Assembly (NCBI GenBank): GCA_035559815.1 | Contig: DATMAT010000029.1 | Span: forward strand, 2,485 to 66,484 | DNA: 64,000 bases | Direction: 5' to 3' | Source of the DNA: Thermodesulfobacteriota bacterium | GTDB lineage: Bacteria; Desulfobacterota_D; UBA1144; Nemesobacterales; CSP1-2 | Part shown: piece after piece, positions 1 through 64,000 of the stretch | How the letters are laid out: each line of letters starts with the position of its first letter | Position numbering within the stretch: position 1 is the stretch's first letter | The notes under the pieces: generated by a model | The model's input: only the letters and a program-made list of their open reading frames with translations | Database searches by the model: none | Told to the model about the DNA's origin: nothing | Translations under genes and position numbers: made by a program

Positions 1-68
1 CGTCCTAGAGCTTAAAAGATAATTTAAGCACGAATCTGCGAAAACTATCTGTTTTCTAGGAGAGACTA

Positions 69-314
69 ATGCCTATTTGTCCTAGGTGTCAAACATTAAT
101 GATTTGTAGCAAGAGAATTTCTGTGGCAGGGATAGAAAACAAAGAGATTGAATGGATCTGTGAATTAGACAAAATCCAAGCAGAAATAAGGCATCCTGTC
201 CAGTATGTTTACATTGTAATAGGTGATGAGGAAGAGATAGAGGGTAAAAGAAAAAGAGTCATTGAAAAGCAAATAAGCGGGGCAGAACTCTTTGTATACT
301 ATGAATTTCTTTAG
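69..314 (+). CDS. small hypothetical protein (81 aa)
   Basis: ORF only; no recognisable motif. Confidence 0.2.
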   Translation: MPICPRCQTLMICSKRISVAGIENKEIEWICELDKIQAEIRHPVQYVYIVIGDEEEIEGKRKRVIEKQISGAELFVYYEFL

Positions 315-339
315 AAGCTAAATTTATTCTCCATATGAA

Positions 340-1005
340 ATGGAGGAAATCATGGATAAGAAAGTAAGCCTACCATTAGATGATGAGCGTTATCAACCCT
401 TGAAAGACCAACTTAAAAATATTCTTCGTAGAGACCCAGAGCTCTCGGATGCAAACTTGCTACGAGAGTTTCTGGAAAACTACAAGGATTACTTTGGCAC
501 GAGAACCTCTTCGGAAATCTCAACTGGGACAGATAATATGATTCGAAGAACCGTTCACTATATGGTGCTGAGTGCAACGGATCTGCAAAGCTTTCACATT
601 ACCAGCCGCAACTGGTTAAAAGAGCAAGGGTATCAACTTCCGCCCTGGGATACCGAATCAAGCCACAAACTGCATCGTGTGATTGAATATAAAGGGCATG
701 CAGCAGCTGTAGTAGAATGGGAGCCGGAAAAAAACATCACTTTAGACCCAAGTCTTGAAGAAAGTGAAAAGAATTGGGTGCTTGCTATGGCAATCGGTGC
801 GGGTGAAAAACCGGAATGGAGTGTAGAAGAACTACGCAGGTTTGCCGCTTATCTCACGATGGGCAGAGCAGAATTCTCGAATGATAGAGAATTGGGTGAT
901 CAAGAAATCGCCGAAAAATACGAAGTGCCGATTGAAGAGGTAGCGTACCGCCGTGGGCTGCCTGATGAGATTGGTACCACCGAGGGGGAGAAAAATAAAC
1001 ATTAA
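340..1005 (+). CDS. hypothetical protein (221 aa)
   Basis: long ORF with acidic C-terminus; no recognised family. Confidence 0.4.
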   Translation: MEEIMDKKVSLPLDDERYQPLKDQLKNILRRDPELSDANLLREFLENYKDYFGTRTSSEISTGTDNMIRRTVHYMVLSATDLQSFHITSRNWLKEQGYQLPPWDTESSHKLHRVIEYKGHAAAVVEWEPEKNITLDPSLEESEKNWVLAMAIGAGEKPEWSVEELRRFAAYLTMGRAEFSNDRELGDQEIAEKYEVPIEEVAYRRGLPDEIGTTEGEKNKH

Positions 1006-1052
1006 GTCTTTAAAAAAATATAAAATTCTTGAAAAACTAGAAGGGAGAAGTT

Positions 1053-1370
1053 TTGGTCAGGAAAGGCTATCTACTAGTAGGAAACAACTCATACTATGTT
1101 GCAGAGAAATACGTCGAACCGAAAGATATAGCTATAGTTGATGCTTTTTACCTCGTTGTAATTATAGATTCCATTTCAGAAGAAGAAAGGAAAAAACTCC
1201 TTATTGAGGCAATAAAAGTTGGGCTCGAGACCGTCCCAGTTGAAGTAGAGGTTCCAGAGAAATACAGCTACACACGGTATGGGTTTCAACTTGACCCGGT
1301 AATGATTCAAATAAGAAAAGGCATTATGCCACGGGGTACTACTAAAGAACTGGGCTCATCCGAACACTAG
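1053..1370 (+). CDS. hypothetical protein (105 aa)
   Basis: ORF only. Confidence 0.3.
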   Translation: MVRKGYLLVGNNSYYVAEKYVEPKDIAIVDAFYLVVIIDSISEEERKKLLIEAIKVGLETVPVEVEVPEKYSYTRYGFQLDPVMIQIRKGIMPRGTTKELGSSEH

Positions 1371-1381
1371 ATAAAGAAGAC

Positions 1382-1984
1382 ATGAAACCTAAACTAATAG
1401 TTTTCTCCGACTATATCTGTCCTTTCTGCTTTTTTGCCCTAAAAATGGTAGAGAAATTACAAGCTGAATATGTTATCGAGGTAGAATGGAAAAACTATGA
1501 AATTCATCCTGATATACCTAAAAACGGAGCATCAAAATCTTTTCTCGGAGAAAACTACCTAAAGACAGTAGAGGAAAATATGAGGCTACTGGCTGAGTTA
1601 GAAAAGCTTGAGGTTAAATCTAATTCATTTATATCCAACTCTCACCTTGCGCTCGAGTCCTCGGAGTTTGCAAAGGAAAAAGGGGTGTTTGGTTCTTTTC
1701 ACAAAAAGGTTTTTGAAGCTTATTTTATGGAGGGCAGAAACATAGGAGATAAATCGGTGATTTTAGATATTGCTCAAGGACTTAGATTAGATCCTGACGA
1801 TCTAAGCTCGTCATTGGATGAGCATCGTTACCACGGAAGATTACTAGAAGTTCGAATGGAGAAAACTAGGCTTGGTGTAATCGGTACGCCGACTTTTATC
1901 GTAGGTAAAAGACAACTAGCCGGACTCCCAAGCTACGATGTATTGAGACAATTCGTTGAACCCATAATGAAGAGGGGTGAGTGA
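1382..1984 (+). CDS. DsbA-family thioredoxin-fold oxidoreductase (FrnE-like)
   Basis: N-terminal DYICPFC CxxC motif typical of DsbA/FrnE thiol-disulfide isomerases; stop overlaps gcvH start (operon). Confidence 0.65.
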   Translation: MKPKLIVFSDYICPFCFFALKMVEKLQAEYVIEVEWKNYEIHPDIPKNGASKSFLGENYLKTVEENMRLLAELEKLEVKSNSFISNSHLALESSEFAKEKGVFGSFHKKVFEAYFMEGRNIGDKSVILDIAQGLRLDPDDLSSSLDEHRYHGRLLEVRMEKTRLGVIGTPTFIVGKRQLAGLPSYDVLRQFVEPIMKRGE

Positions 1985-2394
1985 TGTATCCAAGGGACCT
2001 AAAATACACGAAAGATCACTGGTGGATAAAAGTTGAAAATGGAAAAGCACGTATAGGGATCACTCAGCGAGTTGCTGATTTCTTGACCCTTATCACCAAT
2101 GTAGAGTTTGCAAAATTAGGTGATGAAATAAAAGTCGGTGACACTATAGGTATAATAGAATCCCAGAAAACAACGGTAGATCTCTCCTCCCCATTGAGTG
2201 GTAAGGTTTTAGAAGTAAACGCTAATCTAATCAATGACCCACTCCCTTTAGTACATGACCCATATAGAGATGGCTGGATGATTGTAATTGAGCTATCTAA
2301 CCCAAAGGAGATTGATGAACTTATAGATATAGATGAGTACGTGAAGATCGTTGAGTGGGAAAAAGAAACACAAAAAGGAGTTGGGAGAATCTAA
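1981..2394 (+). CDS. gcvH: glycine cleavage system H protein
   Basis: YTKDHWW...GITQ...ESQK(lipoyl-Lys)T...SPLSGKV...DPYRDGWM signature of GcvH. Confidence 0.8.
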   Translation: MMYPRDLKYTKDHWWIKVENGKARIGITQRVADFLTLITNVEFAKLGDEIKVGDTIGIIESQKTTVDLSSPLSGKVLEVNANLINDPLPLVHDPYRDGWMIVIELSNPKEIDELIDIDEYVKIVEWEKETQKGVGRI

Positions 2395-2564
2395 AATCCA
2401 TTCATCTGAGAACAAACTTCCGGATGAAATTTCCTACTGAGTTAGACCTGAAGATATACGGCGAGACCATGATCGGAATCCCCCACATAGAGGCCGGCCC
2501 CCTCGTCAGAAGCTCCTACCATGCGCAGAAGCAGGTGATTAAGCTGGGTGGAGATTTTAGTTAG
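2355..2564 (+). pseudogene. lipA: lipoyl synthase C-terminal remnant (about 50-60 codons)
   Basis: encodes ...FPTELD...GIPHIEAGPLVRSSYHAQKQ, matching the conserved LipA C-terminus (GFxHVxSGPLVRSSYHA); radical-SAM N-terminal 85% absent; out of frame with and overlapping gcvH 3' end. Confidence 0.6.
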
Positions 2565-2667
2565 AATTAACTTTTAAACCTGTAGTTAACCCACTCTTAA
2601 CTCACCTTGACTTTATCAATATTAAGTTTATATTTGAGTTCCAATTCGAAGCTCTTTTAAAAATTAA

Positions 2668-2840
2668 GGTTCACGGGTGCCTATGAAGGCCTAAGAGGGA
2701 AGTCCGGTGAAAATCCGGCGCAGCCCGCTCGCTGCTGTAAGTAGCCCGTAAAGCCCTTTGCACTATGCCACTGGAATTCTTTTCATGCCGGGAAGGCGCA
2801 AGGGAGCCAGATGCTACAAGCCAGAAGACCTGCCTGGGGA
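2668..2840 (+). promoter_or_regulatory. cobalamin (B12) riboswitch
   Basis: ggtgcc...agggaagtccggtgaaaatccggcgcagcccgc...gccactgg...ccgggaaggcg and B12-box gccagaagacctgcc; directly upstream of a TonB-dependent receptor. Confidence 0.85.
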
Positions 2841-2929
2841 CTGAGTTTGCTTTTCTTCGAGGGGAGAAAGTAAATGACTTCAACCGTAGAACGAACCCCT
2901 GTCTTCTTCCCTGAAGACCGGGGGTCCTG

Positions 2930-4804
2930 ATGAAAAATTTGATCCTGCTGTTCCTCTTCTTATTCTCCGCGGATATCCTTGCGGAAGAGGAAGAGACTAT
3001 TACGCTTGAGCCGGTGGTTGTCGAAGAAGTACCGGTAGAGCCCCCTCTCGATTACCCTTCCGCTTTTTCAACCGTGATCGACCTCGGTGATTTCGGCGGT
3101 GAGTACAACACCACGTCTGAGATTCTTTCTTTCTCCCCGGGTGTAGTGGTGAGAGACTTCGGCGGGTTTGGCCAGCTCAAAACCTTGTCTATTCGCGGTT
3201 CATCCAATGACCAGGTGGTAATCCTGCTAGACGGCGTGAGGATAAACAGTCCACTGGGGGGAGGGGTGGATTTATCTACCATTCCCATTGATTACGTGGA
3301 GAGATTTGAAATCGTAAGAGGCGGCGCATCGGCCCTGGTAGGCTCTGATGCCATAGGCGGAGTGGTAAACATAGTAACCAAAAAAACAGACGACCCCTTC
3401 ACCAATTTGTCCTTTACATACGGTTCATTCAACACCCTGAGTGCAAACCTCTCCAGGGCTCAGAAATTAGGAAATCTGAGCTACTTCTTCTCTTATACAC
3501 ACGCCCAGAGTGAAGGCGATTTTAAGTTCAAGTCTGTCAATAACCTGACCCTCACCAGGATAAACAACGAGTTCTTCTCCGAAAGCTTTCTGGGGAAGGT
3601 TGAATATGAGCTTAACGGCTGGACGATCGGCTTTCTTAACGAATTTTATTACGACGACAAGGGTGTTCCCGGGCTCGGCGAATTTCAGCAGCCCGATGCG
3701 AACCAAAAAGACCTGAGAAACTTAACCAGCATTAACATTTCTAAGAGTGGATTTCTTAGGCAGGACATAGATTTTGACTTGGTCCTGTTCAACAGGTTTG
3801 ACTGGCTCGAATTCAAAAATCCTGAGCCCACGGTTGGAATCCCTATTGACACCCTCAGCAAGACCTTCAGCTTCGGCTTAAATCCGAGGCTCACCTGGTA
3901 TGCGCCTTACAACCAGATAGTGACCTTCGCCACGGAGGTGAGGGGAGATATTCTAAGGGATGAGGATTTTGATAACCCTAAAAGGTTTACTTTTAGTTCT
4001 TTTCTCAGCGATGAAATCAATCTTTTTGACGACCTCCTTCTCATAAGTCCGATAATACGGTTTGACCTTTACCAAACCTCCGCCGAGGAAAGCACGACCG
4101 ATACCGGATTCTCGCCGAAACTGGGAATTATATTCTCTCCTCTGAAGTATGTTTCTCTAAAAGGTAATGTTGGAAGGTCTTACAGAGCGCCCAGTTTCAG
4201 TGAACTCTTCTTTCCCGAAGAGGGTTTCATCGGCGGAAACCCAAACCTCAAGCCGGAAAGCTCTTTTGATTTTGATTTCGGTCTGGTTTTTTCCCATCCG
4301 CGAGTCGGTTTTGAGATTACCTACTTCAGGAACGAGGTTGATGACCTCATTCTTTTCGTTTTCGTCAGCGCGCAGAGGATAGAGCCATTAAACGTAGGAA
4401 ATGCAACCGAGCAGGGAATCGAGACCAGCCTGGTCTTAAGACCGTTTGATTTTATGGAGCTATTTGCCGGATACACCTTCCTTGACGGTGAGCTCGAGGA
4501 TACCGGGGCGCAGCTTCCGGGAAGGCCCAGAAACAAGTTTGACTTTCGTGGGGTTTTAACATACCGCTCATTCTCGTTCTTCTGGGAGACACATTATGTA
4601 GACAAGATTCCACTTAGTCCATTCCCGGACTCGGCTACCACCGATGCCAGAACCACGAGCGATGTGGGAGGAAAAGTGGAGTGGAAGAATATATTCGTTA
4701 CGCTCGAAGCAAAAAACGTCTTTAACAACCTGGACGTGCAGGACGCCTTAGACTTCCCGCTTCCGGGAAGGACGATTTTTTTTACGGCAGGAATAAAGTT
4801 TTGA
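2930..4804 (+). CDS. btuB: TonB-dependent outer-membrane receptor, BtuB-like (B12 uptake)
   Basis: signal peptide, plug-domain motifs (TLSIRGSS...ILLDGVRIN), C-terminal ...TAGIKF, riboswitch-controlled. Confidence 0.85.
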   Translation: MKNLILLFLFLFSADILAEEEETITLEPVVVEEVPVEPPLDYPSAFSTVIDLGDFGGEYNTTSEILSFSPGVVVRDFGGFGQLKTLSIRGSSNDQVVILLDGVRINSPLGGGVDLSTIPIDYVERFEIVRGGASALVGSDAIGGVVNIVTKKTDDPFTNLSFTYGSFNTLSANLSRAQKLGNLSYFFSYTHAQSEGDFKFKSVNNLTLTRINNEFFSESFLGKVEYELNGWTIGFLNEFYYDDKGVPGLGEFQQPDANQKDLRNLTSINISKSGFLRQDIDFDLVLFNRFDWLEFKNPEPTVGIPIDTLSKTFSFGLNPRLTWYAPYNQIVTFATEVRGDILRDEDFDNPKRFTFSSFLSDEINLFDDLLLISPIIRFDLYQTSAEESTTDTGFSPKLGIIFSPLKYVSLKGNVGRSYRAPSFSELFFPEEGFIGGNPNLKPESSFDFDFGLVFSHPRVGFEITYFRNEVDDLILFVFVSAQRIEPLNVGNATEQGIETSLVLRPFDFMELFAGYTFLDGELEDTGAQLPGRPRNKFDFRGVLTYRSFSFFWETHYVDKIPLSPFPDSATTDARTTSDVGGKVEWKNIFVTLEAKNVFNNLDVQDALDFPLPGRTIFFTAGIKF

Positions 4805-4816
4805 AAGAACGAAACT

Positions 4817-4935
4817 TAGCCACTAATTAACACAGATTAACACGAATAAAGATAAGTGAGATACATGATTCATGATATACAATGCAGGATTTATATGAAT
4901 ATTCTTACATGCATCCTGTATCGTGCTTCGTTCGA
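4817..4935. repeat. family F element (agccacNaat...acacgaat...catcctgNatcgtgcNtcg)
   Basis: similar copies at 23689-23805 and partial at 33765-33812. Confidence 0.5.
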
Positions 4936-5017
4936 CTGAGCTCACGACGAAGTCTTGCATCCTTTGTCTTTATTTGTGTTCATTCGCGGCTAAAACGAAA
5001 AAAAGGAGGATAAAGCA

Positions 5018-6487
5018 ATGAGGTTCCTTATAGTTATTTTCATCCTGGGGATATGGGGATTTATTATCGGCGGGTGTCAGACGAGTGACGGCGGCTCCGG
5101 TTTCATCCCTACCGGCCGCATCGTGGCGGTAGCGGAGAGAAGCAGTTCAGACACGGTTCAAGTTGGCGGACCAAGAGGCTCGGCCACTCCGGGAGCATTT
5201 GTAGGGATTACCAACTTAGATACCGGTGATTTTAAAACCACCAATGTAAGGGATGACGGAAGTTTCTCCGTAGAGTTCGACGCCTCGACCGAGGACATAT
5301 TCAGAGTGGTTATAGAAGAAGACGGCATAGATGAGACGATAGGTGTTTCTATTTTGAGGGATGCCGTGGCCAGAAACATAGCTCAACTTGGCAGCGTACC
5401 CACGGAAATAGTGATAAGGGAAGAAAAAGCTTACGTGGTGAACGGTTTCTCCGATAACATCCAGGTCTTCGACATCAATCAGAGTCCGCCCGAGCAAATA
5501 GGAACGATAGTCTTACCGCCCGGCTCCGACCCGGTGGCTATGGCTTTTTTGGATGACACCCGTGCTTATGTGGCCAATATGATAGGGCAGAGCGTTGCCG
5601 TGGTGAACGTGGTAACAGGGCAGTGCGAGGCAATTATAGCTCGTACTGGCGGAGATTTTTCACCCTGCCAGACTGTGTTTATAGCCGTTGGCGCTTTCGA
5701 AGACCCGTCGGGAGTGGCTATTGCAAACGGTAAGGTTTATGTAACAAACGCTAACCTAGATGACTTCTTTGACCCTATTGGAAACGGGTTTGTAACTGTG
5801 ATCAACACTCAGACAAATCAGTTCATAAAACGTATTGATTCTAGTGGACAGGGGACGAATGAAATAACCGAATTAAACGGGAATATTTATTCCGTAAATG
5901 TGGGAGATACGGATTTCGACACAGATACAGGGGATTTCTTCTGCGACCCGGCCTCTATTCAAAGCATTGATGTCATTAATACTGAATCTGATGATATTGC
6001 AGACTCCATCTTCATTCCTTTAAGCGGTGAAAATCCCTTTGCCTGTAGTCCAAATAAGCTCGAGCCGACACCGGACGGCCGATTCGGATATTTGGGAAGC
6101 GGATTGGCCGGGGTACTGTTCAAAGTTGACCTTTTAAATAATACTCTCATTAGGGGCGCGGATAATCCGATAGTAATAACTTCGGCTGACGACCTTGACG
6201 CAACTTTTGATGTGGAGATTCGTGATGACGGCCTGGCGTTCATAGCTCTTTTTAACTCGGACCAGATTGCGGTGATGGATACACTGGATGATTCAGTAAA
6301 CCCCTTCCCTTTCATAGCCCCTTTTCCTGCTGGCCTCAGGGGGGATAATCCAAATTCTCAGTTCTTTGACGGTATACAGGACATTGCCATAAGGGAAGAT
6401 GGAGAATTCCCGGATGTTTTTTTTATCACCGGAATCAGCAGTCAACTGGGCTCTATAGATACTTCGCTTATACTTCCGCCGGAGTAG
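5018..6487 (+). CDS. beta-propeller (YVTN-like repeat) surface lipoprotein in B12 locus
   Basis: lipobox IIGGC; repeated AYV(A/T)N...VNVVTG / VYVTNAN blades; RBS aaaggagg. Confidence 0.5.
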   Translation: MRFLIVIFILGIWGFIIGGCQTSDGGSGFIPTGRIVAVAERSSSDTVQVGGPRGSATPGAFVGITNLDTGDFKTTNVRDDGSFSVEFDASTEDIFRVVIEEDGIDETIGVSILRDAVARNIAQLGSVPTEIVIREEKAYVVNGFSDNIQVFDINQSPPEQIGTIVLPPGSDPVAMAFLDDTRAYVANMIGQSVAVVNVVTGQCEAIIARTGGDFSPCQTVFIAVGAFEDPSGVAIANGKVYVTNANLDDFFDPIGNGFVTVINTQTNQFIKRIDSSGQGTNEITELNGNIYSVNVGDTDFDTDTGDFFCDPASIQSIDVINTESDDIADSIFIPLSGENPFACSPNKLEPTPDGRFGYLGSGLAGVLFKVDLLNNTLIRGADNPIVITSADDLDATFDVEIRDDGLAFIALFNSDQIAVMDTLDDSVNPFPFIAPFPAGLRGDNPNSQFFDGIQDIAIREDGEFPDVFFITGISSQLGSIDTSLILPPE

Positions 6488-6561
6488 GAGTCGATGGGAG
6501 CACATATTTAGACTTGGTTCTCTTCCGGAATAGACCGGCTTAGAAAATCCACATTATAAAT

Positions 6562-6589
6562 GTAGAGACGCATGGCCATGCGTCTCTAC
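6562..6589. repeat. REP (GTAG-type palindrome)
   Basis: gtagagacgcatggccatgcgtctctac, 75 nt after beta-propeller gene. Confidence 0.65.
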
Positions 6590-6741
6590 GATAAACTGCA
6601 CGGTGGCTTTTTTGTTCCACGGCTACTTTAACTGTATGATCTATCGAACCTTTTTATTATCTTGCATCGAGTACTAAATTAGTTAAAGATATTTAGGAGA
6701 GGATAATTTCTTCTCATTAACTTATTGCGGGGGTTTCTGCT

Positions 6742-7686
6742 ATGCGAATCTGCTCCTTCCTTCCAAGCACGACGGAGATTGTTTACGCGCTGGGGCTTGG
6801 GGACAACCTGGTAGGGGTGACTCATGAATGCGATTACCCTCCCGAAGCGGCCAGTAAATCCAGGGTAATAATGAGCCTTATCAACCCGGAGGAGCTTTCC
6901 AGCCTGGAAATAGACAGATTGGTAAGTGAAAACCATAAAGCCGGAAAGAGCACCTACATCGTGGAAGAAGAGGCTCTTCGGAAGGCTAACCCGGATATAA
7001 TCCTTACTCAAGGGCTTTGCGATGTTTGTGCCGTCTCCGGGAACGAAGTCATAGAGGCAGTGAAGGTTCTTGGACACAACCCTCAAATAATTTCTCTGGC
7101 ACCGAGTACCATTGGTGAAATCTTGGAAACAATCTTGATTATCGGAGAAGCGACTCAAAAGAAGGAGCAGGCAAGGGAGTTGGTGGACAAGCTCAAATCC
7201 AGGATAGAAAGGGTCAGGTCGTTGCTTGCGGCGGAGAAAGATCGTCCCCGGGTTTTCTGCATGGAATGGCTCGACCCGCCTTATGTGGCCGGGCACTGGG
7301 TTCCGGAGATGGTGGAGATTGCCGGCGGTGATTGTGTGGCCGGGAAACCGGGGAAGCCCTCTTTCCGGGTTTCCTGGGAAGAGATTTTAAACCATGCCCC
7401 ACAGGTCATAGTTCTCATGCCATGCGGTTTTGGTATAGATAAAACCCTCGAGGAGGTGGACGTCTTAACCTCGGTCGATTTCTGGTACAAGATTCCCGCG
7501 GTTAGAAAGGGGCACGTTTATTTAGTGGATGCAAACTCCTACTTCTCCAGGTCAGGACCAAGGGTGGTAGATGGGCTGGAGATAATGGCCAGGATACTCC
7601 ATCCGGAGGTAGTTGATTTTGAAATTCCCAAGGATTCGGTGCTTAACCTAAGAAACCACATTTTCCTTGAGTCTTTTTTGGGATGA
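6742..7686 (+). CDS. BtuF/TroA-like periplasmic-binding-fold cobalamin-binding protein (no signal peptide)
   Basis: LPSTTEIVYALGLGDNLVGVTHECDYP N-terminus typical of class III PBPs (BtuF, FhuD); B12 locus context. Confidence 0.65.
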   Translation: MRICSFLPSTTEIVYALGLGDNLVGVTHECDYPPEAASKSRVIMSLINPEELSSLEIDRLVSENHKAGKSTYIVEEEALRKANPDIILTQGLCDVCAVSGNEVIEAVKVLGHNPQIISLAPSTIGEILETILIIGEATQKKEQARELVDKLKSRIERVRSLLAAEKDRPRVFCMEWLDPPYVAGHWVPEMVEIAGGDCVAGKPGKPSFRVSWEEILNHAPQVIVLMPCGFGIDKTLEEVDVLTSVDFWYKIPAVRKGHVYLVDANSYFSRSGPRVVDGLEIMARILHPEVVDFEIPKDSVLNLRNHIFLESFLG

Positions 7687-7792
7687 AACGTCCAAAGTGG
7701 AAATCACTCAACTCATGGGAAAGAATAGAGGTGGGAAGAAGAAGTTTAAAATCTAGACTTCAAAAGAAGCTAGCGCTATATTATAAGACCCG

Positions 7793-8464
7793 ATGGAACG
7801 TAATTTTTTAGGAGTTTTGATGAATCATAATCTGAGTGTGCTTTTACTATTTATAGTCATGATAAGCAACTTAGCGTGCAGTCCTAAAATAGTATCTTTT
7901 GAGGCAAACCCAATTTTTGTATGTGAAGGGCAAAGTACCCGAGTTTCCTGGAAGGCTAGAGGCAGCACTGTACTTTTATCTAATCCTTTGCTTCCCGGAA
8001 CGGGGGCAGTGGAACCTGCCGGCTCCGAGAGATTTACTCCGATTGATACTACCATCTTCACAATCAAGGCTATGCGTAACGGCAGAGAAACATTTGTTGA
8101 GCAAGAGGTTATTCTTTTGCCTAGTAGAACGGAAAGGGAGATAGTAATCAGTATCAAGCCTAGTGTTGACGGAGATCTGGTTGGTGTTGAAACGATTAAA
8201 CCGTCGGTTTTAAGAGACTTTAAAAGCATAGAAACCATAAGAGGGGATATTGATAGGCCTATAACCGTTCTGCATGAGGGTCGCGAGGTTATCCTTCAGG
8301 CTAATGGCGTCCCATCCGAAGCGATGCGTGGTACAGGGTTCAGCGGATACTGGGAGGTACGTGCAAAACCTCTTCCCGGAGAGGAATTTGACGACCCGGC
8401 TCATGCTCCTCCGGATAGCTTTCGTATATTGGTTAGCCTTTCCTGCACTGGTTACAAAAAGTAA
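7793..8464 (+). CDS. hypothetical lipoprotein
   Basis: signal peptide with lipobox SNLAC. Confidence 0.4.
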   Translation: MERNFLGVLMNHNLSVLLLFIVMISNLACSPKIVSFEANPIFVCEGQSTRVSWKARGSTVLLSNPLLPGTGAVEPAGSERFTPIDTTIFTIKAMRNGRETFVEQEVILLPSRTEREIVISIKPSVDGDLVGVETIKPSVLRDFKSIETIRGDIDRPITVLHEGREVILQANGVPSEAMRGTGFSGYWEVRAKPLPGEEFDDPAHAPPDSFRILVSLSCTGYKK

Positions 8465-8476
8465 CACCTTATCAAT

Positions 8477-9463
8477 ATGGACATTGCTCAAGCTGAAAAT
8501 ATTATGGTATCGGAAAACCGGTCTTTAGAAAGCATTTTAAAAAAATCAAAAAGGGCGATCATCATAGGAATAGGGGGAGGCGGGGATATCGTGGGAACGA
8601 TCCCCACGGCCAGGCTACTCGATATGTTCGGGATAGATTGCATCCTCGGCGGTCTTCCCTGGGAAAGGTCTGTTTTTGACCCCATTCCCGGTCCCAGAGT
8701 CTTTGGTGAAATCAAAAATCTTCGCCCATTGAATGATACCGTTTGGTTTGCTAATAAAGACACTGTAACCGCCACCGGGGTCAGATTCGCCGAGACGGAA
8801 ATGGCCGAGATATACGAAAAAGAAATGCTACTGGTTGACATAACGAAAGGGGTTGTGGGTGTGGTAAAGGGGTTAGATAAGGCGATGTCGGAATTGAATG
8901 CGGATCTCTTAATCGGCATAGATGTGGGCGGTGATTCAATCGGATTCGGGGATGAAAAAGGACTAGCCAGCCCGCTTGCAGACGCTATAATGACTACCTC
9001 CCTTTCCGAGCTGAGCGGAAAATACGACACTCTCCTCGGCCTATTCGGATATGGCAGTGATGGCGAGCTTACTCCGGATGAATTAGAAAGGTCGTTAAGC
9101 TTGATTTCAAGAGAGGGGGGATTTCTTGGAGCTTGGGGAATTACCACTGAAATTCTTCGGGAGATGGAGATGGTGATATCAAAAATTCCGACCGAGGCAA
9201 GCAGAATTCCGGTTGAATGTGCAAAGGGGGAGAGGGGAGAAAAGTACATCCGCAGTGAGACTAGGAAGGTTTATCTCTCCACAGCATCCACGGTTACGTT
9301 TTATTTATCTCCAGTTGTGGTTGTGGAAAAGGTGTCAAAACCGGCGAGACTGGTTTTGGGCTCTAAGTCCTTGGATGAAGCCAACGAAGCCCTTCATTCC
9401 ATCGGTCTCTTTACGGAGCTGGATTTAGAGAGGGAAAGAGAAAGGTCCGGGGCTAAAAATTGA
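8477..9463 (+). CDS. DUF1152-like protein (GIGGGGD and DVGGD motifs)
   Basis: IIIGIGGGGDIVG ... IGIDVGGDS motifs recalled from DUF1152; 12 nt after previous gene. Confidence 0.4.
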   Translation: MDIAQAENIMVSENRSLESILKKSKRAIIIGIGGGGDIVGTIPTARLLDMFGIDCILGGLPWERSVFDPIPGPRVFGEIKNLRPLNDTVWFANKDTVTATGVRFAETEMAEIYEKEMLLVDITKGVVGVVKGLDKAMSELNADLLIGIDVGGDSIGFGDEKGLASPLADAIMTTSLSELSGKYDTLLGLFGYGSDGELTPDELERSLSLISREGGFLGAWGITTEILREMEMVISKIPTEASRIPVECAKGERGEKYIRSETRKVYLSTASTVTFYLSPVVVVEKVSKPARLVLGSKSLDEANEALHSIGLFTELDLERERERSGAKN

Positions 9464-9545
9464 ATTTAAACTAGCTTTTTAAAGTTGTTGGGCTCTATCT
9501 TATAAGTTTTGTGATGATATCTTCGGCCAAATTTGTCCTACATAG

Positions 9546-10060
9546 CAGATTGATTGTCGGAGTCGGCCTGATAGTAATCAAAGAACTACAATGACGGGCA
9601 AAGAAAAAGTAACCCCTCTTTAATTCTTCTTCTGTAAGCCTGTCCTGAGCGGAGTCGAAGGGCCTGTCCTGAGCAAAGTCGAAGGGCGGAAGGATGCACT
9701 TTATAGGCACTACTAGCTGCATGGCTAGTTTATGAAGTTTTTCTTTTTGCTTGGAATTGCATGGGGTGACTGTGCGTCTCTTCATCTCACGCACATTACA
9801 CACCACTAAATCCCCTCTCAAGAGGGTACTTGATGTAGAAATTCCCCTCTAGAGAGGGGTGTCCCGAAGGGACGGGGTGTGTCAGTTTAGAGAGGATGTC
9901 ACGGAGGCGTAGATAAGATATTTTAAAAAATAGGGTTAGGACGGTGCTTGCATAGTAACATAAAAGAGTGGACCTGATTTTTAAAATATGTTTTAGCCAT
10001 CTAAAGGCTTTGTTTTACGAGAGTGAATTGTTGATTCTTGATTATTTTGGACAGCAGTGA
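9546..10060. repeat. copy 1 of duplicated conserved noncoding element (5' module 9546-9627, 3' module 9938-10060, repeat insertions between)
   Basis: about 75% identity to 59562-59830 over both modules. Confidence 0.6.
9637..9700. repeat. family A repeats (cccttcgacNNNgctcaggNNgaacgg type), two tandem units, reverse orientation
   Basis: ctgtcctgagcggagtcgaagggc x2. Confidence 0.7.
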
Positions 10061-10250
10061 TCTTCGGTAGGAATTTTTTCTCGGTGAGCTTTCAAACTTT
10101 CTAAGTAGATTTTCATGGTGTCTTTAATATTCCCAACAGCTTCTTCGTAGGTATCACCCTGGGTGTGACAGCCTGGAAGAGCAGGGCAAAAGGCGTGGTA
10201 ACTGCCGTCTCCTCTCTTTCTAGAATTATCGTGTAGTTATATTCTTTCAT
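10042..10250 (-). pseudogene. hicB: HicB-family antitoxin, frameshifted (1-bp deletion)
   Basis: frame A gives MKEYNYTIILEREE; +1 frame continues DGSYHAFCPALPGCHTQGDTYEEAVGNIKDTMKIYLESL (HicB/UPF0150 signature); one missing G in gaggag(g)acggc restores it; no hicA adjacent. Confidence 0.55.
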
Positions 10251-10396
10251 TTTTCTTGCCTCCAAACTCTAGCCTTTTCCCATTTAACCTCTACCTTAAT
10301 TTTAAAGTATTTCAAATTAGTAAGAAAGTACCTACGGAGTTCATGCAGGGCTATTTCCTATCGCCGCTCGGAACTCAGGTTTGTGTTTTATCGAGA

Positions 10397-11302
10397 TCAT
10401 CTGATTAAATAGGCGATGATAATCGGCGTGGTGACGATGGAGATCAACGTTCCGGCCATTATGATCGAGGCTACGACCTGGGAGTCTTGTTTATACTTCT
10501 CGGCCAGGACGAAATTAAAAACAGCCGGGGGCATGGCCGATTGAAGTTTCACCACGCTGGCGATAACCCCGCTAAGGTCGAGCATTTTTACCACTACCAG
10601 CCCGAAAATAAACCCGGCTCCCACTCTTAATCCGCCGAAGAGGAACGACCTCTTCAGGTCGGTTAGCCTGACCTCGGACAATTTATACCCTAATGCAAAG
10701 GTCATCATGGGAATGCTGGCCTCTCCCAGAAGGTCTATTCCATTATGAATTGCCGTAGGCATGTTCCACTCCATCACGCTGAAAGCGACACCGAGCACTG
10801 CTGAATAGATGAGCGGGAGCCGGAACACTTCGAGCGGGCTCTTGCCATAATTCAAGATCATTATCCCCAACGAGTAATGAAGAACGGTGGTAGAAATCAT
10901 GTAGAGGATTCCGACGTTGAACCCCAAATCGCCAAATGCGAATAGCACCAGGGGAAGCCCCATGTTTCCGGTGTTGGCAAAAAGTACGGTTGGAAGATAA
11001 ACCTTGGTACGGAGATTTAATATTCTGACTGTCAGAAAGCCTATTACGAGGCATCCCAATATCACTCCGATAACGGAAACAAAGACCTTCACGGCAAGGC
11101 TGATTGCAAGCGGCTCCTCGGTGAGCGACGACAGGATGAGGCACGGGGTGGACACGTATATTACGAAGTCGTTGATAGCGGTGAGATTTATCTTTTTTAT
11201 CTTGCCGAACAGGTATCCGATGAGCGTGATCAGAAAAACCGGGAGTACGATGTTTATGATCTGGATGATAATCTGAGAAACCTCCTTCTCGGAGTCTGCC
11301 AT
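10397..11302 (-). CDS. AEC-family (auxin efflux carrier-like) membrane transporter
   Basis: about 10 TM helices, 301 aa, AEC-like architecture. Confidence 0.5.
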   Translation of the reverse strand: MADSEKEVSQIIIQIINIVLPVFLITLIGYLFGKIKKINLTAINDFVIYVSTPCLILSSLTEEPLAISLAVKVFVSVIGVILGCLVIGFLTVRILNLRTKVYLPTVLFANTGNMGLPLVLFAFGDLGFNVGILYMISTTVLHYSLGIMILNYGKSPLEVFRLPLIYSAVLGVAFSVMEWNMPTAIHNGIDLLGEASIPMMTFALGYKLSEVRLTDLKRSFLFGGLRVGAGFIFGLVVVKMLDLSGVIASVVKLQSAMPPAVFNFVLAEKYKQDSQVVASIIMAGTLISIVTTPIIIAYLIR

Positions 11303-11959
11303 AAGCCCCTATCGAGTTGGCTAATCATTTTACCTAACCGATGTGTCGTGACGAGTCTTAAGATAACTAAGTAAGATATTAGAATGTCATTCGAGCTCCT
11401 AATCTGGGGATTTCTTCTGGTTTTTTTCCGCTGTTATTTCTAGGAATCCTTCTGTTTTTGATCGTCCCTAGCGTCGCTTAGAGTTTTGGCTTCGTCATTT
11501 CCCAGGAAGATAACCTGAAACATTGCAAGATTCCTCACATCCGTTCGGAATGACAAAAGCGGTTTTGCGGTATGGGAAACGCAATGAAGGTTCTGTCATT
11601 TCGACTGAAGGGAGAAATCTTAATGATGTAATAGTTCAAGATTCCTCATAAGCTCCTTCGCTGCCGCTCTGGACATGGTTCGGAATGATAACCAGGTTTT
11701 CTAACACCGCATGAAAATGTTTGGTGTGGGTTACAAAAGCCCCCACACCGTCCGAACCGGTGACAGTAAATTCCTTCACCCCTTCCAGCGGGGGAAGGTT
11801 AGGATGTGGGGGGTAAATGAATCTTTCTTCACACATCGTCTATCTTGAGTCAAATCGAAGGGCTCCTCGCAATTGACACAAGGAGCTTGCTGGTTTACTC
11901 ATCTGTCGTTTATGAAATTCGGTTAAAATTAAATAGGAATATCTGATTAGGAGGACGCA

Positions 11960-12358
11960 ATGGCTAAATTACCCGAACAAGCTCTTAAGCTCATTAAAGA
12001 AGGAAAGAATTTCGCCACTATTGCCACGCTGATGCCGGACGGCTCGCCTCATGCGACGGTTACCTGGATAGACACGGATGGCAAACATGTAATATTCAAT
12101 ACCGCTGAGGGCAGGCTTAAACCCAAAAATCTTAGAAAGGATCCCCGGGTATCAATCTCCATACTCAATTCCGATAACCCGTATCAGCAAGTGGTGATTC
12201 AGGGACGGGCTGTCGAAATGACCCATGACGGCGCAGATGAGCACATCGACCGTATGGCCAAAAAATATTTGGGAGTGGATAAGTACCCATATCGTGCACC
12301 CGGAGAGAAGAGGGTTATTGTTAAAGTTGCACCGGATAAGGTTAGTGTGATGGGATAG
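11960..12358 (+). CDS. PPOX-class (pyridoxamine 5'-phosphate oxidase-like) FMN/F420-binding protein
   Basis: 132 aa split-barrel pattern (TIATLMPDGSPHATVTW...VIFNT...). Confidence 0.55.
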   Translation: MAKLPEQALKLIKEGKNFATIATLMPDGSPHATVTWIDTDGKHVIFNTAEGRLKPKNLRKDPRVSISILNSDNPYQQVVIQGRAVEMTHDGADEHIDRMAKKYLGVDKYPYRAPGEKRVIVKVAPDKVSVMG

Positions 12359-12490
12359 GGGATTGGATTTCTAAGGCTCTTTGGTTTTAAGTGATCTACC
12401 GGTCCCTTTGGTAAATTCCAGACATGCTTTGGGTAGACAATGTTGTCTCCTCTTGCAAAAAGATATTGGGTTATACGGGAATATTAGAGA

Positions 12491-13468
12491 CTACCATCTC
12501 ACCACTGCCGAGCCCCAGGTGAAGCCAGCGCCGAAGGCGGAAAATAAAACCAAATCCCCTTTCTGAAGCCTGCCGCTTTTTACCGCTTCATCGAGGGCGA
12601 TGGGCACCGAAGCTGACGAGGTATTTCCGTAGCGGTCCACGTTCATGAATACCTTCTCCGGCGGGATATCCAGGCGCCTTCTCACGGCGTCCATGATTCT
12701 GTAATTCGCCTGATGAGATATGAATAAATCAATTTCCTCCGGGTCCACACCCGCTTTTTTGATTGCCTCGACTGAAGCCGCCCCCATTGCTTTCACAGCC
12801 TCTTTGAACACCTCGTTCCCGTGCATTTTAAGGTAATGAAGCCTGTTTTTCACGCTCTCTTCTGAGGCCGGGTGGCGCGCTCCGCCTCCGGGCATATAGA
12901 GAAGGTTCCAGGCATCTCCGTCCGAGCCGAGGCAAATAGATAGAATTCCTGGTGTTTCCGATCTTGCTACTACCGCCGCTCCGGCTCCGTCGCCGAAGAG
13001 AATACAGGTGGTCCTGTCCTCGTAATCGGTGATTCTGGATAATGTTTCAGCGCCTACAACCAGGACAGTCTCGGCGTTCCCCGCATCTATGAAGGTTTTA
13101 GCTACCTGAAGTGCATATATAAATCCGGTACATCCGGCAAAGACGTCAAAAGCATAAGCTTTTTTGGCTTTCAGTCGGCCTTGAATAAGACAGGAAGTGG
13201 AGGGAAATAGATAGTCGGGTGTAACTGTAGACAGGATTATCAAGTCGATATCTTCGGGATTAAGTGAGGCAGCCTCTAATGCTCTAAGCGATGCTTCGTA
13301 ACCCATATCGGAGGAGGCTATATCCGGATCGGCTATTCTTCTCTCTACTATTCCCGTTCTTGTACGTATCCACTCGTCGGAAGTGTCCACAATTTTCTCA
13401 AGGTCAGCGTTTGAAAGTATCCTTTCGGGAATTGACAAGCCCGTACCTATTATTCTCGCATTAGCCAA
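12491..13468 (-). CDS. fabH: 3-oxoacyl-ACP synthase III
   Basis: RIIGTGLSIPE..., active-site FAGCTGFIYAL, C-terminal GFGAGFTWGSAVVRW. Confidence 0.85.
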   Translation of the reverse strand: MANARIIGTGLSIPERILSNADLEKIVDTSDEWIRTRTGIVERRIADPDIASSDMGYEASLRALEAASLNPEDIDLIILSTVTPDYLFPSTSCLIQGRLKAKKAYAFDVFAGCTGFIYALQVAKTFIDAGNAETVLVVGAETLSRITDYEDRTTCILFGDGAGAAVVARSETPGILSICLGSDGDAWNLLYMPGGGARHPASEESVKNRLHYLKMHGNEVFKEAVKAMGAASVEAIKKAGVDPEEIDLFISHQANYRIMDAVRRRLDIPPEKVFMNVDRYGNTSSASVPIALDEAVKSGRLQKGDLVLFSAFGAGFTWGSAVVRW

Positions 13469-13533
13469 GACGGTCGCTACTCCGATGGAACGTTTGAAGG
13501 GATATTATTAGGTAAATCCCAAATTTTGTCAAA

Positions 13534-14001
13534 CTAACCTCTTGCCTCAGCCGTAACTGATTTTATTTTTTCTTGATCGTCGTTACTTATTTTAACCCTT
13601 TTTAAATATTCGATTTTGTCGCTAAAAAAAATCATGTCCAGGTAATCCTGGTCCTTTAGCTTTTCCAGAAGTTCCATATCTTCACCGGATTCGATATTGA
13701 AGAAATAATCAAAGCGGTGGGGTTTGCTATTTTTATCTACAAGCGAGAAATACATCTTTACCGATGGGAATTCCGGCCTTTTTATGCATTCGAGGCCAAA
13801 TAGTATATTTTTTATAACTTTTAGGGAGTCGATTTTCTCTCGAGGCACCTTGAATATAAAGGCCGTTTTGCCATCGATCAGGTGAGGTAGGCATCCCCGG
13901 TCTATGAAAGAAAGGGTGGTCATCAATTCTGGGGTAAACTCTACTCTAGGATTGGTTTCTTCATCTTCTGGTGTGAGAGGCTCTTGGTTATGAAAGGCCA
14001 A
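13534..14001 (-). CDS. hypothetical protein (155 aa)
   Basis: ORF only. Confidence 0.35.
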   Translation of the reverse strand: MAFHNQEPLTPEDEETNPRVEFTPELMTTLSFIDRGCLPHLIDGKTAFIFKVPREKIDSLKVIKNILFGLECIKRPEFPSVKMYFSLVDKNSKPHRFDYFFNIESGEDMELLEKLKDQDYLDMIFFSDKIEYLKRVKISNDDQEKIKSVTAEARG

Positions 14002-14186
14002 TTAATGCTCCTTAAAGCTCAACGATGTGTTTTTTGTATTATCCTGGATAATACTCATTTTGACCAGCGGGTCAAGCGGATCTTAGGGGCGGACTGCAGA
14101 TTGTTTAAATTTTCATCCTTGACACAGGTCTTTATAATTAATTATTATCGAATTAGGAGGGAGGAACCACCAAACAAGGTCAAGAA

Positions 14187-14393
14187 GTGTTCTTGAAAAA
14201 GGAGGGAGAAATGCCAGTAGCCTTTGTAATAGGTGTGATTATCTTAGTAGTAGTTTTTCTCGCCGTTTACTTTATGCCGGAAAAAACTGAAACCGCTCCA
14301 CCCCCGCAAGCTGAGAAGAGGGAAGAACCCAAGCCGGCTAAATCGGATGAGACTATTGACCCATTCAAATCTGCAGTACCGCCCAAAGACTGA
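14187..14393 (+). CDS. small membrane protein, Pro/Lys-rich tail
   Basis: one TM helix then PPPQAEKREEPKPAK. Confidence 0.25.
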   Translation: MFLKKEGEMPVAFVIGVIILVVVFLAVYFMPEKTETAPPPQAEKREEPKPAKSDETIDPFKSAVPPKD

Positions 14394-14827
14394 GGGCGGC
14401 ACTCTTTATGTTTAGATAGTTATTTGCTCTGCTATCACGGATGAGCAAAGTTAAATTTCAGGGGTTGTAGCCTGAATTTATACGAAGTGAAAACCACTTT
14501 GTGTTAAACTTTAAATAACATAATGTAATTTCCGTAACCTTAATTCAGGCTTTATTTTGCCGAGCCTTACAATCTAACGACTGTAAAGGGGATGTTATTT
14601 TGATGGACTTGATGCCGAACTTTTCTATCCCTCTTTTAAGCATAATGAGCTAATGGGTCTTGACTGCGAATCGTTGATGGGGCAAGGATTCAAAAGAAGG
14701 TGAAACATAAAATACTATGCTAATCATTGAAACGGAAGATGGGTAGGCGCTATTTATTATGATGCTTTACCTATGACTAGGGGACGGTGTAGTAGAGGGT
14801 AACCAGGTAAGAGAAAGGTTAGTAGAG

Positions 14828-15343
14828 ATGAGAAATATACTTATGTGCGGTGGAATTTTTATATCCGCTTTAGTCTTATCGGGATGTGTGACAACAGTCG
14901 ATAAGATTCAGGATATACAGCAGAGGGCCATGATGTCCATGCGAAAGCCCGGCGAGAAGATGGTAGCGCCCCCAGAGGATGCTTCGAGGAGATACTCTTG
15001 CTCTACATATATGAAAGACAAGCTGGTTATCGAAGAAATTGACGTGATTCCGGATAGAATTAACGCCGGAGACGAGATAAACCAGAGAATACGTTACGGT
15101 TTGTGTCCTAACCCTCCTTCCGGTACTATGAACGGGAAGATTGTTAGAACGGTGCTTTTTAATGGAGAGACACAGTTTGAGGATATCACTTACTATGCAT
15201 TTAAGCCGGGTACCTGGACCATAGATGCCTTTATCCAGGTACCGCGAGATGTTGACGAAGGCATGTACGATGTTGAGGTCGTGATCACATACGGTTCTAA
15301 GACGGTGAGAAGCATGGAGTCGTTCCTGGTTAAAAAGAAATAG
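14828..15343 (+). CDS. hypothetical lipoprotein
   Basis: signal peptide and lipobox LSGC. Confidence 0.4.
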   Translation: MRNILMCGGIFISALVLSGCVTTVDKIQDIQQRAMMSMRKPGEKMVAPPEDASRRYSCSTYMKDKLVIEEIDVIPDRINAGDEINQRIRYGLCPNPPSGTMNGKIVRTVLFNGETQFEDITYYAFKPGTWTIDAFIQVPRDVDEGMYDVEVVITYGSKTVRSMESFLVKKK

Positions 15344-15511
15344 ACGGTTGAGGCCGTCATTAATTCGAAGGGCTAAGATAGTAAATCAATATATTCGTTA
15401 TGCTTAAACCGTGGGTTTCTCTCCGTATCTTAATTTATTGTAATTTGAAGTTAGGTTATAATATCCACATCGGATCGACGATGTTAACCAAAAGCTCACA
15501 GGGGGCATAAA

Positions 15512-15958
15512 ATGAAAAGGTTCATGTTACTCTTAGTAATTCCTCTTACGGTCTTTGTTTTTGCATCTTATGGGTGTAAAGAAAAGGAACAGGCTAAAGA
15601 AGGGGTGGGGGAAGTTAAGAAGGAAGCCAAGGAAGAGGCTAAACCGGTGGCAAAGCCCAAGCCTAAGAAGGCTGAACCGGCCACCAAGGTAAACATAAAT
15701 ACAGCAACGGCTGGAGAGCTTGCTCAGGTACCGGGCATCGGGGAAAAGTTGGCCAGACGGATAGTGAGGTACAGAGAAAAGCGTGGGGATTTTCAAACAA
15801 TCGAGGATATAAAGAAAGTGAAAGCCAATTGGGATAAAAGGTATAATAAGGCTAAAAACTACATCACTGTGGGTGGGCCTGCGGCGCCTGCACCGGGAGG
15901 CGGAGAGACTGCTCCAGGAGGAGCCGAGAGCACACCCGCACCCCAGCCTGCTCAGTAA
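15512..15958 (+). CDS. comEA: ComEA-like helix-hairpin-helix DNA-binding lipoprotein
   Basis: VNINTATAGELAQVPGIGEKLARRIVRYREKRGDFQTIEDI HhH motif; lipobox SYGC. Confidence 0.7.
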   Translation: MKRFMLLLVIPLTVFVFASYGCKEKEQAKEGVGEVKKEAKEEAKPVAKPKPKKAEPATKVNINTATAGELAQVPGIGEKLARRIVRYREKRGDFQTIEDIKKVKANWDKRYNKAKNYITVGGPAAPAPGGGETAPGGAESTPAPQPAQ

Positions 15959-16017
15959 TTTTTAAGTATTAAAAGCTCGTATTTTTATTTTAGATTAAGT
16001 TAAAGCTATGAAAATAA

Positions 16018-16057
16018 GGGGCGGCAGTTAGGACTTATTTAGCTAGCCGCCTTTTTT
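16018..16057 (+). terminator. putative intrinsic terminator after comEA
   Basis: ggggcggc...gccgcc stem then tttttt. Confidence 0.45.
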
Positions 16058-16226
16058 CGCCCCGATAGTATTATTTCTTGCCACGGGTTAACACTAGTAC
16101 ATTATCATTGCTAACGCGGTGAAGCAATCTCGTTTTTGGATTGCTTCGTCGCTATGCTCCTCGCAATGACAACTGAGACGGTATTATTGTAAGATTAAAG
16201 TTTATTAATAGTGGGAGTGACTTATC

Positions 16227-17258
16227 ATGCCCAATCTTAAGTTCGGCATTGTAGCTCCGGCTGGCGAAGAGCCCAAGAAGCTCCTGGAATTCATAAGGCG
16301 GGCCGAGGAGTCCGGGTTCGATAGCTTCTGGGCCGGGGATCATATGGTTTTTATGAGACCGGTTGCATACGACGTTTTATCCACTATTGCTGCGGCCAGT
16401 GTTTTAACCGATAAGATTTCGATGGGCTCCTTTTCTGATGCTCATAAGTTCCATCCCGCTGTTCTGGCCCAGCGCCTTGTTACGCTCGACCACCTCACGA
16501 ACGGAAGATTCATACTCGGCCTTGGTTTAGGCGAGGCGATGAACCTCGACCCTTATGGGATAAGGTGGAATAAACCGCTCTCTCGGATGGTGGAGTCAGT
16601 TAAATTAATCAGAAAACTTTGGGAAAGCGAGGAACCGTTCGACTATGAAGGTGAGTTCTTTACATTCAAGAAAGCGGTCCTGGGGGCAAAGCCGACTAGG
16701 GGAAAGGTTCCAATCTACATTGCCGCACACCGCCCAAAGAGCCTTCGTGTTGCTGCGGAAATGGGAGACGGTTGGATTACTCTCCCTCAGCCCCCATCTC
16801 TCTTTGCCAAAAGGTGTAAGCAGGTAGAGGAATGGAGAAAAGGTGTGGGTGGTGATTTGGATGGATTTGAGAAATGCCAGTACCTTTTTACATCGATTGC
16901 CAAAGACAAGGATGATGCTTACCGGGCGCTTGAGAATCTGAGGCACACCCTAATCTGGTCTGAGCTTTACGAAGAGGCGTATGTGGTCAAGCTTCCCCAA
17001 GAATACGAGGGCTTCGGCTACATGAATGTGATTACGACTGATGAAAGGGAGAAGCAAAGAATAATAGAGCAGGGAAAGCTTTTCCCGAAGGAAGCGGTGT
17101 TTGACTTTACCCTCTCCGGTTCAGCGAAGGATTGTATAAAGAGAATAGAGGAGTACATCGATGCCGGGGCGAATCATCTTCTAATCCACAACTTCAGCGC
17201 CGACCGAGAGTGGAGTTATAAGGTATTGACCAACCAAGTGATTCCGTATTTTAGGTGA
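16227..17258 (+). CDS. LLM-class (luciferase-like) flavin/F420-dependent oxidoreductase
   Basis: MPNLKFGIVAP...FDSFWAGDHM; TIM-barrel LLM pattern. Confidence 0.7.
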   Translation: MPNLKFGIVAPAGEEPKKLLEFIRRAEESGFDSFWAGDHMVFMRPVAYDVLSTIAAASVLTDKISMGSFSDAHKFHPAVLAQRLVTLDHLTNGRFILGLGLGEAMNLDPYGIRWNKPLSRMVESVKLIRKLWESEEPFDYEGEFFTFKKAVLGAKPTRGKVPIYIAAHRPKSLRVAAEMGDGWITLPQPPSLFAKRCKQVEEWRKGVGGDLDGFEKCQYLFTSIAKDKDDAYRALENLRHTLIWSELYEEAYVVKLPQEYEGFGYMNVITTDEREKQRIIEQGKLFPKEAVFDFTLSGSAKDCIKRIEEYIDAGANHLLIHNFSADREWSYKVLTNQVIPYFR

Positions 17259-17301
17259 GATAATCTAATACGGATAAAGCCGGGTTGTAATTCTTAAAAA
17301 T

Positions 17302-17595
17302 TTGGTTTACGCCGTCCTGAACATATTGACAAAGATAAGAGATAAGAGTTCTATTTCAAAGGCACGTTCCTACCAGCAAATTGGCGAGTTCTGGGATAAT
17401 CACGACCTTTCCGAATATTGGAACCAGACCCGACCAGTTAAATTTGAGGTTGATATTCAATCTGAGATAACCTACTATCCGTTGGAAAGCTCGTTGTCAG
17501 CAAAGGTTCGCTCTATAGCTAAACAAAGAGGTATATCCCCAGAAACTCTTCTAAATCCGTGGGTGCAGGAGAAACTACGGAAACAAAAAGGCTAG
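17302..17595 (+). CDS. BrnA/CopG-like putative antitoxin (EFWDxHD family), orphan
   Basis: IGEFWDNHDLSEYW...VKFEVD motif typical of small BrnA-type antitoxins; no toxin partner visible. Confidence 0.4.
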   Translation: MVYAVLNILTKIRDKSSISKARSYQQIGEFWDNHDLSEYWNQTRPVKFEVDIQSEITYYPLESSLSAKVRSIAKQRGISPETLLNPWVQEKLRKQKG

Positions 17596-17625
17596 TTGGC
17601 ATAGAGCACGGAATAATAAAAACAC

Positions 17626-19668
17626 CTATTTACCCCTCAGTTCATACACACCGTCCCAATCCGGAGGTGGAGGGAAGTTTTGGTATTCGTTGCAACGCCT
17701 GAGGTACTCTTTAGATGGTGTATCACCGGGGTCTAACTCAAGTATTTTTTCAAAAAACTCTCTTGCTTCATTCCACTTACGTTCTCGGTATAAATTAATT
17801 CCAGTTTGGAATTTTTCTAAAATCGCACTATTTCTATCATCTAAGTCGCTTTTTAGTGAGACAAGTTCATAGACCTTTACAGGATAAGTTTTTCCGACTA
17901 CGCGTATAGTATCCAATTCCCTGGCGGCGATTTCTTCATTGGCCAGCCTGTAGGTGTTTTCGGAAATAAGTATCTGAGTGCCGTAAATCTTGTTGGCACC
18001 TTCTAGCCTGCTTGCCAGGTTCACTTCATCTCCAATTACCGTATATTCAAACCGGGAGGAGGAGCCGATATTTCCCACTACCGCCTCGCCGGTGTTAATA
18101 CCGAAGCGGAAAGTCCTTGCCGGTATTCCTTGCTCTATCCATCTTCCTTGCAAGGTTTTAAGAAAATCCCGGCATCTGAGCGCTGCCAGGCAGGCAAGGG
18201 CGGAGTGGTTTTCCTGTGGAACAGGCGCTCCCCAGAAAGCTACGATGGCGTCTCCTTGAAACTGATTGATCGTTCCGTTGAATTCGAGGATTGCCGAGCT
18301 CATTCCCTCAAAATATTCATTCAGGTGTTTGACCACTTCCTCCGGTGTCAAGGTTTCGGAGAGAGTGGTGAATCCGCCTATGTCTGAGAACATGACGGTG
18401 AGCTCTTTCTTGCTTCCTCCAAGGCGCACCAGTTCCGGGTTTTTGATGATTTCAGAGGCAACGGCCTTAGAAACGTAGCGCTCGAAGGTGCTTTTGATAA
18501 ACTCCCTTTCTTTAAGACCTTTGGTCATATCATTAAATGCGCCACCCAGCTCCTGAAGCTCGTCTCCGGTTTGAATATTTACCCGGGTGTCAAGCTCTCC
18601 CTCTCCGATTTTTCTTGCTGCTATTGCTAGGGTTTTGACCGGCTTTGTGACCCCCTCTGCTAAAAAGAAGCTGAGTCCTACGGCTATGAGCAGTATGAGC
18701 CCGCCTGCGAGGAGCAGGGTGATCTGTAATTTCTTCAAGAAACTGAGTTCTTCGGTCAGTGATTTGAGGACTAAGAATCCACCCTCTCCTGCCGGAACAT
18801 CGGGCAGGATCGAGGATTTCATGGCAAGAAATTGTTCTTTACCCAATGATAACTCTTCCACTAAATTTTCGTCGGTATTTGTTCCCGTCGCGGCCTCGAA
18901 CTGTTTTGATAGCTCTTCTTCTTTTTGAGGCGAAAAGGTGGATGCGTTAATACCAGCTTTGGAATAGAGAATTATATCCACCGATGAAATCTCTTTTATG
19001 CTCTCCAGTGTTTTCCTATCAATTCGGCTGCCCCAGACAACAATCCCATGGACCTCATCCCCGAATGCCACCGGTTTTGCCACAATCTGGTATATAGACT
19101 CTTTTACTCCGGGCGGGAAAATCTTTATACCCTCGACGTTATCCAAGCGGGAATTCCATATGGTTACTGCTTCCCGCTCTTCAAAAATTCTTCTGAAAAA
19201 AGGTAGGCCGCTTAAATCCTGGCCAAATTTCTCCGGGTCCTCTTTCGTGAATAGGAGTTCTCCCTGGGCGTTTGTCACCAGGAAAACATCGCCTTTCTGG
19301 TAAATTGAGATAAATGGAAGAAGGGAGTTTAGCCTGAGGTTCGCATCCTTTAAAATCTCATTATGATCTGTAGCCAGACCAAAACCAAAATCCTCCGTCC
19401 CTATTGATGCCGTGGACAGTATGGTGCGAAATTGAGCGTTACTCATGGTAAGAGAGTTAATCTCATCTAGGGCGAATTGGGTTCTTAGTTCCTGTAGCTG
19501 CCTGAAGGCAAAGATGGTGCTTTCAAATCTGGACCTTATGTTTTCCTTTACCTGATTTTTCGTAGTTTCTTGGAGCACCAGAAGCACCGTTATAATGGAG
19601 ATGAAAACAACCAGTGCCAAGACAACAAAAATCTTAGTACGGAAGCTGAGGGATGGTCTTGAGAACAT
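17626..19668 (-). CDS. class III adenylate/guanylate cyclase with periplasmic sensor, HAMP and C-terminal TPR-like tail
   Basis: N-terminal TM, extracytoplasmic domain, second TM, HAMP, cyclase core (FSDIGGFT...GDAIVAFWGAP). Confidence 0.75.
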   Translation of the reverse strand: MFSRPSLSFRTKIFVVLALVVFISIITVLLVLQETTKNQVKENIRSRFESTIFAFRQLQELRTQFALDEINSLTMSNAQFRTILSTASIGTEDFGFGLATDHNEILKDANLRLNSLLPFISIYQKGDVFLVTNAQGELLFTKEDPEKFGQDLSGLPFFRRIFEEREAVTIWNSRLDNVEGIKIFPPGVKESIYQIVAKPVAFGDEVHGIVVWGSRIDRKTLESIKEISSVDIILYSKAGINASTFSPQKEEELSKQFEAATGTNTDENLVEELSLGKEQFLAMKSSILPDVPAGEGGFLVLKSLTEELSFLKKLQITLLLAGGLILLIAVGLSFFLAEGVTKPVKTLAIAARKIGEGELDTRVNIQTGDELQELGGAFNDMTKGLKEREFIKSTFERYVSKAVASEIIKNPELVRLGGSKKELTVMFSDIGGFTTLSETLTPEEVVKHLNEYFEGMSSAILEFNGTINQFQGDAIVAFWGAPVPQENHSALACLAALRCRDFLKTLQGRWIEQGIPARTFRFGINTGEAVVGNIGSSSRFEYTVIGDEVNLASRLEGANKIYGTQILISENTYRLANEEIAARELDTIRVVGKTYPVKVYELVSLKSDLDDRNSAILEKFQTGINLYRERKWNEAREFFEKILELDPGDTPSKEYLRRCNEYQNFPPPPDWDGVYELRGK

Positions 19669-19849
19669 TTATGTTAATTAGTTTGCCACAAAGACACTAA
19701 GACACGAAGGAAAAATATGAGTTTCAAGAAGAATCCAGAGGTCAGAATACAGAATTTAGAAGTTTTTCCTTTTTACTTCTGACTCCTGGCCCCTGGATTC
19801 TATATTCTAACTTAGTGTCCTAATGCCTTAGCGGTTGATAGTTACGATA

Positions 19850-20584
19850 TTACTCCCAGTTATCTTCTTCTTCAGGATAATCGGTGCCGTCTTTTCTCTT
19901 GTGGGGCGGTATCTTCTCGATCTCTTTAAGCTCGAAGTCTATGAATAATTCTTGTCCGGGCAGAACCTCGATTTCTTTACTCACCCTTTGGGTTCTGGGT
20001 TTCCATACGTTTATGGAGTATCGCCCGGGTGGAACATTGGATATAGTGAACTTACCGTCCTTTCCGGTTTGGGCATAGGCTTTATTCTCCAGGACAAGGA
20101 CGAAAGAGATCATTTGGGGGTGAATGTTGCAGTAAACTGGCACTAGGCCGGGCTTATCGAATGTAACATCCTTGGGCGGGTCGGTGGACTTGTATTGGCC
20201 CAGGTCAAAGGATTTAACCGGAGATACGGAAAAGACATTGTGGTATATATCGTCGTGATTGGGGAAGGTCACGGTTTGTCCGGCAACTATGGGAAGAAGC
20301 ATGGGATGGAAGGTTTTGTCTTCCTGTACCAAATCATGCACCTCTCTTGGAGGTTCTGATTGGAACCCGGTAAGATAAACGACTACCCCGCTCATATCAT
20401 CCTTCTCTTTCATTCCCCCCATGAATTTCTTCTCCAGTACGGTCACCTGTCCGGTTATCAGGCCGTAGTTTTTAGTAGAGTTAGAGTTTTGAGAGTGTCC
20501 GGATATGGAAAACCCAAGACTGAAAATAGAGCAAATTAGAATTGCAAAACATTTCTTCATGGAGGGTCTCCTTGCATGGAACAA
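19850..20584 (-). CDS. secreted protein with carboxypeptidase-regulatory-like beta-sandwich
   Basis: signal peptide; GKFTISNVPPGRYSINVW resembles CarbopepD_reg-like domains. Confidence 0.3.
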   Translation of the reverse strand: MFHARRPSMKKCFAILICSIFSLGFSISGHSQNSNSTKNYGLITGQVTVLEKKFMGGMKEKDDMSGVVVYLTGFQSEPPREVHDLVQEDKTFHPMLLPIVAGQTVTFPNHDDIYHNVFSVSPVKSFDLGQYKSTDPPKDVTFDKPGLVPVYCNIHPQMISFVLVLENKAYAQTGKDGKFTISNVPPGRYSINVWKPRTQRVSKEIEVLPGQELFIDFELKEIEKIPPHKRKDGTDYPEEEDNWE

Positions 20585-20765
20585 ATGTAATTACCTTCCG
20601 GTCATTGTGAGAGATACTTTGTTCACACTCAGCACGGGTCCCGTCTTGAAGCAATCTGACAGCAAGTGTCATTCCGAACGTACGTGAGGAATCTCAACGG
20701 ATTGCTTTGCTAATGCTGGCAATGACAACTTATTAATGCAATTAATATAATCGACATTCCTATCC

Positions 20766-22250
20766 TTAAAAACTTACCGTAAGTTGCGTCCTGAATCTAT
20801 TGGTGTCTATATCCAGAAACTCATCCCGTATAAAAGAATAATCAAACTGAAGTTTTAGGCTGTGGTTCTTAAGGAAATAAAAGCTTACTCCGGGTGTGAT
20901 CTCCCAAATCCGGTCGTCGTCCGAATCATTGTCCAGGTCGATAAGGGCAAATCTTCCCGCCACTTCAAGGGTTCTCGGAACAATGAAAATTCCCGACTGT
21001 ATTCTTATTCCCTGGGAAAGTAGGCTGTCTATTCCTGCTTCATTCGGATTTATGTTTCTTAGGTCGTATTCCGCCTCTAGTGAGAAGATAAGATACTTTA
21101 TCGAGAGGTCGGTGGAGAACTGGAAGATATCGCTTTTGACTGAGCCAAGGGAAATGACTCTATCGTTTATAAAAGCATTGTCCGGGCTCTTTTCGGCGGG
21201 CTTGAATCCCGGGAGATAGGCAAAGGCGGTGCTTACCGCTATGAGCGGAATTTCCGGGTTATCAAAAGACCCCTGTGAGTAGGTATAATCGCCCGAAACC
21301 GGGAATGGATTAATGGAAGAATACCGGGGCTGCCCGGTCGGGGTGAACATAACTCTCCCTACATAAAGTAGGTTGGAGTTATCGGATATGGAATTTCTTC
21401 CGTCTCCATTGAATATACCCACTTCATACGTAAGGAATCTACCGACAACCCCACCTATACCTGCGCCTACATCCCGGCCCAGGCTGAATTCTCGATTTAC
21501 GATAGAGTTATCCACGAGTTGGAGGTTAAAAGGATCGGTCAACTCCTCGCGGTTGAAAGGAACCCGGTACTGTCCTGCTCTCGGAACGGCTTCGGTGAAT
21601 TTGGCGAAGTCGAGAATATAATCAAGTAGCTCTACATCACCACTTGCCTCCAGTATAACTAAATATTTAAGCCAAGGGAGGAAAGCGTTTCCTCTGAACG
21701 ATATCCAGAGCCTTCTAATGTCGAAACCGGTTTGCGTATCGCTGTCTTCATCTTCCACGAAGAATTGGAACTGAGAACGGAAGTTTATTTTTAAGGAAAA
21801 TAAATCGTCCTTAGTTTCCATGAAAAACCCGCTACTGTATCCCACCTCTACATACTTCCACCACTCGGTGACGAATGTTTTTGTTGCCGGTTCATCGACT
21901 TCTTCCTGCGGCTTAACTGGCTCGGCGTATTCTTTCTCTTCCTTGCTCTTGGCTTCGAGCTCTTCGATGCGTTTATTCAACTCCTCAATCTCTTTTTCGT
22001 GCTGTTTCTGAATCCTCTTTATCTCCAGCTTCAAGTTCTCTATTTCCCTATCCGTTTCGTCATCGGTTGTAAAAGCAGGTAGGGAAAAAGAAAACGGAAT
22101 GGAGAAGCATAGGACCAGAATCAACATACGTAGGGGCGAATCTTGTGTTCGGCTTTCGGTTTTATTCTTCAGTATCTCTTTTGTAGAGCGGTCGGGGGAT
22201 TTTTTTTTATCACGAAAGCTGGTGTCAGCCAGCTTTGATAGAAGTTTCAT
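20766..22250 (-). CDS. outer-membrane beta-barrel protein (porin O/P-like) with N-terminal coiled coil
   Basis: signal/TM, coiled coil, alternating beta-strand pattern, C-terminal ...TVSF. Confidence 0.4.
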   Translation of the reverse strand: MKLLSKLADTSFRDKKKSPDRSTKEILKNKTESRTQDSPLRMLILVLCFSIPFSFSLPAFTTDDETDREIENLKLEIKRIQKQHEKEIEELNKRIEELEAKSKEEKEYAEPVKPQEEVDEPATKTFVTEWWKYVEVGYSSGFFMETKDDLFSLKINFRSQFQFFVEDEDSDTQTGFDIRRLWISFRGNAFLPWLKYLVILEASGDVELLDYILDFAKFTEAVPRAGQYRVPFNREELTDPFNLQLVDNSIVNREFSLGRDVGAGIGGVVGRFLTYEVGIFNGDGRNSISDNSNLLYVGRVMFTPTGQPRYSSINPFPVSGDYTYSQGSFDNPEIPLIAVSTAFAYLPGFKPAEKSPDNAFINDRVISLGSVKSDIFQFSTDLSIKYLIFSLEAEYDLRNINPNEAGIDSLLSQGIRIQSGIFIVPRTLEVAGRFALIDLDNDSDDDRIWEITPGVSFYFLKNHSLKLQFDYSFIRDEFLDIDTNRFRTQLTVSF

Positions 22251-22357
22251 CGCTATGAATATACCATCTCTCTACAAGTTACAGAAAAGAAACTCTAAGT
22301 TTCAATCGTTAATCTAATTGTATAAAATCTATATAATAAAATACTAAGGAGTTCAAC

Positions 22358-23674
22358 ATGAAAATCCCGGAGGGTCTTAATGTCGCTTTAGATTTTGGTC
22401 TTCTCGATGCCATATTCACCAGACGGTCCAGAAGGTTCGGCCTGGGCATGGAGATGAAAGAAGGAACATTGAAATATAAATCCAGGTTCGAGCCGATTCC
22501 GCTTACCGAGCTTGAAGAAGCCTTCCTGGTCTGGGCGGGAACAGGTATGACCGGGCTTTCTTTGGGTGACCTTCCCCGAACCGGGATCTCCTGGCTTTTC
22601 CAGTGGACCGGGCGTTCCTGGCCCTGTTCCTGCAATTCTCATTCTACAGAGCTCTTCTATACCAACGATAACGGGGTATATATGGTAAAGCTCTTCAACC
22701 TCATGCCCGAGCCGGGGGAGACCCTGATTTTTTCGGGCAAATCCGAGGAGGAGAAGTTAGAGAAAGTAATAAGACTTTTCCGGAAGAGCCTGATAAAACT
22801 CCAGGATGGAAGAGCGGACTTGCCAAAAGGAGAGCCGGGTTTATTTGATTTCAACGCCTGGAATACGAACAAGCCGGGAACTACTTTTTTCATCCCGGTC
22901 ACCAATACCACCGTCGAATACATGGTTCTTTTATTTATCTATTTCGGCTCTAAATATGGATTCAACATCATCGACGAGCTTAATGGCGGAAGGTCATGCG
23001 GCCTGGATAAATGGATTGAGAAGGGTTATATAAGAAATGACGTAAGAATGTCTCTCTTCGACCTTGAGCTTAGGGTTCTCACCACGCTGAATGTGGAACA
23101 GGCTTTTATATGCCAGAATATGAACCTCGCACTCCAGGCGCTCGGGCTTGGAGGATGGGCTTTTACCGGGCTCCTTCCCCATTATGCTTTGGGGGTTAAT
23201 CCATCATACAAAGGACTAGGATTCAGGTTTATAAGCCCGGAGAAGAGTTTAAGAAGCATCTTGAACCCGGTTCCGGTAGGGCGTGACGGGGTATTTGAAG
23301 CGTTGTGCCCACCCTATGTAAAGGACATGGGTGAGGCGGTGGATAAATTTCTCAGGATTAGGGGAGATTTCTGGAAGGAGGGAAATCCCTATCCATACCG
23401 GAATCCCCAGGGAGTACTCGATGATGAGTATCATCCTTCTCCGGAGAGAGTACAGATTGTGAAGGATTTTTGCACCTACGTTTATGAGAACTATGGTAGA
23501 TTCCCGGCATTTCTCGACCCGATGTTTGCGAGGCTGGTTTTCCAGGCCCATCATCTTGACCTGGAATTTTATGATAAACACTACACCGAAGGGGCATACA
23601 CCGAGGTTCACAAGAATCACTTCAAGCTCTGGCACCCGGAGATTGTGGATTTGGGATTGCGAAATTCGGAGTAA
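22358..23674 (+). CDS. nitroreductase-fold (SagB-type dehydrogenase-like) protein with about 170-aa C-terminal extension
   Basis: LDAIFTRRSRRF (nitroreductase RRSxR motif) and EQAFICQNMNLALQALGLGGWAFTG (FMN-site motif). Confidence 0.45.
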   Translation: MKIPEGLNVALDFGLLDAIFTRRSRRFGLGMEMKEGTLKYKSRFEPIPLTELEEAFLVWAGTGMTGLSLGDLPRTGISWLFQWTGRSWPCSCNSHSTELFYTNDNGVYMVKLFNLMPEPGETLIFSGKSEEEKLEKVIRLFRKSLIKLQDGRADLPKGEPGLFDFNAWNTNKPGTTFFIPVTNTTVEYMVLLFIYFGSKYGFNIIDELNGGRSCGLDKWIEKGYIRNDVRMSLFDLELRVLTTLNVEQAFICQNMNLALQALGLGGWAFTGLLPHYALGVNPSYKGLGFRFISPEKSLRSILNPVPVGRDGVFEALCPPYVKDMGEAVDKFLRIRGDFWKEGNPYPYRNPQGVLDDEYHPSPERVQIVKDFCTYVYENYGRFPAFLDPMFARLVFQAHHLDLEFYDKHYTEGAYTEVHKNHFKLWHPEIVDLGLRNSE

Positions 23675-23837
23675 ATTAGCCACGAAGGACAGAGAGGGCA
23701 CGAATGGACATAGACCAGGATCCAGGATACACGATGCATGATGAGTAGTTCATGAGGATTTTATCGGGCATCCTGCATCTTGAATCGTGCATCGGTTTAC
23801 TCAAGTGACTCTGTGCTCTCTTTGATTATAATAAAGT

Positions 23838-24941
23838 ATGAGAGTAATCTACAAGCGTCTAGTCACTAAAAGCGGGTCCGAGCAGGATGTTCTCTATATC
23901 CCCGATAAATGCGTGATAACACATAGTCATTATCTTGATAACTATCTGTACAGTTCGAAGGATGATTGGCTGCGAAAATATGGAAAAGCCAAGGGTATAA
24001 TGGAGAGGGAAATAGAGGCAGACGAAGCTTCGGTGAATAGACTCGTAGAGATTGGAGAGCTGTACATCGACCCAAGAGGTAGGATTCACGATATTGATAA
24101 CGAAGAGTTTAGGCTATTATTCAAAACTTTAGCCGGGGGTAGAGTAATGAAAACGTTAACGGCCGAGTCGATAAAAAAAATTCTTAGGGCGAAAACAATC
24201 GGGGAGCCAATATATTTATTCGAAGAAGTCGGCTCTACGAATGAAGTAGCGTGTGAGCTGGGGAGGAATGGCGCTATTCATGGCACGGTGGTAATTGCCG
24301 ACTCTCAAACCAGGGGGAGGGGAAGGCTTCAAAGGAAATGGATCTCACCACCGGGGCTTAATCTCTATATGTCGGTAGTATTTCGTCCGAATATCGACCC
24401 AAGCGATGCTCCACTGCTTACTTTTGTTGCCGCCGTTGCCGTGTATGAGGCGGTGAAGGGGCAGGGAGCCAACGCCTCCATAAAATGGCCTAATGATGTG
24501 CTTATTGATAACAAGAAGGTAGCAGGCATGTTGACGGAAATGCAGACTAAGGGAGAAAGAGTTGATTTTGTAGCGGTAGGAATAGGAGTGAACCTGAATA
24601 TGACCAGGGAAATAATGGAGAAAGAGATGGGAGAAGTAGCAGAGATAGCAACTTCTCTTACTGAGGCAACCGGACAGGAAATCGACAGGACCAAGTTCAT
24701 TGCCACTCTTATCGATGAGCTTGAAATATGGTATCAGAGGTTTATGAGTGAAGGGAAAACTCTAATCATCAAGGAATGGACGGAAAGGTGGGGATCATCT
24801 AATCGTAGGGTGCGGGCGATATATGATGAGAATATGGTCGAAGGCATTGCTACCGGAGTAAATGAAAATGGGCATTTGGTTCTGAAAAAGGATGATGGAA
24901 CGACCGAGGTGATTGTCGCCGGAGATGTGGTTCTTATTTAA
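23838..24941 (+). CDS. birA: biotin--[acetyl-CoA-carboxylase] ligase with atypical N-terminal domain
   Basis: GRGRLQRKWISPPGLNLYMSVVF catalytic motif; first about 100 aa lack an obvious HTH. Confidence 0.75.
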   Translation: MRVIYKRLVTKSGSEQDVLYIPDKCVITHSHYLDNYLYSSKDDWLRKYGKAKGIMEREIEADEASVNRLVEIGELYIDPRGRIHDIDNEEFRLLFKTLAGGRVMKTLTAESIKKILRAKTIGEPIYLFEEVGSTNEVACELGRNGAIHGTVVIADSQTRGRGRLQRKWISPPGLNLYMSVVFRPNIDPSDAPLLTFVAAVAVYEAVKGQGANASIKWPNDVLIDNKKVAGMLTEMQTKGERVDFVAVGIGVNLNMTREIMEKEMGEVAEIATSLTEATGQEIDRTKFIATLIDELEIWYQRFMSEGKTLIIKEWTERWGSSNRRVRAIYDENMVEGIATGVNENGHLVLKKDDGTTEVIVAGDVVLI

Positions 24942-24952
24942 GAATTGAGTTG

Positions 24953-25075
24953 TTCACCCTTCGACTGCGCTCAGGGTGAACGGTTTTTATTCCTTATTTC
25001 CAGCGGATGTAAATCCGCTCATGCTGAGTTTAGTCGAAGAATGAATTTAAAATGTAGGGAGTTCATCCTTCGTCA
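24953..25075. repeat. family A composite hairpin repeat
   Basis: cccttcgactgcgctcagggtgaacgg...cagcggatgtaaatccgctcatgctgag...gtcgaag. Confidence 0.7.
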
Positions 25076-25138
25076 GCGTATTTATGGGCAACACCTGTGC
25101 CGACATTGTCTGAAACCTTTAATCCCAACTATTGCATT

Positions 25139-25825
25139 TTAAATCTTTCCTTTGTACTTATGCATGGTATCCCAGAACATGAGTTCGTAGTCGAGTCCCA
25201 GTCGTGCAGCCGTTTTCATTTTCTTTTTGTTCATTTCCGTTCTTGCGTACTCTCCGATTATACTCAATATGTTGCTGTAGAACTCAGAGCCGATGGGATA
25301 AAACCCGTCGAGGAACTTTGTATCTTCAGAGGTTAAACCATAATGCTTTTTGAGTCCCTTGCTTACTCTATTACAGTTTTCTCCCCAGACCTCGAAGTCA
25401 AGAATTATGGATGAGGCAATTTCTCCGGGCGATCCGTACGCTGCCAGGCGGGTAAAGTAGTTGGTGAAGGCTAACGAGCCGGCGTGAGGCTCTGAATTAA
25501 CCAGTTCGTTAGTGCTCAGGTCAAGAGCATTTGCCATTCTGAATAGGTTATCCAGGGCGCTTCGCTCTCCACTTATTAAATTTAGGAAAAAATCTCTAAT
25601 TTTCTGGTTTGGAGAAAAGGCGATGTACAGGGCCAAGTTTCTAAAGTCTCCGCTTACGATGTGAAATTGTTGCTTGAGAAAGAACTGTAGATTCTTTATT
25701 GGAGTTTTCCCTCTTTCCACACCGCCAACAAAGGGATGGGTGAGAATCTTTTTTCTTATGAGCTGGAATTCTTTTCTCAAATCATCGAGAAATTTTTCAG
25801 GGGCTCCGAGAATTTTCTTCTGCAT
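25139..25825 (-). CDS. TenA/PqqC-like (haem-oxygenase-fold) protein
   Basis: about 228 aa all-helical; weak resemblance to TenA/THI-4 family. Confidence 0.3.
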   Translation of the reverse strand: MQKKILGAPEKFLDDLRKEFQLIRKKILTHPFVGGVERGKTPIKNLQFFLKQQFHIVSGDFRNLALYIAFSPNQKIRDFFLNLISGERSALDNLFRMANALDLSTNELVNSEPHAGSLAFTNYFTRLAAYGSPGEIASSIILDFEVWGENCNRVSKGLKKHYGLTSEDTKFLDGFYPIGSEFYSNILSIIGEYARTEMNKKKMKTAARLGLDYELMFWDTMHKYKGKI

Positions 25826-25979
25826 AGTTTATCACCTCGTAAAATCATTTTTCATCCCCCGTCTCTCCTTAAATTATTAAGGGCTGAGAGGCTGGATATA
25901 TTTTATCTATGGTCACGCCTTTTGTGAAACGTCTTCACGGCTGGTTCAACGTCATAATTATCCGTAGCTAGTTAAAGAC

Positions 25980-26270
25980 CCATACTTCAACCCTTCGACT
26001 ACGCTGGACTACGGGATGAGAGGATTTGCATCCGCTGGAAATGAGAAAAAACTCCGTTCATACTGACCTTGTGAGTCTGTCGAACGATCGAAGAATGAAT
26101 ACCTCAAGAAATTCATACTTCGACCCTTCGACGATGCTCAGGACTTCAGTATGAGCGGATTTACATCCGCTAAAATAATTAATGATTAATAAAACCCGTT
26201 CGTCCTGAGCCGGGTCGAAGGATGAACACCTTACGTTTCAAATTCATCCTTCGATTGAAACGGATGAGTG
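25980..26270. repeat. cluster of family A repeats (several units, both orientations)
   Basis: multiple cccttcgac...gctcagg / gtcgaagg units with inner agcggat-N-atccgct hairpins. Confidence 0.7.
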
Positions 26271-26321
26271 ATATTATTACCAAAGCATATCTTGTTGGTA
26301 TAGTATTTTAGGAGAATAAAC

Positions 26322-26513
26322 ATGGACAAAGAAGATGAAATCAAAAAGCTTGAGGAGAAGCTCGAGGAAATAAGAAGAGCTAAAAAAGATGTCGAAGAAG
26401 CATTTTCCCATTCCCCCGACATCCGAAGGCAAATTCTTCTGAACCTTTATGCTCAGGAGAAGTTTTTGCAAAAGCTAATTGATGAAAAGCAAAAAGAAAC
26501 GAGTGATACCTGA
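26322..26513 (+). CDS. small coiled-coil protein
   Basis: charged heptad-like sequence; RBS present. Confidence 0.25.
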   Translation: MDKEDEIKKLEEKLEEIRRAKKDVEEAFSHSPDIRRQILLNLYAQEKFLQKLIDEKQKETSDT

Positions 26514-26565
26514 ATCAAAACTTTAATGCTTTAGGTTTTTTCCTGTTAACTTTGAACTCCGAACT

Positions 26566-26907
26566 CTAAACTTTTAACTCTTCATTTACCATGTTGGTCA
26601 TCTCTTCCCGGACACTGTACATAAGCTCTGTCCATTGACGAATTACGGCCAGGTCATTTGTAGGCAGCTTTTTCTTGATCACGAGCCCTAGGCCGGTGGG
26701 TTCTACCTGGCAATCCTTATACTTGTCCTTAACAATTGCACCGAACCTGTAGAGTATGCGAATAGCCTCTATATCCTTACCCTCGAAGCGGGAAATCAAG
26801 ACCACTTCTTGGTCAAATCCCTCAAAGACTATATTCCACAGGCTGGCTTGCGATTCTAAGCCGAACTTGAGGTCAATGACATTGGATTGCGTATTGAGTT
26901 GCTTCAT
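26566..26907 (-). CDS. hypothetical protein (113 aa)
   Basis: ORF upstream of TPR gene, same strand. Confidence 0.3.
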   Translation of the reverse strand: MKQLNTQSNVIDLKFGLESQASLWNIVFEGFDQEVVLISRFEGKDIEAIRILYRFGAIVKDKYKDCQVEPTGLGLVIKKKLPTNDLAVIRQWTELMYSVREEMTNMVNEELKV

Positions 26908-26919
26908 AGAGTTATGATA

Positions 26920-27954
26920 CTATTTGCCGTTAAGTTTAACCAGGCTTTCCCTAGCGCTGGCAATGTAGTTTGCATATCTCACATGCCCGATAGTGAGGTT
27001 TATAAAGGCCTGATAGTTTTTCACCGCTTCGGCGTTGTTGTTTGCTTTTTCATAGGCTATGGCCAGGTAATAATAAGCATCGGGATAGTTTGGGTTCAGC
27101 GAAATCGCCTTCTTCTGGCTGGCGATTGACTCCTCGATTCTATTCATATAGAGAAGAGTAATTCCAAGGTCCGTATATACGGATGCGTCGTCCGGGTCGA
27201 GCTCGATTGCTCTTTGATACTCGGATAAAGCTTGGCCCAGATAGCCTTGCGTTCTCAGTGAAGTTCCCAGGTACTTGTGCAGTTGCGGAGAGTCAGCCAG
27301 CTCGACTGCCCTTTTGTAGTGCTCCGTGGATTTGTTGTAATCCCCTTTCTTGTAAAAATAGGCTTGGGCTAAGCCAACGTGGGCTATGACCAGGTTGGGG
27401 TCCAGCTCTAGGGCTTTTTTGATGTTTGGGTTGTTTGGGTCCCGCCCGGTAGAAGCCCAAATTATGTAGTAGCTTTCGGCATCGTTTGGGTCTTGAGAAA
27501 GCACCCGTCTGGCTGCTGCTTCCGCTTCCTTGTACCTCCTAAGGTGTAGATAGCTCAATGCCAGCGCCCGCTGGGTCTCTTTGCCGTTAGGGTCTAGCTT
27601 GAGTGCTTTAGCTATGTTTTTATAGGAGGTGTTAAAATCTGCCTCGTATTCTTCCCTCACCTCGAATTTGTAAAAACCGGTGAAGGAATATACTTCTCCA
27701 AGTCCGGCATAAGGAGGCGCATATTCTGGATTAACCTCGATAGATTTATTGTAGTATTTGACTGCGTCTTCAAATCCGCTCGGTGTAAAAAGGAGGTAGG
27801 ACTCCCTACCTTTGATATAATACTCAACTTCCTTTGAACCTTTAGCGCTATCCTCTTTCTTAGATTTTTCTTTAGAGCTTGCTGTGTGTAATGGGAAAGA
27901 AATGGATATGAGCGAAAATGCGACCACTGATAACATAAAAAATTTTCCCCTCAT
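26920..27954 (-). CDS. TPR-repeat secreted/lipoprotein
   Basis: signal peptide; multiple TPR motifs (AxxYY...ALELDPN...). Confidence 0.7.
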   Translation of the reverse strand: MRGKFFMLSVVAFSLISISFPLHTASSKEKSKKEDSAKGSKEVEYYIKGRESYLLFTPSGFEDAVKYYNKSIEVNPEYAPPYAGLGEVYSFTGFYKFEVREEYEADFNTSYKNIAKALKLDPNGKETQRALALSYLHLRRYKEAEAAARRVLSQDPNDAESYYIIWASTGRDPNNPNIKKALELDPNLVIAHVGLAQAYFYKKGDYNKSTEHYKRAVELADSPQLHKYLGTSLRTQGYLGQALSEYQRAIELDPDDASVYTDLGITLLYMNRIEESIASQKKAISLNPNYPDAYYYLAIAYEKANNNAEAVKNYQAFINLTIGHVRYANYIASARESLVKLNGK

Positions 27955-27996
27955 TTTTACATCCTCCTCATGGAAAGATTTTTTTGGCGTTTTTTT

Positions 27997-28524
27997 TCAA
28001 TAGTTTTGGTATATGAATTTTACTATTTCCTCTGCCATTCCTTTATACAGGCCGGCATCGGTAAAACCAAGAGAGTTAAAGCCGTTCACCTCACCGGTGG
28101 CGATTTCCTTGCCCGTGTTTTTTTCGACAAGGGCCAGTTGAACGGTTAGGGCAACCTCGCCGAACTTCAACGCGCCGCCCTCATATTTGACGCTTTTCCC
28201 GGATTGATAATCGATTATCTCACCTAAAAGGACAAGTGTATTCTCTGCCGGTATATCTTGGATTGTTTCTCGCCCTACCTTTTGAAATCTGGACTTACCG
28301 GAAATGAGGAGTTTAGCCGTTTCGTCGGGGATTTTGGTCAGGGCATCACTGGGAACATGCTCGACCTGGGTTTCAAGATTTGTGATTTCTAGCCCGGCGT
28401 ATTTACCTAGCCTTGTATCGGGCTGGCTAAAATGTGAAGAGGTTGTTATATTTCCACAACCGGTTGCCAAAAGTAGTATCAGTAAGAGAATACAGGCAGG
28501 AAATAATATAAATCGGTTTTTCAT
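27997..28524 (-). CDS. hypothetical lipoprotein
   Basis: lipobox LATGCGN. Confidence 0.4.
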   Translation of the reverse strand: MKNRFILFPACILLLILLLATGCGNITTSSHFSQPDTRLGKYAGLEITNLETQVEHVPSDALTKIPDETAKLLISGKSRFQKVGRETIQDIPAENTLVLLGEIIDYQSGKSVKYEGGALKFGEVALTVQLALVEKNTGKEIATGEVNGFNSLGFTDAGLYKGMAEEIVKFIYQNY

Positions 28525-28802
28525 TCCTTAGCTTTCCTCCCTATGATTGTATATATATAACATCCTGCAATCAAGTGCCTAAAATAATATGTGATATTGC
28601 GGGATTTACAAGAAGAGTGGTAACAGCAGAGCCGTGACAAGTAATTAATGCTGATATTCATGCTGGAGCGTTTATTTGGCAAAATCATAAGAGATAGGAA
28701 TCTTAATGAATAGTTGTTAGTAGATGGTGTTTAGTTTATAGGTTAATGCTCGACGAGTCTAGCTATTCGACAATTCCATGATAGGCCTGATGAAGGATGG
28801 AA

Positions 28803-28975
28803 GGTGAACACAACTCTTGATAAACAAAAGATCATGCTTCGACCCTTCGTCTCTGCTCAGGGCTCAGCATGAGCGTATGCATGCATCCGCTAAATAAGGA
28901 GAGATAAAAAACCGTTCACTTTGAGCCGGGCCACCCTGAGTTAGACCGAAGGGTCCAAGGGTGAACACCTCGGGT
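28803..28975. repeat. family A repeat cluster
   Basis: cgacccttcgtctctgctcagggctcag...agcgtatgcatgcatccgct...gaccgaagggtcc. Confidence 0.65.
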
Positions 28976-29359
28976 GTCATATTCGTGAGCAAGAAAAAAT
29001 GAAAGAGGAGAGTTGGGATTCCTCGGGCGTTATTGCGAGGGAGAGAAACGACCGAAGCAATCCCTTGAAAAAAGAGATTGCTTCTATAAAGCCAATTATC
29101 CTCTTGCTCTACCATGGGAAGAGGGAGAATTGTCGAAAATCCGCTCGCCCCGAAAGGAATAAAATCATACAATCCCAAGGATTGACAAAATACGTCTGGA
29201 ATCAGTCAATTTGACAATTTTTGTCGTAAAAATGGGGTAATTTGCGCAAAATGCTACTTCTGGGAGGGTGGATAAAGGTCGGATTTGTTGCATTTTGGTT
29301 AAAGAATATCTTGGCTTTTCAATAGATTGTATTATCATTAAAGAGCGAAACGGCAAGGT

Positions 29360-29375
29360 TGGCACGGGGATTGCA
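29360..29375 (+). promoter_or_regulatory. sigma54 (-24/-12) promoter of pilin-like gene 1
   Basis: TGGCAC-gggga-TTGCA exact RpoN consensus 44 nt upstream of ATG; GACAA-N3-TTGTC palindrome at 29213-29225 as candidate enhancer site. Confidence 0.6.
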
Positions 29376-29418
29376 AAAACATTGGACAATTCAAAATTTT
29401 TTATAGGAGGTAGTCGAG

Positions 29419-30009
29419 ATGTTTAAGTCAAGACTAGTTAGTAAGAAGGGCGAAAAGGGTTTTACCCTGATCGAGCTGTTGGTGGTCGCGGCCATCATCG
29501 GCATATTGCTTGCGATCGCTATTCCTAACCTTATCAAGGCTAGGATGTCCGCGAACGAGGCGAACGCGAGAAAAGCCATGCAAACTTTAAGGGATGCAGA
29601 AGGTGAGTACTTCGAGCAGGACCTGGATAATAATGGAACTAGGGACTACATCGATGAAATAGGTAACCTTACTGGTACTACGCCTTCTTTACGTGACCCT
29701 GAAGGCACTGCTGATGAGCAAGATGCGCTTGTAGACAGTAGTTTTGAGGGGGCAAGCGATACTGGGGGTGCTGATTGTAGTGATCCAAAGGCGGGATATT
29801 GCATTAGATGGGATGCTGCTGTCGTTGCCAATGCAGCTGGCCTTTTTGACGATTTTGGTTGGCAGTCAACTATGACTAGCTTTAACAAGGTTGGAAGAAG
29901 AGACTACGCAGTATACGGGGATGGAGTTATAAGATGTGACGTCAGCACATCAGGAGTCGGCCAACCTGGAACATTTGAAGTTGATCGGACTGACCCTGGT
30001 TGTGATTAA
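29419..30009 (+). CDS. type IV pilin-like protein (prepilin N-terminal methylation domain)
   Basis: KGFTLIELLVVAAIIGILLAIAIPNL class III signal; C-terminal Cys pair; TDPGCD end. Confidence 0.7.
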   Translation: MFKSRLVSKKGEKGFTLIELLVVAAIIGILLAIAIPNLIKARMSANEANARKAMQTLRDAEGEYFEQDLDNNGTRDYIDEIGNLTGTTPSLRDPEGTADEQDALVDSSFEGASDTGGADCSDPKAGYCIRWDAAVVANAAGLFDDFGWQSTMTSFNKVGRRDYAVYGDGVIRCDVSTSGVGQPGTFEVDRTDPGCD

Positions 30010-30479
30010 TAACAACCTAAGACTAAGTACAAAAGGGTGGCTAGAGTATCTTATTCTTGCCACCCTTTTAGTTTTATTAAATCGCTTTAACCAGATTATA
30101 AGACACTATCCAATTAAAAAACATTGCTGTTTATTAGAGTTGAGTATACCGTATAAAACAGGCTCGTAACTGACTAAAGGTCAAATATTTCCCTCGAAAA
30201 ATGTGGGTCTTATATTGTTCTTAATTTTTTGCAAGCTGTTTTAATTTCTAGACTCAGCATTAGAGGTTCTTCGGAGCCTTGTAATGTTAGCATTTTATCG
30301 GATTATTAAAACAAATATTGAAGGGTTGTTATAGAGTATGCAGGGAACACACGACAAAAATTGTCATTTCCTGCAAATTTTGTCAAGACATTATAATTAC
30401 TACTTTCTAAGAAATTAAATTATCAATAAAAACTCTTTGTTCTCAGTGTGTTATATATCCAAAATCAGCCGTTGCTTTC

Positions 30480-30495
30480 TGGTACAAACATTGCA
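30480..30495 (+). promoter_or_regulatory. sigma54-like promoter of pilin-like gene 2
   Basis: TGGTAC-aaaca-TTGCA (GG/GC conserved); GACAA-N3-TTGTC palindrome at 30353-30365. Confidence 0.5.
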
Positions 30496-30531
30496 AGAAA
30501 GATTATTAATTAAAAATTAGAGGCGGTTCTA

Positions 30532-31125
30532 ATGTTTAATTTAGGTATAAATACTGAAAAAGGTTTCACCCTTATTGAACTCTTGGTAGTAGCAGCCATC
30601 ATCGGAATATTACTTGGTATAGCGATTCCAAACCTTATTAAAGCACGTCTTTCGGCTAATGAGTCTAATGCCAGAAAAGCCCTTCAGACTATTAGAGATG
30701 CAGAATATGAATATTCCGAACAAGACTTAGATGATAATGGCGCAAGAGATTATACTAACTTTATAGGTTCGTTGGGTGCGTCAGGTACTTTGCGTGATCC
30801 TTCCGGTACCAACGACGAACAAAATGCGCTTCTGGATATCACTTTTGAAGGTGCAGTAGTGAATGACGGAAATGCAGCGGCTACCGCCAATTGCACTGAC
30901 CCAAAGGCAGGATATTGCATTGGATGGAGTGGAGATGTTAACACCGATTCTACTACGCTAGCAGGTGATTTTGGTTGGGAGGCTTCTATGACAGGTGCTG
31001 GTAAGACCGGAAGAAAAGATTTTTCTGTTTTTGCCGACAAGGTTATCAAATGTATTGCTACTACCCAATCTAGTGGCAGCGCAGGACAATTTGAATCATC
31101 CCGTACCGACCCTGATTGTGATTGA
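30532..31125 (+). CDS. type IV pilin-like protein, paralogue of 29419-30009
   Basis: same N-terminal prepilin domain, conserved DPKAGYCI(R/G)W and TDPDCD C-terminus. Confidence 0.7.
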   Translation: MFNLGINTEKGFTLIELLVVAAIIGILLGIAIPNLIKARLSANESNARKALQTIRDAEYEYSEQDLDDNGARDYTNFIGSLGASGTLRDPSGTNDEQNALLDITFEGAVVNDGNAAATANCTDPKAGYCIGWSGDVNTDSTTLAGDFGWEASMTGAGKTGRKDFSVFADKVIKCIATTQSSGSAGQFESSRTDPDCD

Positions 31126-31292
31126 TGAAACTATGAAGAACTTAGAGTTAAAATGAAAAAATCTTGACTCTAAGATAACACCGTTCTGATTAAGATCGAC
31201 TAAATTAACATTATGCTTAACGATATTCTTAGAACTTGTAAGAATCCGTTAAGATACCTATAATTAAAAAAAATAATTCTGATTCCTAAAAC

Positions 31293-32222
31293 ATGCTCAA
31301 AGTAGAAAATCTCGTAAAGGACTTCGCCACCGGATTTCTGAGAAAGAAGGTTCGGGTGCTCAAAGGTGTGTCTTTCTCAGTGAACAAGGGAGAGATATTC
31401 GGTTTTGTCGGGCCCAATGGTGCGGGGAAAACCACGACGTTTAAAGTGGTTCTGGGTTTTGTCCCCATTACAGATGGAAATGTTGAATTGATGGGGAAGC
31501 CACTCGGTGATGTGGATGTAAAAAAGCACATAGGCTACCTCCCGGAGAATCCATATTTCTATGATTACCTTACGGGCGAGGAGCTTCTTCGATATATGGG
31601 AGAGTTGCATGGGCTAAATGGAAAAGGTCTCTCCGCAAGAATCGATGAGCTTCTGGAGAAGGTAAAAATGTCTCATGCCCGAAAGGTGCAGTTGAGAAAA
31701 TATTCAAAAGGTATGCTTCAGAGGGTGGGTGTTGCTCAGGCCCTTATAAATGACCCTGATTTTCTTATCCTTGACGAGCCTATGACCGGGCTTGACCCTA
31801 TCGGACAAAGAGAAATAAAGGACCTGATTCTAGAGGAAAAAAAGAGGGGAAAAACCATACTTCTCAGTTCCCACATGCTCTCCGATGTCGAGGCTTTATG
31901 CGATAGGGTGGGGGTGGTTATGAACGGGAAAGTAGTCAAGATTGGCGAGCTGGGGAAGCTGTTTGAAGAGATTCATACGGATTATGAGATGCTTCTCAAG
32001 GGTGTTGATGAAAGGATTATGAACAGCCTTAGCGACCTTAAAGTTTCAGTCGAAAAAAGAGCAGGATTTACTGTTCTCAGGTTCGACGAAGATATTAAGA
32101 CCAGGGTATTCCAGGTCGTCTCTGATTCCGGTGCGGATATCGTCTCGCTTCATCCTTTAAGAAAATCTCTCGAAGGACTCTTCGTTGAGGAAGCGAAGAA
32201 GGATGTTCATCTTGAATCATGA
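31293..32222 (+). CDS. ABC transporter ATP-binding protein
   Basis: Walker A GPNGAGKTT, signature YSKGMLQRVGVAQAL, Walker B LILDEP. Confidence 0.85.
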   Translation: MLKVENLVKDFATGFLRKKVRVLKGVSFSVNKGEIFGFVGPNGAGKTTTFKVVLGFVPITDGNVELMGKPLGDVDVKKHIGYLPENPYFYDYLTGEELLRYMGELHGLNGKGLSARIDELLEKVKMSHARKVQLRKYSKGMLQRVGVAQALINDPDFLILDEPMTGLDPIGQREIKDLILEEKKRGKTILLSSHMLSDVEALCDRVGVVMNGKVVKIGELGKLFEEIHTDYEMLLKGVDERIMNSLSDLKVSVEKRAGFTVLRFDEDIKTRVFQVVSDSGADIVSLHPLRKSLEGLFVEEAKKDVHLES

Positions 32223-32632
32223 ACCGGTTTAGCCACGAATCTACACAGATGAACACGAATGAAAAAGATATTTTATATAAAGAGCTTTCTTATAAAATAA
32301 TTGGATTAGATATGGAAGTGCATAATAAACTGGGTTATGGATTCTTAGAAAAAGTCTATGAAAACGCTCTACTGATATTGTTACCGCGTAAAGATATCGA
32401 AGCAAAACAACAAGCACCGATAAAGGTATATTTCGAGGGGGAGGTTGTGGGAAATTACTTCGCTGATATTTTAGTTGAGGATAAAATTATATTGGAAATT
32501 AAAGCTTTAGACAAAATAATAGATGTCTACATTGCGCAGACGTTGAACTACTTAAAAGCAACTGGATTACAGTTAGCAATCATCTTAAATTTTGGTAAGA
32601 AGAGATTAGAGTACGAAAGAATCGTTAACTAG
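32219..32632 (+). CDS. GxxExxY-family protein (likely true start ATG 32249)
   Basis: LGYGFLEKVYENAL = G-x-x-E-x-x-Y signature; about 125 aa. Confidence 0.65.
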   Translation: MNRFSHESTQMNTNEKDILYKELSYKIIGLDMEVHNKLGYGFLEKVYENALLILLPRKDIEAKQQAPIKVYFEGEVVGNYFADILVEDKIILEIKALDKIIDVYIAQTLNYLKATGLQLAIILNFGKKRLEYERIVN

Positions 32633-32672
32633 ACAAATTTTTATTCGTGTAAATTCGTGTTTATTTGTGGCT
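32231..32672. mobile_element. TIR-bounded mini-cassette carrying the GxxExxY gene
   Basis: left agccacgaatctacacagatgaacacgaat vs reverse complement of right attcgtgtaaattcgtgtttatttgtggct (about 70% inverted identity); inserted in the spacer between ABC ATPase and permease. Confidence 0.45.
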
Positions 32673-32686
32673 AAGTAATTGGAATC

Positions 32687-33490
32687 ATGAGCAGAGTCTG
32701 GAGCGTTGCACATAATACATTCATAGAAGCGGTCAGAGACAGGGTTCTCTACAGCTTAATCCTGTTTGCATTTTTGATGATTCTGAGTTCTCTTATCCTA
32801 GCCAGTATATCCGGGGAGCAATATAACAAGATTGTTAAGGACCTCGGATTTACCGTTATTTCGCTCATCGGGGTCATGATTTCGGTATTTCTGGGCATGG
32901 GGCTTGTCTATAAGGAAATTGAGAAGAAAACCGTTTATAACATCTTTTCAAAACCGATACACCGGTATGAGTTTGTCTTCGGCAAATATCTGGGCCTTGC
33001 TTTTACCCTCCTAGTAAACACTGCGGCCATGGCTGTTATTCTTTTCCTGCTGGTGCTGTACACGGAGTTAAGGCATGGAGATTTTATAAAGTTTTACTAT
33101 GGCGGACCATATTACGCCGAGTTTTTCAAAGCAGTTTATTTTATTTACCTTGAGTTTCTTATAATCATCGGGGTTGCTTTGGTATTTTCGAGCTTTACAA
33201 CCCCGGTAATGACGGTGCTCTTTACGTTTCTGGTAATTGCAATCGGAAGGTTTTCGAGTGATGTGAAGCTTTTTGCCGAACAGGTCAAAAATCCTGTGAC
33301 TGGATTTTTCACCGAGGTCATTTATAGGGTTATGCCAAATTTGGAAAAGTTTGATGTAAGGCGCGAGGCCGTGTATGGAGGGAATGTAAGTTGGGAGCTT
33401 ATTCTTAATACCACTGCCTATGCCTTGCTTTACACCTTAGCGCTGCTGTTACTTTCTATAATAATATTCCAGAAGAGGGAATTTAAATAA
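32687..33490 (+). CDS. ABC-2 type transporter permease
   Basis: six TM helices, 267 aa, follows ATPase. Confidence 0.6.
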   Translation: MSRVWSVAHNTFIEAVRDRVLYSLILFAFLMILSSLILASISGEQYNKIVKDLGFTVISLIGVMISVFLGMGLVYKEIEKKTVYNIFSKPIHRYEFVFGKYLGLAFTLLVNTAAMAVILFLLVLYTELRHGDFIKFYYGGPYYAEFFKAVYFIYLEFLIIIGVALVFSSFTTPVMTVLFTFLVIAIGRFSSDVKLFAEQVKNPVTGFFTEVIYRVMPNLEKFDVRREAVYGGNVSWELILNTTAYALLYTLALLLLSIIIFQKREFK

Positions 33491-33579
33491 ACATTATGCA
33501 AGATGCAAGAACAGCTTGTGAGTAATGTAATTGTCTTTACTTAGACCGTATTTGGTCAAAAATTTAAGAAATCAAATAC

Positions 33580-33696
33580 GCCCTTCGACAAGCTCAGGGC
33601 GAACGGTTATGGAGGTAGGCCGCTTATGCTGAGCCCTTTGTCCGATCTTCCCAGCGTGTCGAAGGATGAACGCTCAGGGCAAGCCTGTCGAAAGAA
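33580..33696. repeat. family A repeat
   Basis: cccttcgacaagctcagggcgaacgg...gtcgaaggatgaacgctcagggc. Confidence 0.7.
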
Positions 33697-33802
33697 GTAT
33701 GACTATTATGTATGGGGACCTATGCTGAAAATCATACGGTCTTTATAGGCAAATGGATATTACTTCCACAAATCATGAATCCTGCATCCTGCATCATTTG
33801 TA

Positions 33803-34873
33803 GTGGCTATGCTTGATACACTTGCAAAAAGACCAATCCTAGGACTTCTAGTTGTGTTTGCGCTGATTGTCGTCTCTATCCCTTTTCAGAAAAGGGTTGA
33901 CGATATAAGAGGTAATTTCAGAGCCATAGAGGAGACCCTCTACCTGACCTCATCCGCGCTTAAGAAAATCTCCTTTGGATACAAAGAAATAGTTGCAGAC
34001 ATCTATTGGCTAAGGGCAATTCAATACTTCGGCGGTAAAAAGATTAAAGAGCAAGATCCGGACCTTCTTTATAAATATTTCGATATACTTACCGATCTGG
34101 ACCCGCAGTTCGTGAATGCATACAGGTTTGGCGGTACGTTTCTGGCTGAACCGCCGCCTTATGGTTTAGGCGATATCGAGAAGGGGACAAAGCTATTCGA
34201 TAAAGGAAGGGAAAACAACCCGGACAACTTTAGAATCCCTCTTGAAGAGGCGTTTGTATATTATCTTTATGCTAAGGACTATGAGAAAGCGGCAGAGCTA
34301 TTTGACGAAGCATCGGAAAAACCCGGTCTCTCGCCTTTTCGCCGGGCATCGATAAAGGGAATGGCAGCATCTGCTCATACTTATGGCGGCAATAGAGAAC
34401 TGTCTAAAAAAATATGGAGAGAAATCTATGAAACCACGCCAAATGAAGGAAGAAAGAATTTTGCTTTCAGAAATCTACAAGAGCTAAATACCATGGATAT
34501 GGAAGACCGCTTGACCGAGGCTTTGAGGGAGTATGTCGAGCGTTATAACGAGCTACCGAAAAACCTGGAAGCCCTAAAAGACGCGGGCATCGTCAAACAA
34601 ATACCCAAGGAGCCACTCGGAGGAAAGTTTATCATAGCTAGTAAACTGAAAGCGGTAAAAAGCTCTACATTGGTGGGTCAACAATTAAACCAAAACCTGG
34701 CATTTTTATCATCTAGAATCCAAAAATTTAAGAAAGAGCATGGTCGGTATCCGAAAGATTTAAATGAGTTAAAAGAGTTTATAGAAAAAGATAGTACAGC
34801 ACAATTCCCAACAAATCCTTTGGGAGAAGATTATGTCTATAATCCGGAGAACGGTGTTATAGCCTCTAATTGA
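33803..34873 (+). CDS. membrane-anchored hypothetical protein (356 aa), helical/TPR-like
   Basis: N-terminal TM helix; rest predicted helical. Confidence 0.4.
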   Translation: MAMLDTLAKRPILGLLVVFALIVVSIPFQKRVDDIRGNFRAIEETLYLTSSALKKISFGYKEIVADIYWLRAIQYFGGKKIKEQDPDLLYKYFDILTDLDPQFVNAYRFGGTFLAEPPPYGLGDIEKGTKLFDKGRENNPDNFRIPLEEAFVYYLYAKDYEKAAELFDEASEKPGLSPFRRASIKGMAASAHTYGGNRELSKKIWREIYETTPNEGRKNFAFRNLQELNTMDMEDRLTEALREYVERYNELPKNLEALKDAGIVKQIPKEPLGGKFIIASKLKAVKSSTLVGQQLNQNLAFLSSRIQKFKKEHGRYPKDLNELKEFIEKDSTAQFPTNPLGEDYVYNPENGVIASN

Positions 34874-35028
34874 GATAATATCAAAAACCTTTTCTAATCA
34901 ACTTCAAGCCAAAACCTTCGATTAATAAAATATAGAAGTTTCCTTATTTAATGAACACCAGAGGGATGCCCTACGCATGAGTGTGTACCTAGGTCATTTG
35001 TGAAAGTAGTAATCCAATGTAGAGGCGC

Positions 35029-35056
35029 AAAATTTTGCGTCTCTACCCGTGGGTGC
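35029..35056. repeat. REP (GTAG-type palindrome)
   Basis: gtagaggcgcaaaattttgcgtctctac. Confidence 0.6.
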
Positions 35057-35296
35057 CTGGTTGCTTCTCCGATTAATCGGGTGAGTACACGGTTGTTATG
35101 CGAAAAGAGACAAATTGTTTCGGTATGGGCTATGTCATAGGTATTAAATTAACCAATTGTCTTAAGCCTTTTTTTCAGACTTAAATATAACTAAAGTCCA
35201 ATTGATGAACCCCGGAAAGGAGGGTTTTGTCTATTGGTCTCAGGCAGAACCGCAAGCACCCCATAAAAGTAATAAGCCCACCGTTAACAATGTGAG

Positions 35297-36019
35297 GTGA
35301 AATCAATGTTAAGAAAGATATATGATATTTTTATGTTCACTGCCTATGGCTTTCTCAAAACATCCTTATTTTTGTCTCTTTTTTGTCTTTCTATTTCTTT
35401 CTTCCTGAAATCCAAGAATATTTTTCATATAGAGGTAAAGAGTATAGAACCCTTGGGGGCGCTGGTGACCCCGACAGGTGGAACAAAACGGCTAGGTTCA
35501 ACAAATGCTGAAAGTATGGGCCTCAAAACGGATGAGGCCGATATTTTTAAATTTATTCTCAGGTTTTCCGACCGAATATCCACTGCAGATGCAAAAAAAC
35601 TGGCCAAACTTATTGACGAGGAATGCGAAATTTACGGTCTAGACCCATTTCTTATTCTGGCTATGATTTATGTCGAGAGTAAATTTGACCCGGTCGCAGT
35701 ATCAAATAAGGGAGCCATCGGTTTGATGCAGGTCATGCCTGTAACCGGTGAATTTATAGCCGGGAAATTGGGTATTCCTTTCAATGGAGATAAATCTCTT
35801 TTTGACCCGGTCGTCAACGTGAGGTTAGGCATATATTATTTTTCATCACTGATCAATCGCTTTGAGAGTATAGACCAGGCGCTTATTGCCTATAACGCCG
35901 GTCCAACCAGGTTCTTAAATACTGCAAGTTTGAGGAATGGAAAATCTACATACTTAACTAGAGTTTTACATTTTAGAAGTCTCCTGGAAGACGAAGGCAT
36001 AATAACCGAGGAGAGCTAG
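35297..36019 (+). CDS. lytic transglycosylase (SLT domain) protein
   Basis: IYVESKFDPVAVSNKGAIGLMQVMP...AYNAG; GTG start in track, ATG at 35306 with gaggtga RBS more likely. Confidence 0.7.
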   Translation: MKSMLRKIYDIFMFTAYGFLKTSLFLSLFCLSISFFLKSKNIFHIEVKSIEPLGALVTPTGGTKRLGSTNAESMGLKTDEADIFKFILRFSDRISTADAKKLAKLIDEECEIYGLDPFLILAMIYVESKFDPVAVSNKGAIGLMQVMPVTGEFIAGKLGIPFNGDKSLFDPVVNVRLGIYYFSSLINRFESIDQALIAYNAGPTRFLNTASLRNGKSTYLTRVLHFRSLLEDEGIITEES

Positions 36020-36072
36020 GGGCAACAAATGCTAAAGACTATGATAGTGCCTTCCTTCGTTCGTGATACCTC

Positions 36073-36411
36073 ATGTTCTGTCATTGCGAGGAGTTAAACG
36101 ACGAAGCAATCCCAGGCATTGCTATAATCGATCAACAATACTATGTATATATAATGACCAACAAAAACAATACTGTGCTCTACACGGGTGTTACAAACGA
36201 TTTAAAAAGAAGAGTTTATCAACATAGAGAAAAGTTAATAGATGGATTTACTAAAAGATATAATATCAATAAGTTGATATACTACGAGGTATTTGAGGAC
36301 ATACATAGTGCGATTTCAAGGGAAAAACAGATTAAGGCCGGTTCATGACAGAAAAAGATCGATCTCATTAATCGTATGAATAAAGGATGGAAAGACTTAT
36401 ACAGGGAATTA
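36073..36411 (+). pseudogene. GIY-YIG nuclease-family small protein with in-frame TGA at 36346-36348
   Basis: YYVYIMTNKNNTVLYTGVTNDLKRRVYQH...YYEVFEDIHSAISREKQIKAGS*QKKIDLINRMNKGWKDLYREL: the family's conserved tail continues in frame after the TGA; N-terminal 20 codons of the track ORF are repeat-encoded. Confidence 0.5.
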
Positions 36412-36483
36412 TGATGTTTTAAAGATAATAAACAGAAGCCAGAAGGTAATTTCAAGGGATTGCTTCACTACGTTCGCAATGAC
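36080..36483. mobile_element. mini-cassette: GIY-YIG gene flanked by inverted family B repeat units
   Basis: left gtcattgcgaggagttaaacgacgaagcaatccc (36080-36113), right gggattgcttcactacgttcgcaatgac (36456-36483) in opposite orientation. Confidence 0.4.
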
Positions 36484-36713
36484 AGAATTGGAAGATCTAT
36501 TGTTAGTGCCCTTCGGCAGGGTTTTAACAATAAGTCGGAGTGTTCGGAATACAATCTATGACCGAAGCAATCTACTTAGATTCCTCACGTTCTCCTTCGT
36601 CTTCGCTCAGGACTTGGTTCGGAATGACGACTTGTGTCAGATTGCCACGCTGCCAAAAGAAAGTGGCTTGCAATGACAGGTAGAATAGGTCATTCCAAGG
36701 ATGGTAAGCCGAG

Positions 36714-37616
36714 ATGAAATTCGGGGTGTCGCTGCCTAACTTCGGAAAGTATGCAGAGAGAGACTATATAATCGAGATTGCCAGAACAGCCGAGGACCTC
36801 GGCTTTGATTCACTCTGGGTTAGCGATCACATTATTATTCCTCATTCACATAAAGGTTTTGGTGAGGTATTTTATGAACCGCTTGTCACCTTAGCCTACA
36901 TAGCCTCCCATACAAACAAAATTCATCTGGGAACGAGCGTAATAATTCTTCCCTACAGGAATCCCATAGTGCTCGCAAAGACAATCTCAACCTTGGACGT
37001 GCTTTCTGGAGGAAGAGTAATATTTGGCATGGGTGCAGGATGGCTCAAGGAGGAATTTCTGGCTCTAGGTGCGTCTTATGAAGAAAGAGGTTCTATCACC
37101 GACGAGTGGATAGAAGTCTTAAAGCTACTCTGGACTGAGGAGAGGCCGGTTTTTAAAGGCCGGTATCACGAATTCTCGGATATTAGCTTTCTACCAAGAC
37201 CTATTCAAAAACCACATCCGCCAATATGGGTAGGTGGTAATAGCAGGAAAGCAGTCGAGCGGGCGGTTAGTTGCGGAGACGGTTGGCATCCTGTGGGTCT
37301 CATTCCGGAGGAGATAGCGGAGAAAGCCGACTATCTTGATGAAATGTTAGCCGCGAAAATGAAAAAAAGGTCCGAGTTTGTGATTTCCCTTAGGAAAAAC
37401 CTTCAAGTCTTCACCGGGAGGAAGCTCGATGTTGATGTTAAGGACGAAAGAGAAACACTCCGTGGCACCCGTGAGAAGATAATCAAGGGTTTAGAGCAAT
37501 ACGGGAGAGCGGGTGTATCGCACCTGGTTTTTCAGGTTTTGAGTGGGGATTTAAAAGGGATAGTGGAAACAATGAAAATTTTTTCAAAAGATATTGGTCC
37601 CGCGTTTAAACCCTAG
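36714..37616 (+). CDS. LLM-class flavin/F420-dependent oxidoreductase
   Basis: MKFGVSLPNFG...FDSLWVSDHI pattern. Confidence 0.7.
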   Translation: MKFGVSLPNFGKYAERDYIIEIARTAEDLGFDSLWVSDHIIIPHSHKGFGEVFYEPLVTLAYIASHTNKIHLGTSVIILPYRNPIVLAKTISTLDVLSGGRVIFGMGAGWLKEEFLALGASYEERGSITDEWIEVLKLLWTEERPVFKGRYHEFSDISFLPRPIQKPHPPIWVGGNSRKAVERAVSCGDGWHPVGLIPEEIAEKADYLDEMLAAKMKKRSEFVISLRKNLQVFTGRKLDVDVKDERETLRGTREKIIKGLEQYGRAGVSHLVFQVLSGDLKGIVETMKIFSKDIGPAFKP

Positions 37617-37729
37617 ATTTGTACTCTTTAGTTTTTCTCCATGTTGACAAGAAGCCATTTCTGTAGAGATAATGAAGTTAGGTGGGTTTTATCAGGAATG
37701 AAAATTGAACTGCTTTTTAGTGTTTTTTT

Positions 37730-38025
37730 AATGAGTTCGCCCTTCGACTACTTCACCCTTCATCTTCGCTCAGTGTGAAGTAGTGTTAGAATGAGCTTTC
37801 CCTAGCTTCATGGTGAGGGCTTTGGCAAGCTCAGCATAAACTACGTCGAACCATGAGCCATTCGACTCGGCCCTTCTTCAAACGCAGGACAGGCTCAGGG
37901 CGAACGGAGTTTCATTTTATTAGTCATTTTAGCGGATAAGTATCCGCTCATGCTTGTCGAAGTATGATTTCTTGGGTGTTCATTCTTCCCCTGGTTAAAC
38001 CGAGGGACTTAGCTCAGAATGAACG
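37730..38025. repeat. family A repeat cluster
   Basis: gcccttcgactacttcaccc...gctcagtgtgaag...gtcgaaccatgag...gctcagggcgaacgg...agcggataagtatccgct. Confidence 0.7.
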
Positions 38026-38086
38026 AAGATCTATAAGACAAAACTGTTATGATTATTTATGAAGTAACTCACAGGAGGTTAAGAGC

Positions 38087-39166
38087 ATGGTAGAGAACAG
38101 CCAGAGATTCGTAGCCGCTGCGGTGCAAACCGCACCGGTTTTCTTGAACAAGGTGGAAACGATTGGAAAGGTATGCGGTTTGATCGAGGAGGCCAGTGAA
38201 AATGGAGCTGACCTAATCGTGTTCCCGGAGGCCTTGATCCCTACTTATCCCTACTGGCCTAAGGACTTGGGATCCGGGCCGGAAAGGAAACTCGTTCTCG
38301 ATGCCTATACAGAGTTATACAAAAACTCGGTTGAAGTTCCCAGCAAAGACACTGATAAACTCTCGGAAGCGGCTCGAAAAGCAGGAGCCCATGTAATCAT
38401 CGGTATCAACGAAAGGGACGGAGGCACTCTTTATAACACCATTCTGTTTATAGATAAAAGCGGTAGGATTCTGGGCAAACACAGAAAGCTCATGTCCATA
38501 GACAGCGAAAAGTGCATATGGGGAATGGGGAGGGCGGAGGACCTCCGGGTGTTTGACACCGATTTAGGAAAGGTCGGAGGGTTCTTCTGCTACGAGCACC
38601 ATATGACCTTGGCCAAATACGCCATGTTTATGAAAGGAGAGGAAATACACGCAGGGCTATGGGCGGGGCACGGCTTTGTTAAACCCACTATGGATTTCGC
38701 CAGCCGGCAATATGCTTTTGAGGGACAGGTATTTGTGATTGCCGCTTCACTATACATCAATGAAGATATGGTTCCGGATTCTTTTCCTCTTAAAAAATAC
38801 ACCAAATGGGATTTTCCCGGCGGGAGCGGAATAATAAACCCCCGGGGAGAATATTTAGCCGGCCCGCTTTATGACCAAGAGGGAATTCTGTATGCCGAGA
38901 TTGATAAGGACATGATTATCCGGGCTAAGGCGGTTATAGATTCGGTGGGGCATTTTTCCCGGCCGGACATCTTGACCCTGAGTATTAACGAACCTGGTCA
39001 TTCCTATAAACTCGATAGAGATAGTATTCGGAACGACTCAGCGGCTGAGTATAACGATATCATCGGAGCCATAGGTGAGCTCAGGCAAAGACAGGAGAGA
39101 CTTGAGGGAAAGCTAGATGAGCTTATTAACGCCTTGTCCTCGGATAAAAAGCGGGTCCGGAAATAA
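38087..39166 (+). CDS. nitrilase / carbon-nitrogen hydrolase family enzyme with C-terminal coiled-coil extension
   Basis: catalytic E (FPEALIP), K (HRKLM), C (GGFFCYEHH) triad pattern. Confidence 0.8.
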   Translation: MVENSQRFVAAAVQTAPVFLNKVETIGKVCGLIEEASENGADLIVFPEALIPTYPYWPKDLGSGPERKLVLDAYTELYKNSVEVPSKDTDKLSEAARKAGAHVIIGINERDGGTLYNTILFIDKSGRILGKHRKLMSIDSEKCIWGMGRAEDLRVFDTDLGKVGGFFCYEHHMTLAKYAMFMKGEEIHAGLWAGHGFVKPTMDFASRQYAFEGQVFVIAASLYINEDMVPDSFPLKKYTKWDFPGGSGIINPRGEYLAGPLYDQEGILYAEIDKDMIIRAKAVIDSVGHFSRPDILTLSINEPGHSYKLDRDSIRNDSAAEYNDIIGAIGELRQRQERLEGKLDELINALSSDKKRVRK

Positions 39167-39226
39167 TAGGTTATACAGATTAGATCTTGTCGACCGATGT
39201 TCTGTGCTTCATAGCCAAGCCTATAA

Positions 39227-40780
39227 TCAATGGGTCTTCTTCTTAATCGACCCGATTAATTCCTGTTTGAGGTCCCAAAGCCTCTCCGTCAGAGAGACGT
39301 GGTAAATATGAGGGTTCATTATACGCTTTACCCCAGCGTCTAACCGCTCAATGTCTGACCGGCGGAGTTTGCGCATATCCTCGATCGAAGGTAAATCGTA
39401 TGCAAGTTTTCCTTCATTTAGCACCTCTACCAGAAGTGGCTCGACCTCGGTGAATTGGCTTCGGTCCAATACCCTATATTTCGTATGGTCCGAAGGATGG
39501 CGCAAGATGATTCTGTCCATCTTCCGCGGGTCTTCCTCATCCAGGCTCAAGAGGTCGGCTGTGGCCTTACCCCTTTGGTCATATATGCGCCAGACGCGCT
39601 TATGGCCGGGATTGGGGGTTTTATCCAGGGATTCGGAAATCTTTATGGCCGGCTTCCACCTGTTTTCGTCATAAACGGCAACCAACTTGTATACCCCGCC
39701 GAGAGCCGATTCTCCGCGTGAGGTAATCAGCCTTGTCCCTACACCGTACACCAGCCTCCGGATGAGACGATCGGGGTCGACACCGTAGCGCGGTGCCTCC
39801 TCGATTATTTGAGTAATGATCTGCCATATGACCAGCTCGTCCAGTTCATTAGATAGGACGATGTGAGTATCGGAAAAGCCAGCCTGGTCCAGCATCTTGG
39901 AGGCCTGGATGCTCAGGTGAGCGAGGTCTCCAGAGTCGAGCCTGATTCCAACCGGTTTGTGCCCTTTTTGTCTAAGTTCTTCGAATACCCTTATGGCATT
40001 AGGAATCCCGCTCTCCAGGGTATTTATCGTATCTACTAACAACAAACAATCGTCGGGGTACATCTCTGCAAAAGCGCGAAAGGCGCCGAGTTCGCCCTCT
40101 CCCAATGCCATAAAAAGTTGAACCATGCTGTGAGCGTGGGTTCCCTTGGGCTGATATCCAAGGACATGAGATATGCCAACGTTTGAAGTAAAATCCGCAC
40201 CGCCTATAAGCGCTGCTCTGGCGCCGGCATTTGCGCCTTTGTCATGGGCCCGCCGCATTCCAAATTCGAGGAGTAGCTGTCCTCGTCCGCTCTCTCGAAC
40301 CCGCGCGGCCTTAGTAGCTATTAGAGTTTGGTAGTTGAGTTGGTTAAGAAGGGGCGATTCTAGAATCTGGGCCATAGCCAGGGGGCCTTGCACAACGGCG
40401 ATAGGAACGTTCGGATGAACCACACGGCCTTCCGGTATGGCATAAAGGGTTAGACTGCTAAAGTTACCGTTTTCCCTGAGCCAATTCAGGAAATCATCTT
40501 GAAACACCCGCTCCCCGGTTCGGCCAGTCTGAGTACGAAGGCAATAAATGTCTTCTTCGTCGAAACGGGCATCATTCATCCAGTCTAGCAGCCATTCCAG
40601 GCCAGCGTTGACACAATAGCCGGCCTGATGAGTTCCGTAATCGGGGTATTTACGAAAGAAGTAATCAAATTGAACCTTTTTCTCGTGTAAACCCATTCTG
40701 TAATATAGCTGAGCCATAGTGAGCTGATACTGATCGGTGAACAAAATACCCTCGGCAATATTCTGCTCTGATTTTTTCAC
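39227..40780 (-). CDS. pncB: nicotinate phosphoribosyltransferase
   Basis: [17 protein letters not shown]-terminus and overall length typical of NAPRTase. Confidence 0.8.
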
Positions 40781-40870
40781 CTACGTGACCTCATACTCTA
40801 TAATTCTCTTCTTGGAGAAAGTTTATTTACTTTAACACTCATTAAAACTAATTTAATCAAGGTTAATTTT

Positions 40871-40897
40871 GTAGATACGACCGCGGGTCGTGTCTAC
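40871..40897. repeat. REP (GTAG-type palindrome)
   Basis: gtagatacgaccgcgggtcgtgtctac. Confidence 0.55.
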
Positions 40898-40999
40898 TTT
40901 TTACAATCGGTATTTGCTTTTTGCTATAGCGTCTTAAAGAGCGATGAGACATTAAATAAATCTATAGAAGTTGATAAGATAGCCAAACCCGCTGGATTT

Positions 41000-41821
41000 T
41001 TATTGTATGGTAAATTTCTCGGAGCTTCCAGAGGCTTTCCTTCTTATAATCTCCCATTTCTCGAAGGTCACCGACATAACGGATATGGCCTCCGCCATTT
41101 GTCCGTCCTTCACATACGAAAGTAGGTCCCAGATTTCCTTCACCGATCGTTCATTTTGCATGGCCTGAGGATTGATCAAACCATTTAATTCTCCGTAGTC
41201 AAGAATTACATATCCCGACTGGTCAAATCCTCCGAGCCAAGTTTGTAGGTTTGCTACCCCAGTTCGTAACTGCTTTAGCCTCGGAAAAAGAGAAAACGAC
41301 TGAGAATCAGGTCCTTTATAATTCTTCAAAACATCATTCAAGGTTAAATACGCTGCTTCCAGCCTCTCCCGGCTGCGGTTAACTTTCGAGTCGTAATATA
41401 TCCCATCACATTGTATGGCCCCGAATCCGGTATGGGTATAGAGAAACTTTCTTTCCTCATCTTTAAAAAGCAGGAACCATTCCATGGGTATGTGGTTCTC
41501 CGAAATCAATAGGTGAGGGGTAATTGTCGAACCGATGGGTGCGAGATAATGACTGCCCCTTTCATCCCTGATGAAGAAACAGTCCTCGATTAGTTCAGGG
41601 TCAACGTCCAACTGTATGGCCAGGGATTCCCTAAACTCATCGTACTCTCTGCCAAACCAGACCCCACGGGGAGATGACGGGCTATCCCAGTACTGCTCAT
41701 AAAAGGATATATAAGTACTCCAATAGTTCTGTTTATCCCTGAATCTATCCAGGGGCTCATAGATGATGAGTGTGCTTCTGGCCATATGTGAATTGATAAA
41801 CCAAATTGATATTAAAGTCAA
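41000..41821 (-). CDS. hypothetical protein (273 aa)
   Basis: ORF only. Confidence 0.4.
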   Translation of the reverse strand: MTLISIWFINSHMARSTLIIYEPLDRFRDKQNYWSTYISFYEQYWDSPSSPRGVWFGREYDEFRESLAIQLDVDPELIEDCFFIRDERGSHYLAPIGSTITPHLLISENHIPMEWFLLFKDEERKFLYTHTGFGAIQCDGIYYDSKVNRSRERLEAAYLTLNDVLKNYKGPDSQSFSLFPRLKQLRTGVANLQTWLGGFDQSGYVILDYGELNGLINPQAMQNERSVKEIWDLLSYVKDGQMAEAISVMSVTFEKWEIIRRKASGSSEKFTIQ

Positions 41822-41842
41822 ACCGTAAACGTGAGAAGTATT

Positions 41843-42733
41843 CTATTTGGACTCACGGATTACCAGATAATTGGAGAGCAGTATTAGACCTCCTCCCCAG
41901 ATCACATTCAAACCTATCGGCTGGCCGAATGTAATTTTTGCCAGCAAGGTCGCGCTGACCGGCTCCAGAAGGAGTATTATGCCGGCGATAGAAGCTTGCA
42001 CATTTTTCATCCCTCGGTAAAAGAGTAAATGGGGTATGACTCCGGCTACAAACCCAAAAATAAGGAAATTAACCCAATGGTCTGAAAGGGAGTGTAAAGA
42101 GAACTCGACTATACTCGGCTCCTGGATGAATAGTGCCGTAATCGGCCAAAGTAACAATAGCCAAACAACTGAAAACCCCGACCAACCGATTGTGGTAGTA
42201 AGGTAATGTTGGTTATTCATTCCGCTTTTTCTACCCCATATTATCCATAACGATAGAAAAATACCCCCCAACAAAGCGCATGTAACGCCGGCCATCGAGT
42301 CAAACGATTTTATATCCCATGATTTAAGAAGAACGGCCAGACCGAGGAGGGCTATTACCACTGATAAGATTTTTCTTACGGTGATTTTTTCATCTAACAT
42401 CAGCCTGGCCAGAGGAACCGTCCAGACCGGTTGGCTATAGAGAAGGAATACCACAATTGCTACGGGCACCCCTAGGGCAATCCCGGCAAATTGGGTCAAT
42501 TCTAAGAAGGCGCCTATCAGCCCGTAGACCGTGAAAAAATAAATCGCCTCTCTTTTTATGAGATATTGCCTTTTGACTAGAACTACGGGAAGCAATATAA
42601 GGCTGATAAGAAGCACCCGGTATAACGAAACTTCAAAGAGGGATAAGCCTGAATTGATGAAGAATTGTCCGCCTGCAGCGATTGTACCGTACAACAAAGC
42701 CGCAGTGGTGACAAACCAGTATTCCCTGGACAT
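41843..42733 (-). CDS. EamA/DMT-family transporter
   Basis: 10 TM helices in two 5-TM halves. Confidence 0.6.
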   Translation of the reverse strand: MSREYWFVTTAALLYGTIAAGGQFFINSGLSLFEVSLYRVLLISLILLPVVLVKRQYLIKREAIYFFTVYGLIGAFLELTQFAGIALGVPVAIVVFLLYSQPVWTVPLARLMLDEKITVRKILSVVIALLGLAVLLKSWDIKSFDSMAGVTCALLGGIFLSLWIIWGRKSGMNNQHYLTTTIGWSGFSVVWLLLLWPITALFIQEPSIVEFSLHSLSDHWVNFLIFGFVAGVIPHLLFYRGMKNVQASIAGIILLLEPVSATLLAKITFGQPIGLNVIWGGGLILLSNYLVIRESK

Positions 42734-42854
42734 AGAGTTATATTACATACCGGGCATTTATGAAGAGAAGAAATTAAAACTTAGAAAAACCTGAAGTGAG
42801 TATACCCTACCTCAGTAGATAGTTTTAGAGTTCAGGCAATATCTCTTTTATTGA

Positions 42855-43232
42855 TTATCCCGTTTTTTCTACACCTTTTGCCTTAATCACGTTTTTAAAC
42901 TTGAAAATAGCGTAGCGCTTTTCTTTGTTGAATTTCCCCATGACCCTTACCTTGCTGCCCTCAGAAATCTGGATGCGACCCTTGGTGTAAACACCAACGG
43001 TGCTCTCGTCCCCGTCGTGAAGTTTAAAAAGGGTGTAAGGGTCACCAGAGATCGAGGTTGTATATTTTATCTTTTTGACCTCTCCCTCTACTACCACCTC
43101 TTTGCCATCATAACTTATTGGGTTCGATACGATTCTCTCGATTGCGCTTTCCTGGTCATCAGCTTTGGCGAAGCCTGGCCAGAGTAAGAGGAAAGTGGCT
43201 ATAGCTATCAGAGCTAAAAATCTCTTGGTCAT
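42855..43232 (-). CDS. periplasmic OB-fold (BOF/YgiW-like) protein
   Basis: signal peptide; 125 aa; GKEVVVEGEV...KVRVMG pattern. Confidence 0.3.
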   Translation of the reverse strand: MTKRFLALIAIATFLLLWPGFAKADDQESAIERIVSNPISYDGKEVVVEGEVKKIKYTTSISGDPYTLFKLHDGDESTVGVYTKGRIQISEGSKVRVMGKFNKEKRYAIFKFKNVIKAKGVEKTG

Positions 43233-43443
43233 TCTTCTATCTCCCTTCTAGATATTCGAAGTTTAAGTTGTGGAACATAAGACCGTAATAATATAAGCAA
43301 CGATTTCCCGATTTCCACAATTTTTCGTGTTTTTTAAATTTTGGATGTTAGCTACAAGGAAAAGGATTCACGCGGGTGATTACGGCTCTAAGGTTTTTTA
43401 AGCGGTAATGAACCGATTTAAACTTCATAAATAACTCGTATTT

Positions 43444-44316
43444 TTAATATCGATCCAATTTAAGAAGACTGTAGTACCCTAATACCTTGTCTACATAATC
43501 TATGGTTTCTGAGTATGGTGGGATTTGAAAACCGTGCCTTATCACCGAACCCTTGCCGGCGTTGTAAGCGGCCAGTGCTAGCCTGAGGTCGCCGCCGAAG
43601 TAATTTATCAGGTCTTTCAGGAACCTTATACCCCCGTCTATATTCTCCTCGGGGTCGAAAGGGTTTCTAACCCCATAGTCTTTTGCCGTCTCCGGTATGA
43701 GCTGCATCATTCCCATTGCTTTCTTGGGCGAAACTGCAAGTGGGTTGAAATTAGATTCAGCTTTAATTACCGCTTTGACCAGATAAGGGTCAATACCGTG
43801 TCTATTACTTGCGATAATAATTTCACTTTCGTAGTCATATTTGGCTTTTTCGAGTCCATTCCTGTTTTCTTTCGACCTGCTCACCACTTTGTATTTGGAG
43901 AGCGGGAAAAACGCCCTATAAATTGCGGCCTCGCTCATGTATCCATCATGCTCCTGCTCTCCTGAGTTACCCATATCGCAGCTCAATGTTTCGTATCGGT
44001 CTTCTCTTTTGATCATGACCACACAATCTGAGATCTGGGCCAGTACCACCTCTTCGGTGTAAACGAGGTCGATCCTTTCTCCTTCTGCGTATGTCTTGAG
44101 CTTGCCGGTATTCAGGTTTTTTATTATTGCTGTCCCGGTATCTTCTTTAACAATCGTACCGAGAAGGGATAGTTCCAAGTTGGATTTGGTGAGGTCCGCT
44201 GATAGCAGGTCTTTTCTAATATTTGCCTTTTCTATTTCTAAGCCTTGAGAGCCGTAAGGGTAAACAAATAAAATCCCCAAAAGGATGTTCAATATTATCG
44301 GAATATATCTCTTCAT
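43444..44316 (-). CDS. lytic transglycosylase (SLT domain) protein
   Basis: VIKAESNFNPLAVSPKKAMGMMQLIP...AYNAG. Confidence 0.65.
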   Translation of the reverse strand: MKRYIPIILNILLGILFVYPYGSQGLEIEKANIRKDLLSADLTKSNLELSLLGTIVKEDTGTAIIKNLNTGKLKTYAEGERIDLVYTEEVVLAQISDCVVMIKREDRYETLSCDMGNSGEQEHDGYMSEAAIYRAFFPLSKYKVVSRSKENRNGLEKAKYDYESEIIIASNRHGIDPYLVKAVIKAESNFNPLAVSPKKAMGMMQLIPETAKDYGVRNPFDPEENIDGGIRFLKDLINYFGGDLRLALAAYNAGKGSVIRHGFQIPPYSETIDYVDKVLGYYSLLKLDRY

Positions 44317-44401
44317 GAGTTCTTTATCGAAAAAAAGCTAGATTAACATAATGAATCCTGGGAAAAAGTAAATAACTCCTTAAATACCCCGAAAGAATGG
44401 G

Positions 44402-45829
44402 CTAAAAAACGTGCTTTATCAGTTGTAGTCTATTGGTAATGCCGTATTTGCTGAATATATTCGCCAGGTGGGTCTTTACCGTGTTTTCGCTTATGAAGAG
44501 GGTATTGGAGATTTGCTTATTGCTGTAACCTAAAACAATAAGGTTCACAATCTCCTCCTCCCTTCTGGTTAGCTTGGGCTGCAAGCCAGACTTACTTTTC
44601 CTCACAGGTATGAGCCGGGTTAAGACATTGGTTATGGAGCTCATCTCCATCCAAATCGAATCTTTGCTTACCGTCCTGATTGCTTGGATTAGATGCTCCT
44701 TGTTAGATACATCGGTTAAACACCCGCGCACTCCGGAGGAGATATTCTTTATAACCTCGTCTTCATCGATGGTATGTAGCAATAGAAGCACCTTGGTTTC
44801 GGGGCTCTTTTCCCGGATTGAATTCATGAGTTCAGCGATATCCGAGTTGCATATCGCTGCATCGATAAGGAGGACATTGGGCCGGCTCTGCTCGATAGAC
44901 GGAATAATCTCTTGGTCCGAGGAGGCCTCCGCTATAATCTCAATATCCCTCTCTGGTTCCAGGATCTTACGTATTCCCTCTCGGAATATGGTTGAACAGA
45001 TTATTATTAGTTTAATTTTTTCAGTTGGTTCCGGTTGCTGAAATTTTTTAGTCCTAGTTTCTAAGAGACCGTTCAACTTTCGAAATGCTAATACCACGCC
45101 GGATATATTACCGATGTCATCCCGGATCGGGGCTGCACTCTTTTCGATGAGCACTTCTTTTCCATTCTTGGAAATGAGTATCACCTGATGGCCTCTTATT
45201 GGGCTGTTATTCAGCACATTCTTGACCGGGTTTGGCAGGGGGGAACGAGTTTCCTCCGTTATTATTTTGAACACATCGGATATATTTTTACCTAAGGCCT
45301 CTTCTTTTTCCCATGCAGTTAAGGATTCAGCCACTGGATTCATGAAAGTTATTACCCCTTCGGTATCGGTGGTAATAACCCCATCGCCTATACTCTTAAG
45401 TGTTAGAGCAAGCCACTTCTTTTTCTCTTTTAGTTTTTTATCCACATGATGTTTGTGAAGGGCTATTTCGATGCTTGAACGCATTTCCTTGATTTCGAAG
45501 GGTTTATGAATGTAACCGAACGGTTCTGTCATCTTGACCCGTCTTAGTGTCTCTTTATCGGAGTAAGCAGTAAGATATATCACCGGGATGTCGAATCTTG
45601 TGTATATTTCCTTGGCTGCCTTGACGCCGTCTATCTTGCCTTTTAGGACAATATCCATTAAAACTAAGTCTGGTCTTATCTCTTCTGCTTTTTGAATAGC
45701 CTCCTCTCCTGAAGAGACGATAGCCGGTACGGTGTAGCCTAGGTTTCGGAGCCGGTTTTTTATGTCTCTTGCTACGATTTTTTCATCCTCGACAACGAGT
45801 ATTCTAGCACTGTCCGCACTTGCCTCCAT
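44402..45829 (-). CDS. response regulator: REC - PAS - second REC-like - LuxR-type HTH
   Basis: N-terminal LVVEDEKIVARDI...DLVLMDI receiver; C-terminal LTRREEEIVNLIVLGYSNKQISNTLFISENTVKTHL. Confidence 0.7.
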   Translation of the reverse strand: MEASADSARILVVEDEKIVARDIKNRLRNLGYTVPAIVSSGEEAIQKAEEIRPDLVLMDIVLKGKIDGVKAAKEIYTRFDIPVIYLTAYSDKETLRRVKMTEPFGYIHKPFEIKEMRSSIEIALHKHHVDKKLKEKKKWLALTLKSIGDGVITTDTEGVITFMNPVAESLTAWEKEEALGKNISDVFKIITEETRSPLPNPVKNVLNNSPIRGHQVILISKNGKEVLIEKSAAPIRDDIGNISGVVLAFRKLNGLLETRTKKFQQPEPTEKIKLIIICSTIFREGIRKILEPERDIEIIAEASSDQEIIPSIEQSRPNVLLIDAAICNSDIAELMNSIREKSPETKVLLLLHTIDEDEVIKNISSGVRGCLTDVSNKEHLIQAIRTVSKDSIWMEMSSITNVLTRLIPVRKSKSGLQPKLTRREEEIVNLIVLGYSNKQISNTLFISENTVKTHLANIFSKYGITNRLQLIKHVF

Positions 45830-45991
45830 GCTAAAACTCCTCCAGTGTGGGAATAACCAGCCTAATATACTACAAATTCGATTAAGAATATAGTGGTGTA
45901 GGTTCTACAAGTTATTAGCCGCTTCTGTTGAGTATGAACGCTTTTATGATAGACTAGCTCCACCTAAAATAACTTATTAGAGGGCTTATAG

Positions 45992-47248
45992 ATGTTCGAC
46001 CTATTTAGATCTCCAGCTTTTGATAACGCCGTAGTGTATTACGACCGAGCTTGTGAGCTACTGGGGTTAGAAGACTGGCTCAGAGAAAGGCTCCGCTTTC
46101 CCCAAAGAACCCTGGTTGTAAGCTGTCCTATACGCATGGACGAGGGAGAAATAAGGGTATTCACCGGATACCGGGTGCAGCATAATTTAACCCTCGGCCC
46201 CTGCAAGGGCGGGGTTCGATACCATCCGGATGTGGACATGGGAGAAGTAGCATCTCTGGCCATGGGTATGAGCTGGAAATGCGGCCTGGCGGAGTTACCA
46301 TTTGGGGGGGCAAAAGGTGGGGTTTCTGTGGACCCCATGGAACTCTCCTTGGGCGAACTAGAACGCCTTACCCGGAGATATACGGCTGAAATCCTGCCCA
46401 TAATAGGCCCGAACAAAGATATTCCGGCACCGGATATGGGAACAAACCCACAAACCATGGCTTGGATGATGGATACCTACAGTATGACCGAGGGTTACAC
46501 GACGCCCGCTGTGGTCACCGGTAAGCCGGTTATTATCGGAGGGTCTCTGGGAAGAGAAGAGGCAACCGGGTTTGGAGTAGCTTACATAGTCGAGGATGCT
46601 TTAAGGCATTTTAAGAAAAGCCTACCCGGGGCAAAGGTGGCTATCCAGGGTTTTGGGAATGTGGGAACGTACACTGCACAGAAGCTATCGGAAATGGGCT
46701 GCTCCGTCGTTGCGGTAAGCGATATGTATGGGGGAATTTATAATTCATCGGGCCTGCCTGTTCATGAACTGTTAGACCTGGTGAGGCACAAGGGAAGGGT
46801 GCAAGAATTTAAACAGTCCGACAAGATAACAAACGATGAACTAATAACCCTCGACTGCGACGTTCTTATTCCGGCGGCCGTAGGAAGGGTAATCACAAAA
46901 GAGAACGCCAATAAGCTTAGATGTAAGATGGTTGTGGAAGGGGCGAATGGCCCCACCACTGCCGATGCTGACGACATCCTGGCGGAAAGAGGGATCCCGG
47001 TGGTCCCGGATATTCTGGCCAATGCCGGGGGGGTAATCGTTTCATACTACGAATGGGTGCAGGGTCTTCAGGAATATTACTGGTCTAAGGATATGGTCTT
47101 TACCGAGCTTCAGAAGCGGATGCGGGGAATGTTTAATAAGGTATCCCATTTTGCCCTGGAAAAAGCGGTTTCACTCCGTATGGCCGCACTCATGTTTGGC
47201 ATTAACCAGGTCGCTCAAGCAAAGAAGCTCCGTGGTCTTTATCCGTAA
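45992..47248 (+). CDS. gdhA: glutamate dehydrogenase
   Basis: GPCKGGVRYHPDV...LPFGGAKGGV Glu/Leu/Phe/Val dehydrogenase signature; Rossmann GFGNVG. Confidence 0.85.
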   Translation: MFDLFRSPAFDNAVVYYDRACELLGLEDWLRERLRFPQRTLVVSCPIRMDEGEIRVFTGYRVQHNLTLGPCKGGVRYHPDVDMGEVASLAMGMSWKCGLAELPFGGAKGGVSVDPMELSLGELERLTRRYTAEILPIIGPNKDIPAPDMGTNPQTMAWMMDTYSMTEGYTTPAVVTGKPVIIGGSLGREEATGFGVAYIVEDALRHFKKSLPGAKVAIQGFGNVGTYTAQKLSEMGCSVVAVSDMYGGIYNSSGLPVHELLDLVRHKGRVQEFKQSDKITNDELITLDCDVLIPAAVGRVITKENANKLRCKMVVEGANGPTTADADDILAERGIPVVPDILANAGGVIVSYYEWVQGLQEYYWSKDMVFTELQKRMRGMFNKVSHFALEKAVSLRMAALMFGINQVAQAKKLRGLYP

Positions 47249-47271
47249 ATTTCTGAATGTTCGATTCTTAG

Positions 47272-47299
47272 GTAGGGGCACGCTGCAGCGTGCCCCTAG
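47272..47299. repeat. REP (GTAG-type palindrome)
   Basis: gtaggggcacgctgcagcgtgcccctag; near-identical copy at 59299. Confidence 0.65.
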
Positions 47300-47305
47300 A
47301 TTTGT

Positions 47306-48157
47306 TTGTCAGTAATTCAAAACAACTGTAGAATAACCTCGATGATCCAAAAGATTCCGCGGGCGCTGACGATTGCCGGCTCGGACTCCGGCGGAGGAGC
47401 CGGAATTCAGGCCGATTTAAAGACTTTTACAGCACTCCGGGTTTACGGACTCTCGGTGCTTACCTCGATAACCGCTCAAAATACCTTGTCTGTTCTCGGT
47501 ATCAACGATATACCGCCTGAATTTGTGGAACTGCAGATCGATGCCGTTCTTAGCGACATAGGGGCTGATGCTGTTAAGACTGGGATGCTGTCGAATGAGG
47601 GGATAATCCTAGCGGTAACTAAAAAGATTAAACGGTATGGCGTTGAAAACCTGGTTGTAGACCCGGTCATGAGGGCAAAGAGCGGGGATGCGCTTTTGGA
47701 CCCGGGAGCGGAGGAAGCATTGAAACGAGAGCTTCTTCCCCTAGCCTTGGTCGTTACTCCTAATATTCCGGAAGCGCAGGCTCTTTCAGGGGTAGCAATT
47801 TCTTCCTTCGACGATATGAGAGAAGCGGCTGAAAAAATAAAGTCCTTCGGACCTCGGTATGTTTTGATAAAAGGGGGGCACCTTGAATGGGCCAAAGAGG
47901 CAGTAGATATTATGTATGATGGAAAAGGATTTGACCTGTTCCAAGCCCCCAGGGTTGAAACCAAGAATACACATGGCACGGGATGCACTTACTCTTCGGC
48001 CATTTGCGCAGGGCTGGCGAAGGGGCTCGATGTGCCGGAAGCGGTTAGGCAGGCTAAGCAGTATGTCACCGAGGCTATAATAAGGTCTTTTGGCCTGGGC
48101 AAAGGGCATGGGCCATTGAATCACTTTTGGAAGTTCGAACAAGAGAGCCAAAGATGA
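47306..48157 (+). CDS. thiD: hydroxymethylpyrimidine/phosphomethylpyrimidine kinase
   Basis: ALTIAGSDSGGGAGIQADLKTF ... GCTYSSAICAGLAKG. Confidence 0.8.
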   Translation: MSVIQNNCRITSMIQKIPRALTIAGSDSGGGAGIQADLKTFTALRVYGLSVLTSITAQNTLSVLGINDIPPEFVELQIDAVLSDIGADAVKTGMLSNEGIILAVTKKIKRYGVENLVVDPVMRAKSGDALLDPGAEEALKRELLPLALVVTPNIPEAQALSGVAISSFDDMREAAEKIKSFGPRYVLIKGGHLEWAKEAVDIMYDGKGFDLFQAPRVETKNTHGTGCTYSSAICAGLAKGLDVPEAVRQAKQYVTEAIIRSFGLGKGHGPLNHFWKFEQESQR

Positions 48158-48261
48158 ATACGGTAAAGGAATTGCCACGGAGGTCACAGAGAAAGGGAAG
48201 AAAATCTATGCAAAAACTCGGTGTTATCTGTGGCTAGATAATTCTCAAGGAAGGAGTTAAC

Positions 48262-49116
48262 ATGGCACATATCATAGACGGCAAAGAGGTCTCACAACAC
48301 ATAAGAAAGGAAGTCGCAAACGAGGTATTAAAACTAAAAGGGGAAAGGGGAATAACCCCTGGGCTGGCGGCAGTTCTGGTGGGGGATAATCCGGCATCGC
48401 AAATCTATGTGCGGAACAAGAGAAAAGCTTGTGAGGAGGCTGGAATATATTCAGAGGAGTATAGACTGGCGGAAGAAACTACCGAGGACGAGCTCCTTTC
48501 ACTTATAATGAGGCTTAACGAAGATAAAAGAATCCATGGAATACTGGTGCAGCTACCCCTTCCCAAGCAGATAAACGAGACCAAAATCCTGCGGTCGGTA
48601 TCTCCGTTAAAGGATATCGACGGGTTTCATCCGGAAAATGTAGGGTTTCTGGTAGAGGGCAATCCCCGGTTTATTCCCTGCACCCCACACGGCATAATCA
48701 AGCTTTTAGACTATTATAAGATTGAAATACAGGGTAAAGAGGCTGTCGTAGTGGGGAGGAGCAATATCGTGGGGAAACCGGTATCGCTTCTTCTGCTACA
48801 CCGTCATGCCACGGTTACCATTTGCCATTCACGGACTAGACCCCTCGAAGAGGTTACGCGGCGAGCAGACATATTGGTAGCGGCTATGGGGCGTGCTAAA
48901 TTTATAACCGGAAATATGGTCAAGGAAGGCGTGGCGGTAATAGATGTGGGAATTAATCGACTTGACGATGGGAAGCTGGTGGGGGATGTTGATTTCGAAA
49001 GCGTCCGGGAGAAGGCCTCTTATATAACCCCCGTCCCGGGCGGGGTTGGGCCTATGACCATAGCCATGCTTCTCTGGAATACGTTGTCGTCAGCCAGGGA
49101 TTTTCATGAACTATAG
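48262..49116 (+). CDS. folD: bifunctional methylene-THF dehydrogenase/methenyl-THF cyclohydrolase
   Basis: GLAAVLVGDNPASQIYVRNKRKACEEAGI ... GGVGPMT. Confidence 0.85.
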   Translation: MAHIIDGKEVSQHIRKEVANEVLKLKGERGITPGLAAVLVGDNPASQIYVRNKRKACEEAGIYSEEYRLAEETTEDELLSLIMRLNEDKRIHGILVQLPLPKQINETKILRSVSPLKDIDGFHPENVGFLVEGNPRFIPCTPHGIIKLLDYYKIEIQGKEAVVVGRSNIVGKPVSLLLLHRHATVTICHSRTRPLEEVTRRADILVAAMGRAKFITGNMVKEGVAVIDVGINRLDDGKLVGDVDFESVREKASYITPVPGGVGPMTIAMLLWNTLSSARDFHEL

Positions 49117-49162
49117 ATTTACACCGTTTTCATTTTTTATCGCCTGCAAAAATAACACCCAA

Positions 49163-49305
49163 GGTGTTCACCCTTCGAACGGGTGAGCGGTTTTTATCCC
49201 TCTTTTTATTCAGCGGATGCGTGCGTCCGCTCATGCAGAGCCTGTCGAAGCATGGTGTATCTTAAGGCGTTCGTCCTTCGACTGGGCTCAGGACGACCGG
49301 GTTGA
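49163..49305. repeat. family A repeat cluster
   Basis: gttcacccttcgaacgggtgagcgg...cagcggatgcgtgcgtccgctcatgcagag...cttcgactgggctcaggacgaccgg. Confidence 0.7.
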
Positions 49306-49546
49306 TTCTTAGAAGAGGTGATTAACATACTGGAACGAGCGTGAAGAATCTTGAATCGTAATGTAGCAATAATCCTTAATTCATATCTACTAATCACTAA
49401 CAACTATCCGGTAAGATTTCTCCCCATGAGATATGAAATTATCTCACGGTTTCGAAATGACAAAAGGCCGTTTATTCCTGCGATTAACCCTGAACTTGTT
49501 GCGATTTAGTCGCCGCTAGAAACCGTTCCTGCTTTAATTTAGATCA

Positions 49547-50305
49547 TCACTCCACATAGTTCCTCAGAACTCCAATTCCCTCGATTTCTACCTCAACTTT
49601 ATCCCCACTTTTCATGGGACCTATTCCGGCGGGGGTACCGGTGGCGATAATATCCCCGGGTAAAAGGGTCATAACGTGAGAGATAAAGCTTAGGAGCCTT
49701 GGCACGCTGAATATGAGATTTGAAGTACTGGAGTGTTGCCTTATTTCTCCGTTGAGGATGGTCGTGATTTTGAGGTTAGCAGGATCAACTTCGGTTTCTA
49801 TAACCGGGCCGATGGGGGCAAATGTGTCAAAACCCTTTGCCCGTGTATACTGCACGTCTTTTGCCTGAAGATCACGCGCCGTCACATCGTTTATACAGGT
49901 GTATCCGAAAACGTATTGATAAGCCTCCCTTTCCTTCACCCAACTTGCTTTCCTCCCAATCACAACGGCCAGTTCTCCCTCGTAGTCAACCCGGGAGGAC
50001 ATGTGTTTTGGATAGATAATCTTATCCTCATGGCCGATAACCGAGGTGCTCGGCTTCATGAAGAGCATCGGTTCTTCCGGGGGGTCTTTTTTCATTTCCT
50101 CGGCATGGTCTTTGTAGTTGAGCCCTACTGCTACGATTTTAGTGGGCAGGCACGGAGGGAGTAGTTTTATCTTATCTAGTCGGTGTTCAGCCTTGGCTAT
50201 CCTGTACTCCCCGAAAATATTACCCTCGACCTCGATAACGCTCTTTCCCTCGAGTAGGCCGAACCCGGTTTTTCCTTCTTCACTTTTAAACCTAAGAAAT
50301 CGCAT
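49547..50305 (-). CDS. fumarylacetoacetate hydrolase (FAH)-family hydratase/isomerase
   Basis: FAH-fold pattern ...DYEGELAVVIGRKA...GTPAG. Confidence 0.75.
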   Translation of the reverse strand: MRFLRFKSEEGKTGFGLLEGKSVIEVEGNIFGEYRIAKAEHRLDKIKLLPPCLPTKIVAVGLNYKDHAEEMKKDPPEEPMLFMKPSTSVIGHEDKIIYPKHMSSRVDYEGELAVVIGRKASWVKEREAYQYVFGYTCINDVTARDLQAKDVQYTRAKGFDTFAPIGPVIETEVDPANLKITTILNGEIRQHSSTSNLIFSVPRLLSFISHVMTLLPGDIIATGTPAGIGPMKSGDKVEVEIEGIGVLRNYVE

Positions 50306-51106
50306 TTATCTGCCGCTAAAAGAGGGTTCCCGTTTTTCGAGGAAAGCCCTCATGCCTTCCACTCTGTCCTCAGAGTCAAAACATAGGGATACCAGGGTCT
50401 TTTCGAGTAGTAAGGCCTTCTGTAAATCCATCTCCGAGCCAGCGTTTATGGCTGTCTTGGCCATTCTGACTGCTCTCGGTCCTCTCTTGGAAATAATAAG
50501 GGCAAGATTCCTGGCCTCTTCCATTACCTTTTCGTGGGGTACGACTTTCTCCACAAGCCCAATTCTCAGTGCCTCTTGGGCGTCTATCATCTCACCGGTG
50601 AAAACCAGCTCCTTGGTTTTTCCCAGACCCAAAATCCTGGTCACCCTTTGAGTGCCGCCCCATCCGGGGAATATACCCAGCTTCACCTCTGGAAACCCCA
50701 GCTTGGCCCTCTCCGAAGCTATCCTGATGTCACAGGAAAGGGCCAGTTCACATCCCCCTCCTAGCGCATATCCGTTAATTGCGGCTAGGCAAGGGCTTGG
50801 GTCATTCTCTATAAGATGATAAACCTTGTGTGCAAGGTCTACGTATTCCTGAAACTCGGTGTCCTTCATCTGGTTCATCTCTGAGATGTCGGCCCCGGCG
50901 ACAAAGGCTTTATCCCCTGCTCCGGTTATAATCAGGGCCTTAAGGCCTTCTTTAGGAAGGATGTCTTCGAGGAAAAACCGGAGTTCCTTAAGGGTCATCC
51001 AGCTTAGCGCATTGAGTACCTTCGGGCGATTTATGGTCAGGATACCTATGTCGTTGGGCTCTCTTTCATAAGTGATAAATTCAAATTCCATGATTCCCCT
51101 CCTCAA
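50306..51106 (-). CDS. enoyl-CoA hydratase/isomerase (crotonase)
   Basis: ITGAGDKAFVAGADI ... ALGGGCELALSCDIRIA. Confidence 0.8.
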   Translation of the reverse strand: MRRGIMEFEFITYEREPNDIGILTINRPKVLNALSWMTLKELRFFLEDILPKEGLKALIITGAGDKAFVAGADISEMNQMKDTEFQEYVDLAHKVYHLIENDPSPCLAAINGYALGGGCELALSCDIRIASERAKLGFPEVKLGIFPGWGGTQRVTRILGLGKTKELVFTGEMIDAQEALRIGLVEKVVPHEKVMEEARNLALIISKRGPRAVRMAKTAINAGSEMDLQKALLLEKTLVSLCFDSEDRVEGMRAFLEKREPSFSGR

Positions 51107-51194
51107 TTATTCGCTTAGCCTATGGTAAGTTATCCAGCCTTAAAAAAGCTTGTCAAATGCATTCAGTATCAAACTTGTCCAAATAGTAGATTGC

Positions 51195-51310
51195 TTTGCA
51201 ATGACACCTTCTGTCTTGTCAATGCGAGAGACCCTTCGACGGAGTTTACACTGAGTTTATCGAATGTGCTCCGGGCAGGCCTTGCTTAAAACGTGTGAGT
51301 ATAAGGTTAA
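51195..51310. repeat. 115-bp repeat unit, near-identical copy at 57095-57215
   Basis: caatgacacc...cccttcgacggagtttacactgagtttatcgaatgtgctc(c/a)gggc(a/t)ggccttgcttaaaacgt. Confidence 0.75.
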
Positions 51311-51560
51311 GTGGGAATACACCGATCTGTCATTCCCGCGGAAGCGGGAATCCAATCTTTAATTATAGATTCCCGATTAAAAGATTTCGGGAATGACAAA
51401 GTGGATGGATCCCCGATTAATCCAGTCCCCAAATGTTTTTATTGGTGAACATTCGGGAATGACAACCAGGATGGATCTCTGATTCAGCTTGTCCCCGCGT
51501 ATGCGGAGAACAGGAATCCACCGATCTGTCATTCCCGCGGAAGCGGGAATCCAGTATTGT
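51310..51560. repeat. family C palindromic repeats (gtcattcccgcg-gaag-cgggaatcc), mixed orientation
   Basis: at least 4 units/half-units at irregular spacing. Confidence 0.7.
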
Positions 51561-51579
51561 AATTCCGGAGCCCCGATCG

Positions 51580-51790
51580 ATCCCCCGGTTTGCCCTGGAG
51601 ACCTGGCTCAGGACTGGCGGGTTTTGTTTTTAAAGCTTTTACTGCAGATATACATCCGCTCATTCTGAGCATCGTCGAAGGATGAATTAAGAGTGAATTA
51701 AAGCGAGAGGGGTTCATTCTTCGACTCGCCTGTAGTGAGCATGTCGAACTACTCAGAATGAACGGGTTTTGTTTCATAAAGCCTTTTGAG
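51580..51790. repeat. family A-type repeats
   Basis: cctggctcaggactggcggg...cagatatacatccgctcattctgagcatcgtcgaagg... Confidence 0.65.
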
Positions 51791-51812
51791 CGAATAGGCT
51801 ACAGGTACACTC

Positions 51813-52550
51813 TCAATACTTTACCTCTTTGAGGAAAAGTCCCCAAGGCGGAGCAGAGCGCACGAAATGTGTCTTCTCGCCCGTTTCCAGAATTCTCTTA
51901 AAATCCTGGATATCGATTTTACCTTTTCCCACGTGTACAAGTGTTCCTACTATTAAACGAACCATACCCTTGAGAAACCCGTTAGCCTCTATGTGAAACT
52001 CGATAATGGAATCGTGTTTTTCATCCAGGCCTACGGTCAAGACCGTGCGTACCTTGGTTTTTACATTAGTTTTGGATAACGCGAAGGCACTAAAATCGTG
52101 CCGGCCTAAGAGCATCTGGGCGGCTTTTTTCATTTTGGATTTATCTAGCTTAACCGGGATAAACCAGGCTCTTTGTCTTTCTAGTGCCGATGGGAAGGGG
52201 CTATTCAAGATTCTATAAGCATATACCTTGCTTTTTGCGTCTAGCTGGGCGTGGAAGTGGATGTCCACCTCTTCGGCTTCCTTAATCACTATATCTTTTG
52301 GTAAGGAAGAGTTAAGCGCTTTCTGGAATTGAGAAGGGGTCATTTTAGTCTCGGTCTTGAAATTTGCCACTTGCGCCAGTGCATGTACCCCGGAATCTGT
52401 CCTGCCCGAGCCGATAACATTTATTTTCTCCTTGGTGATCTTTTCCAGGGCCTTTTCTATGCACTCTTGTATCGTCTGGCCTTGGGGTTGTCTCTGCCAT
52501 CCTAAATAATTCGTGCCGTCGTATTCTATGATGAGTTTTATGTTGCGCAT
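51813..52550 (-). CDS. truA: tRNA pseudouridine(38-40) synthase
   Basis: MRNIKLIIEYDGTNYLGWQRQ...GSGRTDSGVHA; ATG at 52550 preferred over track TTG at 52580. Confidence 0.8.
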   Translation of the reverse strand: MRNIKLIIEYDGTNYLGWQRQPQGQTIQECIEKALEKITKEKINVIGSGRTDSGVHALAQVANFKTETKMTPSQFQKALNSSLPKDIVIKEAEEVDIHFHAQLDAKSKVYAYRILNSPFPSALERQRAWFIPVKLDKSKMKKAAQMLLGRHDFSAFALSKTNVKTKVRTVLTVGLDEKHDSIIEFHIEANGFLKGMVRLIVGTLVHVGKGKIDIQDFKRILETGEKTHFVRSAPPWGLFLKEVKY

Positions 52551-52725
52551 TTCCGTAAATTCGTGGAAATTTGACCGCAAATCAGCACGATTAGAAAAAT
52601 GGGTTTCAGTTTCGAGTTGACGAGTTTGCGGGTTGACGGGTTAAACTTCTAACCAGCAAACCTGATAGCAAGTAAACAATAACAACACATTTGTGTCCAT
52701 TCGTGCTAATTCGTGGCTGTATAAC

Positions 52726-53655
52726 CTAATTTTTTCTTTTCTCAAACTTTATCCTCGGGTCGAGGAGGGTATAGCAGATATCCACGATTAAATTGGCTAG
52801 GACGAGTATTAACGTGTAAACAATGGTTATTCCCATGACCAGCGGGTAGTCCCTGTTTGAAACCGCAAATACGAAAAATCTTCCCATTCCCGGGATCGCA
52901 AATATATGCTCTACCACGAATGACCCGGTGACCAGATAAGCGGTGATCGGCCCCAACACGGTTACTACTGGAATAAGTGCATTTCTCAGGATGTGCTTTA
53001 CCACCACCTTTACTTCACCCAGTCCTTTAGCCCTGGCCGTTTTTACGAATGGCGCTTGGGAGGTTTCCAGCATACTGGCCCTTATCAAGCGGGTAAGATA
53101 GGCGGTGGGCCCCGCCGCTAGGGTCAACCCGGGGAGTACAAGGTGTTCCAGCCTTCCCCATAGGGCGGCCGGGAACAAGCCCAGTTTCACCGAGAATAGG
53201 TATATTAGAATGGCGCCCACTACGAAGTTGGGGACGGAGACCAGTGCGGTTGCTACGGAGAAGGAAAGAAAATCCAAGAACCCTCTAGGCCGGGTTGACG
53301 AGAGTATCCCCAGGGTCGTCCCCACTCCTATCGTGATTAAAAGCGCGACAATCCCCAGGGTGACCGAGACGGGGAGGGTCTCTTTAATGATCTCGTTCAC
53401 CGAGCGGTCGACGTATTTGTAGGAAGGACCTAAGTCCCCTCGAACCAGGTTTTTCAGGTAAATTCCATATTGCTTTAATATTGGTTCGTTAAGCCTATAT
53501 TTTTCTTCTATGTTTTTTTGAATTTGGGGAGGAAGCTTCTTTTCCGTGTCGAAGGGGCCGCCGGGCAGGGCCCTTAATAGAAAGAAGGTGAATGTGGCTA
53601 CTACGAAAACAACTGAAGACCCGGTAAAGGCGCGACTAAGTATGAATTTGAACAT
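52726..53655 (-). CDS. ABC transporter permease (DppB/OppB type)
   Basis: 6 TM; EAA-like loop region; 309 aa. Confidence 0.75.
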   Translation of the reverse strand: MFKFILSRAFTGSSVVFVVATFTFFLLRALPGGPFDTEKKLPPQIQKNIEEKYRLNEPILKQYGIYLKNLVRGDLGPSYKYVDRSVNEIIKETLPVSVTLGIVALLITIGVGTTLGILSSTRPRGFLDFLSFSVATALVSVPNFVVGAILIYLFSVKLGLFPAALWGRLEHLVLPGLTLAAGPTAYLTRLIRASMLETSQAPFVKTARAKGLGEVKVVVKHILRNALIPVVTVLGPITAYLVTGSFVVEHIFAIPGMGRFFVFAVSNRDYPLVMGITIVYTLILVLANLIVDICYTLLDPRIKFEKRKN

Positions 53656-53673
53656 TCATCGAAAAAGCCCTTT

Positions 53674-56598
53674 TTAAGCTCCCTTCCTCACCACGAAGGT
53701 TCTCTTCGAGAATACATCCTTGGCGTTCTTTGCATAAACCGTTACCGAATTAATCCCATCGGCTAGCTTTACCGGTATGGAGATGGGCACATCCTTTCCC
53801 TGGGACGGCAGCAATTCCACCTTATCGTCCCCCACGAAGATTGAGACCAGTTGAATTCCGTACTCATCCCTTATAGCTCCGCTCAGGTTTATTTGGTCGG
53901 AATTGGTATGAAGCGGGGGGTTGGCTAAATTTATAGTAGGTGGCTTTTGAAAAACCTCGGTAAAACCGGAGTCGCTGGGGAGTACCTGGGAATCCGCGAA
54001 GACGACGTCGTCCTTACTCACCCAGCCGGTTAGTTTTTCGCCAAGTTTGAGTTTTAGCCAGCCTTCGCTCTCTACCGTGCTCGTAAAAACCGAGCCTTTT
54101 TCGGATACAGCGATAATCGGAGCTTCGATAAAGCTTCCTCCTCTTATCGGCGCCTTATCCCTGGAGACTATGACTACCCGTGAGCTGGCCGGGAACCGTA
54201 CTTGGCCGCTTTTTTCGGGGATTTGTACCTTACTGGTTAGCCCTTCCCTCAAAACTTCATCCAACATCTGAAGCTCCATGTTAATTAAGCTGTCCGGCTT
54301 TTTAGCGCTGAATGTTAAGACCTCCTCTTTTATTTCGCCGGGGTTAAGGTTCTTAAACTGTACCCTGCCCCTTTTCAGGAACGCTTTATCACCGGAGAGA
54401 TTTTTAAGCGATAAAACCCCCTCCTCTGCCGTTCCCTTTCCAATGTTTTTTATCCTGACTAAAAGCGCTATGGTCTCTCCCACCTCCGGGATTCCGTCTC
54501 CGTTTCCCTCGGAGCCGTGCCTTCCGTCGTCTATGACCTGGTAATTGAAGGCAAAGATTGGCCTGGGAAGCTCCTCTATTACCGCCTCAAACTTGGAATC
54601 GGGAAAGGCAGTATTGTATGCATCCTTGAACTCAAGGGTGATTTCGGCTTCCCTGGTCAGAACCCACCTGGGGATTTCAAATGTTACGCTCCACTTTCTT
54701 TTCTCTCCAGGATTTAGTCTCCCAAAGGTAAACTCCTTGCCGTTGAATATCTCGTCCTCGGATTTGGTTATGGCGTTTAGCCGGTAAATAGTCGCCGGCC
54801 CGGTATTTTCCACCTCGGCTGTAACCGTAAGCTGGTCCCCCGCCTTAGCCCTAAGAACGCCTGGCTCCAGTTTGACGTCGAGGGTAGAAGCCCCTGGAAA
54901 TGCCCCGTCCAGTGACCAGTCCACCCCTATCTCCTGCCACATTTCCTCTATCTTTCTTTCTTCATCCTTGGAGATTCGGTGTATTTTATCCTGCGCCTCC
55001 CCGAGCATCTTTTCCCTGGCTACCGAGTCGGAGGAGCGGATAATTTCTTTGGCCAGGGTTACATAGAAATCGTTCTCGATTTTTTTCCTTCTCTCTTGGC
55101 GGCTGAGGGCTTCTTCCGGAGTCTCCTCGTCCGGGTCAGTAACCGGCTCCTGGGTCTCCAGGTAGCTGATTGTGTAGACTGGTTTATCGGTTGTTTCCTT
55201 TTGTCCGTTTGACTTTTCGCGCTGCTCGTTCTCGGGAGGGGAACCGAGGGCGATTTCCCTGGAAATAACCGCCGGTTGAATACCGATATCCGGTGTAATT
55301 CCTATATCTTGTATGGAAATATCGCCCGGTGTGAGATAATGGGCAATGGTCAACTTGAGCGCGGAGCCGTCGTTAAGGTCGAATATTTGCTGGACCGAAC
55401 CTTTGCCGAATGTCCTCTGCCCGATGACTACCCCCCGGTCGTTGTTCTTTATAGCCCCGGCCACGATCTCCGATGCGCTGGCGCTGCCCGAGTCTACGAG
55501 GACGACTATCCTTCCGCTGAAATCATAATCTTCATGCTGTGCATAGTATGGTTTTTTTGAATTTCCAATCTCAGTGGTTACTACAACCCCGCTCTTTAGA
55601 AATAGGTCTGAAATTCTTTCCGCCTGGTCCAAAAGCCCTCCTGGATTTCCTCTGAGGTCGAGTATGAGTCCCTTCAAAGTGCCGTTCTTGGCGAAGTCCT
55701 TAAGGGTATCCTGCAGGTTGGATAGGGTGTTTTTCTGAAAGTCCCTTATTTTAACGTATATGATACCGTCATTAAGATTGAAGGCTTCTACGCTTTGGAT
55801 GTTAATGGTGTCTCTGACGATGGAGAATCTTTTTGGTTCAGGAAGGCCTTCCCTGTGGATATGGATGTTCACCACGCTGCCTTTCGGCCCCCTGAGCTTT
55901 CCCACCGCCTCGATGAGAGACATGTTTACCGTGGATTCATCCTCGATCTGGACAATCCGGTCGTTGGGTTTTATCCCGACCCGGTAAGCCGGCGTTCCTT
56001 CGATCGGGGCGATGACGGTTAGATTCCCGTCCCTGATTCCTATGACTATACCCAGGCCGCCAAAGCTGCCCTCGGTTTCGATGGTGAATTCCTGATAAAC
56101 CTGGGGGGTAATTATCCCGGAATAAGGGTCAAGGGTCTTGAGCATCTCATCGGTTACGGCGTACTCTACGTCAATGGCCGTAGGTTCTTTGGAGACCCGG
56201 CGGGGCATGACGAAACGAAAAACCTCCTCCACTTTATCGGCGGCGCTATCCAGGTCGACGACATCGGTCATGGTAAAGGTCTTTTCTTCACCCATCACCC
56301 GGACGACGAAAGTAGGGCTGTTCTCTCCATCCGGAAAGCTGACCAGCACCTCGTCGAGGGTTCTTTCCAATTTGTTGAGCCCGTTGACCAGCATAGCCCG
56401 GGGGTTTATAGCCGGTTGATCCACATAGTATCTTTTCACATAACGCATGGTCAGGGGAAGAATGTTTACATTGCCGCCCTGGCCTGATTCTTTTTCAGAG
56501 TTTTGAAGCCTGGGCGAGAGAAATAAAAGGTAAACCAGGAGGAGAAAAACAAAAAAAATAAATCGGTTTCTCCTTATTAGATTGGACATTATTTGCAA
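53674..56598 (-). CDS. S41-family C-terminal processing peptidase with PDZ domain and about 500-aa C-terminal extension
   Basis: GLILDLRGNPGGLLDQAERISDLFL S41 motif; PDZ upstream; signal/TM at N-terminus. Confidence 0.75.
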   Translation of the reverse strand: MQIMSNLIRRNRFIFFVFLLLVYLLFLSPRLQNSEKESGQGGNVNILPLTMRYVKRYYVDQPAINPRAMLVNGLNKLERTLDEVLVSFPDGENSPTFVVRVMGEEKTFTMTDVVDLDSAADKVEEVFRFVMPRRVSKEPTAIDVEYAVTDEMLKTLDPYSGIITPQVYQEFTIETEGSFGGLGIVIGIRDGNLTVIAPIEGTPAYRVGIKPNDRIVQIEDESTVNMSLIEAVGKLRGPKGSVVNIHIHREGLPEPKRFSIVRDTINIQSVEAFNLNDGIIYVKIRDFQKNTLSNLQDTLKDFAKNGTLKGLILDLRGNPGGLLDQAERISDLFLKSGVVVTTEIGNSKKPYYAQHEDYDFSGRIVVLVDSGSASASEIVAGAIKNNDRGVVIGQRTFGKGSVQQIFDLNDGSALKLTIAHYLTPGDISIQDIGITPDIGIQPAVISREIALGSPPENEQREKSNGQKETTDKPVYTISYLETQEPVTDPDEETPEEALSRQERRKKIENDFYVTLAKEIIRSSDSVAREKMLGEAQDKIHRISKDEERKIEEMWQEIGVDWSLDGAFPGASTLDVKLEPGVLRAKAGDQLTVTAEVENTGPATIYRLNAITKSEDEIFNGKEFTFGRLNPGEKRKWSVTFEIPRWVLTREAEITLEFKDAYNTAFPDSKFEAVIEELPRPIFAFNYQVIDDGRHGSEGNGDGIPEVGETIALLVRIKNIGKGTAEEGVLSLKNLSGDKAFLKRGRVQFKNLNPGEIKEEVLTFSAKKPDSLINMELQMLDEVLREGLTSKVQIPEKSGQVRFPASSRVVIVSRDKAPIRGGSFIEAPIIAVSEKGSVFTSTVESEGWLKLKLGEKLTGWVSKDDVVFADSQVLPSDSGFTEVFQKPPTINLANPPLHTNSDQINLSGAIRDEYGIQLVSIFVGDDKVELLPSQGKDVPISIPVKLADGINSVTVYAKNAKDVFSKRTFVVRKGA

Positions 56599-56664
56599 GA
56601 TTTTTTACCCCTCAAGCGCTTTGGTTCTCTGACAGTAGATTATTATCTTAATTGAATGGATTTA

Positions 56665-57105
56665 TCAAATCAAATCTGACTTGAGGATTTCTTTTACCTT
56701 CTCCACAACGCCCCCTATTCTCACCGGCCTGGTGATAACGTGCTTGAACCCGGCCTTTTCAAGCCCTATGGCTTTCCTCTTGCCGCCAGCCGCTATTATT
56801 AAGATTGGAATCGATGAGGCGTGCTCAGAAAGAATCTTGATGTCCCGAGTTGGGTCATCTTGGGATTGATTGTCGTATATTATGATTGCCGGTATTATTC
56901 TCTTATCGGAAATCCAGTCGAGTCCTTCGTTCAATGTCTCAACGGCCAGGGTTCTGATCCCCTCCTCTAGAAGCTGGGCCCGGAGAAAAGCCCTTTCCCG
57001 CCAATCCTTCATTATCAATATCGCCGCACGTGTTTTCATGAGGAAACTATGACAATTATACTTCTTCCAACTGATCCAAAATAGGAGATTCCTTCGCAAT
57101 GACAC
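56665..57105 (-). CDS. stand-alone receiver-domain-like protein
   Basis: about 120-aa alpha/beta pattern resembling CheY-like REC; weak. Confidence 0.35.
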   Translation of the reverse strand: MSLRRNLLFWISWKKYNCHSFLMKTRAAILIMKDWRERAFLRAQLLEEGIRTLAVETLNEGLDWISDKRIIPAIIIYDNQSQDDPTRDIKILSEHASSIPILIIAAGGKRKAIGLEKAGFKHVITRPVRIGGVVEKVKEILKSDLI

Positions 57106-57215
57106 CTTGGGTCTTGTTATTGCGAAGAGCCATTCGGCCCTTCGACGGAGTTTACACTGAGTTTATCGAATGTGCTCAGGGCTGGCCTTGCTTAAAACGT
57201 TTGAGTATAAGTGAG
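57095..57215. repeat. second copy of the 115-bp unit
   Basis: see 51195-51310. Confidence 0.75.
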
Positions 57216-57222
57216 AATCCAC

Positions 57223-57530
57223 CAATCTGTCATTCCCGCGCAACTTGTCCTCGACCATGATCGGGGAGCGGGAATCCGTCCACCTGTCATTCCCACGCAA
57301 GTGGGAATCCATTGTTTAATTATGGATCCCCGATTAATCTTGTCCCCGCATGTGTCTGGCGGGGAACATTCGGGGATGACAACCAGGGGGATCCCCCGGT
57401 TAAAACGGGGGACGGGGATGACATGCGGAGAGGAACCTCGCTTGATCTCTCGGTTTAACCGGGGTACAGGCATGACCGGAAGACTACTGTCATTCCCGTG
57501 GAAGCGGGAATCCAGTTTTTCAAAAAATGG
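57223..57530. repeat. family C palindromic repeats with nested insertion
   Basis: gtcattcccgcg[caacttgtcctcgaccatgatcgggga]gcgggaatcc etc. Confidence 0.7.
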
Positions 57531-57629
57531 ATCCCCGATTCGATAAAATTCAGTGTGTACTCCATCGTAGGGATAAACTACGACGAAGTAGAACATGAGT
57601 AATCTTTTGACGAGTTCGCCCTTCCCCCG

Positions 57630-57900
57630 GTTAAACCAGGGGACCTGGCTCAGGACGAACGGGCTTTTATTTCATAAAGCCTTTACAGCGGATATACATC
57701 TGCTCATTCCTTCATTGCACTCACCCTTCGTCTCCGCTCAGGGTGAAGTGGTATTAGAATGAGCTTGCCCTTCCTTCATGGTGAGCGGAGTCGAACCATG
57801 AGCCTTTCGCCTCCGCTCAAAGCCTGTCCTGAACCTGCTGAGGGCATAAACTCCGTCGAACCATGGGCCCATCGGTAAACTCTGAGCCTGTCGAAGGATG
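57630..57900. repeat. family A-type repeat cluster
   Basis: cacccttcgtctccgctcagggtgaag...gagtcgaaccatgag... Confidence 0.7.
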
Positions 57901-58173
57901 TAGTTTCTTGACGAGTTCTATCAACTTACTACTCAAGGCGAAAGGCATCATTAAGGTGCTGAATTGCGCTTTGCATCAGATCGCTTTAAGGAGCTCACCC
58001 AGCGCGTTCGAGCGCTTCGCAATCGCAAAGTGAAGCAAGTCATTATTCCTTTTTTCGTATACTAATCTAAGCTAGGGGTTGGAAAAAATGGAAAAAAAGG
58101 GCCTTGTGTGTTACCTTTTTAATACGAAGAGGGTTTAAATCTAAGGGTACTAAACTGTCCAAGGAGGACTCTA

Positions 58174-58626
58174 ATGAAAAAAAGCGTAGTTTCAATGTGT
58201 ATGGTTATAAGTCTGGTGGTTTCTACAATGGGCTCATCTGCTTTTTTATCTTCCTGTGCCACCAGCCAGCGTACCTATGAGGGTGCCGGGGTAGGCGCTG
58301 CGCTCGGCTCCGTGGCCGGGCTTTTGATCGATGACGACAACAGATGGCGGGGCGCTGTAATCGGTGGTTTGATCGGCGCTGCTGTTGGCGGTACGGTCAC
58401 CGAGATATCCCAAAGGGCGGCGCGCGAGGCTGCATATGAAGGACGGCCGGTTGCTTATCAGAGTACAGATGGGTTCCAGAGGGTGGAAGCTACACCGGTA
58501 GGTTATGATGCGAGTACCAAGTGTCATAAAGTTCGGGAGAGGGTGTGGCAGGATGGCCAGCTAGTAAAGGATGAAGTAAGAGAGGTATGTGAGTCCGACA
58601 GGGTAGAGCCGGGATATAATTATTAG
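58174..58626 (+). CDS. glycine-zipper (SlyB / 17-kDa antigen-like) lipoprotein
   Basis: lipobox LSSC; GAGVGAALGSVAGLLI...GAVIGGLIGAAVGG. Confidence 0.5.
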   Translation: MKKSVVSMCMVISLVVSTMGSSAFLSSCATSQRTYEGAGVGAALGSVAGLLIDDDNRWRGAVIGGLIGAAVGGTVTEISQRAAREAAYEGRPVAYQSTDGFQRVEATPVGYDASTKCHKVRERVWQDGQLVKDEVREVCESDRVEPGYNY

Positions 58627-58703
58627 TGATTATTTAGCCACGGAGAACATAGAGACTTCGCTAAGATCAGTCGAGCATTCAAGAATTTTTCTTTGAGCTA
58701 TTA

Positions 58704-58744
58704 AAGCCAGAGAGATTAAACACATCTTTCTGGCTTTTTATTTG
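58704..58744 (+). terminator. intrinsic terminator
   Basis: aaagccagaga...tctttctggc then tttttatttg. Confidence 0.6.
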
Positions 58745-58989
58745 CCCCGTGAGATAAGTTTTACTATCCAACGGGTTGAGATACGCAGTGGTATTAACCC
58801 ACGAAACGAGGGTCTCTCAGGTCTCACGGAATTATCTCTTGGGGTTAATACTGCTTTCCAAAAAATTAGAAACCAGTGGTTCACACTCGCAAACAAGGAC
58901 TTTAGATAGGTAAAAAGTCTTTTTAAAATCAGGTTTACTTTTCTATGTTTGTTATGCAAGTGCTGTTCCAACCCTATTCGTTGAAATTG

Positions 58990-59165
58990 CCTTTTTAACC
59001 CTGCTCACCCTTCGTCTCCGCTCAGGGTGAAGGGCATGGTATTGCTTGGAGTTTTAGACCTGCCTTCATGGTGAGCGGAGTCGAACCATGAGTAGTTCGA
59101 TTGCGCTCAAAGCCTGTCCTGAGGAATAAACTCAGTCGAACCATGGACCCTTCTAAGCATAATCT
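58990..59165. repeat. family A repeat cluster
   Basis: near-copy of 57720-57870. Confidence 0.7.
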
Positions 59166-59298
59166 CGTTTTTTCAATGGATTGCTTCGTCGCTTTGCTCC
59201 TCGCAATGACACCCAGGAAATGGCGACTCTTCTCTCTGACTCCACGCGAAGCAATCTTTTAATTTCGGACAAGGTTGACCGCTACAAATGATGGCTTA

Positions 59299-59326
59299 GT
59301 AGGGGCACGCTGCAGCGTGCCCCTAC
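59299..59326. repeat. REP (GTAG-type palindrome)
   Basis: gtaggggcacgctgcagcgtgcccctac. Confidence 0.65.
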
Positions 59327-59561
59327 CATAGTAAAAAGACGTCTGAAGAAAAAAACTAAGTATTATCCCAACCCGTGAAATAAATTTTACTATCTAACTA
59401 ACTCGCCATACTCCAAAGCTAGTGCTGTTTTATAACGATTTGCACGTAAATATGGAACCAACATTCGTATATGTAAGACGTGAGAGTATGTGTTGATCCC
59501 CAATTAGAAAGATAATAAAAGATAATAGAGGTTAAAACTGTCCCAAATAGAGGGATTGATT

Positions 59562-59830
59562 GCAAGAGTTCGTCTGATAGTAATCAAAGGGCTCCAATGA
59601 CGGATAAATAAGAGGAAGCAAACCCCTCTCTTTAATTCCCCCCCTTAGTAAGGGGGGAAATGCAAGGGGGTTAGAAGGGCTATTTGAACGAATAGGATCA
59701 GTACAGCGCTTGCATAGGAAACATCAAAGAGAGTAACCTGATTTTAAGAAGCCGTTTTATCCGTCGAAGAGCCTTGTTTTATAAAGGGTGAATCTGTTGG
59801 TTTTTAATTATTTTTGATAGCAGTGTATAC
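59562..59830. repeat. copy 2 of duplicated conserved noncoding element, followed by hicB 3' fragment (59809-59865)
   Basis: aligns to 9546-9627 and 9938-10060; tacactgctatcaaaaataa corresponds to hicB end gatcactgctgtccaaaataa. Confidence 0.6.
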
Positions 59831-59874
59831 AGGGTATCCTTTGAGGCAATGCCTAATGATCGTATAGATCGTTT

Positions 59875-59902
59875 GGAGGGGTTCAAAATTTTGAACCCCT
59901 CC
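59875..59902. repeat. REP-like perfect palindrome
   Basis: ggaggggttcaaaattttgaacccctcc. Confidence 0.55.
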
Positions 59903-60032
59903 AAAAGCAAAATACATTCAGCACATAGCAAAGTTATGGGCTCTATTATTCAGTGCAGACAAATCTGCCGCTCAGGCTGTTCTGCGTGTTTTTACACAAC
60001 AAACAGATTTTTTATATTTTAATGAAAAGCTC

Positions 60033-60061
60033 TTGACAAGGTATGTGATTTGTGATGTAAT
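60033..60061 (+). promoter_or_regulatory. sigma70-like promoter (TTGACA-17-TGTAAT)
   Basis: ttgaca aggtatgtgatttgtga tgtaat. Confidence 0.45.
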
Positions 60062-60136
60062 TGCTTTAATTTTAAAGGAGGATAGAAAGAGTGATGTCAT
60101 CTGTTCAAGCCTGTTTTGGATCCACAAAGAAAGGGC

Positions 60137-60165
60137 TTGACAATCAATTTTTTCTGTGTTGTAAT
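60137..60165 (+). promoter_or_regulatory. second sigma70-like promoter (TTGACA-17-TGTAAT)
   Basis: ttgaca atcaattttttctgtgt tgtaat. Confidence 0.45.
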
Positions 60166-60312
60166 TCAAAGCATCCAAAAGTCTGGAGGAGGCTTTTTTA
60201 AAAATCTTAAGGAGGATGAAAGCCATCTCAAAAAATCAATTCCCGAATCCAACCGTTTTTTCCCATAATCAATACCTGAAGCTTAATAAAACAACGAAAA
60301 AGGAGGGTGTAA

Positions 60313-61329
60313 ATGTTTAAGGAATTATTTGGTGAAAAAAATCAAAAAAGGAGGATAGCTTCTATGCTAGAGAAGAATTTTAGCAGGATAAAGTATCTTT
60401 TGTTGTTAGCATTGCTTTTGATGGTGCCGGCCAAATCTTGGGCCGGAGCACCGGGGCTTTTCGACACGGACGGTCTTAATGCTCAGATGGTCGGTTTCTG
60501 GGACCTAAGAAACCGGAACTCATTCGCGCAGGTAACAAACACCAGCGCGCTACCGATAACCGTACACGTCCAGATATTCAATGCGGCATCAGGTTGTTTG
60601 GAGGTTGACTTTTATGACACCTACACCGGGAATGATACCCACGTATATGACCTAAGGGGCATAGTCAGGAATGACGGCGGGCCGTTAAGCATAGTGTTAC
60701 CGGATGGCGGTTTTGGCATAATCGTGGTAACGAATGTGGCTGGGGTGTTCGGTCCGGCACTTGGGAATTTTATCGAGGACTACGTACTGACCGGGAATTT
60801 CCGGGTAGTGGACTTTGCCGGATACGAGTACAGGTCAAATTTTGACGGGGTTCCCAATATTTTAACAGGCCTGGCAGATGATCTCACGTTTAACTTTAAC
60901 AACGTTAACGGGAATAGCCTCTCGGACGTGGTTGGCATAGTGCTGGATGATACCGGGCCTGGATTTTTCGAGGTGATTGCCGCAGGCACCTTTATCACAT
61001 TCGACGTATTCCTTTTTGACCAGTTTGAGAACCCGATTTCCTGCGACCTCTTTACATTTGCCTGTACGGCAAGCTCATTGGACGTCGGTATAAATGGCGC
61101 GCTTCCTAACAGCAGGGGGGCGGGAAGCCTTTGCCCGGCGAATGTTGATACCGTGGGGCACGTAAGGTTGTTTGGCGTAGCCGCGGCTGGCGACTATTTC
61201 ACCGGATTTGTCGGACTAAATAACGGGGACGGAACCGGCAGCATGGACACATGGTGGGGTCCTTTACCTTCCAATGGTGTCGCCGCTCTTGACAGCTTGG
61301 GCCAGGGGGGCTTAAACCTAGGAAACTAA
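60313..61329 (+). CDS. secreted protein, paralogue family with 61385-62812 (signal peptide likely from Met at 60364)
   Basis: shared N-domain (QVTNT...CLEV.F.DT....DTHVYD). Confidence 0.5.
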   Translation: MFKELFGEKNQKRRIASMLEKNFSRIKYLLLLALLLMVPAKSWAGAPGLFDTDGLNAQMVGFWDLRNRNSFAQVTNTSALPITVHVQIFNAASGCLEVDFYDTYTGNDTHVYDLRGIVRNDGGPLSIVLPDGGFGIIVVTNVAGVFGPALGNFIEDYVLTGNFRVVDFAGYEYRSNFDGVPNILTGLADDLTFNFNNVNGNSLSDVVGIVLDDTGPGFFEVIAAGTFITFDVFLFDQFENPISCDLFTFACTASSLDVGINGALPNSRGAGSLCPANVDTVGHVRLFGVAAAGDYFTGFVGLNNGDGTGSMDTWWGPLPSNGVAALDSLGQGGLNLGN

Positions 61330-61384
61330 ATATGATGATTAAACGGATTGAACATAATAAAATTAGAATAAAGGAGGAGAAATC

Positions 61385-62812
61385 ATGTTAAAGAGGTTGA
61401 AGATAATAAACTTGATGGTGATGGCAAGTTTAATGCTTGTTCTCACCTTTAGCGCCTTCGACAAGGCCAAAGCGCAGGGGCTTACAGCCTGCCCCGGGGT
61501 GCCTTTTGATACCGGCTGGTTTCAATTGAACGTTGATTTTCCAGGGGACGACGTTAAGGTCGGTCTTCTGGGGCAAGCAGAGGCAGCCGGCGCCGGGTTC
61601 ATAGGGGGTATAGACTGGTTATACACCGACAGCTCGCTTTTCAACACCCAGCTAAGCGGCTCCCAGTTAGTAAGCTGGTGGACCCAGGCCCCTGGAAGAA
61701 ACACATCCATACAGGTTACAAACACCGACCCGTTCGATGCGGTCAATATTCACGTGGTGATCATAGGCTCGGACTGTTTAGAGGTAAGGGACTTCTGTGA
61801 TACCTTGACGCCGTTAGATACGCACGTGTACGACTTCGGCAACCTGATAAACAACCTGGGCCAGGACATACCTGATGCCAATATCCAGGGTGAGGAGGGG
61901 TTTGTGGTGATATCCGCGGTTGATTCTTGCCCTAATCCGAATGGCGCCATATCATTTAACGCTCTTGAGGGTCAGTTAAGCGTGATAGACAGTAATCTGG
62001 ATACAGATTACGGGACAAACCTATGGACGAGGCTGGCTGTCACGTTTACTAATGGGGCCTCTGTAGCAGACAACGGGACAACACTAGACGGGGTAAATGC
62101 TGGCTATTTAGGGCCGGATGTGGACCCGATATTTGCAACCGACCTGCTGTTCCAGAACTATGCGGTGCTTGGCGCAGGCCCGGCCGGTGCGGACTTGGTT
62201 CTCATAAACTATTTAGATGTTTATGGACCTCCGTACGATCCGGTACCGATATTCGAGAACTACACCCCGGGGATTTTTGACGATGCGGAGAATTTCGTAA
62301 GCTGTGGAGAGCAGTTCTCATGCGGTTTCCTGAGGTTGGGAATTGATGATGCTATCGTAAATAGCGATGATATTATTGTTGTACCTCCAACCCCAACACC
62401 TGAACCGCCTACGCCATGTTTCAGCGACGAAGATTGTGCCTTGAATGAGTTCTGCGCTGGCGGACAAGTTGGAGCATGCGATGTTTCCGGCGACCCGTGT
62501 ACATCCGATGCTGATTGCCCCGAGGGTGAGGTATGTGAGGGTGCAGTAGCGGGTACTTGCGAGCTTATACCATGTACATCCGATGCTGATTGCCCCGAAG
62601 GTACGGTATGTGATGTGGAAGGTGGTTTCTGCGTGATAGTTACACCGACACCGACACCAACACCTGATGGTGATGGCGGCGGCGGATGTGCGATAGCTGG
62701 ACCGGTCAGTGTTGGAACGGCTATGGCTAACATACTGATACCTCTGGTACCGGTAGCGTTTGCATTCGGTCTCAGCGCACTGAGAAGAAGAAATAGAAAG
62801 GACAATAAGTAA
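61385..62812 (+). CDS. secreted Cys-rich protein with Pro/Thr linkers and GlyGly/MYXO-CTERM-like C-terminal sorting signal
   Basis: signal peptide; CTSDADCPEGxVC repeats; TPTPEPPTP and TPTPTPTP linkers; C-terminal GDGGGGC-hydrophobic helix-RRRNRKDNK. Confidence 0.55.
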   Translation: MLKRLKIINLMVMASLMLVLTFSAFDKAKAQGLTACPGVPFDTGWFQLNVDFPGDDVKVGLLGQAEAAGAGFIGGIDWLYTDSSLFNTQLSGSQLVSWWTQAPGRNTSIQVTNTDPFDAVNIHVVIIGSDCLEVRDFCDTLTPLDTHVYDFGNLINNLGQDIPDANIQGEEGFVVISAVDSCPNPNGAISFNALEGQLSVIDSNLDTDYGTNLWTRLAVTFTNGASVADNGTTLDGVNAGYLGPDVDPIFATDLLFQNYAVLGAGPAGADLVLINYLDVYGPPYDPVPIFENYTPGIFDDAENFVSCGEQFSCGFLRLGIDDAIVNSDDIIVVPPTPTPEPPTPCFSDEDCALNEFCAGGQVGACDVSGDPCTSDADCPEGEVCEGAVAGTCELIPCTSDADCPEGTVCDVEGGFCVIVTPTPTPTPDGDGGGGCAIAGPVSVGTAMANILIPLVPVAFAFGLSALRRRNRKDNK

Positions 62813-62825
62813 ACAAGCGTGACCT

Positions 62826-62853
62826 GTAGGGGTTCAAAATTTCGAACCCCTAC
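62826..62853. repeat. REP (GTAG-type palindrome)
   Basis: gtaggggttcaaaatttcgaacccctac. Confidence 0.65.
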
Positions 62854-62878
62854 ATATTTTATATAAGCGTTGAAAACT

Positions 62879-62917
62879 AAAGCCAGTGAGGCTAATTTTG
62901 TCTCTCTGGCTTTTTTA
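62879..62917 (+). terminator. intrinsic terminator
   Basis: aaagccagtgag...ctctctggc then ttttttattt. Confidence 0.55.
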
Positions 62918-62989
62918 TTTGCCCTAAGAGATTATTTTATTACCGATTGGGTGAAGGTCTAATTTTATTTCACAGGGGGAATGTTAAAG

Positions 62990-63531
62990 ATGAGTTATGA
63001 TCCTGATAGACATCAGCGTAGGTCTATTAGATTAAAAGATTATGATTATTCTCAACCAGGAGCGTATTTTGTAACGATATGTACGCGTGACCGGGAATGC
63101 CTTTTGGTGATATTGTTGAAGGTCGAATGTTTTTGAATGAAATCGGTTTTCTTGTGAGTGATGAATGGATCCGTTCAGTTCAATTACGAAAAGAAATCGA
63201 ATTAGATGAGTTTGTTGTAATGCCAAATCATCTACACGGTATTGTTATAATTAGAGAATCAAATGTAGGGGCGACCGGCCGGTCGCCCCTACCTAAGGGA
63301 CCCAAGCCGAGATCAATAGGGGCGTTTATTGCAGGTTTTAAATCCTCTGCAACAAAACGAATAAATATAATGCGTGGTACCTCCGGTTTCCGTATATGGC
63401 AACGTAATTATTACGAACGCATCATCCGAAACGAAGATGAATTAAATGAGATCAGAGAGTATATCGCTAATAACCCCCTAAAATGGGAATCGGATGAAGA
63501 AAACCCGGACGTTTACCCTATGGCTTTTTAA
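62990..63531 (+). pseudogene. REP-associated tyrosine transposase (RAYT, IS200/IS605 Y1 family), frameshifted
   Basis: frame 2 from 62990: MSYDPDRHQRRSIRLKDYDYSQPGAYFVTICTRDREC; frame 1 from 63097: (M)PFGDIVEGRMFLNEIG...VVMPNHLHGIVII...WQRNYYERIIRNEDELNEIREYIANNP; one missing T in ctttt(t)gg joins them. Confidence 0.65.
63265..63292. repeat. REP-type palindrome embedded in RAYT coding sequence
   Basis: gtaggggcgaccggccggtcgcccctac encodes VGATGRSPL. Confidence 0.5.
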
Positions 63532-64000
63532 AACCGATTAATTACAATTCTCTAAAATCATGTCAATCCTGGTGCACTACGGTGAGCTTGCCCTCAAGGG
63601 TAAGAACCGGAGATTATTCGAAAACAAACTCATAGAGAATATTAAAAAGGCTACCGGTGGAAAGGTCGGAAGGTTCGAGGGGCGCCTATTAGTGGAGGAC
63701 GGAGATTCGGATTCGTTAAATAATGTTTTTGGTATATCCTGGTTCGCCCCGTCATATAGAGTTAAAAAAGACCTAAAAGAGATAAAGGAATTGATAATAG
63801 AAAAAACGGGAGAAAGAATAAATGGGGATCCCACTTTCGGGATATTTGTAAAAAGGGTGGATAAAAAGTTTCCCTATACCTCTATGGAGGTAGCGAAAGA
63901 TATAGGCGAGGAGATAGTTAGAAAATATAAGCTCGAGGTGAGTCTTAAGAATCCGGAGCTTCCTATTTATGTAGAGATCGCCGACGAGGTTTTTGTCCAT

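Follow-up and report, generated by a model that had tools for sequence, protein, structure and literature searches.

The region 2658–7686 of the window (the whole 64,000-nucleotide stretch of DNA that we analysed) is probably the surviving front half of a corrinoid-uptake operon of the Candidatus Dadabacteria type, in which a β-propeller lipoprotein related to BtuG accompanies the outer-membrane transporter, and which has been reshaped by a deletion of btuF-btuD-btuC and an inversion. The original prediction had taken five co-directional genes as one unusual B12 set; this was not borne out by a comparison of ~40 related loci from Candidatus Dadabacteria and Thermodesulfobacteriota MAGs, in ~30 of which the first three genes precede btuF-btuD-btuC. 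The odd gene set is best explained as the outcome of lineage-specific deletion and inversion, and not as a new transport system.

A cobalamin riboswitch precedes a BtuB-like transporter

The cobalamin riboswitch that had been predicted upstream of btuB was confirmed with Infernal, which returned a full-length RF00174 match at 2658–2851 on the + strand (108.8 bits, E 2.5e-26; gathering score 31.5), the sole Rfam match within the 64 kb window. An orthologous riboswitch lies 5′ of the transporter in all related loci with the upstream region present. Between the aptamer and the btuB ATG we found no terminator-like U-tract; folding of 2836–2950 produced a hairpin (2895–2925, + strand) that pairs the btuB Shine-Dalgarno GGGGG (2920–2924) and could be a translational expression platform. 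Because its z-score is only −1.77, we regard this hairpin as an inferred rather than a demonstrated switch. Scarcity of B12 would allow expression through the riboswitch, probably by freeing the ribosome-binding site of btuB.

The 624-residue product of 2930–4804 (+ strand) has a signal peptide, a TonB-box region, and Plug and TonB_dep_Rec_b-barrel domains. The btuB call was correct: among proteins of known structure, E. coli BtuB gives the best PDB sequence match (E 3.5e-34), and the transporter is nearer to it than to the Bacteroides BtuBs. TonB-B12 was its top NCBIfam model, at a score far under the cutoff, and the NCBIfam BtuB and BtuF equivalog scores at the locus were likewise all far under theirs. 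As established for the family, the protein would bring corrinoids across the outer membrane with TonB energy.

The propeller lipoprotein resembles BtuG at the profile level

The gene at 5018–6487 (+ strand) encodes a strongly acidic lipoprotein of 489 residues (mature pI 4.05), with a Cys20 lipobox, a Gly-rich tether, a β-sandwich (residues ~33–112) and a seven-bladed β-propeller (~117–489), the last two also forming the N-terminal and propeller domains of its AlphaFold2 model (pLDDT 92.1). The lipobox is kept in 61 orthologues with Cys20 invariant; the residue directly after this lipid anchor varies (D, N, E, G or Q) and therefore gives no guide to sorting.

A BtuG-like role for this protein had been proposed by analogy with Bacteroidetes, and our searches carry that idea further. 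When the family profile was run against PDB sequences, the top 12 matches were all BtuG1, BtuG2 or BtuG3 (E 1.3e-9 to 3e-4), and YncE, Lp49 and the YVTN S-layer protein were not matched. Alignment of the family to a BtuG1-like alignment with hhalign gave a probability of 97.6% (E 3.8e-12, 183 columns), with profile-level homology spanning blades 1–4. As judged from these profiles, the propeller and Bacteroides BtuG are remotely homologous and not only analogous.

The closest known complexes are Bacteroides BtuB1G1 and BtuB2G2 (PDB 8BLW, 8BMX; BtuG 3DSM, 8PTD, 8PTF, 8BAI). There, as in the window, the gene directly behind a riboswitch-controlled btuB encodes a lipid-anchored, acidic, seven-bladed β-propeller (PMC10404256, PMC6143338). 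Unlike Bacteroides BtuG, which has been reported as exclusive to Bacteroidetes (PMC6143338), the window's propeller comes from another phylum, shares only ~17–27% identity, carries the additional β-sandwich and Gly-rich tether, and falls under the threshold of Pfam DUF5074, the BtuG family, which reached even a sub-threshold match in only 10 of 61 members. The arginine of the BtuG-invariant ‘QPR’ motif, which contacts B12 in both BtuG1 and BtuG2, aligns in hhalign with Val173. The window also differs from the Bacteroides locus in having no BtuH, BtuJ or BtuK genes.

The propeller gene is always directly 3′ of the riboswitch-controlled transporter, at a median gap of 41 nt in relatives. Five out of five more distant propeller relatives also lie directly downstream of a transporter, which in the four with DNA is 28–38% identical to that of the window; two of these four loci hold BtuF/C/D-like or ExbBD genes as well. 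Given the homology to BtuG and the strict gene pairing with the transporter, we propose a role in corrinoid capture: at the cell surface or in the periplasm, the propeller would most likely act as a lid or trap on BtuB, binding corrinoid and passing it to the transporter.

A signal-less BtuF-fold protein is predicted to be cytoplasmic

The product of 6742–7686 (+ strand) is a class III binding protein of the BtuF/ShuT fold (Pfam Peripla_BP_2, E 8.8e-25). It had been described as BtuF-like and free of a signal peptide, and a check for alternative starts agreed: an in-frame stop lies 8 codons 5′ of the ATG and the protein begins at the first β-strand of the fold, leaving no space for a signal peptide, and a cytoplasmic location is therefore predicted. 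Like BtuF, ShuT/PhuT, RhuT and IsdE, it has the two-lobe class III fold (target-normalised TM ~0.8; AlphaFold2 pLDDT 90.3), and it has N-terminal and GHW motifs in common with BtuF of Vibrio cholerae. Unlike the periplasmic tetrapyrrole-binding proteins, it lacks a signal peptide and has a C-terminal tail of ~40 extra residues. Cys30, Cys93, Cys96, Cys228 (in the MPCGF motif) and His185 show 100% conservation across 60 homologues (43–59% identity), and the proteins of S. epidermidis and V. cholerae have no Cys aligned with this signature. Four cysteines that never vary are suggestive of a metal or Fe-S site, and such a site may have nothing to do with corrinoid.

In every Dadabacteria locus covering that position the gene is found within the riboswitch-controlled operon, with translational coupling to btuF in relatives (median distance 3 nt). 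The protein is a member of a widespread cytoplasmic family; unlike the binding proteins of ABC importers, its homologues outside Dadabacteria are usually not beside any ABC permease. We suggest that it stays in the cytoplasm and receives or processes imported corrinoid through the invariant Cys4-His site.

A probable deletion and inversion behind the gene order of the window

In relatives the usual operon runs riboswitch-btuB-propeller-signal-less binding protein-btuF-btuD-btuC, an order seen in about 30 of 38 species-level loci plus metagenome loci, with median gaps from btuB to btuC of 41, 93, 3, −17 and 44 nt. The order of the window occurs only in three close relatives (L003, L004 and L005). 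The observation that neither a permease nor an ATPase gene follows btuB was correct with respect to FecCD permeases and BtuD-like ATPases: tblastn with the proteins of a relative detected no BtuF, BtuD or BtuC orthologue in the 64 kb window, and a low-stringency search of 6400–14500 yielded no btuFDC remnants. Since ~30 relatives carry btuF-btuD-btuC after the trio, the missing permease and ATPase represent a derived loss in the window's clade.

Two loci place the downstream genes. L031 has the full operon and, further downstream, Mem_trans(+)/DUF1152(−), and L022, which is without btuFDC, retains FabH...Mem_trans(+)/DUF1152(−); the DUF1152(+)/Mem_trans(−)...FabH(−) order of the window is an inverted block relative to both. 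In the clade of the window, btuF-btuD-btuC would thus have been deleted from the locus, and inversion of the downstream block would have put two bystanders, DUF1152 and a clade-specific lipoprotein, after the B12 genes.

Like the BtuB/BtuF/BtuCD import system of E. coli, the window has a riboswitch-regulated, BtuB-like transporter, and most Dadabacteria relatives carry a secreted BtuF, BtuD and BtuC in the same operon. Unlike that system, the locus of the window is missing btuF, btuD and btuC, and the propeller lipoprotein and the signal-less binding protein are two extra conserved components. The inner-membrane step of B12 import would have to be encoded elsewhere or done differently in this clade.

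Alternative readings of the locus

Could all five genes instead constitute one riboswitch-controlled B12 acquisition system, with the last two replacing permease and ATPase functions or adding new corrinoid handling? We consider this very unlikely. All five are co-directional, we detected no canonical + strand terminator in the gaps that separate them, their order is identical in three related contigs, and only 12 nt separate the last two genes in the window. However, the DUF1152 protein (8477–9463, + strand; PF06626, E 8.9e-90; GGGGD and DVGGD motifs) is soluble and matches no transporter family, and in L031 and L022 its gene lies outside the btu operon, several kb past the btu genes, on the opposite strand and convergent with Mem_trans, so that it is co-directional in the window only by inversion. 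The small lipoprotein (7820–8464, + strand; 214 residues from M10, a more likely start than the 7793 of the ORF 7793–8464) belongs to no Pfam or NCBIfam family, and its orthologues, in which the lipobox Cys is invariant, are confined to L003, L004 and L005, where it diverges faster than its neighbours (62% vs 75–81% identity). Spacing to and between these two genes ranges from 12 to 537 nt among three orthologous loci, and a promoter-like site precedes the lipoprotein gene (7754–7782), a consensus match no commoner than in shuffled sequence. Contrary to the original prediction, both are probably passengers and not part of the B12 system.

Within the preferred reading of a truncated Dadabacteria-type operon, the functions of the two conserved extra proteins can also be read differently. 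The propeller might not be a B12 trap, and might instead be a periplasm-facing accessory, such as a corrinoid-modifying or structural partner, or a YncE/NHL/lactonase-type enzyme that happens to adjoin the transporter. The best structural superpositions of the seven-bladed model were to YncE, Lp49 and hydrazine synthase β rather than BtuG; sub-threshold Pfam matches to NHL and Lactonase (29 of 61 propellers) outnumber those to DUF5074; and one B12-contact arginine of BtuG is not conserved. In many orthologues the residue that follows the lipid-anchor Cys is Asp, which in E. coli signals inner-membrane retention. Against this, the sequence-profile matches are to BtuG proteins only, and the E. 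coli YncD (PqqU)/YncE neighbourhood, which also pairs a transporter with a propeller, is set apart by the lack of a YncE match; nor is YncE known to be a lipoprotein, or its locus to be regulated by B12. The constant position 3′ of btuB parallels Bacteroides btuB-btuG, a canonical periplasmic BtuF already serves the periplasmic step in most relatives, and the acidity of the propeller recalls the B12-binding face of BtuG2, which has been described as negatively charged (PMC10404256), leaving a non-trap function unlikely in our view. Somewhat less doubtful is the idea that the signal-less protein handles metal, Fe-S or haem in the cytoplasm and is linked to B12 indirectly, for example through regulation or cobalt handling, rather than as a corrinoid carrier. 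Its invariant residues are drawn from both lobes, the CxxC loop is the sole low-confidence part of its model, and its top Foldseek matches are haem- and B12-binding proteins (ShuT, RhuT, BtuF), the haem-binding proteins fitting as well as BtuF; outside Dadabacteria its neighbours are mostly unrelated to B12 (Diphthami_syn_2, PEP_mutase, MatE). A role as corrinoid carrier is favoured by its place in the riboswitch-controlled operon, next to btuF in relatives, by sequence matches that include BtuF of V. cholerae and E. coli, and by the finding that 4 of 20 loci outside Dadabacteria have a cobalamin riboswitch no more than a few kb away, a frequency that we judge, rather than calculate, to be far above chance. 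CobQ-type genes adjoin its homologues in 2 of 28 loci, and TP_methylase is also an occasional neighbour.

Spacers and the reach of riboswitch control

The five genes had been described as co-directional with short gaps; all are on the same strand, but the first two gaps, at 213 nt (btuB-propeller) and 254 nt (propeller-binding protein), are not short, and are followed by gaps of 106 and 12 nt. Both exceed the medians in relatives, where propeller-binding protein spacers are mostly shorter. The 254-nt spacer contains a perfect, REP-like 12–13 bp palindrome (6561–6590); a search of the rest of the window detected nothing similar. This palindrome, which lies after 6487, where a terminator-REP had been considered, has no adjoining + strand U-tract and is not a canonical terminator. 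With two spacers above 200 nt, one holding a strong palindrome, control by the riboswitch may end at btuB, and the genes downstream of 6487 may be decoupled from the btuB transcript. The enlarged btuB-propeller spacer (4805–5017) includes a short dispersed repeat (4814–4850) with further copies at 32229–32260 and 32640–32676.

Remote homology of the propeller lipoprotein to BtuG

The 489-aa lipoprotein encoded at 5018–6487 (+) was modelled with AlphaFold2 together with 61 orthologues (pLDDT 92.1, pTM 0.89), and in the resulting model, disordered signal and tether segments precede a small beta-sandwich (approximately residues 33–112, with weak CarboxypepD_reg and Big_6 matches in Pfam) and a seven-bladed beta-propeller. 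Two hallmarks of BtuG, a seven-bladed beta-propeller and an N-terminal lipoprotein signal, are both present. All 61 orthologues share the lipobox Cys, after which comes a Gly-rich tether; in its mature form, the protein is strongly acidic (pI 4.05; 72 acidic versus 22 basic residues).

We searched a profile of the propeller family against all PDB sequences and found that the top 12 matches were BtuG1, BtuG2 and BtuG3 (E 1.3e-9 to 3e-4), including BtuG1 entries 8PTD, 8PTF and 8BLW_B, BtuG2 entries 8BAI, 3DSM, 8BMX_D and others, and BtuG3 entries 8OKV and 8PUJ; YncE, Lp49 and the YVTN S-layer protein were not matched among all PDB sequences. Propellers are told apart by sequence profiles. Alignment of the family to a BtuG1-like alignment (Pfam DUF5074) using hhalign gave a probability of 97.6% and an E-value of 3.8e-12 over 183 columns, covering blades 1–4. 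The window's propeller protein has no Pfam match and falls outside the BtuG family PF16819 (DUF5074), and sub-threshold DUF5074 matches occur in 10 of the 61 orthologues (best E 6e-4). Remote homology between the propeller and BtuG is nevertheless supported by the profile comparisons, despite the failed Pfam membership. Since the BtuG1-like sequences, retrieved with the aligned BtuG1 fragment, are all fragments of ≤305 aa, a single B12-contact residue could be mapped: BtuG has the Arg of the invariant QPR motif at this position, reported as Arg141 in BtuG1 and Arg135 in BtuG2, whereas Val173 is aligned there in the propeller protein, which keeps the neighbouring Pro.

The propeller gene directly adjoins btuB in all 34 loci in which both could be measured, with a median gap of 41 nt. 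All named members among about 138 database relatives of the protein come from metagenome-assembled genomes (MAGs) of Candidatus Dadabacteria, Thermodesulfobacteriota or Deltaproteobacteria, and searching 1.8 billion representatives with a profile recovered further, more distant relatives. Those examined (loci L124–L127 and a contig of JGI 3300042731) are 403–639 aa long, some without the N-terminal domain, and all five genes lie directly 3' of a TonB-dependent receptor or of a large ORF cut by the contig end; in the four distant loci with DNA available, the upstream gene product is 28–38% identical to the window's transporter. In two distant loci, BtuF-, BtuC- or BtuD-like or ExbB/ExbD genes are present as well, the order being btuC-btuD-receptor-propeller-exbB-exbD in L125 and receptor-propeller-btuF-btuC in L126. 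No riboswitch was matched in L124–L127, but these contigs end inside or before the transporter gene and are thus uninformative on this point. Because even distant relatives lie directly 3' of a receptor, and their upstream genes resemble that of the window, the transporter-propeller pair is a conserved module. The best-supported reading, towards which we lean slightly, is that the propeller protein has a BtuG-like role in corrinoid capture and handover, with putative exposure at the cell surface.

An ordinary riboswitch and btuB

A cobalamin riboswitch aptamer (RF00174) was identified at 2658–2851 (+) by Infernal, covering model positions 1–189 with 108.8 bits (E 2.5e-26) against a curated gathering threshold of 31.5 bits, and is the sole Rfam match within the 64-kb window. 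Orthologous cobalamin riboswitches were matched by Rfam in four comparison loci (L001, L002, L003 and L005), and a homologous riboswitch was located upstream of btuB by Rfam or nhmmer in every locus covering that region. The aptamer is separated from the btuB start by 78 nt. Because a terminator scan found no terminator-like site between the aptamer and the btuB ATG, and a predicted hairpin at 2895–2925 can pair with the GGGGG Shine-Dalgarno sequence (with weak statistics, the RNA fold z being only -1.77), the riboswitch may control btuB at the level of translation by Shine-Dalgarno sequestration.

The btuB gene (2930–4804, +) encodes a 624-aa TonB-dependent receptor with Plug and barrel domains in Pfam. 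Its product scores far below all NCBIfam equivalog cutoffs, among them those of TIGR01779 (168.6 bits versus 599.7) and NF007926 (142 versus 836); its best PDB matches are E. coli BtuB entries (3.5e-34), followed by Cir (6e-26), and Bacteroides BtuBs also rank behind E. coli BtuB. The assignment of the receptor to B12 rests on the riboswitch together with this ranking of matches. Both the riboswitch and the btuB of the window are ordinary.

Gene arrangement probably explained by deletion and inversion

With the propeller family alignment as query, a single genome for each GTDB species was scanned, yielding 38 loci that nearly all belong to the same lineage. We surveyed these and five loci from an exact protein look-up with tblastn, using as queries the proteins of the window together with BtuF, BtuD and BtuC of a relative. 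Approximately 30 loci show the order btuB, propeller gene, signal-less BtuF-fold gene, btuF, btuD and btuC, with extrapolated median gaps of 41, 93, 3, -17 and 44 nt, respectively. FabH and a Mem_trans gene usually follow a few kb 3' of btuC in these full operons. In one Dadabacteria MAG (locus L030), nhmmer detected a second cobalamin riboswitch (10900–11078) between the signal-less BtuF-fold gene and btuF; regulation of the ABC-importer genes is separate here, and btuB, the propeller gene and the signal-less gene remain together.

The window itself contains no orthologue of the relative's BtuF, BtuD or BtuC in 64 kb by tblastn, the sole match being an ABC ATPase of 27% identity at 31.3 kb. 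Pfam scans revealed no FecCD permease among 30 of the larger window ORFs, and a low-stringency search of 6400–14500 found no btuF, btuD or btuC pseudogene remnants. General decay of the locus was rejected, as the btuB, propeller and BtuF-fold genes are intact and share 75–81% identity with their counterparts in L003 and L005, two loci of the window's clade.

The original prediction described an unusual B12 gene set of co-directional genes with short gaps. The gene set and its common direction were borne out, but two of the spacers are longer than this description implied, at 213 and 254 nt. The 213-nt spacer between btuB and the propeller gene (median 41 nt in relatives) holds a dispersed repeat, and the 254-nt spacer between the propeller and BtuF-fold genes (median 93 nt) holds a perfect palindrome at 6561–6590. 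This palindrome was rejected as a canonical + strand intrinsic terminator, because there is no adjoining U-tract and the scan flags only the - strand; it could act in attenuation of transcription or in transcript stabilisation.

Comparison with related loci accounts for most of the unusual gene set. The order of BtuF-fold gene, small lipoprotein gene, DUF1152(+) and Mem_trans(-) occurs only in the window and its closest relatives, L003, L004 and L005 (propeller 76–78% identical). In L031 (Bacterium HR37; 63%, nearest of the GTDB genomes), btuF-btuD-btuC is complete, and Mem_trans(+) and DUF1152(-) lie convergently approximately 4 kb further on, while in the related locus L022, btuF-btuD-btuC is absent and the order FabH, a 454-aa gene, Mem_trans(+) and DUF1152(-) is kept. 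The window reads DUF1152(+), Mem_trans(-) and, further on, FabH(-), an arrangement that inversion of the downstream block after loss of btuF-btuD-btuC would produce. As this block is inverted in the window relative to both L031 and L022, the shared direction of DUF1152 and the B12 genes results from rearrangement. The gene set is thus mostly the outcome of deletion and inversion rather than unusual in its own right, a caution for gene-order inference, since an eye-catching set proved here to be largely a rearrangement artefact.

The DUF1152 gene (PF06626; 8477–9463, +) is a clear family member (301.3 bits in Pfam versus a gathering score of 27), and our literature search found no mention of the family. 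The small lipoprotein gene (7793–8464, +; true start probably M10 at 7820) matches no Pfam or NCBIfam family and has no homologue outside the window's clade; conservation of its product (62% identity) is lower than for the neighbouring genes, from which it is separated by distances ranging from 12 to 537 nt. Both genes are probable passengers, possibly co-transcribed. The 930-nt spacer between DUF1152 and Mem_trans is likely to be the inversion junction. It is rich in repeats and also houses a HicB-like antitoxin gene split by a frameshift (10020–10265, -; frame-repaired PF15919 match, E 1.1e-9).

A conserved BtuF-fold protein without a signal peptide

The gene at 6742–7686 (+) encodes a 314-aa Peripla_BP_2 protein (Pfam PF01497) with the two-lobe fold of class III binding proteins, as indicated by the Pfam match and the AF2 model (pLDDT 90.3), in which an invariant LCxVCAVS loop is the sole segment of low confidence. 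With an in-frame stop 8 codons 5' of the ATG, and with beta-strand 1 at its very N-terminus, the protein lacks the secretion signal of a BtuF; some database homologues have longer N-termini, which are non-hydrophobic and are gene-calling artefacts. It scores 49.2 bits against the NCBIfam BtuF equivalog, for which the cutoff is 234. Foldseek returned the tetrapyrrole binders ShuT, RhuT and PhuT together with BtuF of V. cholerae (rank 5) and E. coli (rank 12), haem-binding proteins ranking as high as BtuF. Since the protein is placed among both haem- and B12-binding proteins, its modelled fold indicates a haem or corrinoid ligand class and nothing narrower.

Within the operon, this protein shows the highest conservation (77% mean column identity), and a metagenome scan yielded at least 588 related stretches. 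A set of 60 homologues (43–59% identity) keeps Cys30, Cys93, Cys96, Cys228 and His185 without exception (100%), and all of these homologues lack a signal peptide; members of the signal-less Cys4-His family turn up commonly in soil and sediment metagenomes (loci L048–L123). Relatives of the window encode a second binding protein, BtuF, with an ordinary signal peptide, and because this separate BtuF occurs in the same loci, the signal-less protein is a further conserved component rather than a degenerate BtuF.

Outside Dadabacteria, the neighbours of the signal-less gene are heterogeneous (PEP_mutase 4/28, MatE 3/28, CobQ-type 2/28), with a Diphthami_syn_2 (PF01902) gene often preceding it (8/32). 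The main rival explanation holds that it is a metal or Fe-S protein linked to B12 only indirectly. Of 20 such loci outside Dadabacteria, 4 have a cobalamin riboswitch at a distance of a few kb, a frequency that we judge, without calculation, to be well above chance; L054, L059, L067 and L112 are examples of loci with CobQ-type genes or riboswitches nearby. Together with the median 3-nt gap to btuF in relatives, described as translational coupling, this frequency ties the family to B12. We give a little under an even chance to a role of the signal-less protein in the cytoplasm, where it would accept or process corrinoids by means of its Cys/His site. A literature search returned nothing relevant on cytosolic signal-less BtuF, on BtuF-like proteins, or on Dadabacteria and cobalamin.

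Implications for corrinoid uptake

B12 is traded between microbes, and its capture by non-model, uncultured bacteria is the setting in which these findings matter. Taken jointly, the observations allow a wider picture that we offer tentatively and regard as rather unlikely in full: a diverged homologue of BtuG, extended by an N-terminal domain, would serve as a lid or trap on BtuB in Dadabacteria and in other uncultured lineages with the same pair, and the Cys4-His BtuF-fold family, present under this picture in many phyla, would be an unrecognised cytoplasmic corrinoid-handling factor. By analogy, the latter could act behind BtuCD as an acceptor, or as a thiol- or metal-dependent processing chaperone in a role like that of eukaryotic CblC.

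BtuG has been described, by BlastP, as exclusive to Bacteroidetes (PMC6143338), and a 2026 review still speaks of it for Bacteroidota only. If the wider picture is true, propeller-lid capture on BtuB, so far described as phylum-exclusive, would be older or more widespread than gut Bacteroidota. That a deep-branching lineage other than Bacteroidota has a divergent homologue of BtuG as a fixed part of its B12 operon is worth follow-up, and the place of the Cys4-His family in a B12 riboswitch operon, coupled to btuF, provides a concrete, testable hypothesis for cytoplasmic B12 handover or processing.

Other features of the window

Upstream of the operon, a 69-aa ORF (2355–2564, +) without a Pfam match lies directly 3' of gcvH and ends in ...EAGPLVRSSYHAQKQV, which we take to resemble the C-terminus of lipoyl synthase, so that the ORF may be a gene fragment. 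A 70-aa ORF (2671–2883, -) running antisense across the riboswitch is almost certainly spurious. Short GC-rich palindromic (REP-like) repeats are dense in the window, for example at 47272–47298, 59299–59325 and 63265–63291, and two near-duplicate intergenic repeat blocks (51181–51630 and 57079–57672) lie approximately 5.9 kb apart. The 475-aa protein of 61385–62812 (+) contains a cysteine-rich Dickkopf_N/DUF7107-like module, and its gene carries an internal 75-nt tandem duplication (62495–62613). Finally, two adjacent ORFs of approximately 196 aa each (29419–30009 and 30532–31125, +) have in common a 49-nt DNA segment that is 80% identical, and are probably tandem paralogues.

What the first reader, a model, noticed from the sequence alone, without database searches (positions are those of the whole stretch)
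9546..10250. Duplicated conserved noncoding element tied to decaying hicB genes, with copy 2 at 59562-59865
Two modules, about 80 nt 5' and about 125 nt 3', are shared at about 75% identity between the two loci. They are interrupted by different inserted small repeats in each copy. On the minus strand each copy is immediately 3' of a HicB-type antitoxin gene. Copy 1 has a near-complete hicB with a 1-bp deletion at 10042-10250. Copy 2 retains only about 55 nt of the hicB 3' end. No hicA is present. The element could be a decayed toxin gene, an sRNA or regulatory region that travelled with a hicAB module, or the end of an unrecognised mobile element.
Basis: seen in the sequence. Interest (0 to 1): 0.55.

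Follow-up and report, generated by a model that had tools for sequence, protein, structure and literature searches.

The report
Small mobile element, not hicAB relic
The "conserved noncoding element" is a roughly 290-bp non-autonomous transposon (a MITE) present three times in this window, and one copy happened to land in the 3' end of an already toxin-less hicB gene, so this is an ordinary kind of selfish DNA, not a hicAB-linked RNA or a decayed toxin gene.

Summary
The two shared modules are real: 75% identity over 100 nt and 76% over 145 nt. [quoted passage not shown]

Full-length copies of 285-294 bp occur in the window at 59532-59825 and in three unrelated metagenome contigs that carry no hicB. 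They have terminal inverted repeats (CACTGCTGTCCAAAATAA / CAAACTTGTCCAAAATAA, with a 12-bp perfect core). Their 8-9-bp target-site duplications are perfect: AAATACCA, GGAGGTAT and, at copy 1, CCGAAGAT.

Copy 1 (9527-10059, minus strand) carries about 250 bp of nested small repeats and sits inside hicB. Removing it plus one duplication copy restores the HicB tail ...EKIPTEDIITKLIR*, matching relatives (...TEDIIIKPVKVAL*).

hicA had already been deleted. Only its last codons, KIEPNNFKKLV*, remain at 9466-9501, outside the modules.

The supposed hicB remnant at copy 2 is just the MITE terminus. Beyond it the flank resembles hicB no better than chance.

There is no Rfam match, no convincing conserved RNA structure and no HicA signal in the modules. 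The partner transposase was not found.

Verdict: a new member of a known kind, of low interest.

The parts
9527..10059 (-). MITE copy 1, 533 bp, inserted in the 3' end of hicB. It runs CACTGCTGTCC... (at 10059) to ...GGACAAATTTGG (at 9527).
   Evidence: Boundaries and flanking duplication. nhmmer with the family model hits the arms at E 2e-42 and 2e-31. Orthologous copies are in L007/L017, L013 and L022.
9881..10059 (-). Its first 18 nt provide hicB's present last 5 codons (HCCPK) and stop codon. The inner boundary is approximate.
   Evidence: Alignments; nhmmer model positions 1-167 map to 10059-9896.
9628..9880 (.). Nested block of unrelated small repeats inside copy 1 (approximate limits). 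It includes CCCTTCGAC..GCTCAGGAC units found elsewhere in the window and a 48-nt palindrome at 9812-9859.
   Evidence: Absent from the canonical copies. Parts match 24957-24975, 26114-26144, 28827-28861, 57724-57742 and 59008-59026. It is 95-100% identical in ortholog L022.
9527..9627 (-).
10060..10067 (.). Target-site duplication, left copy (ATCTTCGG on +, which is CCGAAGAT in hicB sense).
   Evidence: An identical 8-mer abuts both element ends; sequence.
9519..9526 (.). Target-site duplication, right copy (ATCTTCGG on +).
   Evidence: Removing the MITE plus this copy restores the HicB reading frame.
10042..10250 (-). hicB pseudogene with a 1-bp deletion near 10210. Codons after ...IPTED (10042-10059) are MITE-derived.
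   Evidence: Pfam PF15919 at E 2e-10 after repair. tblastn gives 83% identity to P0001. Orthologs L007 and L013 are intact at this site.
9495..9518 (-). Displaced original hicB tail (IITKLIR*), separated from the rest of hicB by the MITE.
   Evidence: It matches L008 HicB ...EDIIIKPVKVAL*, and L022 reads IIIKPIK*.
9466..9510 (-). Remnant of the hicA 3' end (KTYKIEPNNFKKLV*, of which KIEPNNFKKLV* at 9466-9501 matches HicA). Its stop lies 2 nt from the stop of the convergent DUF1152 gene. This is all that is left of the toxin gene.
   Evidence: tblastn with 120 HicA proteins, best E 0.004 against a 1.2-kb database. Same position as intact hicA in syntenic L008. L022 reads KIEPGDFKKLV*.
59532..59825 (-). 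MITE copy 2, 294 bp, near-canonical, intergenic, with no hicB next to it.
   Evidence: nhmmer E 1e-76 over model positions 1-285; boundaries; flank tests.
59826..59833 (.). Degenerate target-site duplication of copy 2, left (CCTGTATA in element sense).
   Evidence: 6 of 8 match CCTCTATT at 59524-59531.
59524..59531 (.). Degenerate target-site duplication of copy 2, right (CCTCTATT in element sense).
58850..59024 (+). MITE copy 3: left arm and centre only. It is inverted relative to copies 1 and 2, and on the right it runs into other small repeats.
   Evidence: blastn 74% over 140-157 nt, E 2e-17 and 5e-19. nhmmer model positions 2-181, E 3e-34. Alignment A2.

Best explanation
[quoted passage not shown] It is a DNA transposon of about 290 bp with no transposase gene. 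It is bounded by imperfect 18-bp terminal inverted repeats with a perfect 12-bp core, TGTCCAAAATAA. It has a central G/C-rich hairpin between two AT-rich arms.

By inference, it is moved in trans by a DDE-type transposase of an unidentified insertion sequence. That enzyme would bind the inverted termini and make staggered cuts 8-9 bp apart in the target, which on repair become the flanking direct repeats.

In this genome there are three old copies, 69-76% identical to one another:
- Copy 1 inserted after codon 64 of a solo hicB whose toxin partner hicA had already been deleted. It replaced the HicB C-terminal tail with 5 element-encoded codons. It later received nested small-repeat insertions, and hicB then acquired a frameshift.
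- Copy 2 is an independent intergenic insertion.
- Copy 3 is a truncated one.

The shared 'modules' are the two arms of the element. The apparent link to hicB is one insertion event plus the element terminus being misread as a hicB end.
For: Shown:
1. A 22-specified-base pattern common to all known copies retrieved six metagenome loci. L018, L020 and L021 carry the whole element (382, 285 and 286 bp) between unrelated genes with no hicB: SMC/MFS, a TerB-like ORF/thiolase, and a sigma-like ORF/membrane protein. Their flanks share no similarity with each other or with the window.
2. Exact direct repeats abut the ends: GGAGGTAT in L020, AAATACCA in L021 and CCGAAGAT at window copy 1, each 8 of 8. 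L020 and L021 are 9 of 9 if the element is read as CA...TG. Copy 2 keeps 6 of 8.
3. The termini are inverted repeats, 14 of 18 with a 12-bp perfect core. They pair in the predicted fold, with z -2.7 and -3.9.
4. Empty-site logic: deleting copy 1 plus one duplication copy gives ...EKIPTEDIITKLIR*, and in L022 ...AENIIIKPIK*. This is collinear with uninterrupted HicB in L008 and L011...TEDIIIKPVKVAL*.
5. L018, L020 and L021 are 93-97% identical to one another, which suggests recent movement. Window copies are 69-81% identical to them and to each other.
6. There is no coding capacity: stops in all six frames, longest open stretch 68 codons. GC is 38-40% against 45% for the window.
7. The family nhmmer model finds exactly three places in the window.

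Inferred: mobilisation in trans by a DDE transposase, following the general MITE model in PMC10969869 and PMC6382973.
Against: - No autonomous partner element with matching termini was found in the window or in the 22 fetched loci, so mobilisation is inferred, not shown.
- L018 lacks a recognisable duplication (4-5 matches of 8-9) although its copy is young.
- The outer 6 nt of the two termini match at only 2 of 6 positions.
- Everything rests on metagenome assemblies.
- Only about seven independent loci are known, so copy number per genome is unknown.
- Between orthologous loci the arms are much more diverged (68-80%) than the nested repeats and flanks (90-100%). This needs an extra assumption, namely exchange with other copies.
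Confidence: 0.9

Rival explanations
1. The modules are the decayed remains of the hicA toxin gene that once followed hicB, split by small-repeat insertions, with two paralogous hicBA loci decaying in parallel.
For: - In syntenic L008 an intact 76-aa HicA (PF07927) lies exactly between hicB and the convergent DUF1152 gene.
- In L007 the stretch after hicB reads MITLPKQGLSMVKTVFSKSGF..., which resembles a HicA N-terminus (43% over 21 aa, E 0.088 against a 1.2-kb database).
- A true hicA C-terminal remnant exists at 9466-9501.
Against: - The same sequence occurs complete, with inverted termini and target-site duplications, at loci with no hicB.
- The L007 reading frame is broken by a stop in its 95%-identical relative L013 and in the window.
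- Pfam finds no HicA in frame-corrected translations.
- A frameshift-tolerant profile alignment gives z 2.5, 1.4 and -0.8 against shuffles.
- Whole-window tblastn puts no HicA hit in the modules.
- Excising the modules restores the hicB tail directly followed by the hicA remnant, so the modules are an insertion and not the gene.
Confidence: 0.03
2. The element is a functional structured RNA (an sRNA, a 3' UTR element or a cis-regulator) that is conserved by selection and has been duplicated.
For: - It keeps 62-76% identity across three paralogues and several orthologues.
- Single copies fold better than shuffles, z -2.7 to -3.9.
- One long-range pairing (AATAGGGTT with AACCTGATTT) is kept in 5 sequences on the window + strand of copy 1.
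Against: - No Rfam family matches at gathering threshold or at E up to 10.
- RNAalifold consensus energy is only -1.6 and -8.8 kcal/mol for 190 columns, with 1-3 compensatory pairs.
- The fold signal comes mostly from the inverted termini and the G/C hairpin expected of a MITE.
- Between orthologous loci the arms diverge faster (68-80%) than neighbouring sequence.
- Copies lie in both orientations relative to neighbouring genes.
- No promoter-like or terminator-like sites are found at copy 1, and those near copy 2 are no more than shuffles give and lie outside the element.
Confidence: 0.05
3. The copies arose by segmental duplication or recombination of a hicB-containing region, not by transposition.
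For: - Copies 2 and 3 lie 0.5 kb apart in inverted orientation within one repeat-rich intergenic region.
- The L018 copy lacks a clear duplication.
Against: - Similarity stops exactly at the inverted termini in every copy.
- Flanks are unrelated.
- Perfect 8-9-bp direct repeats of different sequence flank three copies.
Confidence: 0.02

Closest known systems
Prokaryotic MITEs in general, as reviewed in PMC10969869 (for example the Correia element of Neisseria and Chunjie of Geobacter)
   Same: Length under 500 bp, short terminal inverted repeats, flanking direct repeats in younger copies, multicopy, more AT-rich than the host genome, no transposase, mostly intergenic or at gene ends, and the ability to create gene fusions.
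   Different: The sequence matches no family I could find: no literature hit for the terminus and no Rfam repeat-type family. The interior is not a simple long palindrome. Only the 12-18-bp ends and a central G/C hairpin are self-complementary.
MITEAba12 of Acinetobacter baumannii (PMC6382973)
   Same: A non-autonomous element with imperfect terminal inverted repeats of about 16 bp and 9-bp target-site duplications. It has been seen inserted into a gene and at the 3' end of another, creating a fusion. It is presumed to be mobilised in trans by a DDE transposase.
   Different: MITEAba12 is 113 bp, 78% AT, and has an identified parent (ISAba12) with matching ends. Here the element is about 290 bp, about 61% AT, and no parent has been found. 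The sequences are unrelated.
HicAB type II toxin-antitoxin modules
   Same: Copy 1 lies in a genuine hicB (PF15919). Relatives have the hicB-hicA pair with overlapping stop and start codons at the same chromosomal position.
   Different: The repeated element is not part of the module. hicA is gone except for about 11 codons, and copies 2 and 3 and the metagenome copies have no hicB.
REP/BIME-type and other small palindromic repeats
   Same: The nested block in copy 1 and much of the window's intergenic DNA consist of such short G/C-rich hairpin units.
   Different: The two modules themselves are not members of those families. They match only each other and copy 3 in the window.

Membership tests
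MITE (non-autonomous DNA transposon) | Small size with no transposase coding capacity | tested here: met
   Canonical copies are 285, 286 and 294 bp. There are stops in all six frames and the longest open stretch is 68 codons.
MITE (non-autonomous DNA transposon) | Terminal inverted repeats | tested here: met
   CACTGCTGTCCAAAATAA vs the reverse complement of the right end, CAAACTTGTCCAAAATAA: 14 of 18, with a 12-bp perfect core. The ends pair in the predicted fold.
MITE (non-autonomous DNA transposon) | Target-site duplications of constant length but different sequence at different insertions | tested here: met
   L020 GGAGGTAT, L021 AAATACCA and window copy 1 CCGAAGAT are each 8 of 8. Copy 2 is 6 of 8, L022 5 of 8, and L018 is degenerate.
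MITE (non-autonomous DNA transposon) | Multiple copies at unrelated genomic sites | tested here: met
   Three sites in the window, plus L018, L019, L020 and L021 in other contigs with unrelated flanks.
MITE (non-autonomous DNA transposon) | Empty site in a relative that matches flank plus one duplication copy | tested here: met
   Excision in silico restores the HicB tail, collinear with L008 and L011.
MITE (non-autonomous DNA transposon) | Co-resident autonomous insertion sequence with matching termini and duplication length | tested here: inconclusive
   No further terminus matches in the 64-kb window or in the 22 loci.
HicAB toxin-antitoxin module | HicB antitoxin domain | tested here: met
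   Copy 1 only: PF15919 at E 2e-10 after repairing the 1-bp deletion.
HicAB toxin-antitoxin module | Adjacent HicA toxin gene (PF07927) | tested here: not met
   Only KIEPNNFKKLV* remains. No HicA signal in the modules.
   The flank is 21% identical to hicB, alignment scores are at shuffle level, and there is no adjacent tblastn hit.
Known structured RNA family (Rfam) | Match to a curated covariance model | tested here: not met
   Nothing at gathering threshold. Only chance-level hits at E above 0.6.
Novel structured RNA | Conserved secondary structure supported by compensatory changes | tested here: inconclusive
   Five sequences give consensus energies of -1.6 and -8.8 kcal/mol with 1 and 3 compensatory pairs. 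This is too few sequences to be decisive.

The most novel reading that the evidence does not exclude
This is an undescribed MITE family of Dadabacteria-like bacteria that is still moving in some relatives: their copies are 93-97% identical and two of them have perfect duplications. Two further properties are possible but unproven.

- It may prefer, or be tolerated at, the extreme 3' ends of genes, where it supplies new C-termini and stop codons. This is seen at hicB here, at a 180-aa ORF in L020, at a glutaredoxin-like ORF in L019, and 8 nt past the SMC stop in L021.
- Its arms, but not nested inserts, may be overwritten by ectopic conversion between copies. Orthologous arms are 68-80% identical while the sequence around them is 90-100% identical.
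Probability: 0.15. Interest if true: 0.35.

Novelty: new member of a known kind. Interest (0 to 1): 0.2.

Why it matters
Mainly as a correction. A repeat that looked like a conserved hicAB-associated noncoding element or sRNA is selfish DNA, so it should be masked or annotated as a MITE and not pursued as a regulator.

It also gives a clean, dated sequence of events for the decay of a toxin-antitoxin locus in an uncultured lineage:
1. The toxin gene was deleted. Relatives show at least two other independent deletions, which produce in-frame HicB-HicA C-terminal fusions.
2. The MITE inserted into the orphan antitoxin gene.
3. Small repeats inserted inside the MITE.
4. hicB suffered a frameshift here and a nonsense mutation in L022.

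The element's termini and its 8-9-bp duplication provide a handle for finding the responsible transposase in these genomes.

Tried and rejected
1. Decayed hicA. This was my own working hypothesis after finding the syntenic hicB-hicA-DUF1152 arrangement in L008 and the HicA-like ORF in L007.
- Whole-window tblastn with 120 HicA proteins gave no module hit.
- A small-database tblastn gave only the C-terminal remnant outside the modules, plus an E 0.088 N-terminal match in L007.
- A home-made frameshift-tolerant profile alignment against 500 dinucleotide shuffles gave z 2.5, 1.4 and -0.8.
- Pfam on frame-corrected translations found no HicA.
- The hypothesis was abandoned once the metagenome copies with duplications appeared.

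2. Rfam at gathering threshold and at E up to 10 found nothing relevant.

3. RNAalifold on five copies, both strands, gave weak consensus structures.

4. Promoter and terminator scans were no better than shuffles.

5. A genome-contig scan with a 5'-module pattern gave five hits, all chance on inspection.

6. Two viral-contig scans gave no hits.

7. A protein-database search with the longest open frame of the MITE, intended to find called ORFs or a parent transposase, gave no candidates.

8. Literature searches for the terminus sequence and for Dadabacteria MITEs found nothing relevant.

9. A possible decayed hicB next to copy 3 (tblastn E 0.039, gapped score reached by 24 of 500 shuffles) was not supported by local DNA alignment, where 407 of 1000 shuffles scored as well.

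10. Weak HicA tblastn hits at 23210-23359 and 26725-26880 were inspected. The latter lies in an unrelated 113-aa ORF.

Full report
**1. The observation**

The two regions were read and aligned. A sensitive blastn of each region against the whole window gives:
- 9534-9626 vs 59539-59638: 75.0% over 100 nt, E 2e-10.
- 9919-10059 vs 59681-59825: 75.9% over 145 nt, E 4e-20.

A 27-specified-base motif from the 5' module occurs exactly twice, against 0 expected. In copy 1 the modules are separated by about 250 nt. Parts of that spacer belong to small-repeat families seen elsewhere in the window (families). In copy 2 they are separated only by a short G/C hairpin.

The hicB reading is correct for copy 1. 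On the minus strand, 10042-10250 encodes MKEYNYTIILERE..., with one base missing in GAGGA-GACGGC. The repaired 69-aa protein hits Pfam HicB_lk_antitox (PF15919) at E 2e-10. It has many homologues of 70-74 aa at up to 88% identity.

The same blastn run revealed a third copy of the '3' module' at 58850-59001 on the opposite strand (74%, E 2e-17 to 5e-19).

**2. Source and relatives**

Exact look-ups show the window comes from an NCBI MAG labelled Thermodesulfobacteriota bacterium (locus tags VNN20_). The closest HicB cluster includes proteins labelled Candidatus Dadabacteria.

Contigs carrying close HicB homologues gave the comparative frame:
- L008 has AEC-transporter - (ORF) - hicB (74 aa) - hicA (76 aa, PF07927, ATGA overlap) - convergent DUF1152. 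This is the same neighbourhood as copy 1.
- L011 also has hicB-hicA.
- L009, L010 and L012 have a 69-aa HicB ending ...EKIPTEEFK(N/K)LL* that directly abuts DUF1152. This is an in-frame deletion fusing HicB to the last residues of HicA.
- Other cluster members show further variants...EADEFRKLL...KVPIKPALCS...EEFKGCYET....

Loss of the toxin gene with retention of hicB is therefore recurrent in this group.

L007, L013 and L022 are orthologues of copy 1, with the same flanking genes. They carry the same element after hicB.

**3. A hypothesis that failed**

Because hicA sits exactly where the modules sit, I first tested whether the modules are a decayed hicA.

The only solid HicA signal lies outside them. 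The minus strand at 9469-9510 reads KTYKIEPNNFKKLV, followed by a stop at 9466-9468, against the HicA C-terminus KDMGIEPEEFKKLL* (best E 0.004 against a 1.2-kb database). That stop is 2 nt from the DUF1152 stop.

Within the modules:
- Whole-window tblastn gave nothing.
- The L007 ORF MITLPKQGLSMVKTVFSKSGF... matched a HicA N-terminus only at E 0.088. It is interrupted by a stop in the 95%-identical L013 and in the window.
- A frameshift-tolerant profile alignment scored z 2.5, 1.4 and -0.8 against dinucleotide shuffles, while a true hicA scored z 58.
- Pfam found no HicA in frame-corrected translations.

Rfam gave no family for either copy. RNAalifold on five copies gave -1.6 and -8.8 kcal/mol with one and three compensatory pairs.

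**4. What it is**

A degenerate pattern matched by all five known copies of the 3' module (22 specified bases) was scanned against the metagenome collection. It returned six loci.

Besides the orthologues (L017, which is the same contig as L007, and L022), three contigs carry both modules joined by the short G/C hairpin, as one unit of 382, 285 and 286 bp (L018, L020, L021). There is no hicB nearby. L019 carries a 5'-truncated copy.

Their neighbours are unrelated genes:
- L021: between an SMC gene and an MFS-type transporter.
- L020: overlapping the last codons of a 180-aa ORF, upstream of a thiolase.
- L018: between a sigma-factor-like ORF and a membrane protein.

Their flanks share no similarity with each other or with the window.

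In every copy, similarity starts at CACTGCTGTCCAAAATAA and ends at TTATTTTGGACAAGTTTG(A). These ends are inverted repeats, 14 of 18 with a 12-bp perfect core.

Direct repeats immediately outside the ends:
- L020: GGAGGTAT on both sides.
- L021: AAATACCA on both sides.
- Window copy 1: CCGAAGAT on both sides (ATCTTCGG on the + strand at 9519-9526 and 10060-10067).
- These are 9 of 9, 9 of 9 and 8 of 9 if the element is taken as CA...TG.
- Copy 2 keeps 6 of 8, L022 5 of 8, and L018 is degenerate.

Other properties:
- The element has stops in all frames.
- Its GC content is 38-40% against 45% for the window.
- It folds with the termini paired and a central CCCCCC-loop-GGGGGG hairpin, z -2.7 and -3.9.

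These are the defining features of a MITE as summarised in PMC10969869 and PMC6382973.

An nhmmer model of the family finds exactly three places in the window:
- Copy 2, complete: 59825-59534, E 1e-76.
- Copy 1, as two arms: 10059-9896 and 9661-9528.
- Copy 3, left arm plus centre: 58850-59024.

**5. The relation to hicB**

Copy 1 is inserted after the codons ...I-P-T-E-D of hicB. The present end of the gene (HCCPK*) is the first 18 nt of the element.

Removing the element and one duplication copy, and repairing the frameshift, gives ...EKIPTEDIITKLIR*. The same operation in L022 gives ...EKIPAENIIIKPIK*. Both are collinear with L008 ...EKIPTEDIIIKPVKVAL*. In the next frame follows KIEPNNFKKLV* (KIEPGDFKKLV* in L022), the hicA C-terminus.

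The inferred order of events is:
1. hicA was deleted, leaving about 11 codons.
2. The MITE inserted into the orphan hicB in the common ancestor of the window, L007, L013 and L022.
3. Small repeats inserted into the centre of the MITE. This block is shared by the window and L022 at 95-100%.
4. hicB itself decayed: a frameshift here, a CAG-to-TAG nonsense change in L022, and still intact in L007 and L013.

At copy 2 the 'hicB 3' end' is only the element terminus, CACTGCTATCAAAAATAA. The 80 nt beyond it are 21% identical to hicB. Gapped and local alignment scores are at shuffle level, and no adjacent tblastn hit exists. Copy 3's flank gave a marginal tblastn hit (E 0.039), which a local DNA alignment did not support.

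**6. Mechanism**

Shown: the anatomy (termini, duplications, lack of coding capacity), multiple unrelated insertion sites, a reconstructed empty site, and near-identical young copies in relatives (93-97%).

Inferred from the general model of MITEs: a transposase encoded elsewhere binds the inverted termini, excises or copies the element, and inserts it at staggered cuts 8-9 bp apart.

From my own recollection only, several DDE insertion-sequence families make 8-9-bp duplications, among them IS4-type, IS256 and ISL3, and I recall IS4-type ends often starting with CA. No parent was found in the window or the fetched loci.

**7. An unexplained detail**

Between the window and its orthologue L022, identity varies sharply along the locus:
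- Flanking genes: 90-100%.
- Nested repeat block: 95-100%.
- MITE left arm: 68-77%.
- MITE right arm: about 80%.

The arms of orthologous copies are thus about as different as paralogues. Ectopic conversion by other copies in each genome would explain this. Assembly chimerism between copies is a less likely alternative. I did not test either.

**8. Verdict**

The interpretation that ties the element to hicAB is not supported. The element is a previously undescribed MITE family, an ordinary kind of object. Novelty: new member of a known kind. Interest is low, apart from the tidy record of toxin-antitoxin decay and a handle for finding the transposase.

Noticed in passing
window 2658-2851 (+): Cobalamin riboswitch (RF00174, 108.8 bits, E 2.5e-26), directly upstream of the TonB-dependent receptor gene at 2930-4804.
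   Followed up: no
L009 1661-1870, L010 1377-1586, L012 2244-2453; proteins P0244, P0246-P0250, P0252: Relatives have lost hicA by several independent deletions. These leave a solo hicB whose C-terminus is fused in frame to the last HicA residues (...EKIPTEEFKNLL*...EADEFRKLL*) or is otherwise rearranged. Orphan antitoxin retention looks recurrent in this lineage.
   Followed up: partly
window 9527-10059 vs L022 (10606-11113): Mosaic divergence between orthologous loci. The MITE arms are 68-80% identical while the nested repeats and flanking genes are 90-100% identical. This suggests ectopic conversion among MITE copies, or assembly mixing.
   Followed up: partly
window 58627-60312: A 1.7-kb intergenic stretch made almost entirely of repeats: truncated MITE copy 3, several small-repeat families, complete MITE copy 2 in the opposite orientation, and a palindrome.
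   Followed up: partly
window 59872-59905 and 62825-62854: A perfect 34-nt palindrome, GGAGGGGTTCAAAATTTTGAACCCCTCC..., next to copy 2, with a 90% similar palindrome 3 kb away. This is another small hairpin repeat family.
   Followed up: no
window 58746-58772 and 59372-59398: A 27-nt direct repeat (89% identical) lying outside copy 3 on its left and outside copy 2 on its right. Its meaning is unknown.
   Followed up: no
L020 2714-3256; L019 about 8170-8240; L021 1654-1663: The MITE repeatedly sits at the very 3' end of genes. It supplies the last ~9 codons and the stop of a 180-aa ORF in L020, and the last codons and stop of a glutaredoxin-like ORF in L019. It lies 8 nt past the SMC stop in L021.
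   Followed up: partly
L022 (FWPU01002778.1), hicB: The orthologous hicB carries a nonsense change (TGTCACAACTAGGGT, CAG to TAG), whereas L007 and L013 are intact and the window has a frameshift. These are independent inactivations after the MITE insertion.
   Followed up: yes
window 51180-51690 and 57070-57920: Two blocks about 5.9 kb apart share long arrays of the same small repeats in the same order (families D2, D5, D6, D8, D9, D12, D17 and D20; D9 is 96% identical over 74 nt).
   Followed up: no

Follow-up and report, generated by a model that had tools for sequence, protein, structure and literature searches.

Probable sigma-54 control of two type IV pilin genes

Control of the pilin gene pilA by sigma-54 and PilR is known from Pseudomonas, Myxococcus, Geobacter and Xanthomonas (PMC6058289, PMC6211767, PMC7170775, PMC3333781). 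In Myxococcus xanthus, the sigma-54 promoter of pilA requires an NtrC-type activator (PMC6211767), and pilS and pilR lie directly upstream of pilA in the pil cluster. Pseudomonas aeruginosa has a single pilA, whose RpoN-dependent promoter is preceded by PilR sites in which TGTC-type elements occur (PMC6058289, a summary of Jin et al., 1994). As described in that summary, these sites are NifA-like TGT-N11-AGA and GTCT elements, without a 15 bp TGACAA-N3-TTGTCA palindrome (PMC6058289). This verbal description was the only PilR consensus found in the literature; no motif was found for Geobacter or Myxococcus, and nothing was found on pili of Dadabacteria. In Desulfovibrio vulgaris, a relative within the Thermodesulfobacteriota, the sigma-54-dependent response regulator DVU2114 has a regulon with a conserved motif upstream of pilin genes; these are Flp/Tad-type pilins with adjacent assembly genes (PMC3333781). 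Two major pilins sharing one machinery are represented by PilA4/PilA5 of Thermus thermophilus and PilE1/PilE2 of Streptococcus sanguinis, which have 12-13% sequence identity to the pilins presented here. Sigma-54 control is not known from these two-pilin systems.

The locus described below lies in a 64 kb stretch of Thermodesulfobacteriota DNA, which was analysed as a whole and is called the window. It is well supported that it follows the known sigma-54/PilR-type scheme of pilin control, with an enhancer motif that is defined here for the first time and a conserved two-pilin module. It probably comprises two monocistronic type IV pilin genes of an uncultured, Dadabacteria-like member of the Thermodesulfobacteriota, each with its own sigma-54 (-24/-12) promoter. 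No new kind of mechanism is revealed; the regulation is familiar from other pilins and is met here in a little-studied lineage.

Two prepilin genes

The window contains two prepilin genes, both on the forward strand:

29419..30009, + strand: pilin A prepilin gene (196 aa; leader M1-G14; mature start FTLIELL; Cys120/128/173/195)
30532..31125, + strand: pilin B prepilin gene (197 aa; leader M1-G11)

Both products carry a class III signal, KG/FTLIELLVV, in which the slash marks the cleavage site, and share the cleavage context KG/FTLIELLVVAAIIGILL. Each short, basic leader ends in Gly, and the hydrophobic stretch behind it has Phe+1 and Glu+5. PF07963 (36.2 and 33.6 bits for A and B, cut-off 21.2) and TIGR02532 (32.6 and 31.6 bits, cut-off 16.3) recognise both proteins, and DUF2950 matched weakly, below its cut-off. 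Over their full length, A and B are 62% identical; the GC3 of pilin B is 29%, against 43% in pilin A. The initial annotation had described paralogues with common termini and divergent centres, and the segments bear this out: 46 of 53 positions are identical in the N-terminal helix, 4 of 10 and 3 of 14 in two central loops, and 11 of 21 at the C-terminus, where both proteins have TDPxCD. Each also has four conserved cysteines, and C120, C128, C173 and C195 are invariant among 34 sequences. A motif EQDLDxNGxRD is a candidate for calcium binding. A structure model of moderate confidence shows a long N-terminal alpha1 helix on a four-stranded antiparallel beta-sheet, the pilin fold; Foldseek found no significant match for it in the PDB, and the best structural matches were type IVa major and minor pilins.

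The best N-terminal match in NCBIfam is typeIV_PilA_Myxo, and a PDB sequence match is 8tj2. Like PilA of M. xanthus, the two proteins are large, with longish leaders (11-14 aa here), and unlike in P. aeruginosa, the pilin is neither single nor small. However, the typeIV_PilA_Myxo score is 47 bits, far below the cut-off of 400. A and B are thus no equivalogs of this family, and their globular domain is unrelated in sequence to that of the M. xanthus protein.

Alternatively, the two proteins might belong to a type II secretion system, as its major pseudopilins, or to a type IV filament other than a surface type IVa pilus, for instance a competence pilus; the regulation would be unaffected. This is improbable. 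With the GspG model TIGR01710, the two reach 35.3 and 34.3 bits where 88.85 are required, with the N-terminus only, and ComGC gives 41 where 75 are required. The mature proteins, at 182-186 aa, are longer than the GspG/EpsG and ComGC chains of known structure, which have about 85-135 aa, and their genes stand alone, with no gsp or comG operon and no adjacent gsp genes. The type IVa major and minor pilins as best structural matches, and exposed loops that are hypervariable at strain level, typical of surface pilins, also argue for a surface type IVa pilus.

Promoter motifs

Upstream of each type IV pilin gene lies a sequence of the sigma-54 class:

29360..29375, + strand: sigma-54 promoter of pilin A, TGGCAC-GGGGA-TTGCA = TGGCACGGGGATTGCA (GG at 29361-62, GC at 29373-74)
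30480..30495, + strand: sigma-54 promoter of pilin B, TGGTAC-AAACA-TTGCA = TGGTACAAACATTGCA

Measured against TGGCAC-N5-TTGCW with GG and GC 10 nt apart, they match at 11/11 (A) and 10/11 (B) positions. They end 44 nt (A) and 37 nt (B) before the ATG, and transcription is predicted to start near 29386 and near 30506, respectively. On either strand of the window, TGGYAC-N5-TTGCW has these two matches only (0.07 expected), and none of 100 shuffles gave two or more.

For phylogenetic footprinting, 66 orthologous metagenome loci (L082-L147, ±6 kb) were collected with a pilin alignment restricted to the C-terminal part. An earlier search of genome contigs with the full-length alignment had returned 80 unrelated pilins (L002-L081) and was discarded, the pattern being that of the generic pilin N-terminus. 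The related loci, 415.7 kb in all, contain 81 matches to the sigma-54 motif, of which 67 fall within 110 nt upstream of the ATG of a family pilin. Across the distinct upstream regions, 39 of A type and 16 of B type, neither GG and TTGC nor the distance between them varies. In B-type regions, the consensus reads TGGTAY-N5-TTGCW, and its fourth position is T in 94% of the 16 loci. That each pilin has a sigma-54 promoter of its own, as first proposed from the sequence of this locus, is supported both by the uniqueness of the motif in the window and by this conservation.

Probable enhancer sites

Sigma-54 promoters strictly require an enhancer-binding protein. Candidate binding sites, and an IHF-like site, are found upstream of the promoters:

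29183..29197, + strand: distal imperfect site of pilin A, TGACAAAATACGTCT (3 mismatches to TGACAA-N3-TTGTCA; 29 bp upstream of the core)
29212..29226, + strand: core enhancer (UAS) palindrome of pilin A, TGACAATTTTTGTCG (inner 29213-29225, GACAATTTTTGTC)
29244..29257, + strand: possible degenerate third site of pilin A, GCGCAAAATGCTAC (weak in the window; assigned from the alignment)
29317..29329, + strand: IHF-like site between enhancer and promoter of pilin A, TTTCAATAGATTG (1 mismatch to WATCAANNNNTTR)
30352..30366, + strand: core enhancer palindrome of pilin B, CGACAAAAATTGTCA (inner 30353-30365, GACAAAAATTGTC)
30371..30385, + strand: second, imperfect site of pilin B, CTGCAAATTTTGTCA (3 mismatches)

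The core palindromes start 147 nt (A) and 127 nt (B) upstream of the promoter motif; counted from the -24 GG, their centres lie 142 bp and 122 bp upstream. Within the window, GACAA-N3-TTGTC has only these two matches (0.06 expected), and the related loci preserve it, in agreement with the palindrome initially noted upstream of each promoter. It is kept as TGACAA-WWW-TTGTCA across the A-type loci and is also kept in 18 B-type upstream regions. The same sequence emerges from a position-weight matrix of 37 sites, in which each position is 89-100% conserved and 12 of the 15 reach 92-100%. Site centres lie at -102 to -185 from the GG in A-type and at -105 to -138 in B-type regions, and 44 of 50 palindrome matches in the 415.7 kb are located 100-300 nt upstream of a family pilin ATG. 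When 24 A-type and 18 B-type upstream regions are aligned, the palindrome(s), GG-N10-GC and the Shine-Dalgarno sequence are all that is conserved, the rest having diverged. Dyad-symmetric sites about 80-200 bp upstream of the -24 element, conserved together with the promoter, are what an enhancer would look like.

Second sites occur about 29-31 bp away in many A loci. The distal site of pilin A recurs in the alignment of the closest relatives (L083, L094 and L082), and the third site aligns with a conserved block containing AAAAATGTCAC, which other loci have about 30 bp downstream of their core palindrome. An IHF-like sequence with at most one mismatch was found in 17 of 63 related promoters, compared with about 6.6 expected from shuffles, and the matches cluster at -36/-45. 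This is only suggestive of a putative IHF site between enhancer and promoter.

In a different reading, the palindrome is the operator of a non-AAA+ dimeric repressor or activator, or overlaps the -35 box (TTGACA) of a sigma-70 promoter, and the sigma-54 motif is either activated from another site or unused. TTGACA is indeed present at 29211-29216, a sigma-70-like TTGGCT-16-TATCAT lies at 29311-29338, and no activator gene was found in the window or the related loci. However, both half-sites are conserved symmetrically, beyond the needs of a -35 box, no usable -10 element follows TTGACA after 16-18 nt, and TTGGCT-16-TATCAT is conserved in the closest relatives only. The 100-185 bp to a conserved -24/-12 element are the classic geometry of an enhancer, and an activator is needed at such promoters in any case. 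The operator or sigma-70 reading is therefore considered highly unlikely, and the palindrome is taken below as a probable enhancer. The label "PilR-type" for its presumed activator is only an analogy, since the palindrome shares no published hallmark of P. aeruginosa PilR sites except TGTC; in relation to M. xanthus, the enhancer sequence is here defined from comparison alone.

Predicted transcription units

Additional elements delimit the two predicted transcripts:

29405..29410, + strand: Shine-Dalgarno sequence of pilin A, AGGAGG (AGGAG invariant in the 24-locus alignment)
30033..30075, + strand: intrinsic terminator after pilin A, a GGGUGGC...GCCACCC stem followed by UUUUAGUUUU
30520..30523, + strand: Shine-Dalgarno sequence of pilin B, GAGG

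The terminator hairpin has a folding energy of -26.8 kcal/mol (z = -5.9), which none of 200 shuffles equalled, and on this basis A and B are predicted to be separate transcription units. It stands at the start of the spacer between the pilins, whose AT-rich character, remarked on from the outset, corresponds to 31-32% GC over 30050-30500. Rfam and tRNA scans of the locus gave a single match, hairpin noise on the terminator.

Gene neighbourhood

Unlike in M. xanthus, no regulator or pilus machinery is encoded nearby. Pfam models were run on 61 substantial ORFs of at least 110 aa in the window, together with motif regexes; nine unscanned ORFs are nested in larger, scanned ORFs on the opposite strand. 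Neither a pilus-assembly gene nor an enhancer-binding protein nor rpoN was detected by these means in the 64 kb. Like the window, the 66 loci (±6 kb each) lack rpoN and genes for an enhancer-binding protein, a prepilin peptidase and a pilus ATPase, and the same partner genes (rpoN, activator, pilus machinery) are missing from a 20 kb view (±10 kb) of a closed 2.67 Mb genome. A closed relative of this size is contig ctg321914_67x_c of ERZ25072999. No GAFTGA protein and no RpoN-box protein occurs in the window or in L082-L147. The initial observation that assembly genes are lacking nearby thus extends from the window to 66/66 metagenome loci and to 20 kb of the closed genome. The sole response regulator in the window is LuxR-type (44402-45829), and a 3.9 kb Logan contig past one window end encodes an AAA protein that is not an enhancer-binding protein.

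Synteny is conserved: the pilins are flanked on one side by BirA, TenA, a hypothetical protein, a TPR protein and a lipoprotein, and on the other by an ABC ATPase, a permease and a hypothetical protein. Functional linkage was rejected as its cause; because plainly unrelated housekeeping genes are among the neighbours, it is read as general conservation of gene order. The upstream TPR protein was considered as a PilW/Tgl-type pilotin and rejected: its scores of 71 (cut-off 154) and 60 (cut-off 225) reflect similarity of the generic TPR kind, and it lacks a lipobox.

Age of the pilin pair

The two-pilin arrangement with promoter and palindrome is conserved in dozens of related uncultured (Dadabacteria-like) genomes, and the order A then B is fixed. 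Orthologues of gene 2 have 57-81% identity to gene 2 of the window (about 60-80% for most; at least 20 loci), but only about 55-62% to gene 1. The design with two promoters does not hold everywhere, as B has none of its own in more distant loci. Between A and B, synonymous sites have reached saturation (pS 0.76), the dN/dS of the globular part is 0.135, and values of about 0.06-0.17 for A and B indicate purifying selection, not the diversifying selection for which a comparison of the paralogues had been suggested. By this comparison, A and B are judged to be two old orthologous lineages and not the outcome of a recent duplication. Saturation together with a dN/dS of about 0.1 marks their difference as old functional specialisation; of the antigenic or functional diversification initially proposed, the functional part stands, and ongoing antigenic variation between the two copies does not. 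That B arose by a recent duplication of A and is being driven apart from it by diversifying (antigenic) selection, as tandem genes with 62% identity and the lowest identity in two central loops might suggest, can practically be dismissed in view of the orthologue identities, the constant position of B-type downstream of A-type genes, the substitution pattern, and a loop conservation that is higher in B (0.63) than in A (0.36-0.44).

Proposed mode of action

The following sequence of events is proposed. A single NtrC/PilR-class enhancer-binding protein, whose gene would lie elsewhere, is predicted to bind TGACAA-N3-TTGTCA as dimers 100-185 bp upstream, where a strong site often has one or two weaker companions at a distance of about 20-30 bp. 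The activator would then oligomerise and reach the promoter by DNA looping across an AT-rich region, which sometimes matches the IHF consensus, and its ATP hydrolysis would open the sigma-54 closed complex. Each mRNA is predicted to have a short leader and a strong ribosome-binding site, and that of gene A would end at the intrinsic terminator. A prepilin peptidase and a pilus machine encoded elsewhere would cut the prepilins after Gly(-1) and assemble them. A is probably the main, surface-variable subunit. B, whose -24 element (TGGTAY) is consistently weaker, may be a second and more constrained pilin; it would be co-regulated with A but tuned differently, and would either co-polymerise with A or form a second filament.

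Implications

The comparison provides a comparatively validated cis-regulatory grammar for an uncultured class, consisting of the TGACAA-N3-TTGTCA enhancer, the sigma-54 promoter and, possibly, an IHF site. By implication, surface filaments in these organisms are under the control of sigma-54 and an NtrC-type activator. With the motif, complete genomes can be searched for the regulator and the remaining regulon.

A more far-reaching and rather doubtful proposition is that the A-then-B pair with its shared enhancer motif is a class-wide module of the Dadabacteria in three senses jointly. If so, one activator would grade two filament subunits via different -24 elements (TGGCAC in A, TGGTAY in B). 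Recombination would exchange a cassette made up of A's globular domain and the whole of B, with its upstream breakpoint in the invariant N-terminal helix, and this exchange would keep old alleles under phage or predator pressure. The pilin family would be unusually conserved, with more than 50% identity class-wide and no more than about 23 clusters at the 50% level. An uncultured lineage would then offer a sigma-54 regulon that is tractable and defined by its motif.

Divergence at the pilin segment

The two-pilin module, together with a sharp divergence hot spot, suggests selection on the cell surface, which is relevant to the ecology of Dadabacteria with regard to attachment, DNA uptake and phage receptors. 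Strain-level diversification exists as an excess divergence of the whole pilin segment over its flanks: in close relatives, this segment is much more diverged than the surrounding DNA. The pattern suggests that pilin alleles may be exchanged by recombination; the alternative would be positive selection in loops 111-120 and 131-144. The divergence break is located inside gene A, just past the conserved N-terminal helix.

The pilin genes and their products

The window contains only two prepilin genes, the tandem pilins A and B, both of which were proposed by the initial annotation. The features discussed here are as follows.

29317-29329: IHF-like WATCAANNNNTTR match, between enhancer and promoter of pilin A
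29419-30009, + strand: pilin A ORF, 196 aa
30033-30075: terminator, a strong hairpin with a U-tract 3' of pilin A (-26.8 kcal/mol, z = -5.9)
30532-31125, + strand: pilin B ORF, 197 aa

In both proteins G|FTLIELLVVAAIIGILL comes after a short, basic leader; both exceed the cut-offs of Pfam N_methyl and NCBIfam IV_pilin_GFxxxE, and they are 62% identical end to end. The possibility that they are pseudopilins or competence pilins carries little weight, since the GspG and ComGC models, like Myxococcus PilA and other full-length models, match only the N-terminus and remain far below their cut-offs. Database entries HWP92205.1 and HWP92206.1, which derive from a metagenome-assembled genome labelled Thermodesulfobacteriota, match the two proteins exactly. 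A homologue with 70% identity and the same gene neighbours is labelled Candidatus Dadabacteria, a class of Thermodesulfobacteriota in the NCBI taxonomy. The family is compact and clade-specific, since a profile search returned just 23 clusters at E <= 1e-30 among 1.84 billion representatives. Identity exceeds 50% throughout the family, which seems high for a major pilin.

A nearly invariant motif, E-Q-D-L-D-x-N-G-x-R-D-[FY], lies at the end of the alpha1 helix (pilin A residues 66-77, 29614-29649; same place in pilin B). It resembles a DxDxDG/EF-hand-type calcium loop, one position off the strict EF-hand pattern. The window also encodes a DsbA-like oxidoreductase (1382-1984, +), relevant to a pilin with four cysteines, and two SLT lytic transglycosylases (35297-36019, +; 43444-44316, -), the second with a weak T2SSC/GspC-like N-terminal match under the cut-off. 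A ComEA-like helix-hairpin-helix protein (15512-15958, +; TIGR00426, 67 bits against a cut-off of 53) could connect DNA uptake by the organism with type IV filaments.

Predicted promoters and enhancer palindromes

Each pilin gene was described with its own sigma-54 promoter motif and upstream palindrome, and both sequence elements are confirmed. The promoter pattern TGGYAC-N5-TTGCW occurs in the 64 kb only at 29360 and 30480 (0.07 expected), and the palindrome core GACAA-N3-TTGTC only at 29213 and 30353 (0.06 expected). A strong Shine-Dalgarno sequence precedes pilin A and a weaker GAGG precedes pilin B. Beyond the hairpin that follows pilin A lies the spacer, AT-rich as described, with 31-32% GC. 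The only other one-mismatch match to the sigma-54 consensus in the window is TGGAACAGCACTTGCA at 58955-58970 (-), with no palindrome nearby.

A scan with just the globular part of the pilin yielded 66 orthologous metagenome loci (L082-L147). In an alignment of the regions upstream of 24 A-type and 18 B-type genes, the orthologues of pilins A and B, the TGACAA-N3-TTGTCA(C) palindrome, the -24/-12 element and the Shine-Dalgarno sequence are kept amid otherwise unalignable DNA; in many A loci the palindrome is followed ~30 bp downstream by a second ...AAAATGTCAC site. No variation in GG, TTGC or the distance between them occurs among 39 distinct A-type and 16 distinct B-type upstream regions, the consensus being TGGCAY for A and TGGTAY for B (fourth-position T in 94%). 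In the palindrome matrix (37 sites), 12 of 15 positions are 92-100% conserved and one 89%, and the three central ones are W. Measured from the GG, the palindrome centre lies 102-185 bp upstream in A and 105-138 bp upstream in B. An operator for a protein other than an enhancer-binding protein, or a sigma-70 -35 box, is a reading of the palindrome to which little weight is given.

Of the 81 promoter-pattern matches on both strands of the related loci (415.7 kb), 67 lie at most 110 nt upstream of the ATG of a family pilin; of the 50 palindrome matches, 44 sit 100-300 nt upstream of such an ATG. Several of the exceptions can be accounted for. One match is at a contig end, ahead of a truncated B gene; some represent a second upstream motif of one subclade, and others a coding-sequence mimic in IGILLA codons. 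The former, TGGCAY-N5-TTGCC, accompanies the proximal promoter and precedes the pilin ATG by ~200 nt (L099:5643, L119:5640, L124:1287, L142:5653). The latter is TGGTATTCTTCTTGCT, which conserved pilin N-terminus codons (…IGILLA…) can spell (L117:5627, L121:766, L127:4361, L128:493, L134:558), a false sigma-54 motif that calls for care when pilin genes are scanned for motifs. Among the more distant loci, B follows A by 100-200 nt without a promoter of its own; the dual-promoter design therefore marks the subclade of the window and its neighbours. The IHF-like match, allowing at most one mismatch, recurs in 17 of 63 relatives against ~6.6 expected, an enrichment that is only suggestive.

The evidence best supports a model in which one NtrC/PilR-class activator, which would be encoded elsewhere, drives enhancer-dependent sigma-54 transcription of both pilin genes. 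We infer sigma-54 use and activator binding from conservation and geometry. Control of pilA of this type is described in Pseudomonas, Myxococcus, Geobacter and Xanthomonas (PMC6058289, PMC6211767, PMC7170775, PMC3333781). The present system would work like PilR-RpoN-pilA. It cannot be assigned to a "PilR regulon", given that the searches revealed no regulator and that the TGTC core is the sole part shared with described P. aeruginosa sites. The regulatory module is real and well conserved, the initial annotation read it correctly, and its kind of control is already known; in this uncultured class its value lies in a newly defined enhancer motif, a conserved two-pilin arrangement and a probable recombination hot spot.

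Gene neighbourhood

Pilus-assembly genes had been noted as missing nearby, and this was confirmed more widely. No enhancer-binding protein, rpoN, prepilin peptidase or pilus machinery was found by Pfam and regex searches of the window, by regex searches of L082-L147, or in the precomputed Pfam annotation within +/-10 kb of the locus in a closed genome. The Pfam scans covered the 61 substantial window ORFs (>=110 aa), each of the nine remaining ones being nested, in antisense, in a larger ORF that was scanned; the regexes targeted the GAFTGA loop, RpoN box and PilB/T motifs and, in the window, the prepilin motif. Throughout the clade the pilins are flanked in conserved order by BirA, TenA, a 113 aa protein, a TPR protein and a lipoprotein to one side, and to the other by an ABC ATPase, an ABC-2 permease and a 356 aa protein. 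These neighbours are read as general synteny. The TPR protein was considered as a PilW/Tgl relative and rejected, the similarity being generic.

Between the two ABC genes lies a PD-(D/E)XK (PDDEXK_3) gene (32219-32632, +). It looks like a variable insertion, since it occurs in just two related loci (L094, L122), against 39 and 29 for the ABC genes, and the surrounding GC is ~34-36%. A partial IS200-like Y1 transposase match (Y1_Tnp, only profile positions 64-121 of 121) is located at 63097-63531 (+). L119 and L137 are separate pilin-family loci ~160 kb apart on one 313 kb contig (Ga0315338_1000144), which means that the pilin module is present more than once in some genomes.

Age and divergence of the pilin pair

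A-type pilins are 51-82% identical to window A (62-82% in closer loci), and B-type pilins are 57-81% identical to window B and ~55-62% to window A. Where both are present, B always follows A on the same strand; some genomes, the closed 2.67 Mb one among them, have A alone. A clean distinction between A and B exists at just three positions (M54L, Y166F, G169K). The variable parts are loops 111-120 and 131-144, with a mean column conservation of 0.36-0.44 in A and 0.63 in B. A recent duplication is improbable, as synonymous sites between window A and B are saturated and B-type orthologues are closer to window B than to A. Together with the set order of the orthologue groups and a dN/dS of 0.06-0.17 among orthologues, this saturation points to an old pair of separately constrained, long-standing paralogues. 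The pair is thus not the outcome of recent antigenic divergence. In the subclade of the window (window, L082, L083, L094, L095), third-position GC is 29-37% in pilin B against 41-47% in pilin A; the order is reversed in the GC-richer L084 and L089.

Nucleotide identity, by segment, between the window and the two loci most closely related to it (L094, L083)
Flanking genes: 84-97%
Promoter and first ~60 codons of A: 92-98% (L094), 83-95% (L083)
Remainder of A: 50-66% (L094), 69-71% (L083)
A-B spacer: 14-56%
B: 58-81%
ABC ATPase gene: back up to 84-97%

The pilins show a dS of 1.1 to saturated and a dN of 0.12-0.19, against 0.19-0.63 and 0.01-0.09 in the flanking genes. In distant relatives, the pilins have diverged no more than the flanks (60-70% amino-acid identity). 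Allele replacement by recombination, rather than positive selection of point mutations, probably underlies the divergence of the pilin segment, because dS and dN are both raised and identity breaks off sharply within the conserved helix-coding region. The far greater divergence of this segment supports the diversification proposed in the initial annotation in a modified form, in which it would have occurred between strains.

L094 and L083 lack an equivalent of the stretch 28700-29000, which lies upstream of the pilin enhancer. Short dispersed intergenic repeats (~50-100 nt, 75-82% identical, some hairpin-forming) at 28830-29085, 26113-26214, 24969-25028, 49128-49242, 59161-59235 and 16121-16170 look like REP/MITE-like elements.

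Follow-up and report, generated by a model that had tools for sequence, protein, structure and literature searches.

GxxExxY genes probably ride on a not yet described tiny mobile element: a cassette at an ABC operon junction of a Thermodesulfobacteriota bacterium

Results

Architecture of the ATPase/permease junction

The analysed stretch of 64,000 nucleotides, hereafter the window, contains an ABC transporter operon with genes for an ATP-binding protein (31293..32222, plus strand, 309 aa) and an ABC-2 type permease (32687..33490, plus strand, 267 aa). Between these two host genes lies a cassette of 446 bp (32229-32674) with a single small gene. The left terminal inverted repeat (TIR; 32229..32265, plus strand, 37 nt) consists of the terminus TTAGC and three heptamers at 10-nt spacing, namely CACGAAT (32234-32240), CACAGAT (32244-32250) and CACGAAT (32254-32260). 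The right TIR (32638..32674, minus strand, 37 nt) has the terminus GCTAA (32670-32674), and its heptamers, read on the minus strand, are CACAAAT (32663-32669), CACGAAT (32653-32659) and CACGAAT (32643-32649).

The annotated ORF (32219-32632, plus strand) encodes 137 aa. As originally predicted, it overlaps the stop codon of the ATPase gene: its ATG at 32219 forms an ATGA with this stop and shares its reading frame with the cassette gene. The distance from the ORF end to the permease ATG at 32687 is 54 nt. A further ATG, at 32249, is built from the second heptamer of the left TIR and the adjoining spacer; homologues of 127 aa begin at this position, which delimits a core GxxExxY ORF (32249..32632, plus strand, 127 aa) for a PD-(D/E)xK nuclease. 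The earlier claim that the left TIR supplies the start codon holds for the internal ATG, and such an ATG is a trait of the whole family, but it does not hold for the annotated ATG, which lies outside the TIR. The codon at 32249, inside the left array, is the likely start, while at the window locus translation may in fact begin at the in-frame ATG further upstream, which overlaps the stop codon of the ATPase gene.

The terminal codons of the ATPase gene (~32206-32222, encoding VHLES and the stop) are unlike those of relatives with an empty site. A short repeat accompanies the junction on both sides. Its left copy, GAATCATGA(AC) (32214..32224, plus strand), holds the ATPase stop and the overlapping ATG 32219, and its right copy, GAATCATGA (32682..32690, plus strand), includes the start codon of the permease. 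Neither a convincing promoter or terminator of the cassette's own nor any terminator-like site was found at the locus, and the sole match of an Rfam search of the window was a cobalamin riboswitch located elsewhere.

The GxxExxY protein

The assignment of the 137-aa ORF to the GxxExxY family, first proposed from its G-F-L-E-K-V-Y signature, was confirmed with the profile TIGR04256 (131 bits, cut-off 35, model positions 1-116 of 116). PF13366 (PDDEXK_3) was matched with 124.6 bits (cut-off 22); no other family, and hence no transposase of a recognised family, was matched by the cassette ORF. The signature corresponds to G31-F-L-E34-K-V-Y37, and the conserved residues of the core protein are E34, Y37, D73, E83, K85, Q97 and Y101. 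The residues E34, Y37, D73, E83 and K85 are all invariant in an alignment of 12 members; among 52 diverse members, this is still true of Y37 and D73, and conservation of E34, E83 and K85 is 90% or higher. We take the motif set E...D...ExK...QxxxY to be common with Cas4/RecB nucleases. The predicted fold is likewise Cas4/RecB-like, similar to the nuclease domains of these enzymes, and a sequence search of PDB chains gave no significant match. No cysteine occurs in the 127-aa sequence. Among the alleles at the ABC-junction locus, a dN/dS of ~0.07 (0.06-0.08) indicates purifying selection. As modelled, the nuclease is active-looking with its full active site kept; its enzymology is inferred.

Many paralogues per genome are a trait of the TIGR04256/PF13366 family, of which the window holds one copy only. 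The family comprises 14,327 clusters at 50% identity (E-values up to 0.001). A phage or defence origin found no support, with zero matches in 50,697 phage records, PHROGs and PADLOC, and only eight plasmid or chromid records matched. The function of the family is still listed as unknown (PMC3424549).

Inverted repeats within the window

The imperfect inverted repeats that had been predicted to flank the gene are the two 37-nt arms described above, which are 78% complementary and score well above background (ungapped score of 19; shuffled flanks, median 9, 95th percentile 12.3). The pattern CACGAAT-N(1-14)-CACGAAT occurs three times in the window and in none of 100 shuffles. A TIR profile trained solely on the arms of GxxExxY genes from other phyla picked exactly 32230-32260 (plus), 32673-32643 (minus), 4817-4847 (plus) and 52718-52689 (minus), with E-values from 6e-6 to 1e-7. 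Joined and folded as RNA, the window arms form a stem of -37 kcal/mol (z = -9).

Solo copies of the same ends had been reported at 4817-4850, 23689-23720 and 52699-52717. Matching ends are present in all three regions, but they belong to larger ORF-less elements. The first is the left end of an element of 178 bp (4816..4993, plus strand) with CACGAAT-type ends at 4816-4850 on the left and ~4958-4993 on the right; its inner tandem CANGAT heptamers resemble the ends of the four-helix-bundle cassettes treated below. The second in fact starts at 23676 and has a decayed partner: the element (23676..23830, plus strand) has a left end TTAGCCACGAAGG...CACGAAT, a right end that has decayed, and internal tandem arrays of CAGGAT/CACGAT/CATGAT in inverted orientation. 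The third is the minus-strand end of an element located 5' of a truA-like gene (52573..52718, minus strand), where an array of two CACGAAT and one CACAAAT (52689-52718) faces a degenerate partner arm (52573-52594). The window further contains an ORF-less inverted-repeat element with the variant words CACAAAG/CACTAAG/CACGAAG (19682..19831, plus strand; DNA hairpin z = -3.4), a mini-hairpin of 65 bp between two genes with GCCAC ends and CACGGAG/CACAGAG words (48174..48238, plus strand), and a small palindrome that has CCAC...GTGG at its ends, contains CANGAT words and adjoins the start of the next gene on its upstream side (33765..33810, plus strand).

Occurrence of the gene-plus-array unit across phyla

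A genome scan with a 12-sequence alignment yielded a survey set of 79 GxxExxY loci, which span more than 15 phyla of bacteria and archaea and in which the unit of gene and arrays stands in unrelated contexts. At most of these loci the flanking inverted repeats exceed the shuffled background (median score 20, against 9 for shuffled flanks). Three or more phased CRCNRAT heptamers were present on both sides at 32 of 83 loci, compared with 6 of 277 control windows having them on one side. When the two arms of an element are compared, identity is 93% at heptamer positions and 64% across the spacers, whose first two bases agree about as often as expected by chance. Arm mismatches lack a G-U bias (47, against 43 A-C) and thus give no sign of selection for RNA pairing; the heptamer words are kept as sequence across phyla, not through compensatory change. 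The heptamer type co-varies with protein similarity (57.6% vs 50.4% identity; 0 of 2000 permutations), and ORF-less doublets of the matching word were found near GxxExxY genes. Cassettes lying between co-directional ORFs are oriented in sense in 35 cases and in antisense in four.

Occupancy of the junction in related genomes

In more distant relatives (permease identity of at most 76%), the ATPase and permease genes abut or overlap in nearly all cases. Empty junctions, which the reading as a miniature mobile cassette had called for, were found at loci L020-L024 and L113 and at ~25 further metagenome loci. In closer relatives, the junction is either unoccupied or holds one of several inserts: a GxxExxY allele with other heptamers, a GIY-YIG gene, a gene for a four-helix-bundle protein of the kind encoded in 23S rRNA intervening sequences (IVSs), or a remnant without an ORF. 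On the permease tree the outgroups are empty and the inner clade is a patchwork of the states GxxExxY-CACGAAT, GxxExxY-CACAGAT, GIY-YIG, four-helix-bundle, ORF-less and empty, with sister lineages differing from each other. Wherever a GxxExxY gene occurs at the junction its TIRs are kept; a gene at this position without TIRs, or TIRs no better than background, would have refuted the original prediction, and neither was the case. At loci L108 and L146, a gene of the IVS-protein family (PF05635/TIGR02436) resides in a heptamer-ended cassette at the ABC junction. The ends of the four-helix-bundle cassettes have the GCCAC terminus and CACGAAT-like outer words in common with the GxxExxY ends, and the GIY-YIG cassettes carry a wholly different inverted repeat.

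The comparison with the near-identical relative L017 reveals a swap. The flanks of the two loci share 95-98.5% aa identity (permease 98.5% aa, dS 0.35), whereas the cassettes are only 74% identical, with saturated dS and the heptamer switched on both arms to CACAGAT in L017. Homology stops at 32224 and returns at ~32697, and the swapped segment (32224..32696, strand not assigned) takes in the permease ATG plus three codons. Relative to L012, in contrast, cassette and flanks co-diverge, all at ~80%. In comparison with L012 and L145, the window allele appears to have been inherited vertically, and given this co-divergence the window copy may now be inactive. The empty sites, the other cassettes at the same junction and the swap against L017 bear out the mobile-cassette reading and establish the mobility of the cassette, its enzymology being inferred. 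Judged from these sequence comparisons, the junction has long been a hotspot at which cassettes turn over, not the site of a recent one-off insertion.

Across 50 loci of the family, no excess of target-site duplications was detected over mismatched-pair controls. The two copies of GAATCATGA in the window (32214-22 and 32682-90) were considered as a duplication of an ATGA overlap in the ancestral junction. The overlap predicted by this reading is indeed present in empty relatives, but the family-wide signal is absent and the matter was left unresolved. On the other strand, ATCTTGAATCATGA reads as two tandem CANGAT words like those in the arms of four-helix-bundle cassettes. The local repeat of 9-11 nt, GAATCATGA(AC), is ambiguous between a duplication and left-over heptamer units.

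Discussion

Comparison with described elements

A description of such cassettes was not found in the literature searched, which did not cover subscription journals. The intervening sequences (IVSs) of the 23S rRNA with S23p/four-helix-bundle ORFs, known from Leptospira, Coxiella and others, resemble the cassette in having ~430-760 bp with one small ORF between terminal inverted repeats (PMC4990558). In these IVSs heptameric repeats, GACAGAT in Coxiella, directly precede the ATG (PMC4990558), an arrangement that the window cassette also displays. Both lack a strong ribosome-binding site of their own and are transcribed within a host transcript, and the origin and mobility of the IVSs are unexplained. 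The cassette differs in encoding a PD-(D/E)xK nuclease instead of a four-helix bundle, in residing at an mRNA intergenic junction instead of helix 45 of the 23S rRNA, and in spacing its heptamers by 10 nt, where those of the IVSs are in tandem. Excision by RNase III is known for the IVSs; for the cassette there is only a predicted stem, without a pairing-specific substitution bias.

REP/REPIN sequences and their RAYT genes offer a second parallel: one gene is flanked by inverted short repeats that are also scattered intergenically as ORF-less inverted doublets able to fold into hairpins, without target duplication. RAYTs, however, are HUH tyrosine transposases that are usually single-copy and vertically inherited, whereas GxxExxY proteins are PD-(D/E)xK enzymes spread horizontally across phyla; an HUH (Y1) transposase gene is absent from the cassette, whose repeats are phased heptamer arrays in place of a GTAG/CGTC-tagged palindrome. 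With insertion sequences and MITEs the cassette shares terminal inverted repeats, empty versus filled sites and ORF-less derivatives with common ends. Several binding-site-like repeats per end, as in the cassette, are also a feature of Mu, Tn7 and IR/DR elements. It has, however, neither a transposase of a known family nor a regular target duplication, and 446 bp with a protein of 127 aa is all it comprises. Compared to Cas4/RecB nucleases, the GxxExxY protein is about half the size and lacks the Fe-S cysteine cluster, and its neighbours are an ABC ATPase and a permease, not cas genes. Free-standing homing endonuclease genes, such as small GIY-YIG genes, are similar in that close relatives may have or lack a small nuclease gene at a precise intergenic site, and a GIY-YIG gene indeed alternates with GxxExxY at one site; such genes, in contrast, have no bounding inverted repeats and leave no ORF-less hairpin derivatives.

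A selfish cassette and its alternatives

We consider it probable, at roughly 0.6, that the GxxExxY gene is part of a selfish cassette that is bounded by TIRs, lacks a promoter and encodes a nuclease acting on the cassette's own heptamer arrays; the enzymology is inferred, and no biochemical link between protein and heptamers has yet been established. According to this proposal, the 446-bp cassette would have entered the ATPase/permease junction in an ancestor of the lineage, the original state being a stop/start overlap. It comprises one gene and two inverted ends, each with the terminus TT(A)A(G/A)C and, next to it, three (A)CRCNRAT words in 10-bp phase. The gene product, a putative Cas4/RecB-like PD-(D/E)xK nuclease of ~125 aa under strong purifying selection, would be expressed by readthrough of the host operon in the absence of an own promoter, and at the window locus its translation is probably coupled, with initiation at the ATGA shared with the stop codon of the ATPase gene. 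Multiple nuclease molecules may then bind the phased heptamers of both ends, either as double-stranded DNA or as a folded-back hairpin or cruciform, and cut at or near the termini. Such cuts are inferred to help the cassette, and likewise ORF-less elements whose words match, to be copied or relocated; the route, conceivably break-repair/homing or a hairpin-based reaction, would not produce a regular target duplication. The cassette anatomy, the empty sites, the replacements at the junction, the ORF-less derivatives elsewhere and the co-travel of gene and heptamer type across phyla have been observed, whereas the movement of the element by the nuclease itself is an inference. Since no target duplication rises above background at the 50 loci, the insertion chemistry is unknown. 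Nucleases of the Cas4/RecB type are known as end- and ssDNA-processing enzymes, not as transposases, which counts against the proposal, and a mechanism based on the element's own nuclease cannot fit every member of the guild, as a similar cassette at the same site carries a non-nuclease, four-helix-bundle gene.

This last point is the strength of an unlikely alternative, in which the cassette is cargo moved in trans: an unlinked recombinase or nuclease, belonging to the host or to another element, would recognise the arrays, and the GxxExxY, GIY-YIG and four-helix-bundle genes would be interchangeable passengers kept for a different benefit, for example addiction, defence or repair. The presence at one junction of similar hairpin-ended cassettes with three small genes that are unrelated and include a non-nuclease, the terminus and outer words shared by four-helix-bundle and GxxExxY ends, and the lack of both a target duplication and a recognisable transposase would all fit. 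The tracking of GxxExxY phylogeny by heptamer type across host phyla is nevertheless what co-evolution, or at least joint travel, would lead one to expect; the entirely different inverted repeat of the GIY-YIG cassettes denies a single common end; and strong purifying selection with an intact nuclease active site, together with the absence of matches in defence and phage libraries, also speaks against mere passengers.

Even less probable is a role of the repeats mainly as RNA, with the arms pairing in the transcript as stem modules made of heptamers, RNase III cutting, and the cassette RNA being excised so that ATPase and permease messages are separated. The stability of the joined arms (-37 kcal/mol, z = -9), the strong sense-orientation bias within operons and the IVS-protein gene at this very junction in relatives are all compatible with it, as are the closest described elements, the 23S IVSs, in which inverted repeats enclose an ORF, heptameric repeats precede its ATG and RNase III performs the excision (PMC4990558). 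The good stem notwithstanding, an RNA-only role was downgraded: G-U and A-C mismatches show no asymmetry (47 vs 43), complementarity amounts to 93% at heptamers and lies close to the random level at the first two bases of the spacer, and the words are sequence-conserved across phyla without compensatory change. It would also leave insertion, turnover and ORF-less copies unexplained and is at best an added property that makes insertions tolerable. A stable, functional gene of the ABC operon, with palindromes as ordinary regulatory or terminator-like sequence and nothing mobile, could account for the low dN/dS and for the matching gene and ends in several related lineages with a divergence similar to the flanks. 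It is hardly credible, being already contradicted by a junction that is empty, with overlapping ATPase and permease genes, in most relatives and occupied by unrelated genes or ORF-less remnants in close ones; the unrelated contexts in which more than 15 phyla carry the unit and the missing terminator-like site likewise oppose it.

Implications

Beyond the selfish cassette at this locus, we tentatively extend the interpretation, at less than even odds, to the family as a whole. GxxExxY genes would mark an undescribed pan-prokaryotic miniature mobile element, in which a minimal Cas4/RecB-like nuclease recognises the phased arrays at both ends and brings about movement of the element without target duplication; together with the GIY-YIG and four-helix-bundle cassettes it would form one guild of hairpin-ended operon parasites, and the 23S rRNA IVSs would be members that landed in rRNA. 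If true, this would account for where the IVSs come from, whose origin and mobility have remained unexplained for ~30 years; an IVS-protein cassette does alternate with a nuclease cassette at one site. For GxxExxY proteins, a gene-plus-phased-array unit that turns over at a defined operon junction provides a concrete, testable mechanism. For annotation, it is of practical note that translated TIR sequence makes up the N-terminal codons of these proteins as well as many odd 'hypothetical' peptides. In the host, such cassettes reshape stop/start overlaps and gene termini within operons. The widespread GxxExxY family thus probably rides on a not yet described, tiny mobile element, one that is related to rRNA intervening sequences.

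The GxxExxY gene and its ends

The 137-aa ORF at 32219-32632 (forward strand) lies between the genes of an ABC ATPase (31293-32222) and an ABC-2 permease (32687-33490) in a Thermodesulfobacteriota MAG, whose relatives carry the label Candidatus Dadabacteria; NCBI contains an identical protein. It matches TIGR04256 'GxxExxY protein' with 131 bits (cut-off 35) and PF13366 (PDDEXK_3) with 124.6 bits, and is enclosed by two terminal inverted repeat (TIR) arms of 37 nt (32229-32265 and 32638-32674; 78% complementary). The original prediction of a TIR-bounded gene of this family between ATPase and permease is thus confirmed. Each arm consists of a TTAGC terminus and three heptamers spaced exactly 10 nt: CACGAAT, CACAGAT and CACGAAT on the left and, read inwards, CACAAAT, CACGAAT and CACGAAT on the right. 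The doublet CACGAAT-N(1-14)-CACGAAT occurs three times in the window and in none of 100 shuffles, placing the repeat above background. No convincing promoter or terminator of its own was found in the cassette. In three independent alleles (the window and the related loci L017 and L145) the reading frame of the ORF extends back across the TIR to an ATG that overlaps the stop codon of the ATPase (ATGA), and translation at this junction is probably coupled to the ATPase. Directly upstream of the operon lie two paralogous type IV pilin-like genes (N_methyl, PF07963; 196 and 197 aa; 29419-30009 and 30532-31125), an order kept in related loci (L017, L019-L023), empty-junction ones among them.

Turnover at the ABC junction

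Permease homologues were followed to their contigs, and a metagenome scan gave 47 more loci, 43 of them scorable at the junction. In nearly all distant relatives (permease identity ≤76%) the ATPase and permease genes overlap by 4 or 8 nt or are separated by 1-48 nt. These overlapping or near-abutting junctions are the empty sites to be expected of an insertion, and within the clade containing the window (permease identity ≥80%) L113 likewise carries nothing. The other clade members differ in what they carry. A GxxExxY gene is flanked by CACGAAT arrays in the window, L145 and L002-L016, and by CACAGAT arrays at both ends in L017/L105 and L112. In L019, L107, L109-L111 and L114 the junction is occupied by a small GIY-YIG gene, enclosed by an inverted repeat of quite another kind, GTCATTGCGAGG...CGAAGCAATC, and ORF-less remnants of this type are present in L106, L115 and L116. 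L108 and L146 have a four-helix-bundle gene matching TIGR02436 (91.9 bits) and PF05635 '23S rRNA-intervening sequence protein' (98.2 bits). An ORF-less version of the four-helix-bundle type occurs just outside the clade (L123, 76% permease identity). The states are interleaved in the permease tree, sister lineages being unlike, and by our own count at least about seven changes are needed.

The most clear-cut comparison is that of the window with L017. Amino acid identity is 94.8% for the ATPase, 98.5% for the permease (dS 0.35) and 74.2% for the cassette protein (dS saturated); the TIR heptamer differs on both arms, and homology stops at 32224 and restarts at about 32697. From L012 and L145, cassette and flanks of the window have diverged in step (~80%), which argues that the window copy is an old resident and no fresh arrival. 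The earlier interpretation of a cassette inserted into an operon spacer is supported with this correction, and with the further one that the cassette has been replaced over time.

Some junctions hold additional sequence. In L017 (2893-2950; likewise L018 and L112) another left-oriented array, GCCATAAATTACATAGATGAACACAAATG, lies between the stop of the CACAGAT-type gene and the true right arm and looks like the remnant of a nested or abutting element, and in L118 (1225-1722) hairpins such as gctgaacttgtttcagc and cctgaaatatattcagg occupy the junction. The final ATPase codons of the window (…HLES*, 32206-32222) read on the minus strand as TCATGATTCAAGATG, two tandem CANGAT heptamers resembling the arms of the four-helix-bundle cassette. 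Because of this reading and of the different ATPase C-terminus in empty-site relatives (…KKDDSK*), the tail may be left-over element sequence, and the GAATCATGA 'duplication' may be made of repeat units and not of a duplicated target site.

Related elements in the window

A profile based solely on TIR arms that flank GxxExxY genes of other phyla matched 32230-32260 (+), 32673-32643 (-), 4817-4847 (+) and 52718-52689 (-) with E-values of 6e-6 to 1e-7, and no fifth site at E <0.05 in the 64 kb. The ends at 4817 and 52718, predicted as solo copies, are real but belong to ORF-less elements, one of 178 bp (right end ~4958-4993) and one at 52573-52718 (minus strand). A third supposed solo copy (23689-23720) is a left end, starting at 23676, that has a decayed partner. 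Mini-elements with variant words are present at 19682-19831, 48174-48238 and 33765-33810. Folded as single strands, they form imperfect hairpins (z -0.7 to -3.4). The window elements at 4816-4993, 23676-23830 and 33765-33810 share the composite make-up of the ends of the four-helix-bundle cassette of L108.

The window also contains a mini-cassette of the type occupying the junction in L019 (36073-36484). Its 91-aa GIY-YIG ORF (PF01541, 64.7 bits) starts inside the left of two inverted repeats (GTCATTGCGAGGAG..CGACGAAGCAATC, 36080-36112; GGATTGCTTCAC..CGCAATGAC, 36458-36484). ORF-less copies of this repeat type are found at ~16120-16148, 20647-20709, 29030-29085, 36563-36572 and 59179-59256, and CGAAGCAATC (≤1 mismatch) occurs 16 times against 4.2 expected, with 0 of 100 shuffles reaching 16. 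Small hairpin repeats of several kinds are dense in this genome, among them further short palindromic intergenic families at ~33560-33700 and ~58980-59130 (e.g. gcccttcgacaagctcagggcgaacgg, ggtgagcggagtcgaaccatgag). At the gathering score, Rfam matches the window only with a cobalamin riboswitch (RF00174, 2658-2851, 108.8 bits).

Architecture across the family

A scan with one genome per species yielded 80 GxxExxY loci from Planctomycetota, Acidobacteriota, Betaproteobacteria, Omnitrophota, Cloacimonadota, Fusobacteriota, Bacteroidota, Chloroflexota, Methanosarcinales and others. The inverted-repeat score of a gene's own up- and downstream flanks has a median of 20 (shuffled median 9, 95th percentile 12.3). 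In 32 of 83 loci each flank has at least three heptamers at 9-11-nt spacing; of 277 control windows, only 6 have them on one side. The word is CRCNRAT (CACGAAT, CGCAGAT, CACAGAT, CGCGGAT, CGCCGAT, CACGAAA and others). When both arms of an element are aligned at their first word, identity between them is 93% for heptamer positions and 64% for spacer positions. Similarity fades 5-6 nt outside this word, in a stretch with the consensus TT(T/A)A(G/A)C. That the left TIR supplies the ATG, as originally proposed, holds for about half of the family loci, where the start codon lies within the innermost left repeats (e.g. ...CAGATGAAC...) and accounts for database N-termini such as MNTNE.., MNAD.. and FSHExTQM..; at the ABC junction the ATPase-overlapping ATG is probably used instead.

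The type of heptamer follows the similarity of the proteins (57.6% vs 50.4% identity; 0 of 2000 permutations), and proteins that are 60-75% identical share one word in different phyla, from which we infer that gene and ends move together as a single unit. Cassettes between co-directional ORFs are mostly in sense orientation (35 vs 4 antisense, crude ORF calls), and ORF-less doublets of the same word are common beside GxxExxY genes. Convergent CACGAAT/CACAAAA arrays also enclose other ORFs (L029 944-1945, L032 2887-3602, L061 2083-2474) that match nothing in Pfam or NCBIfam. One, whose truncated translation gives a length of at least 200 aa, adjoins the GxxExxY gene in two loci, and another is a Cys-rich ORF of 73 aa; they are possibly further cargo types.

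The GxxExxY protein

The family comprises 14,327 clusters at 50% identity (E-values up to 0.001). In an alignment of 52 diverse members Y37 and D73 never vary, and E34, E83, K85, Q97 and Y101 each reach a conservation of 90% or more; these last five are invariant among 12 members. The resulting E...D...ExK...QxxxY set is that of RecB/Cas4-type nucleases. The protein lacks cysteines and therefore an Fe-S cluster. Alleles at the ABC junction have dN/dS values of 0.06-0.08. In the structure model the first four residues are disordered (pLDDT <50) and the first helix begins at residue 11. No match was found in defence libraries, phage libraries or phage genomes, nor by sequence in the PDB, and the gene is rare on plasmids. 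Among the top 150 cluster representatives, about 20 (P0242-P0244, P0249, P0253 and others) contain two tandem GxxExxY domains (250-277 aa) and may be fused neighbouring cassettes.

Known systems and possible mechanism

The closest described objects are the intervening sequences (IVSs) of 23S rRNA genes, in which an S23p/four-helix-bundle ORF is flanked by terminal inverted repeats; in Coxiella, tandem GACAGAT heptamers immediately precede the ATG (PMC4990558). RNase III cuts IVSs out, and neither their origin nor their mobility is known (PMC4990558). The ends of the four-helix-bundle cassette at the ABC junction of L108 combine an outer GCCAC terminus and CACGAAT-like words with inner tandem CANGAT heptamers. 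A gene flanked by a repeat that is also dispersed recalls RAYT/REPIN systems, and the arrangement also resembles IS/MITE pairs, but the RAYT and IS enzymes and, for the latter, target duplications are missing. An IS element, Cas4 or a RAYT system was not accepted as the identity of the cassette. A 2012 survey of PD-(D/E)xK proteins lists PF13366 as of unknown function and as transferred several times between bacteria and archaea (PMC3424549), and no description of these cassettes was found in the literature searched.

The empty sites contradict a fixed operon gene. The unit could instead be cargo mobilised in trans, in keeping with a non-nuclease four-helix-bundle cassette at the same junction. 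Its arms could also form an RNA stem processed by RNase III, as in rRNA IVSs; joined, they fold at -37 kcal/mol, but their mismatches show no G-U bias (47 vs 43). We favour the nuclease as the element's own enzyme, an inference drawn because sequence and not pairing is conserved, the words track the protein and the active site is under selection. The enzyme would bind to the phased words, of which each end presents three on one helix face; alternatively, folded-back arms would give 8-bp helices with small loops between. Confidence is high for mobility and architecture and moderate for action of the nuclease on its own arrays, which is inferred without binding or cleavage data; for both combined we estimate a probability of about 0.6. 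No regular target duplication was found across the family loci, which points away from classical staggered-cut transposition. Movement may proceed by break-and-repair copying or a hairpin-based route, the reaction itself not being known.

The cassette is assigned to TIGR04256/PF13366 and classed as a miniature hairpin-ended selfish element, in a variant that the searched literature does not describe. Sequence comparison shows a compact unit of gene and ends that enters short intra-operon spacers, has been exchanged there in the course of time, has passed from phylum to phylum and has left behind copies without an ORF.
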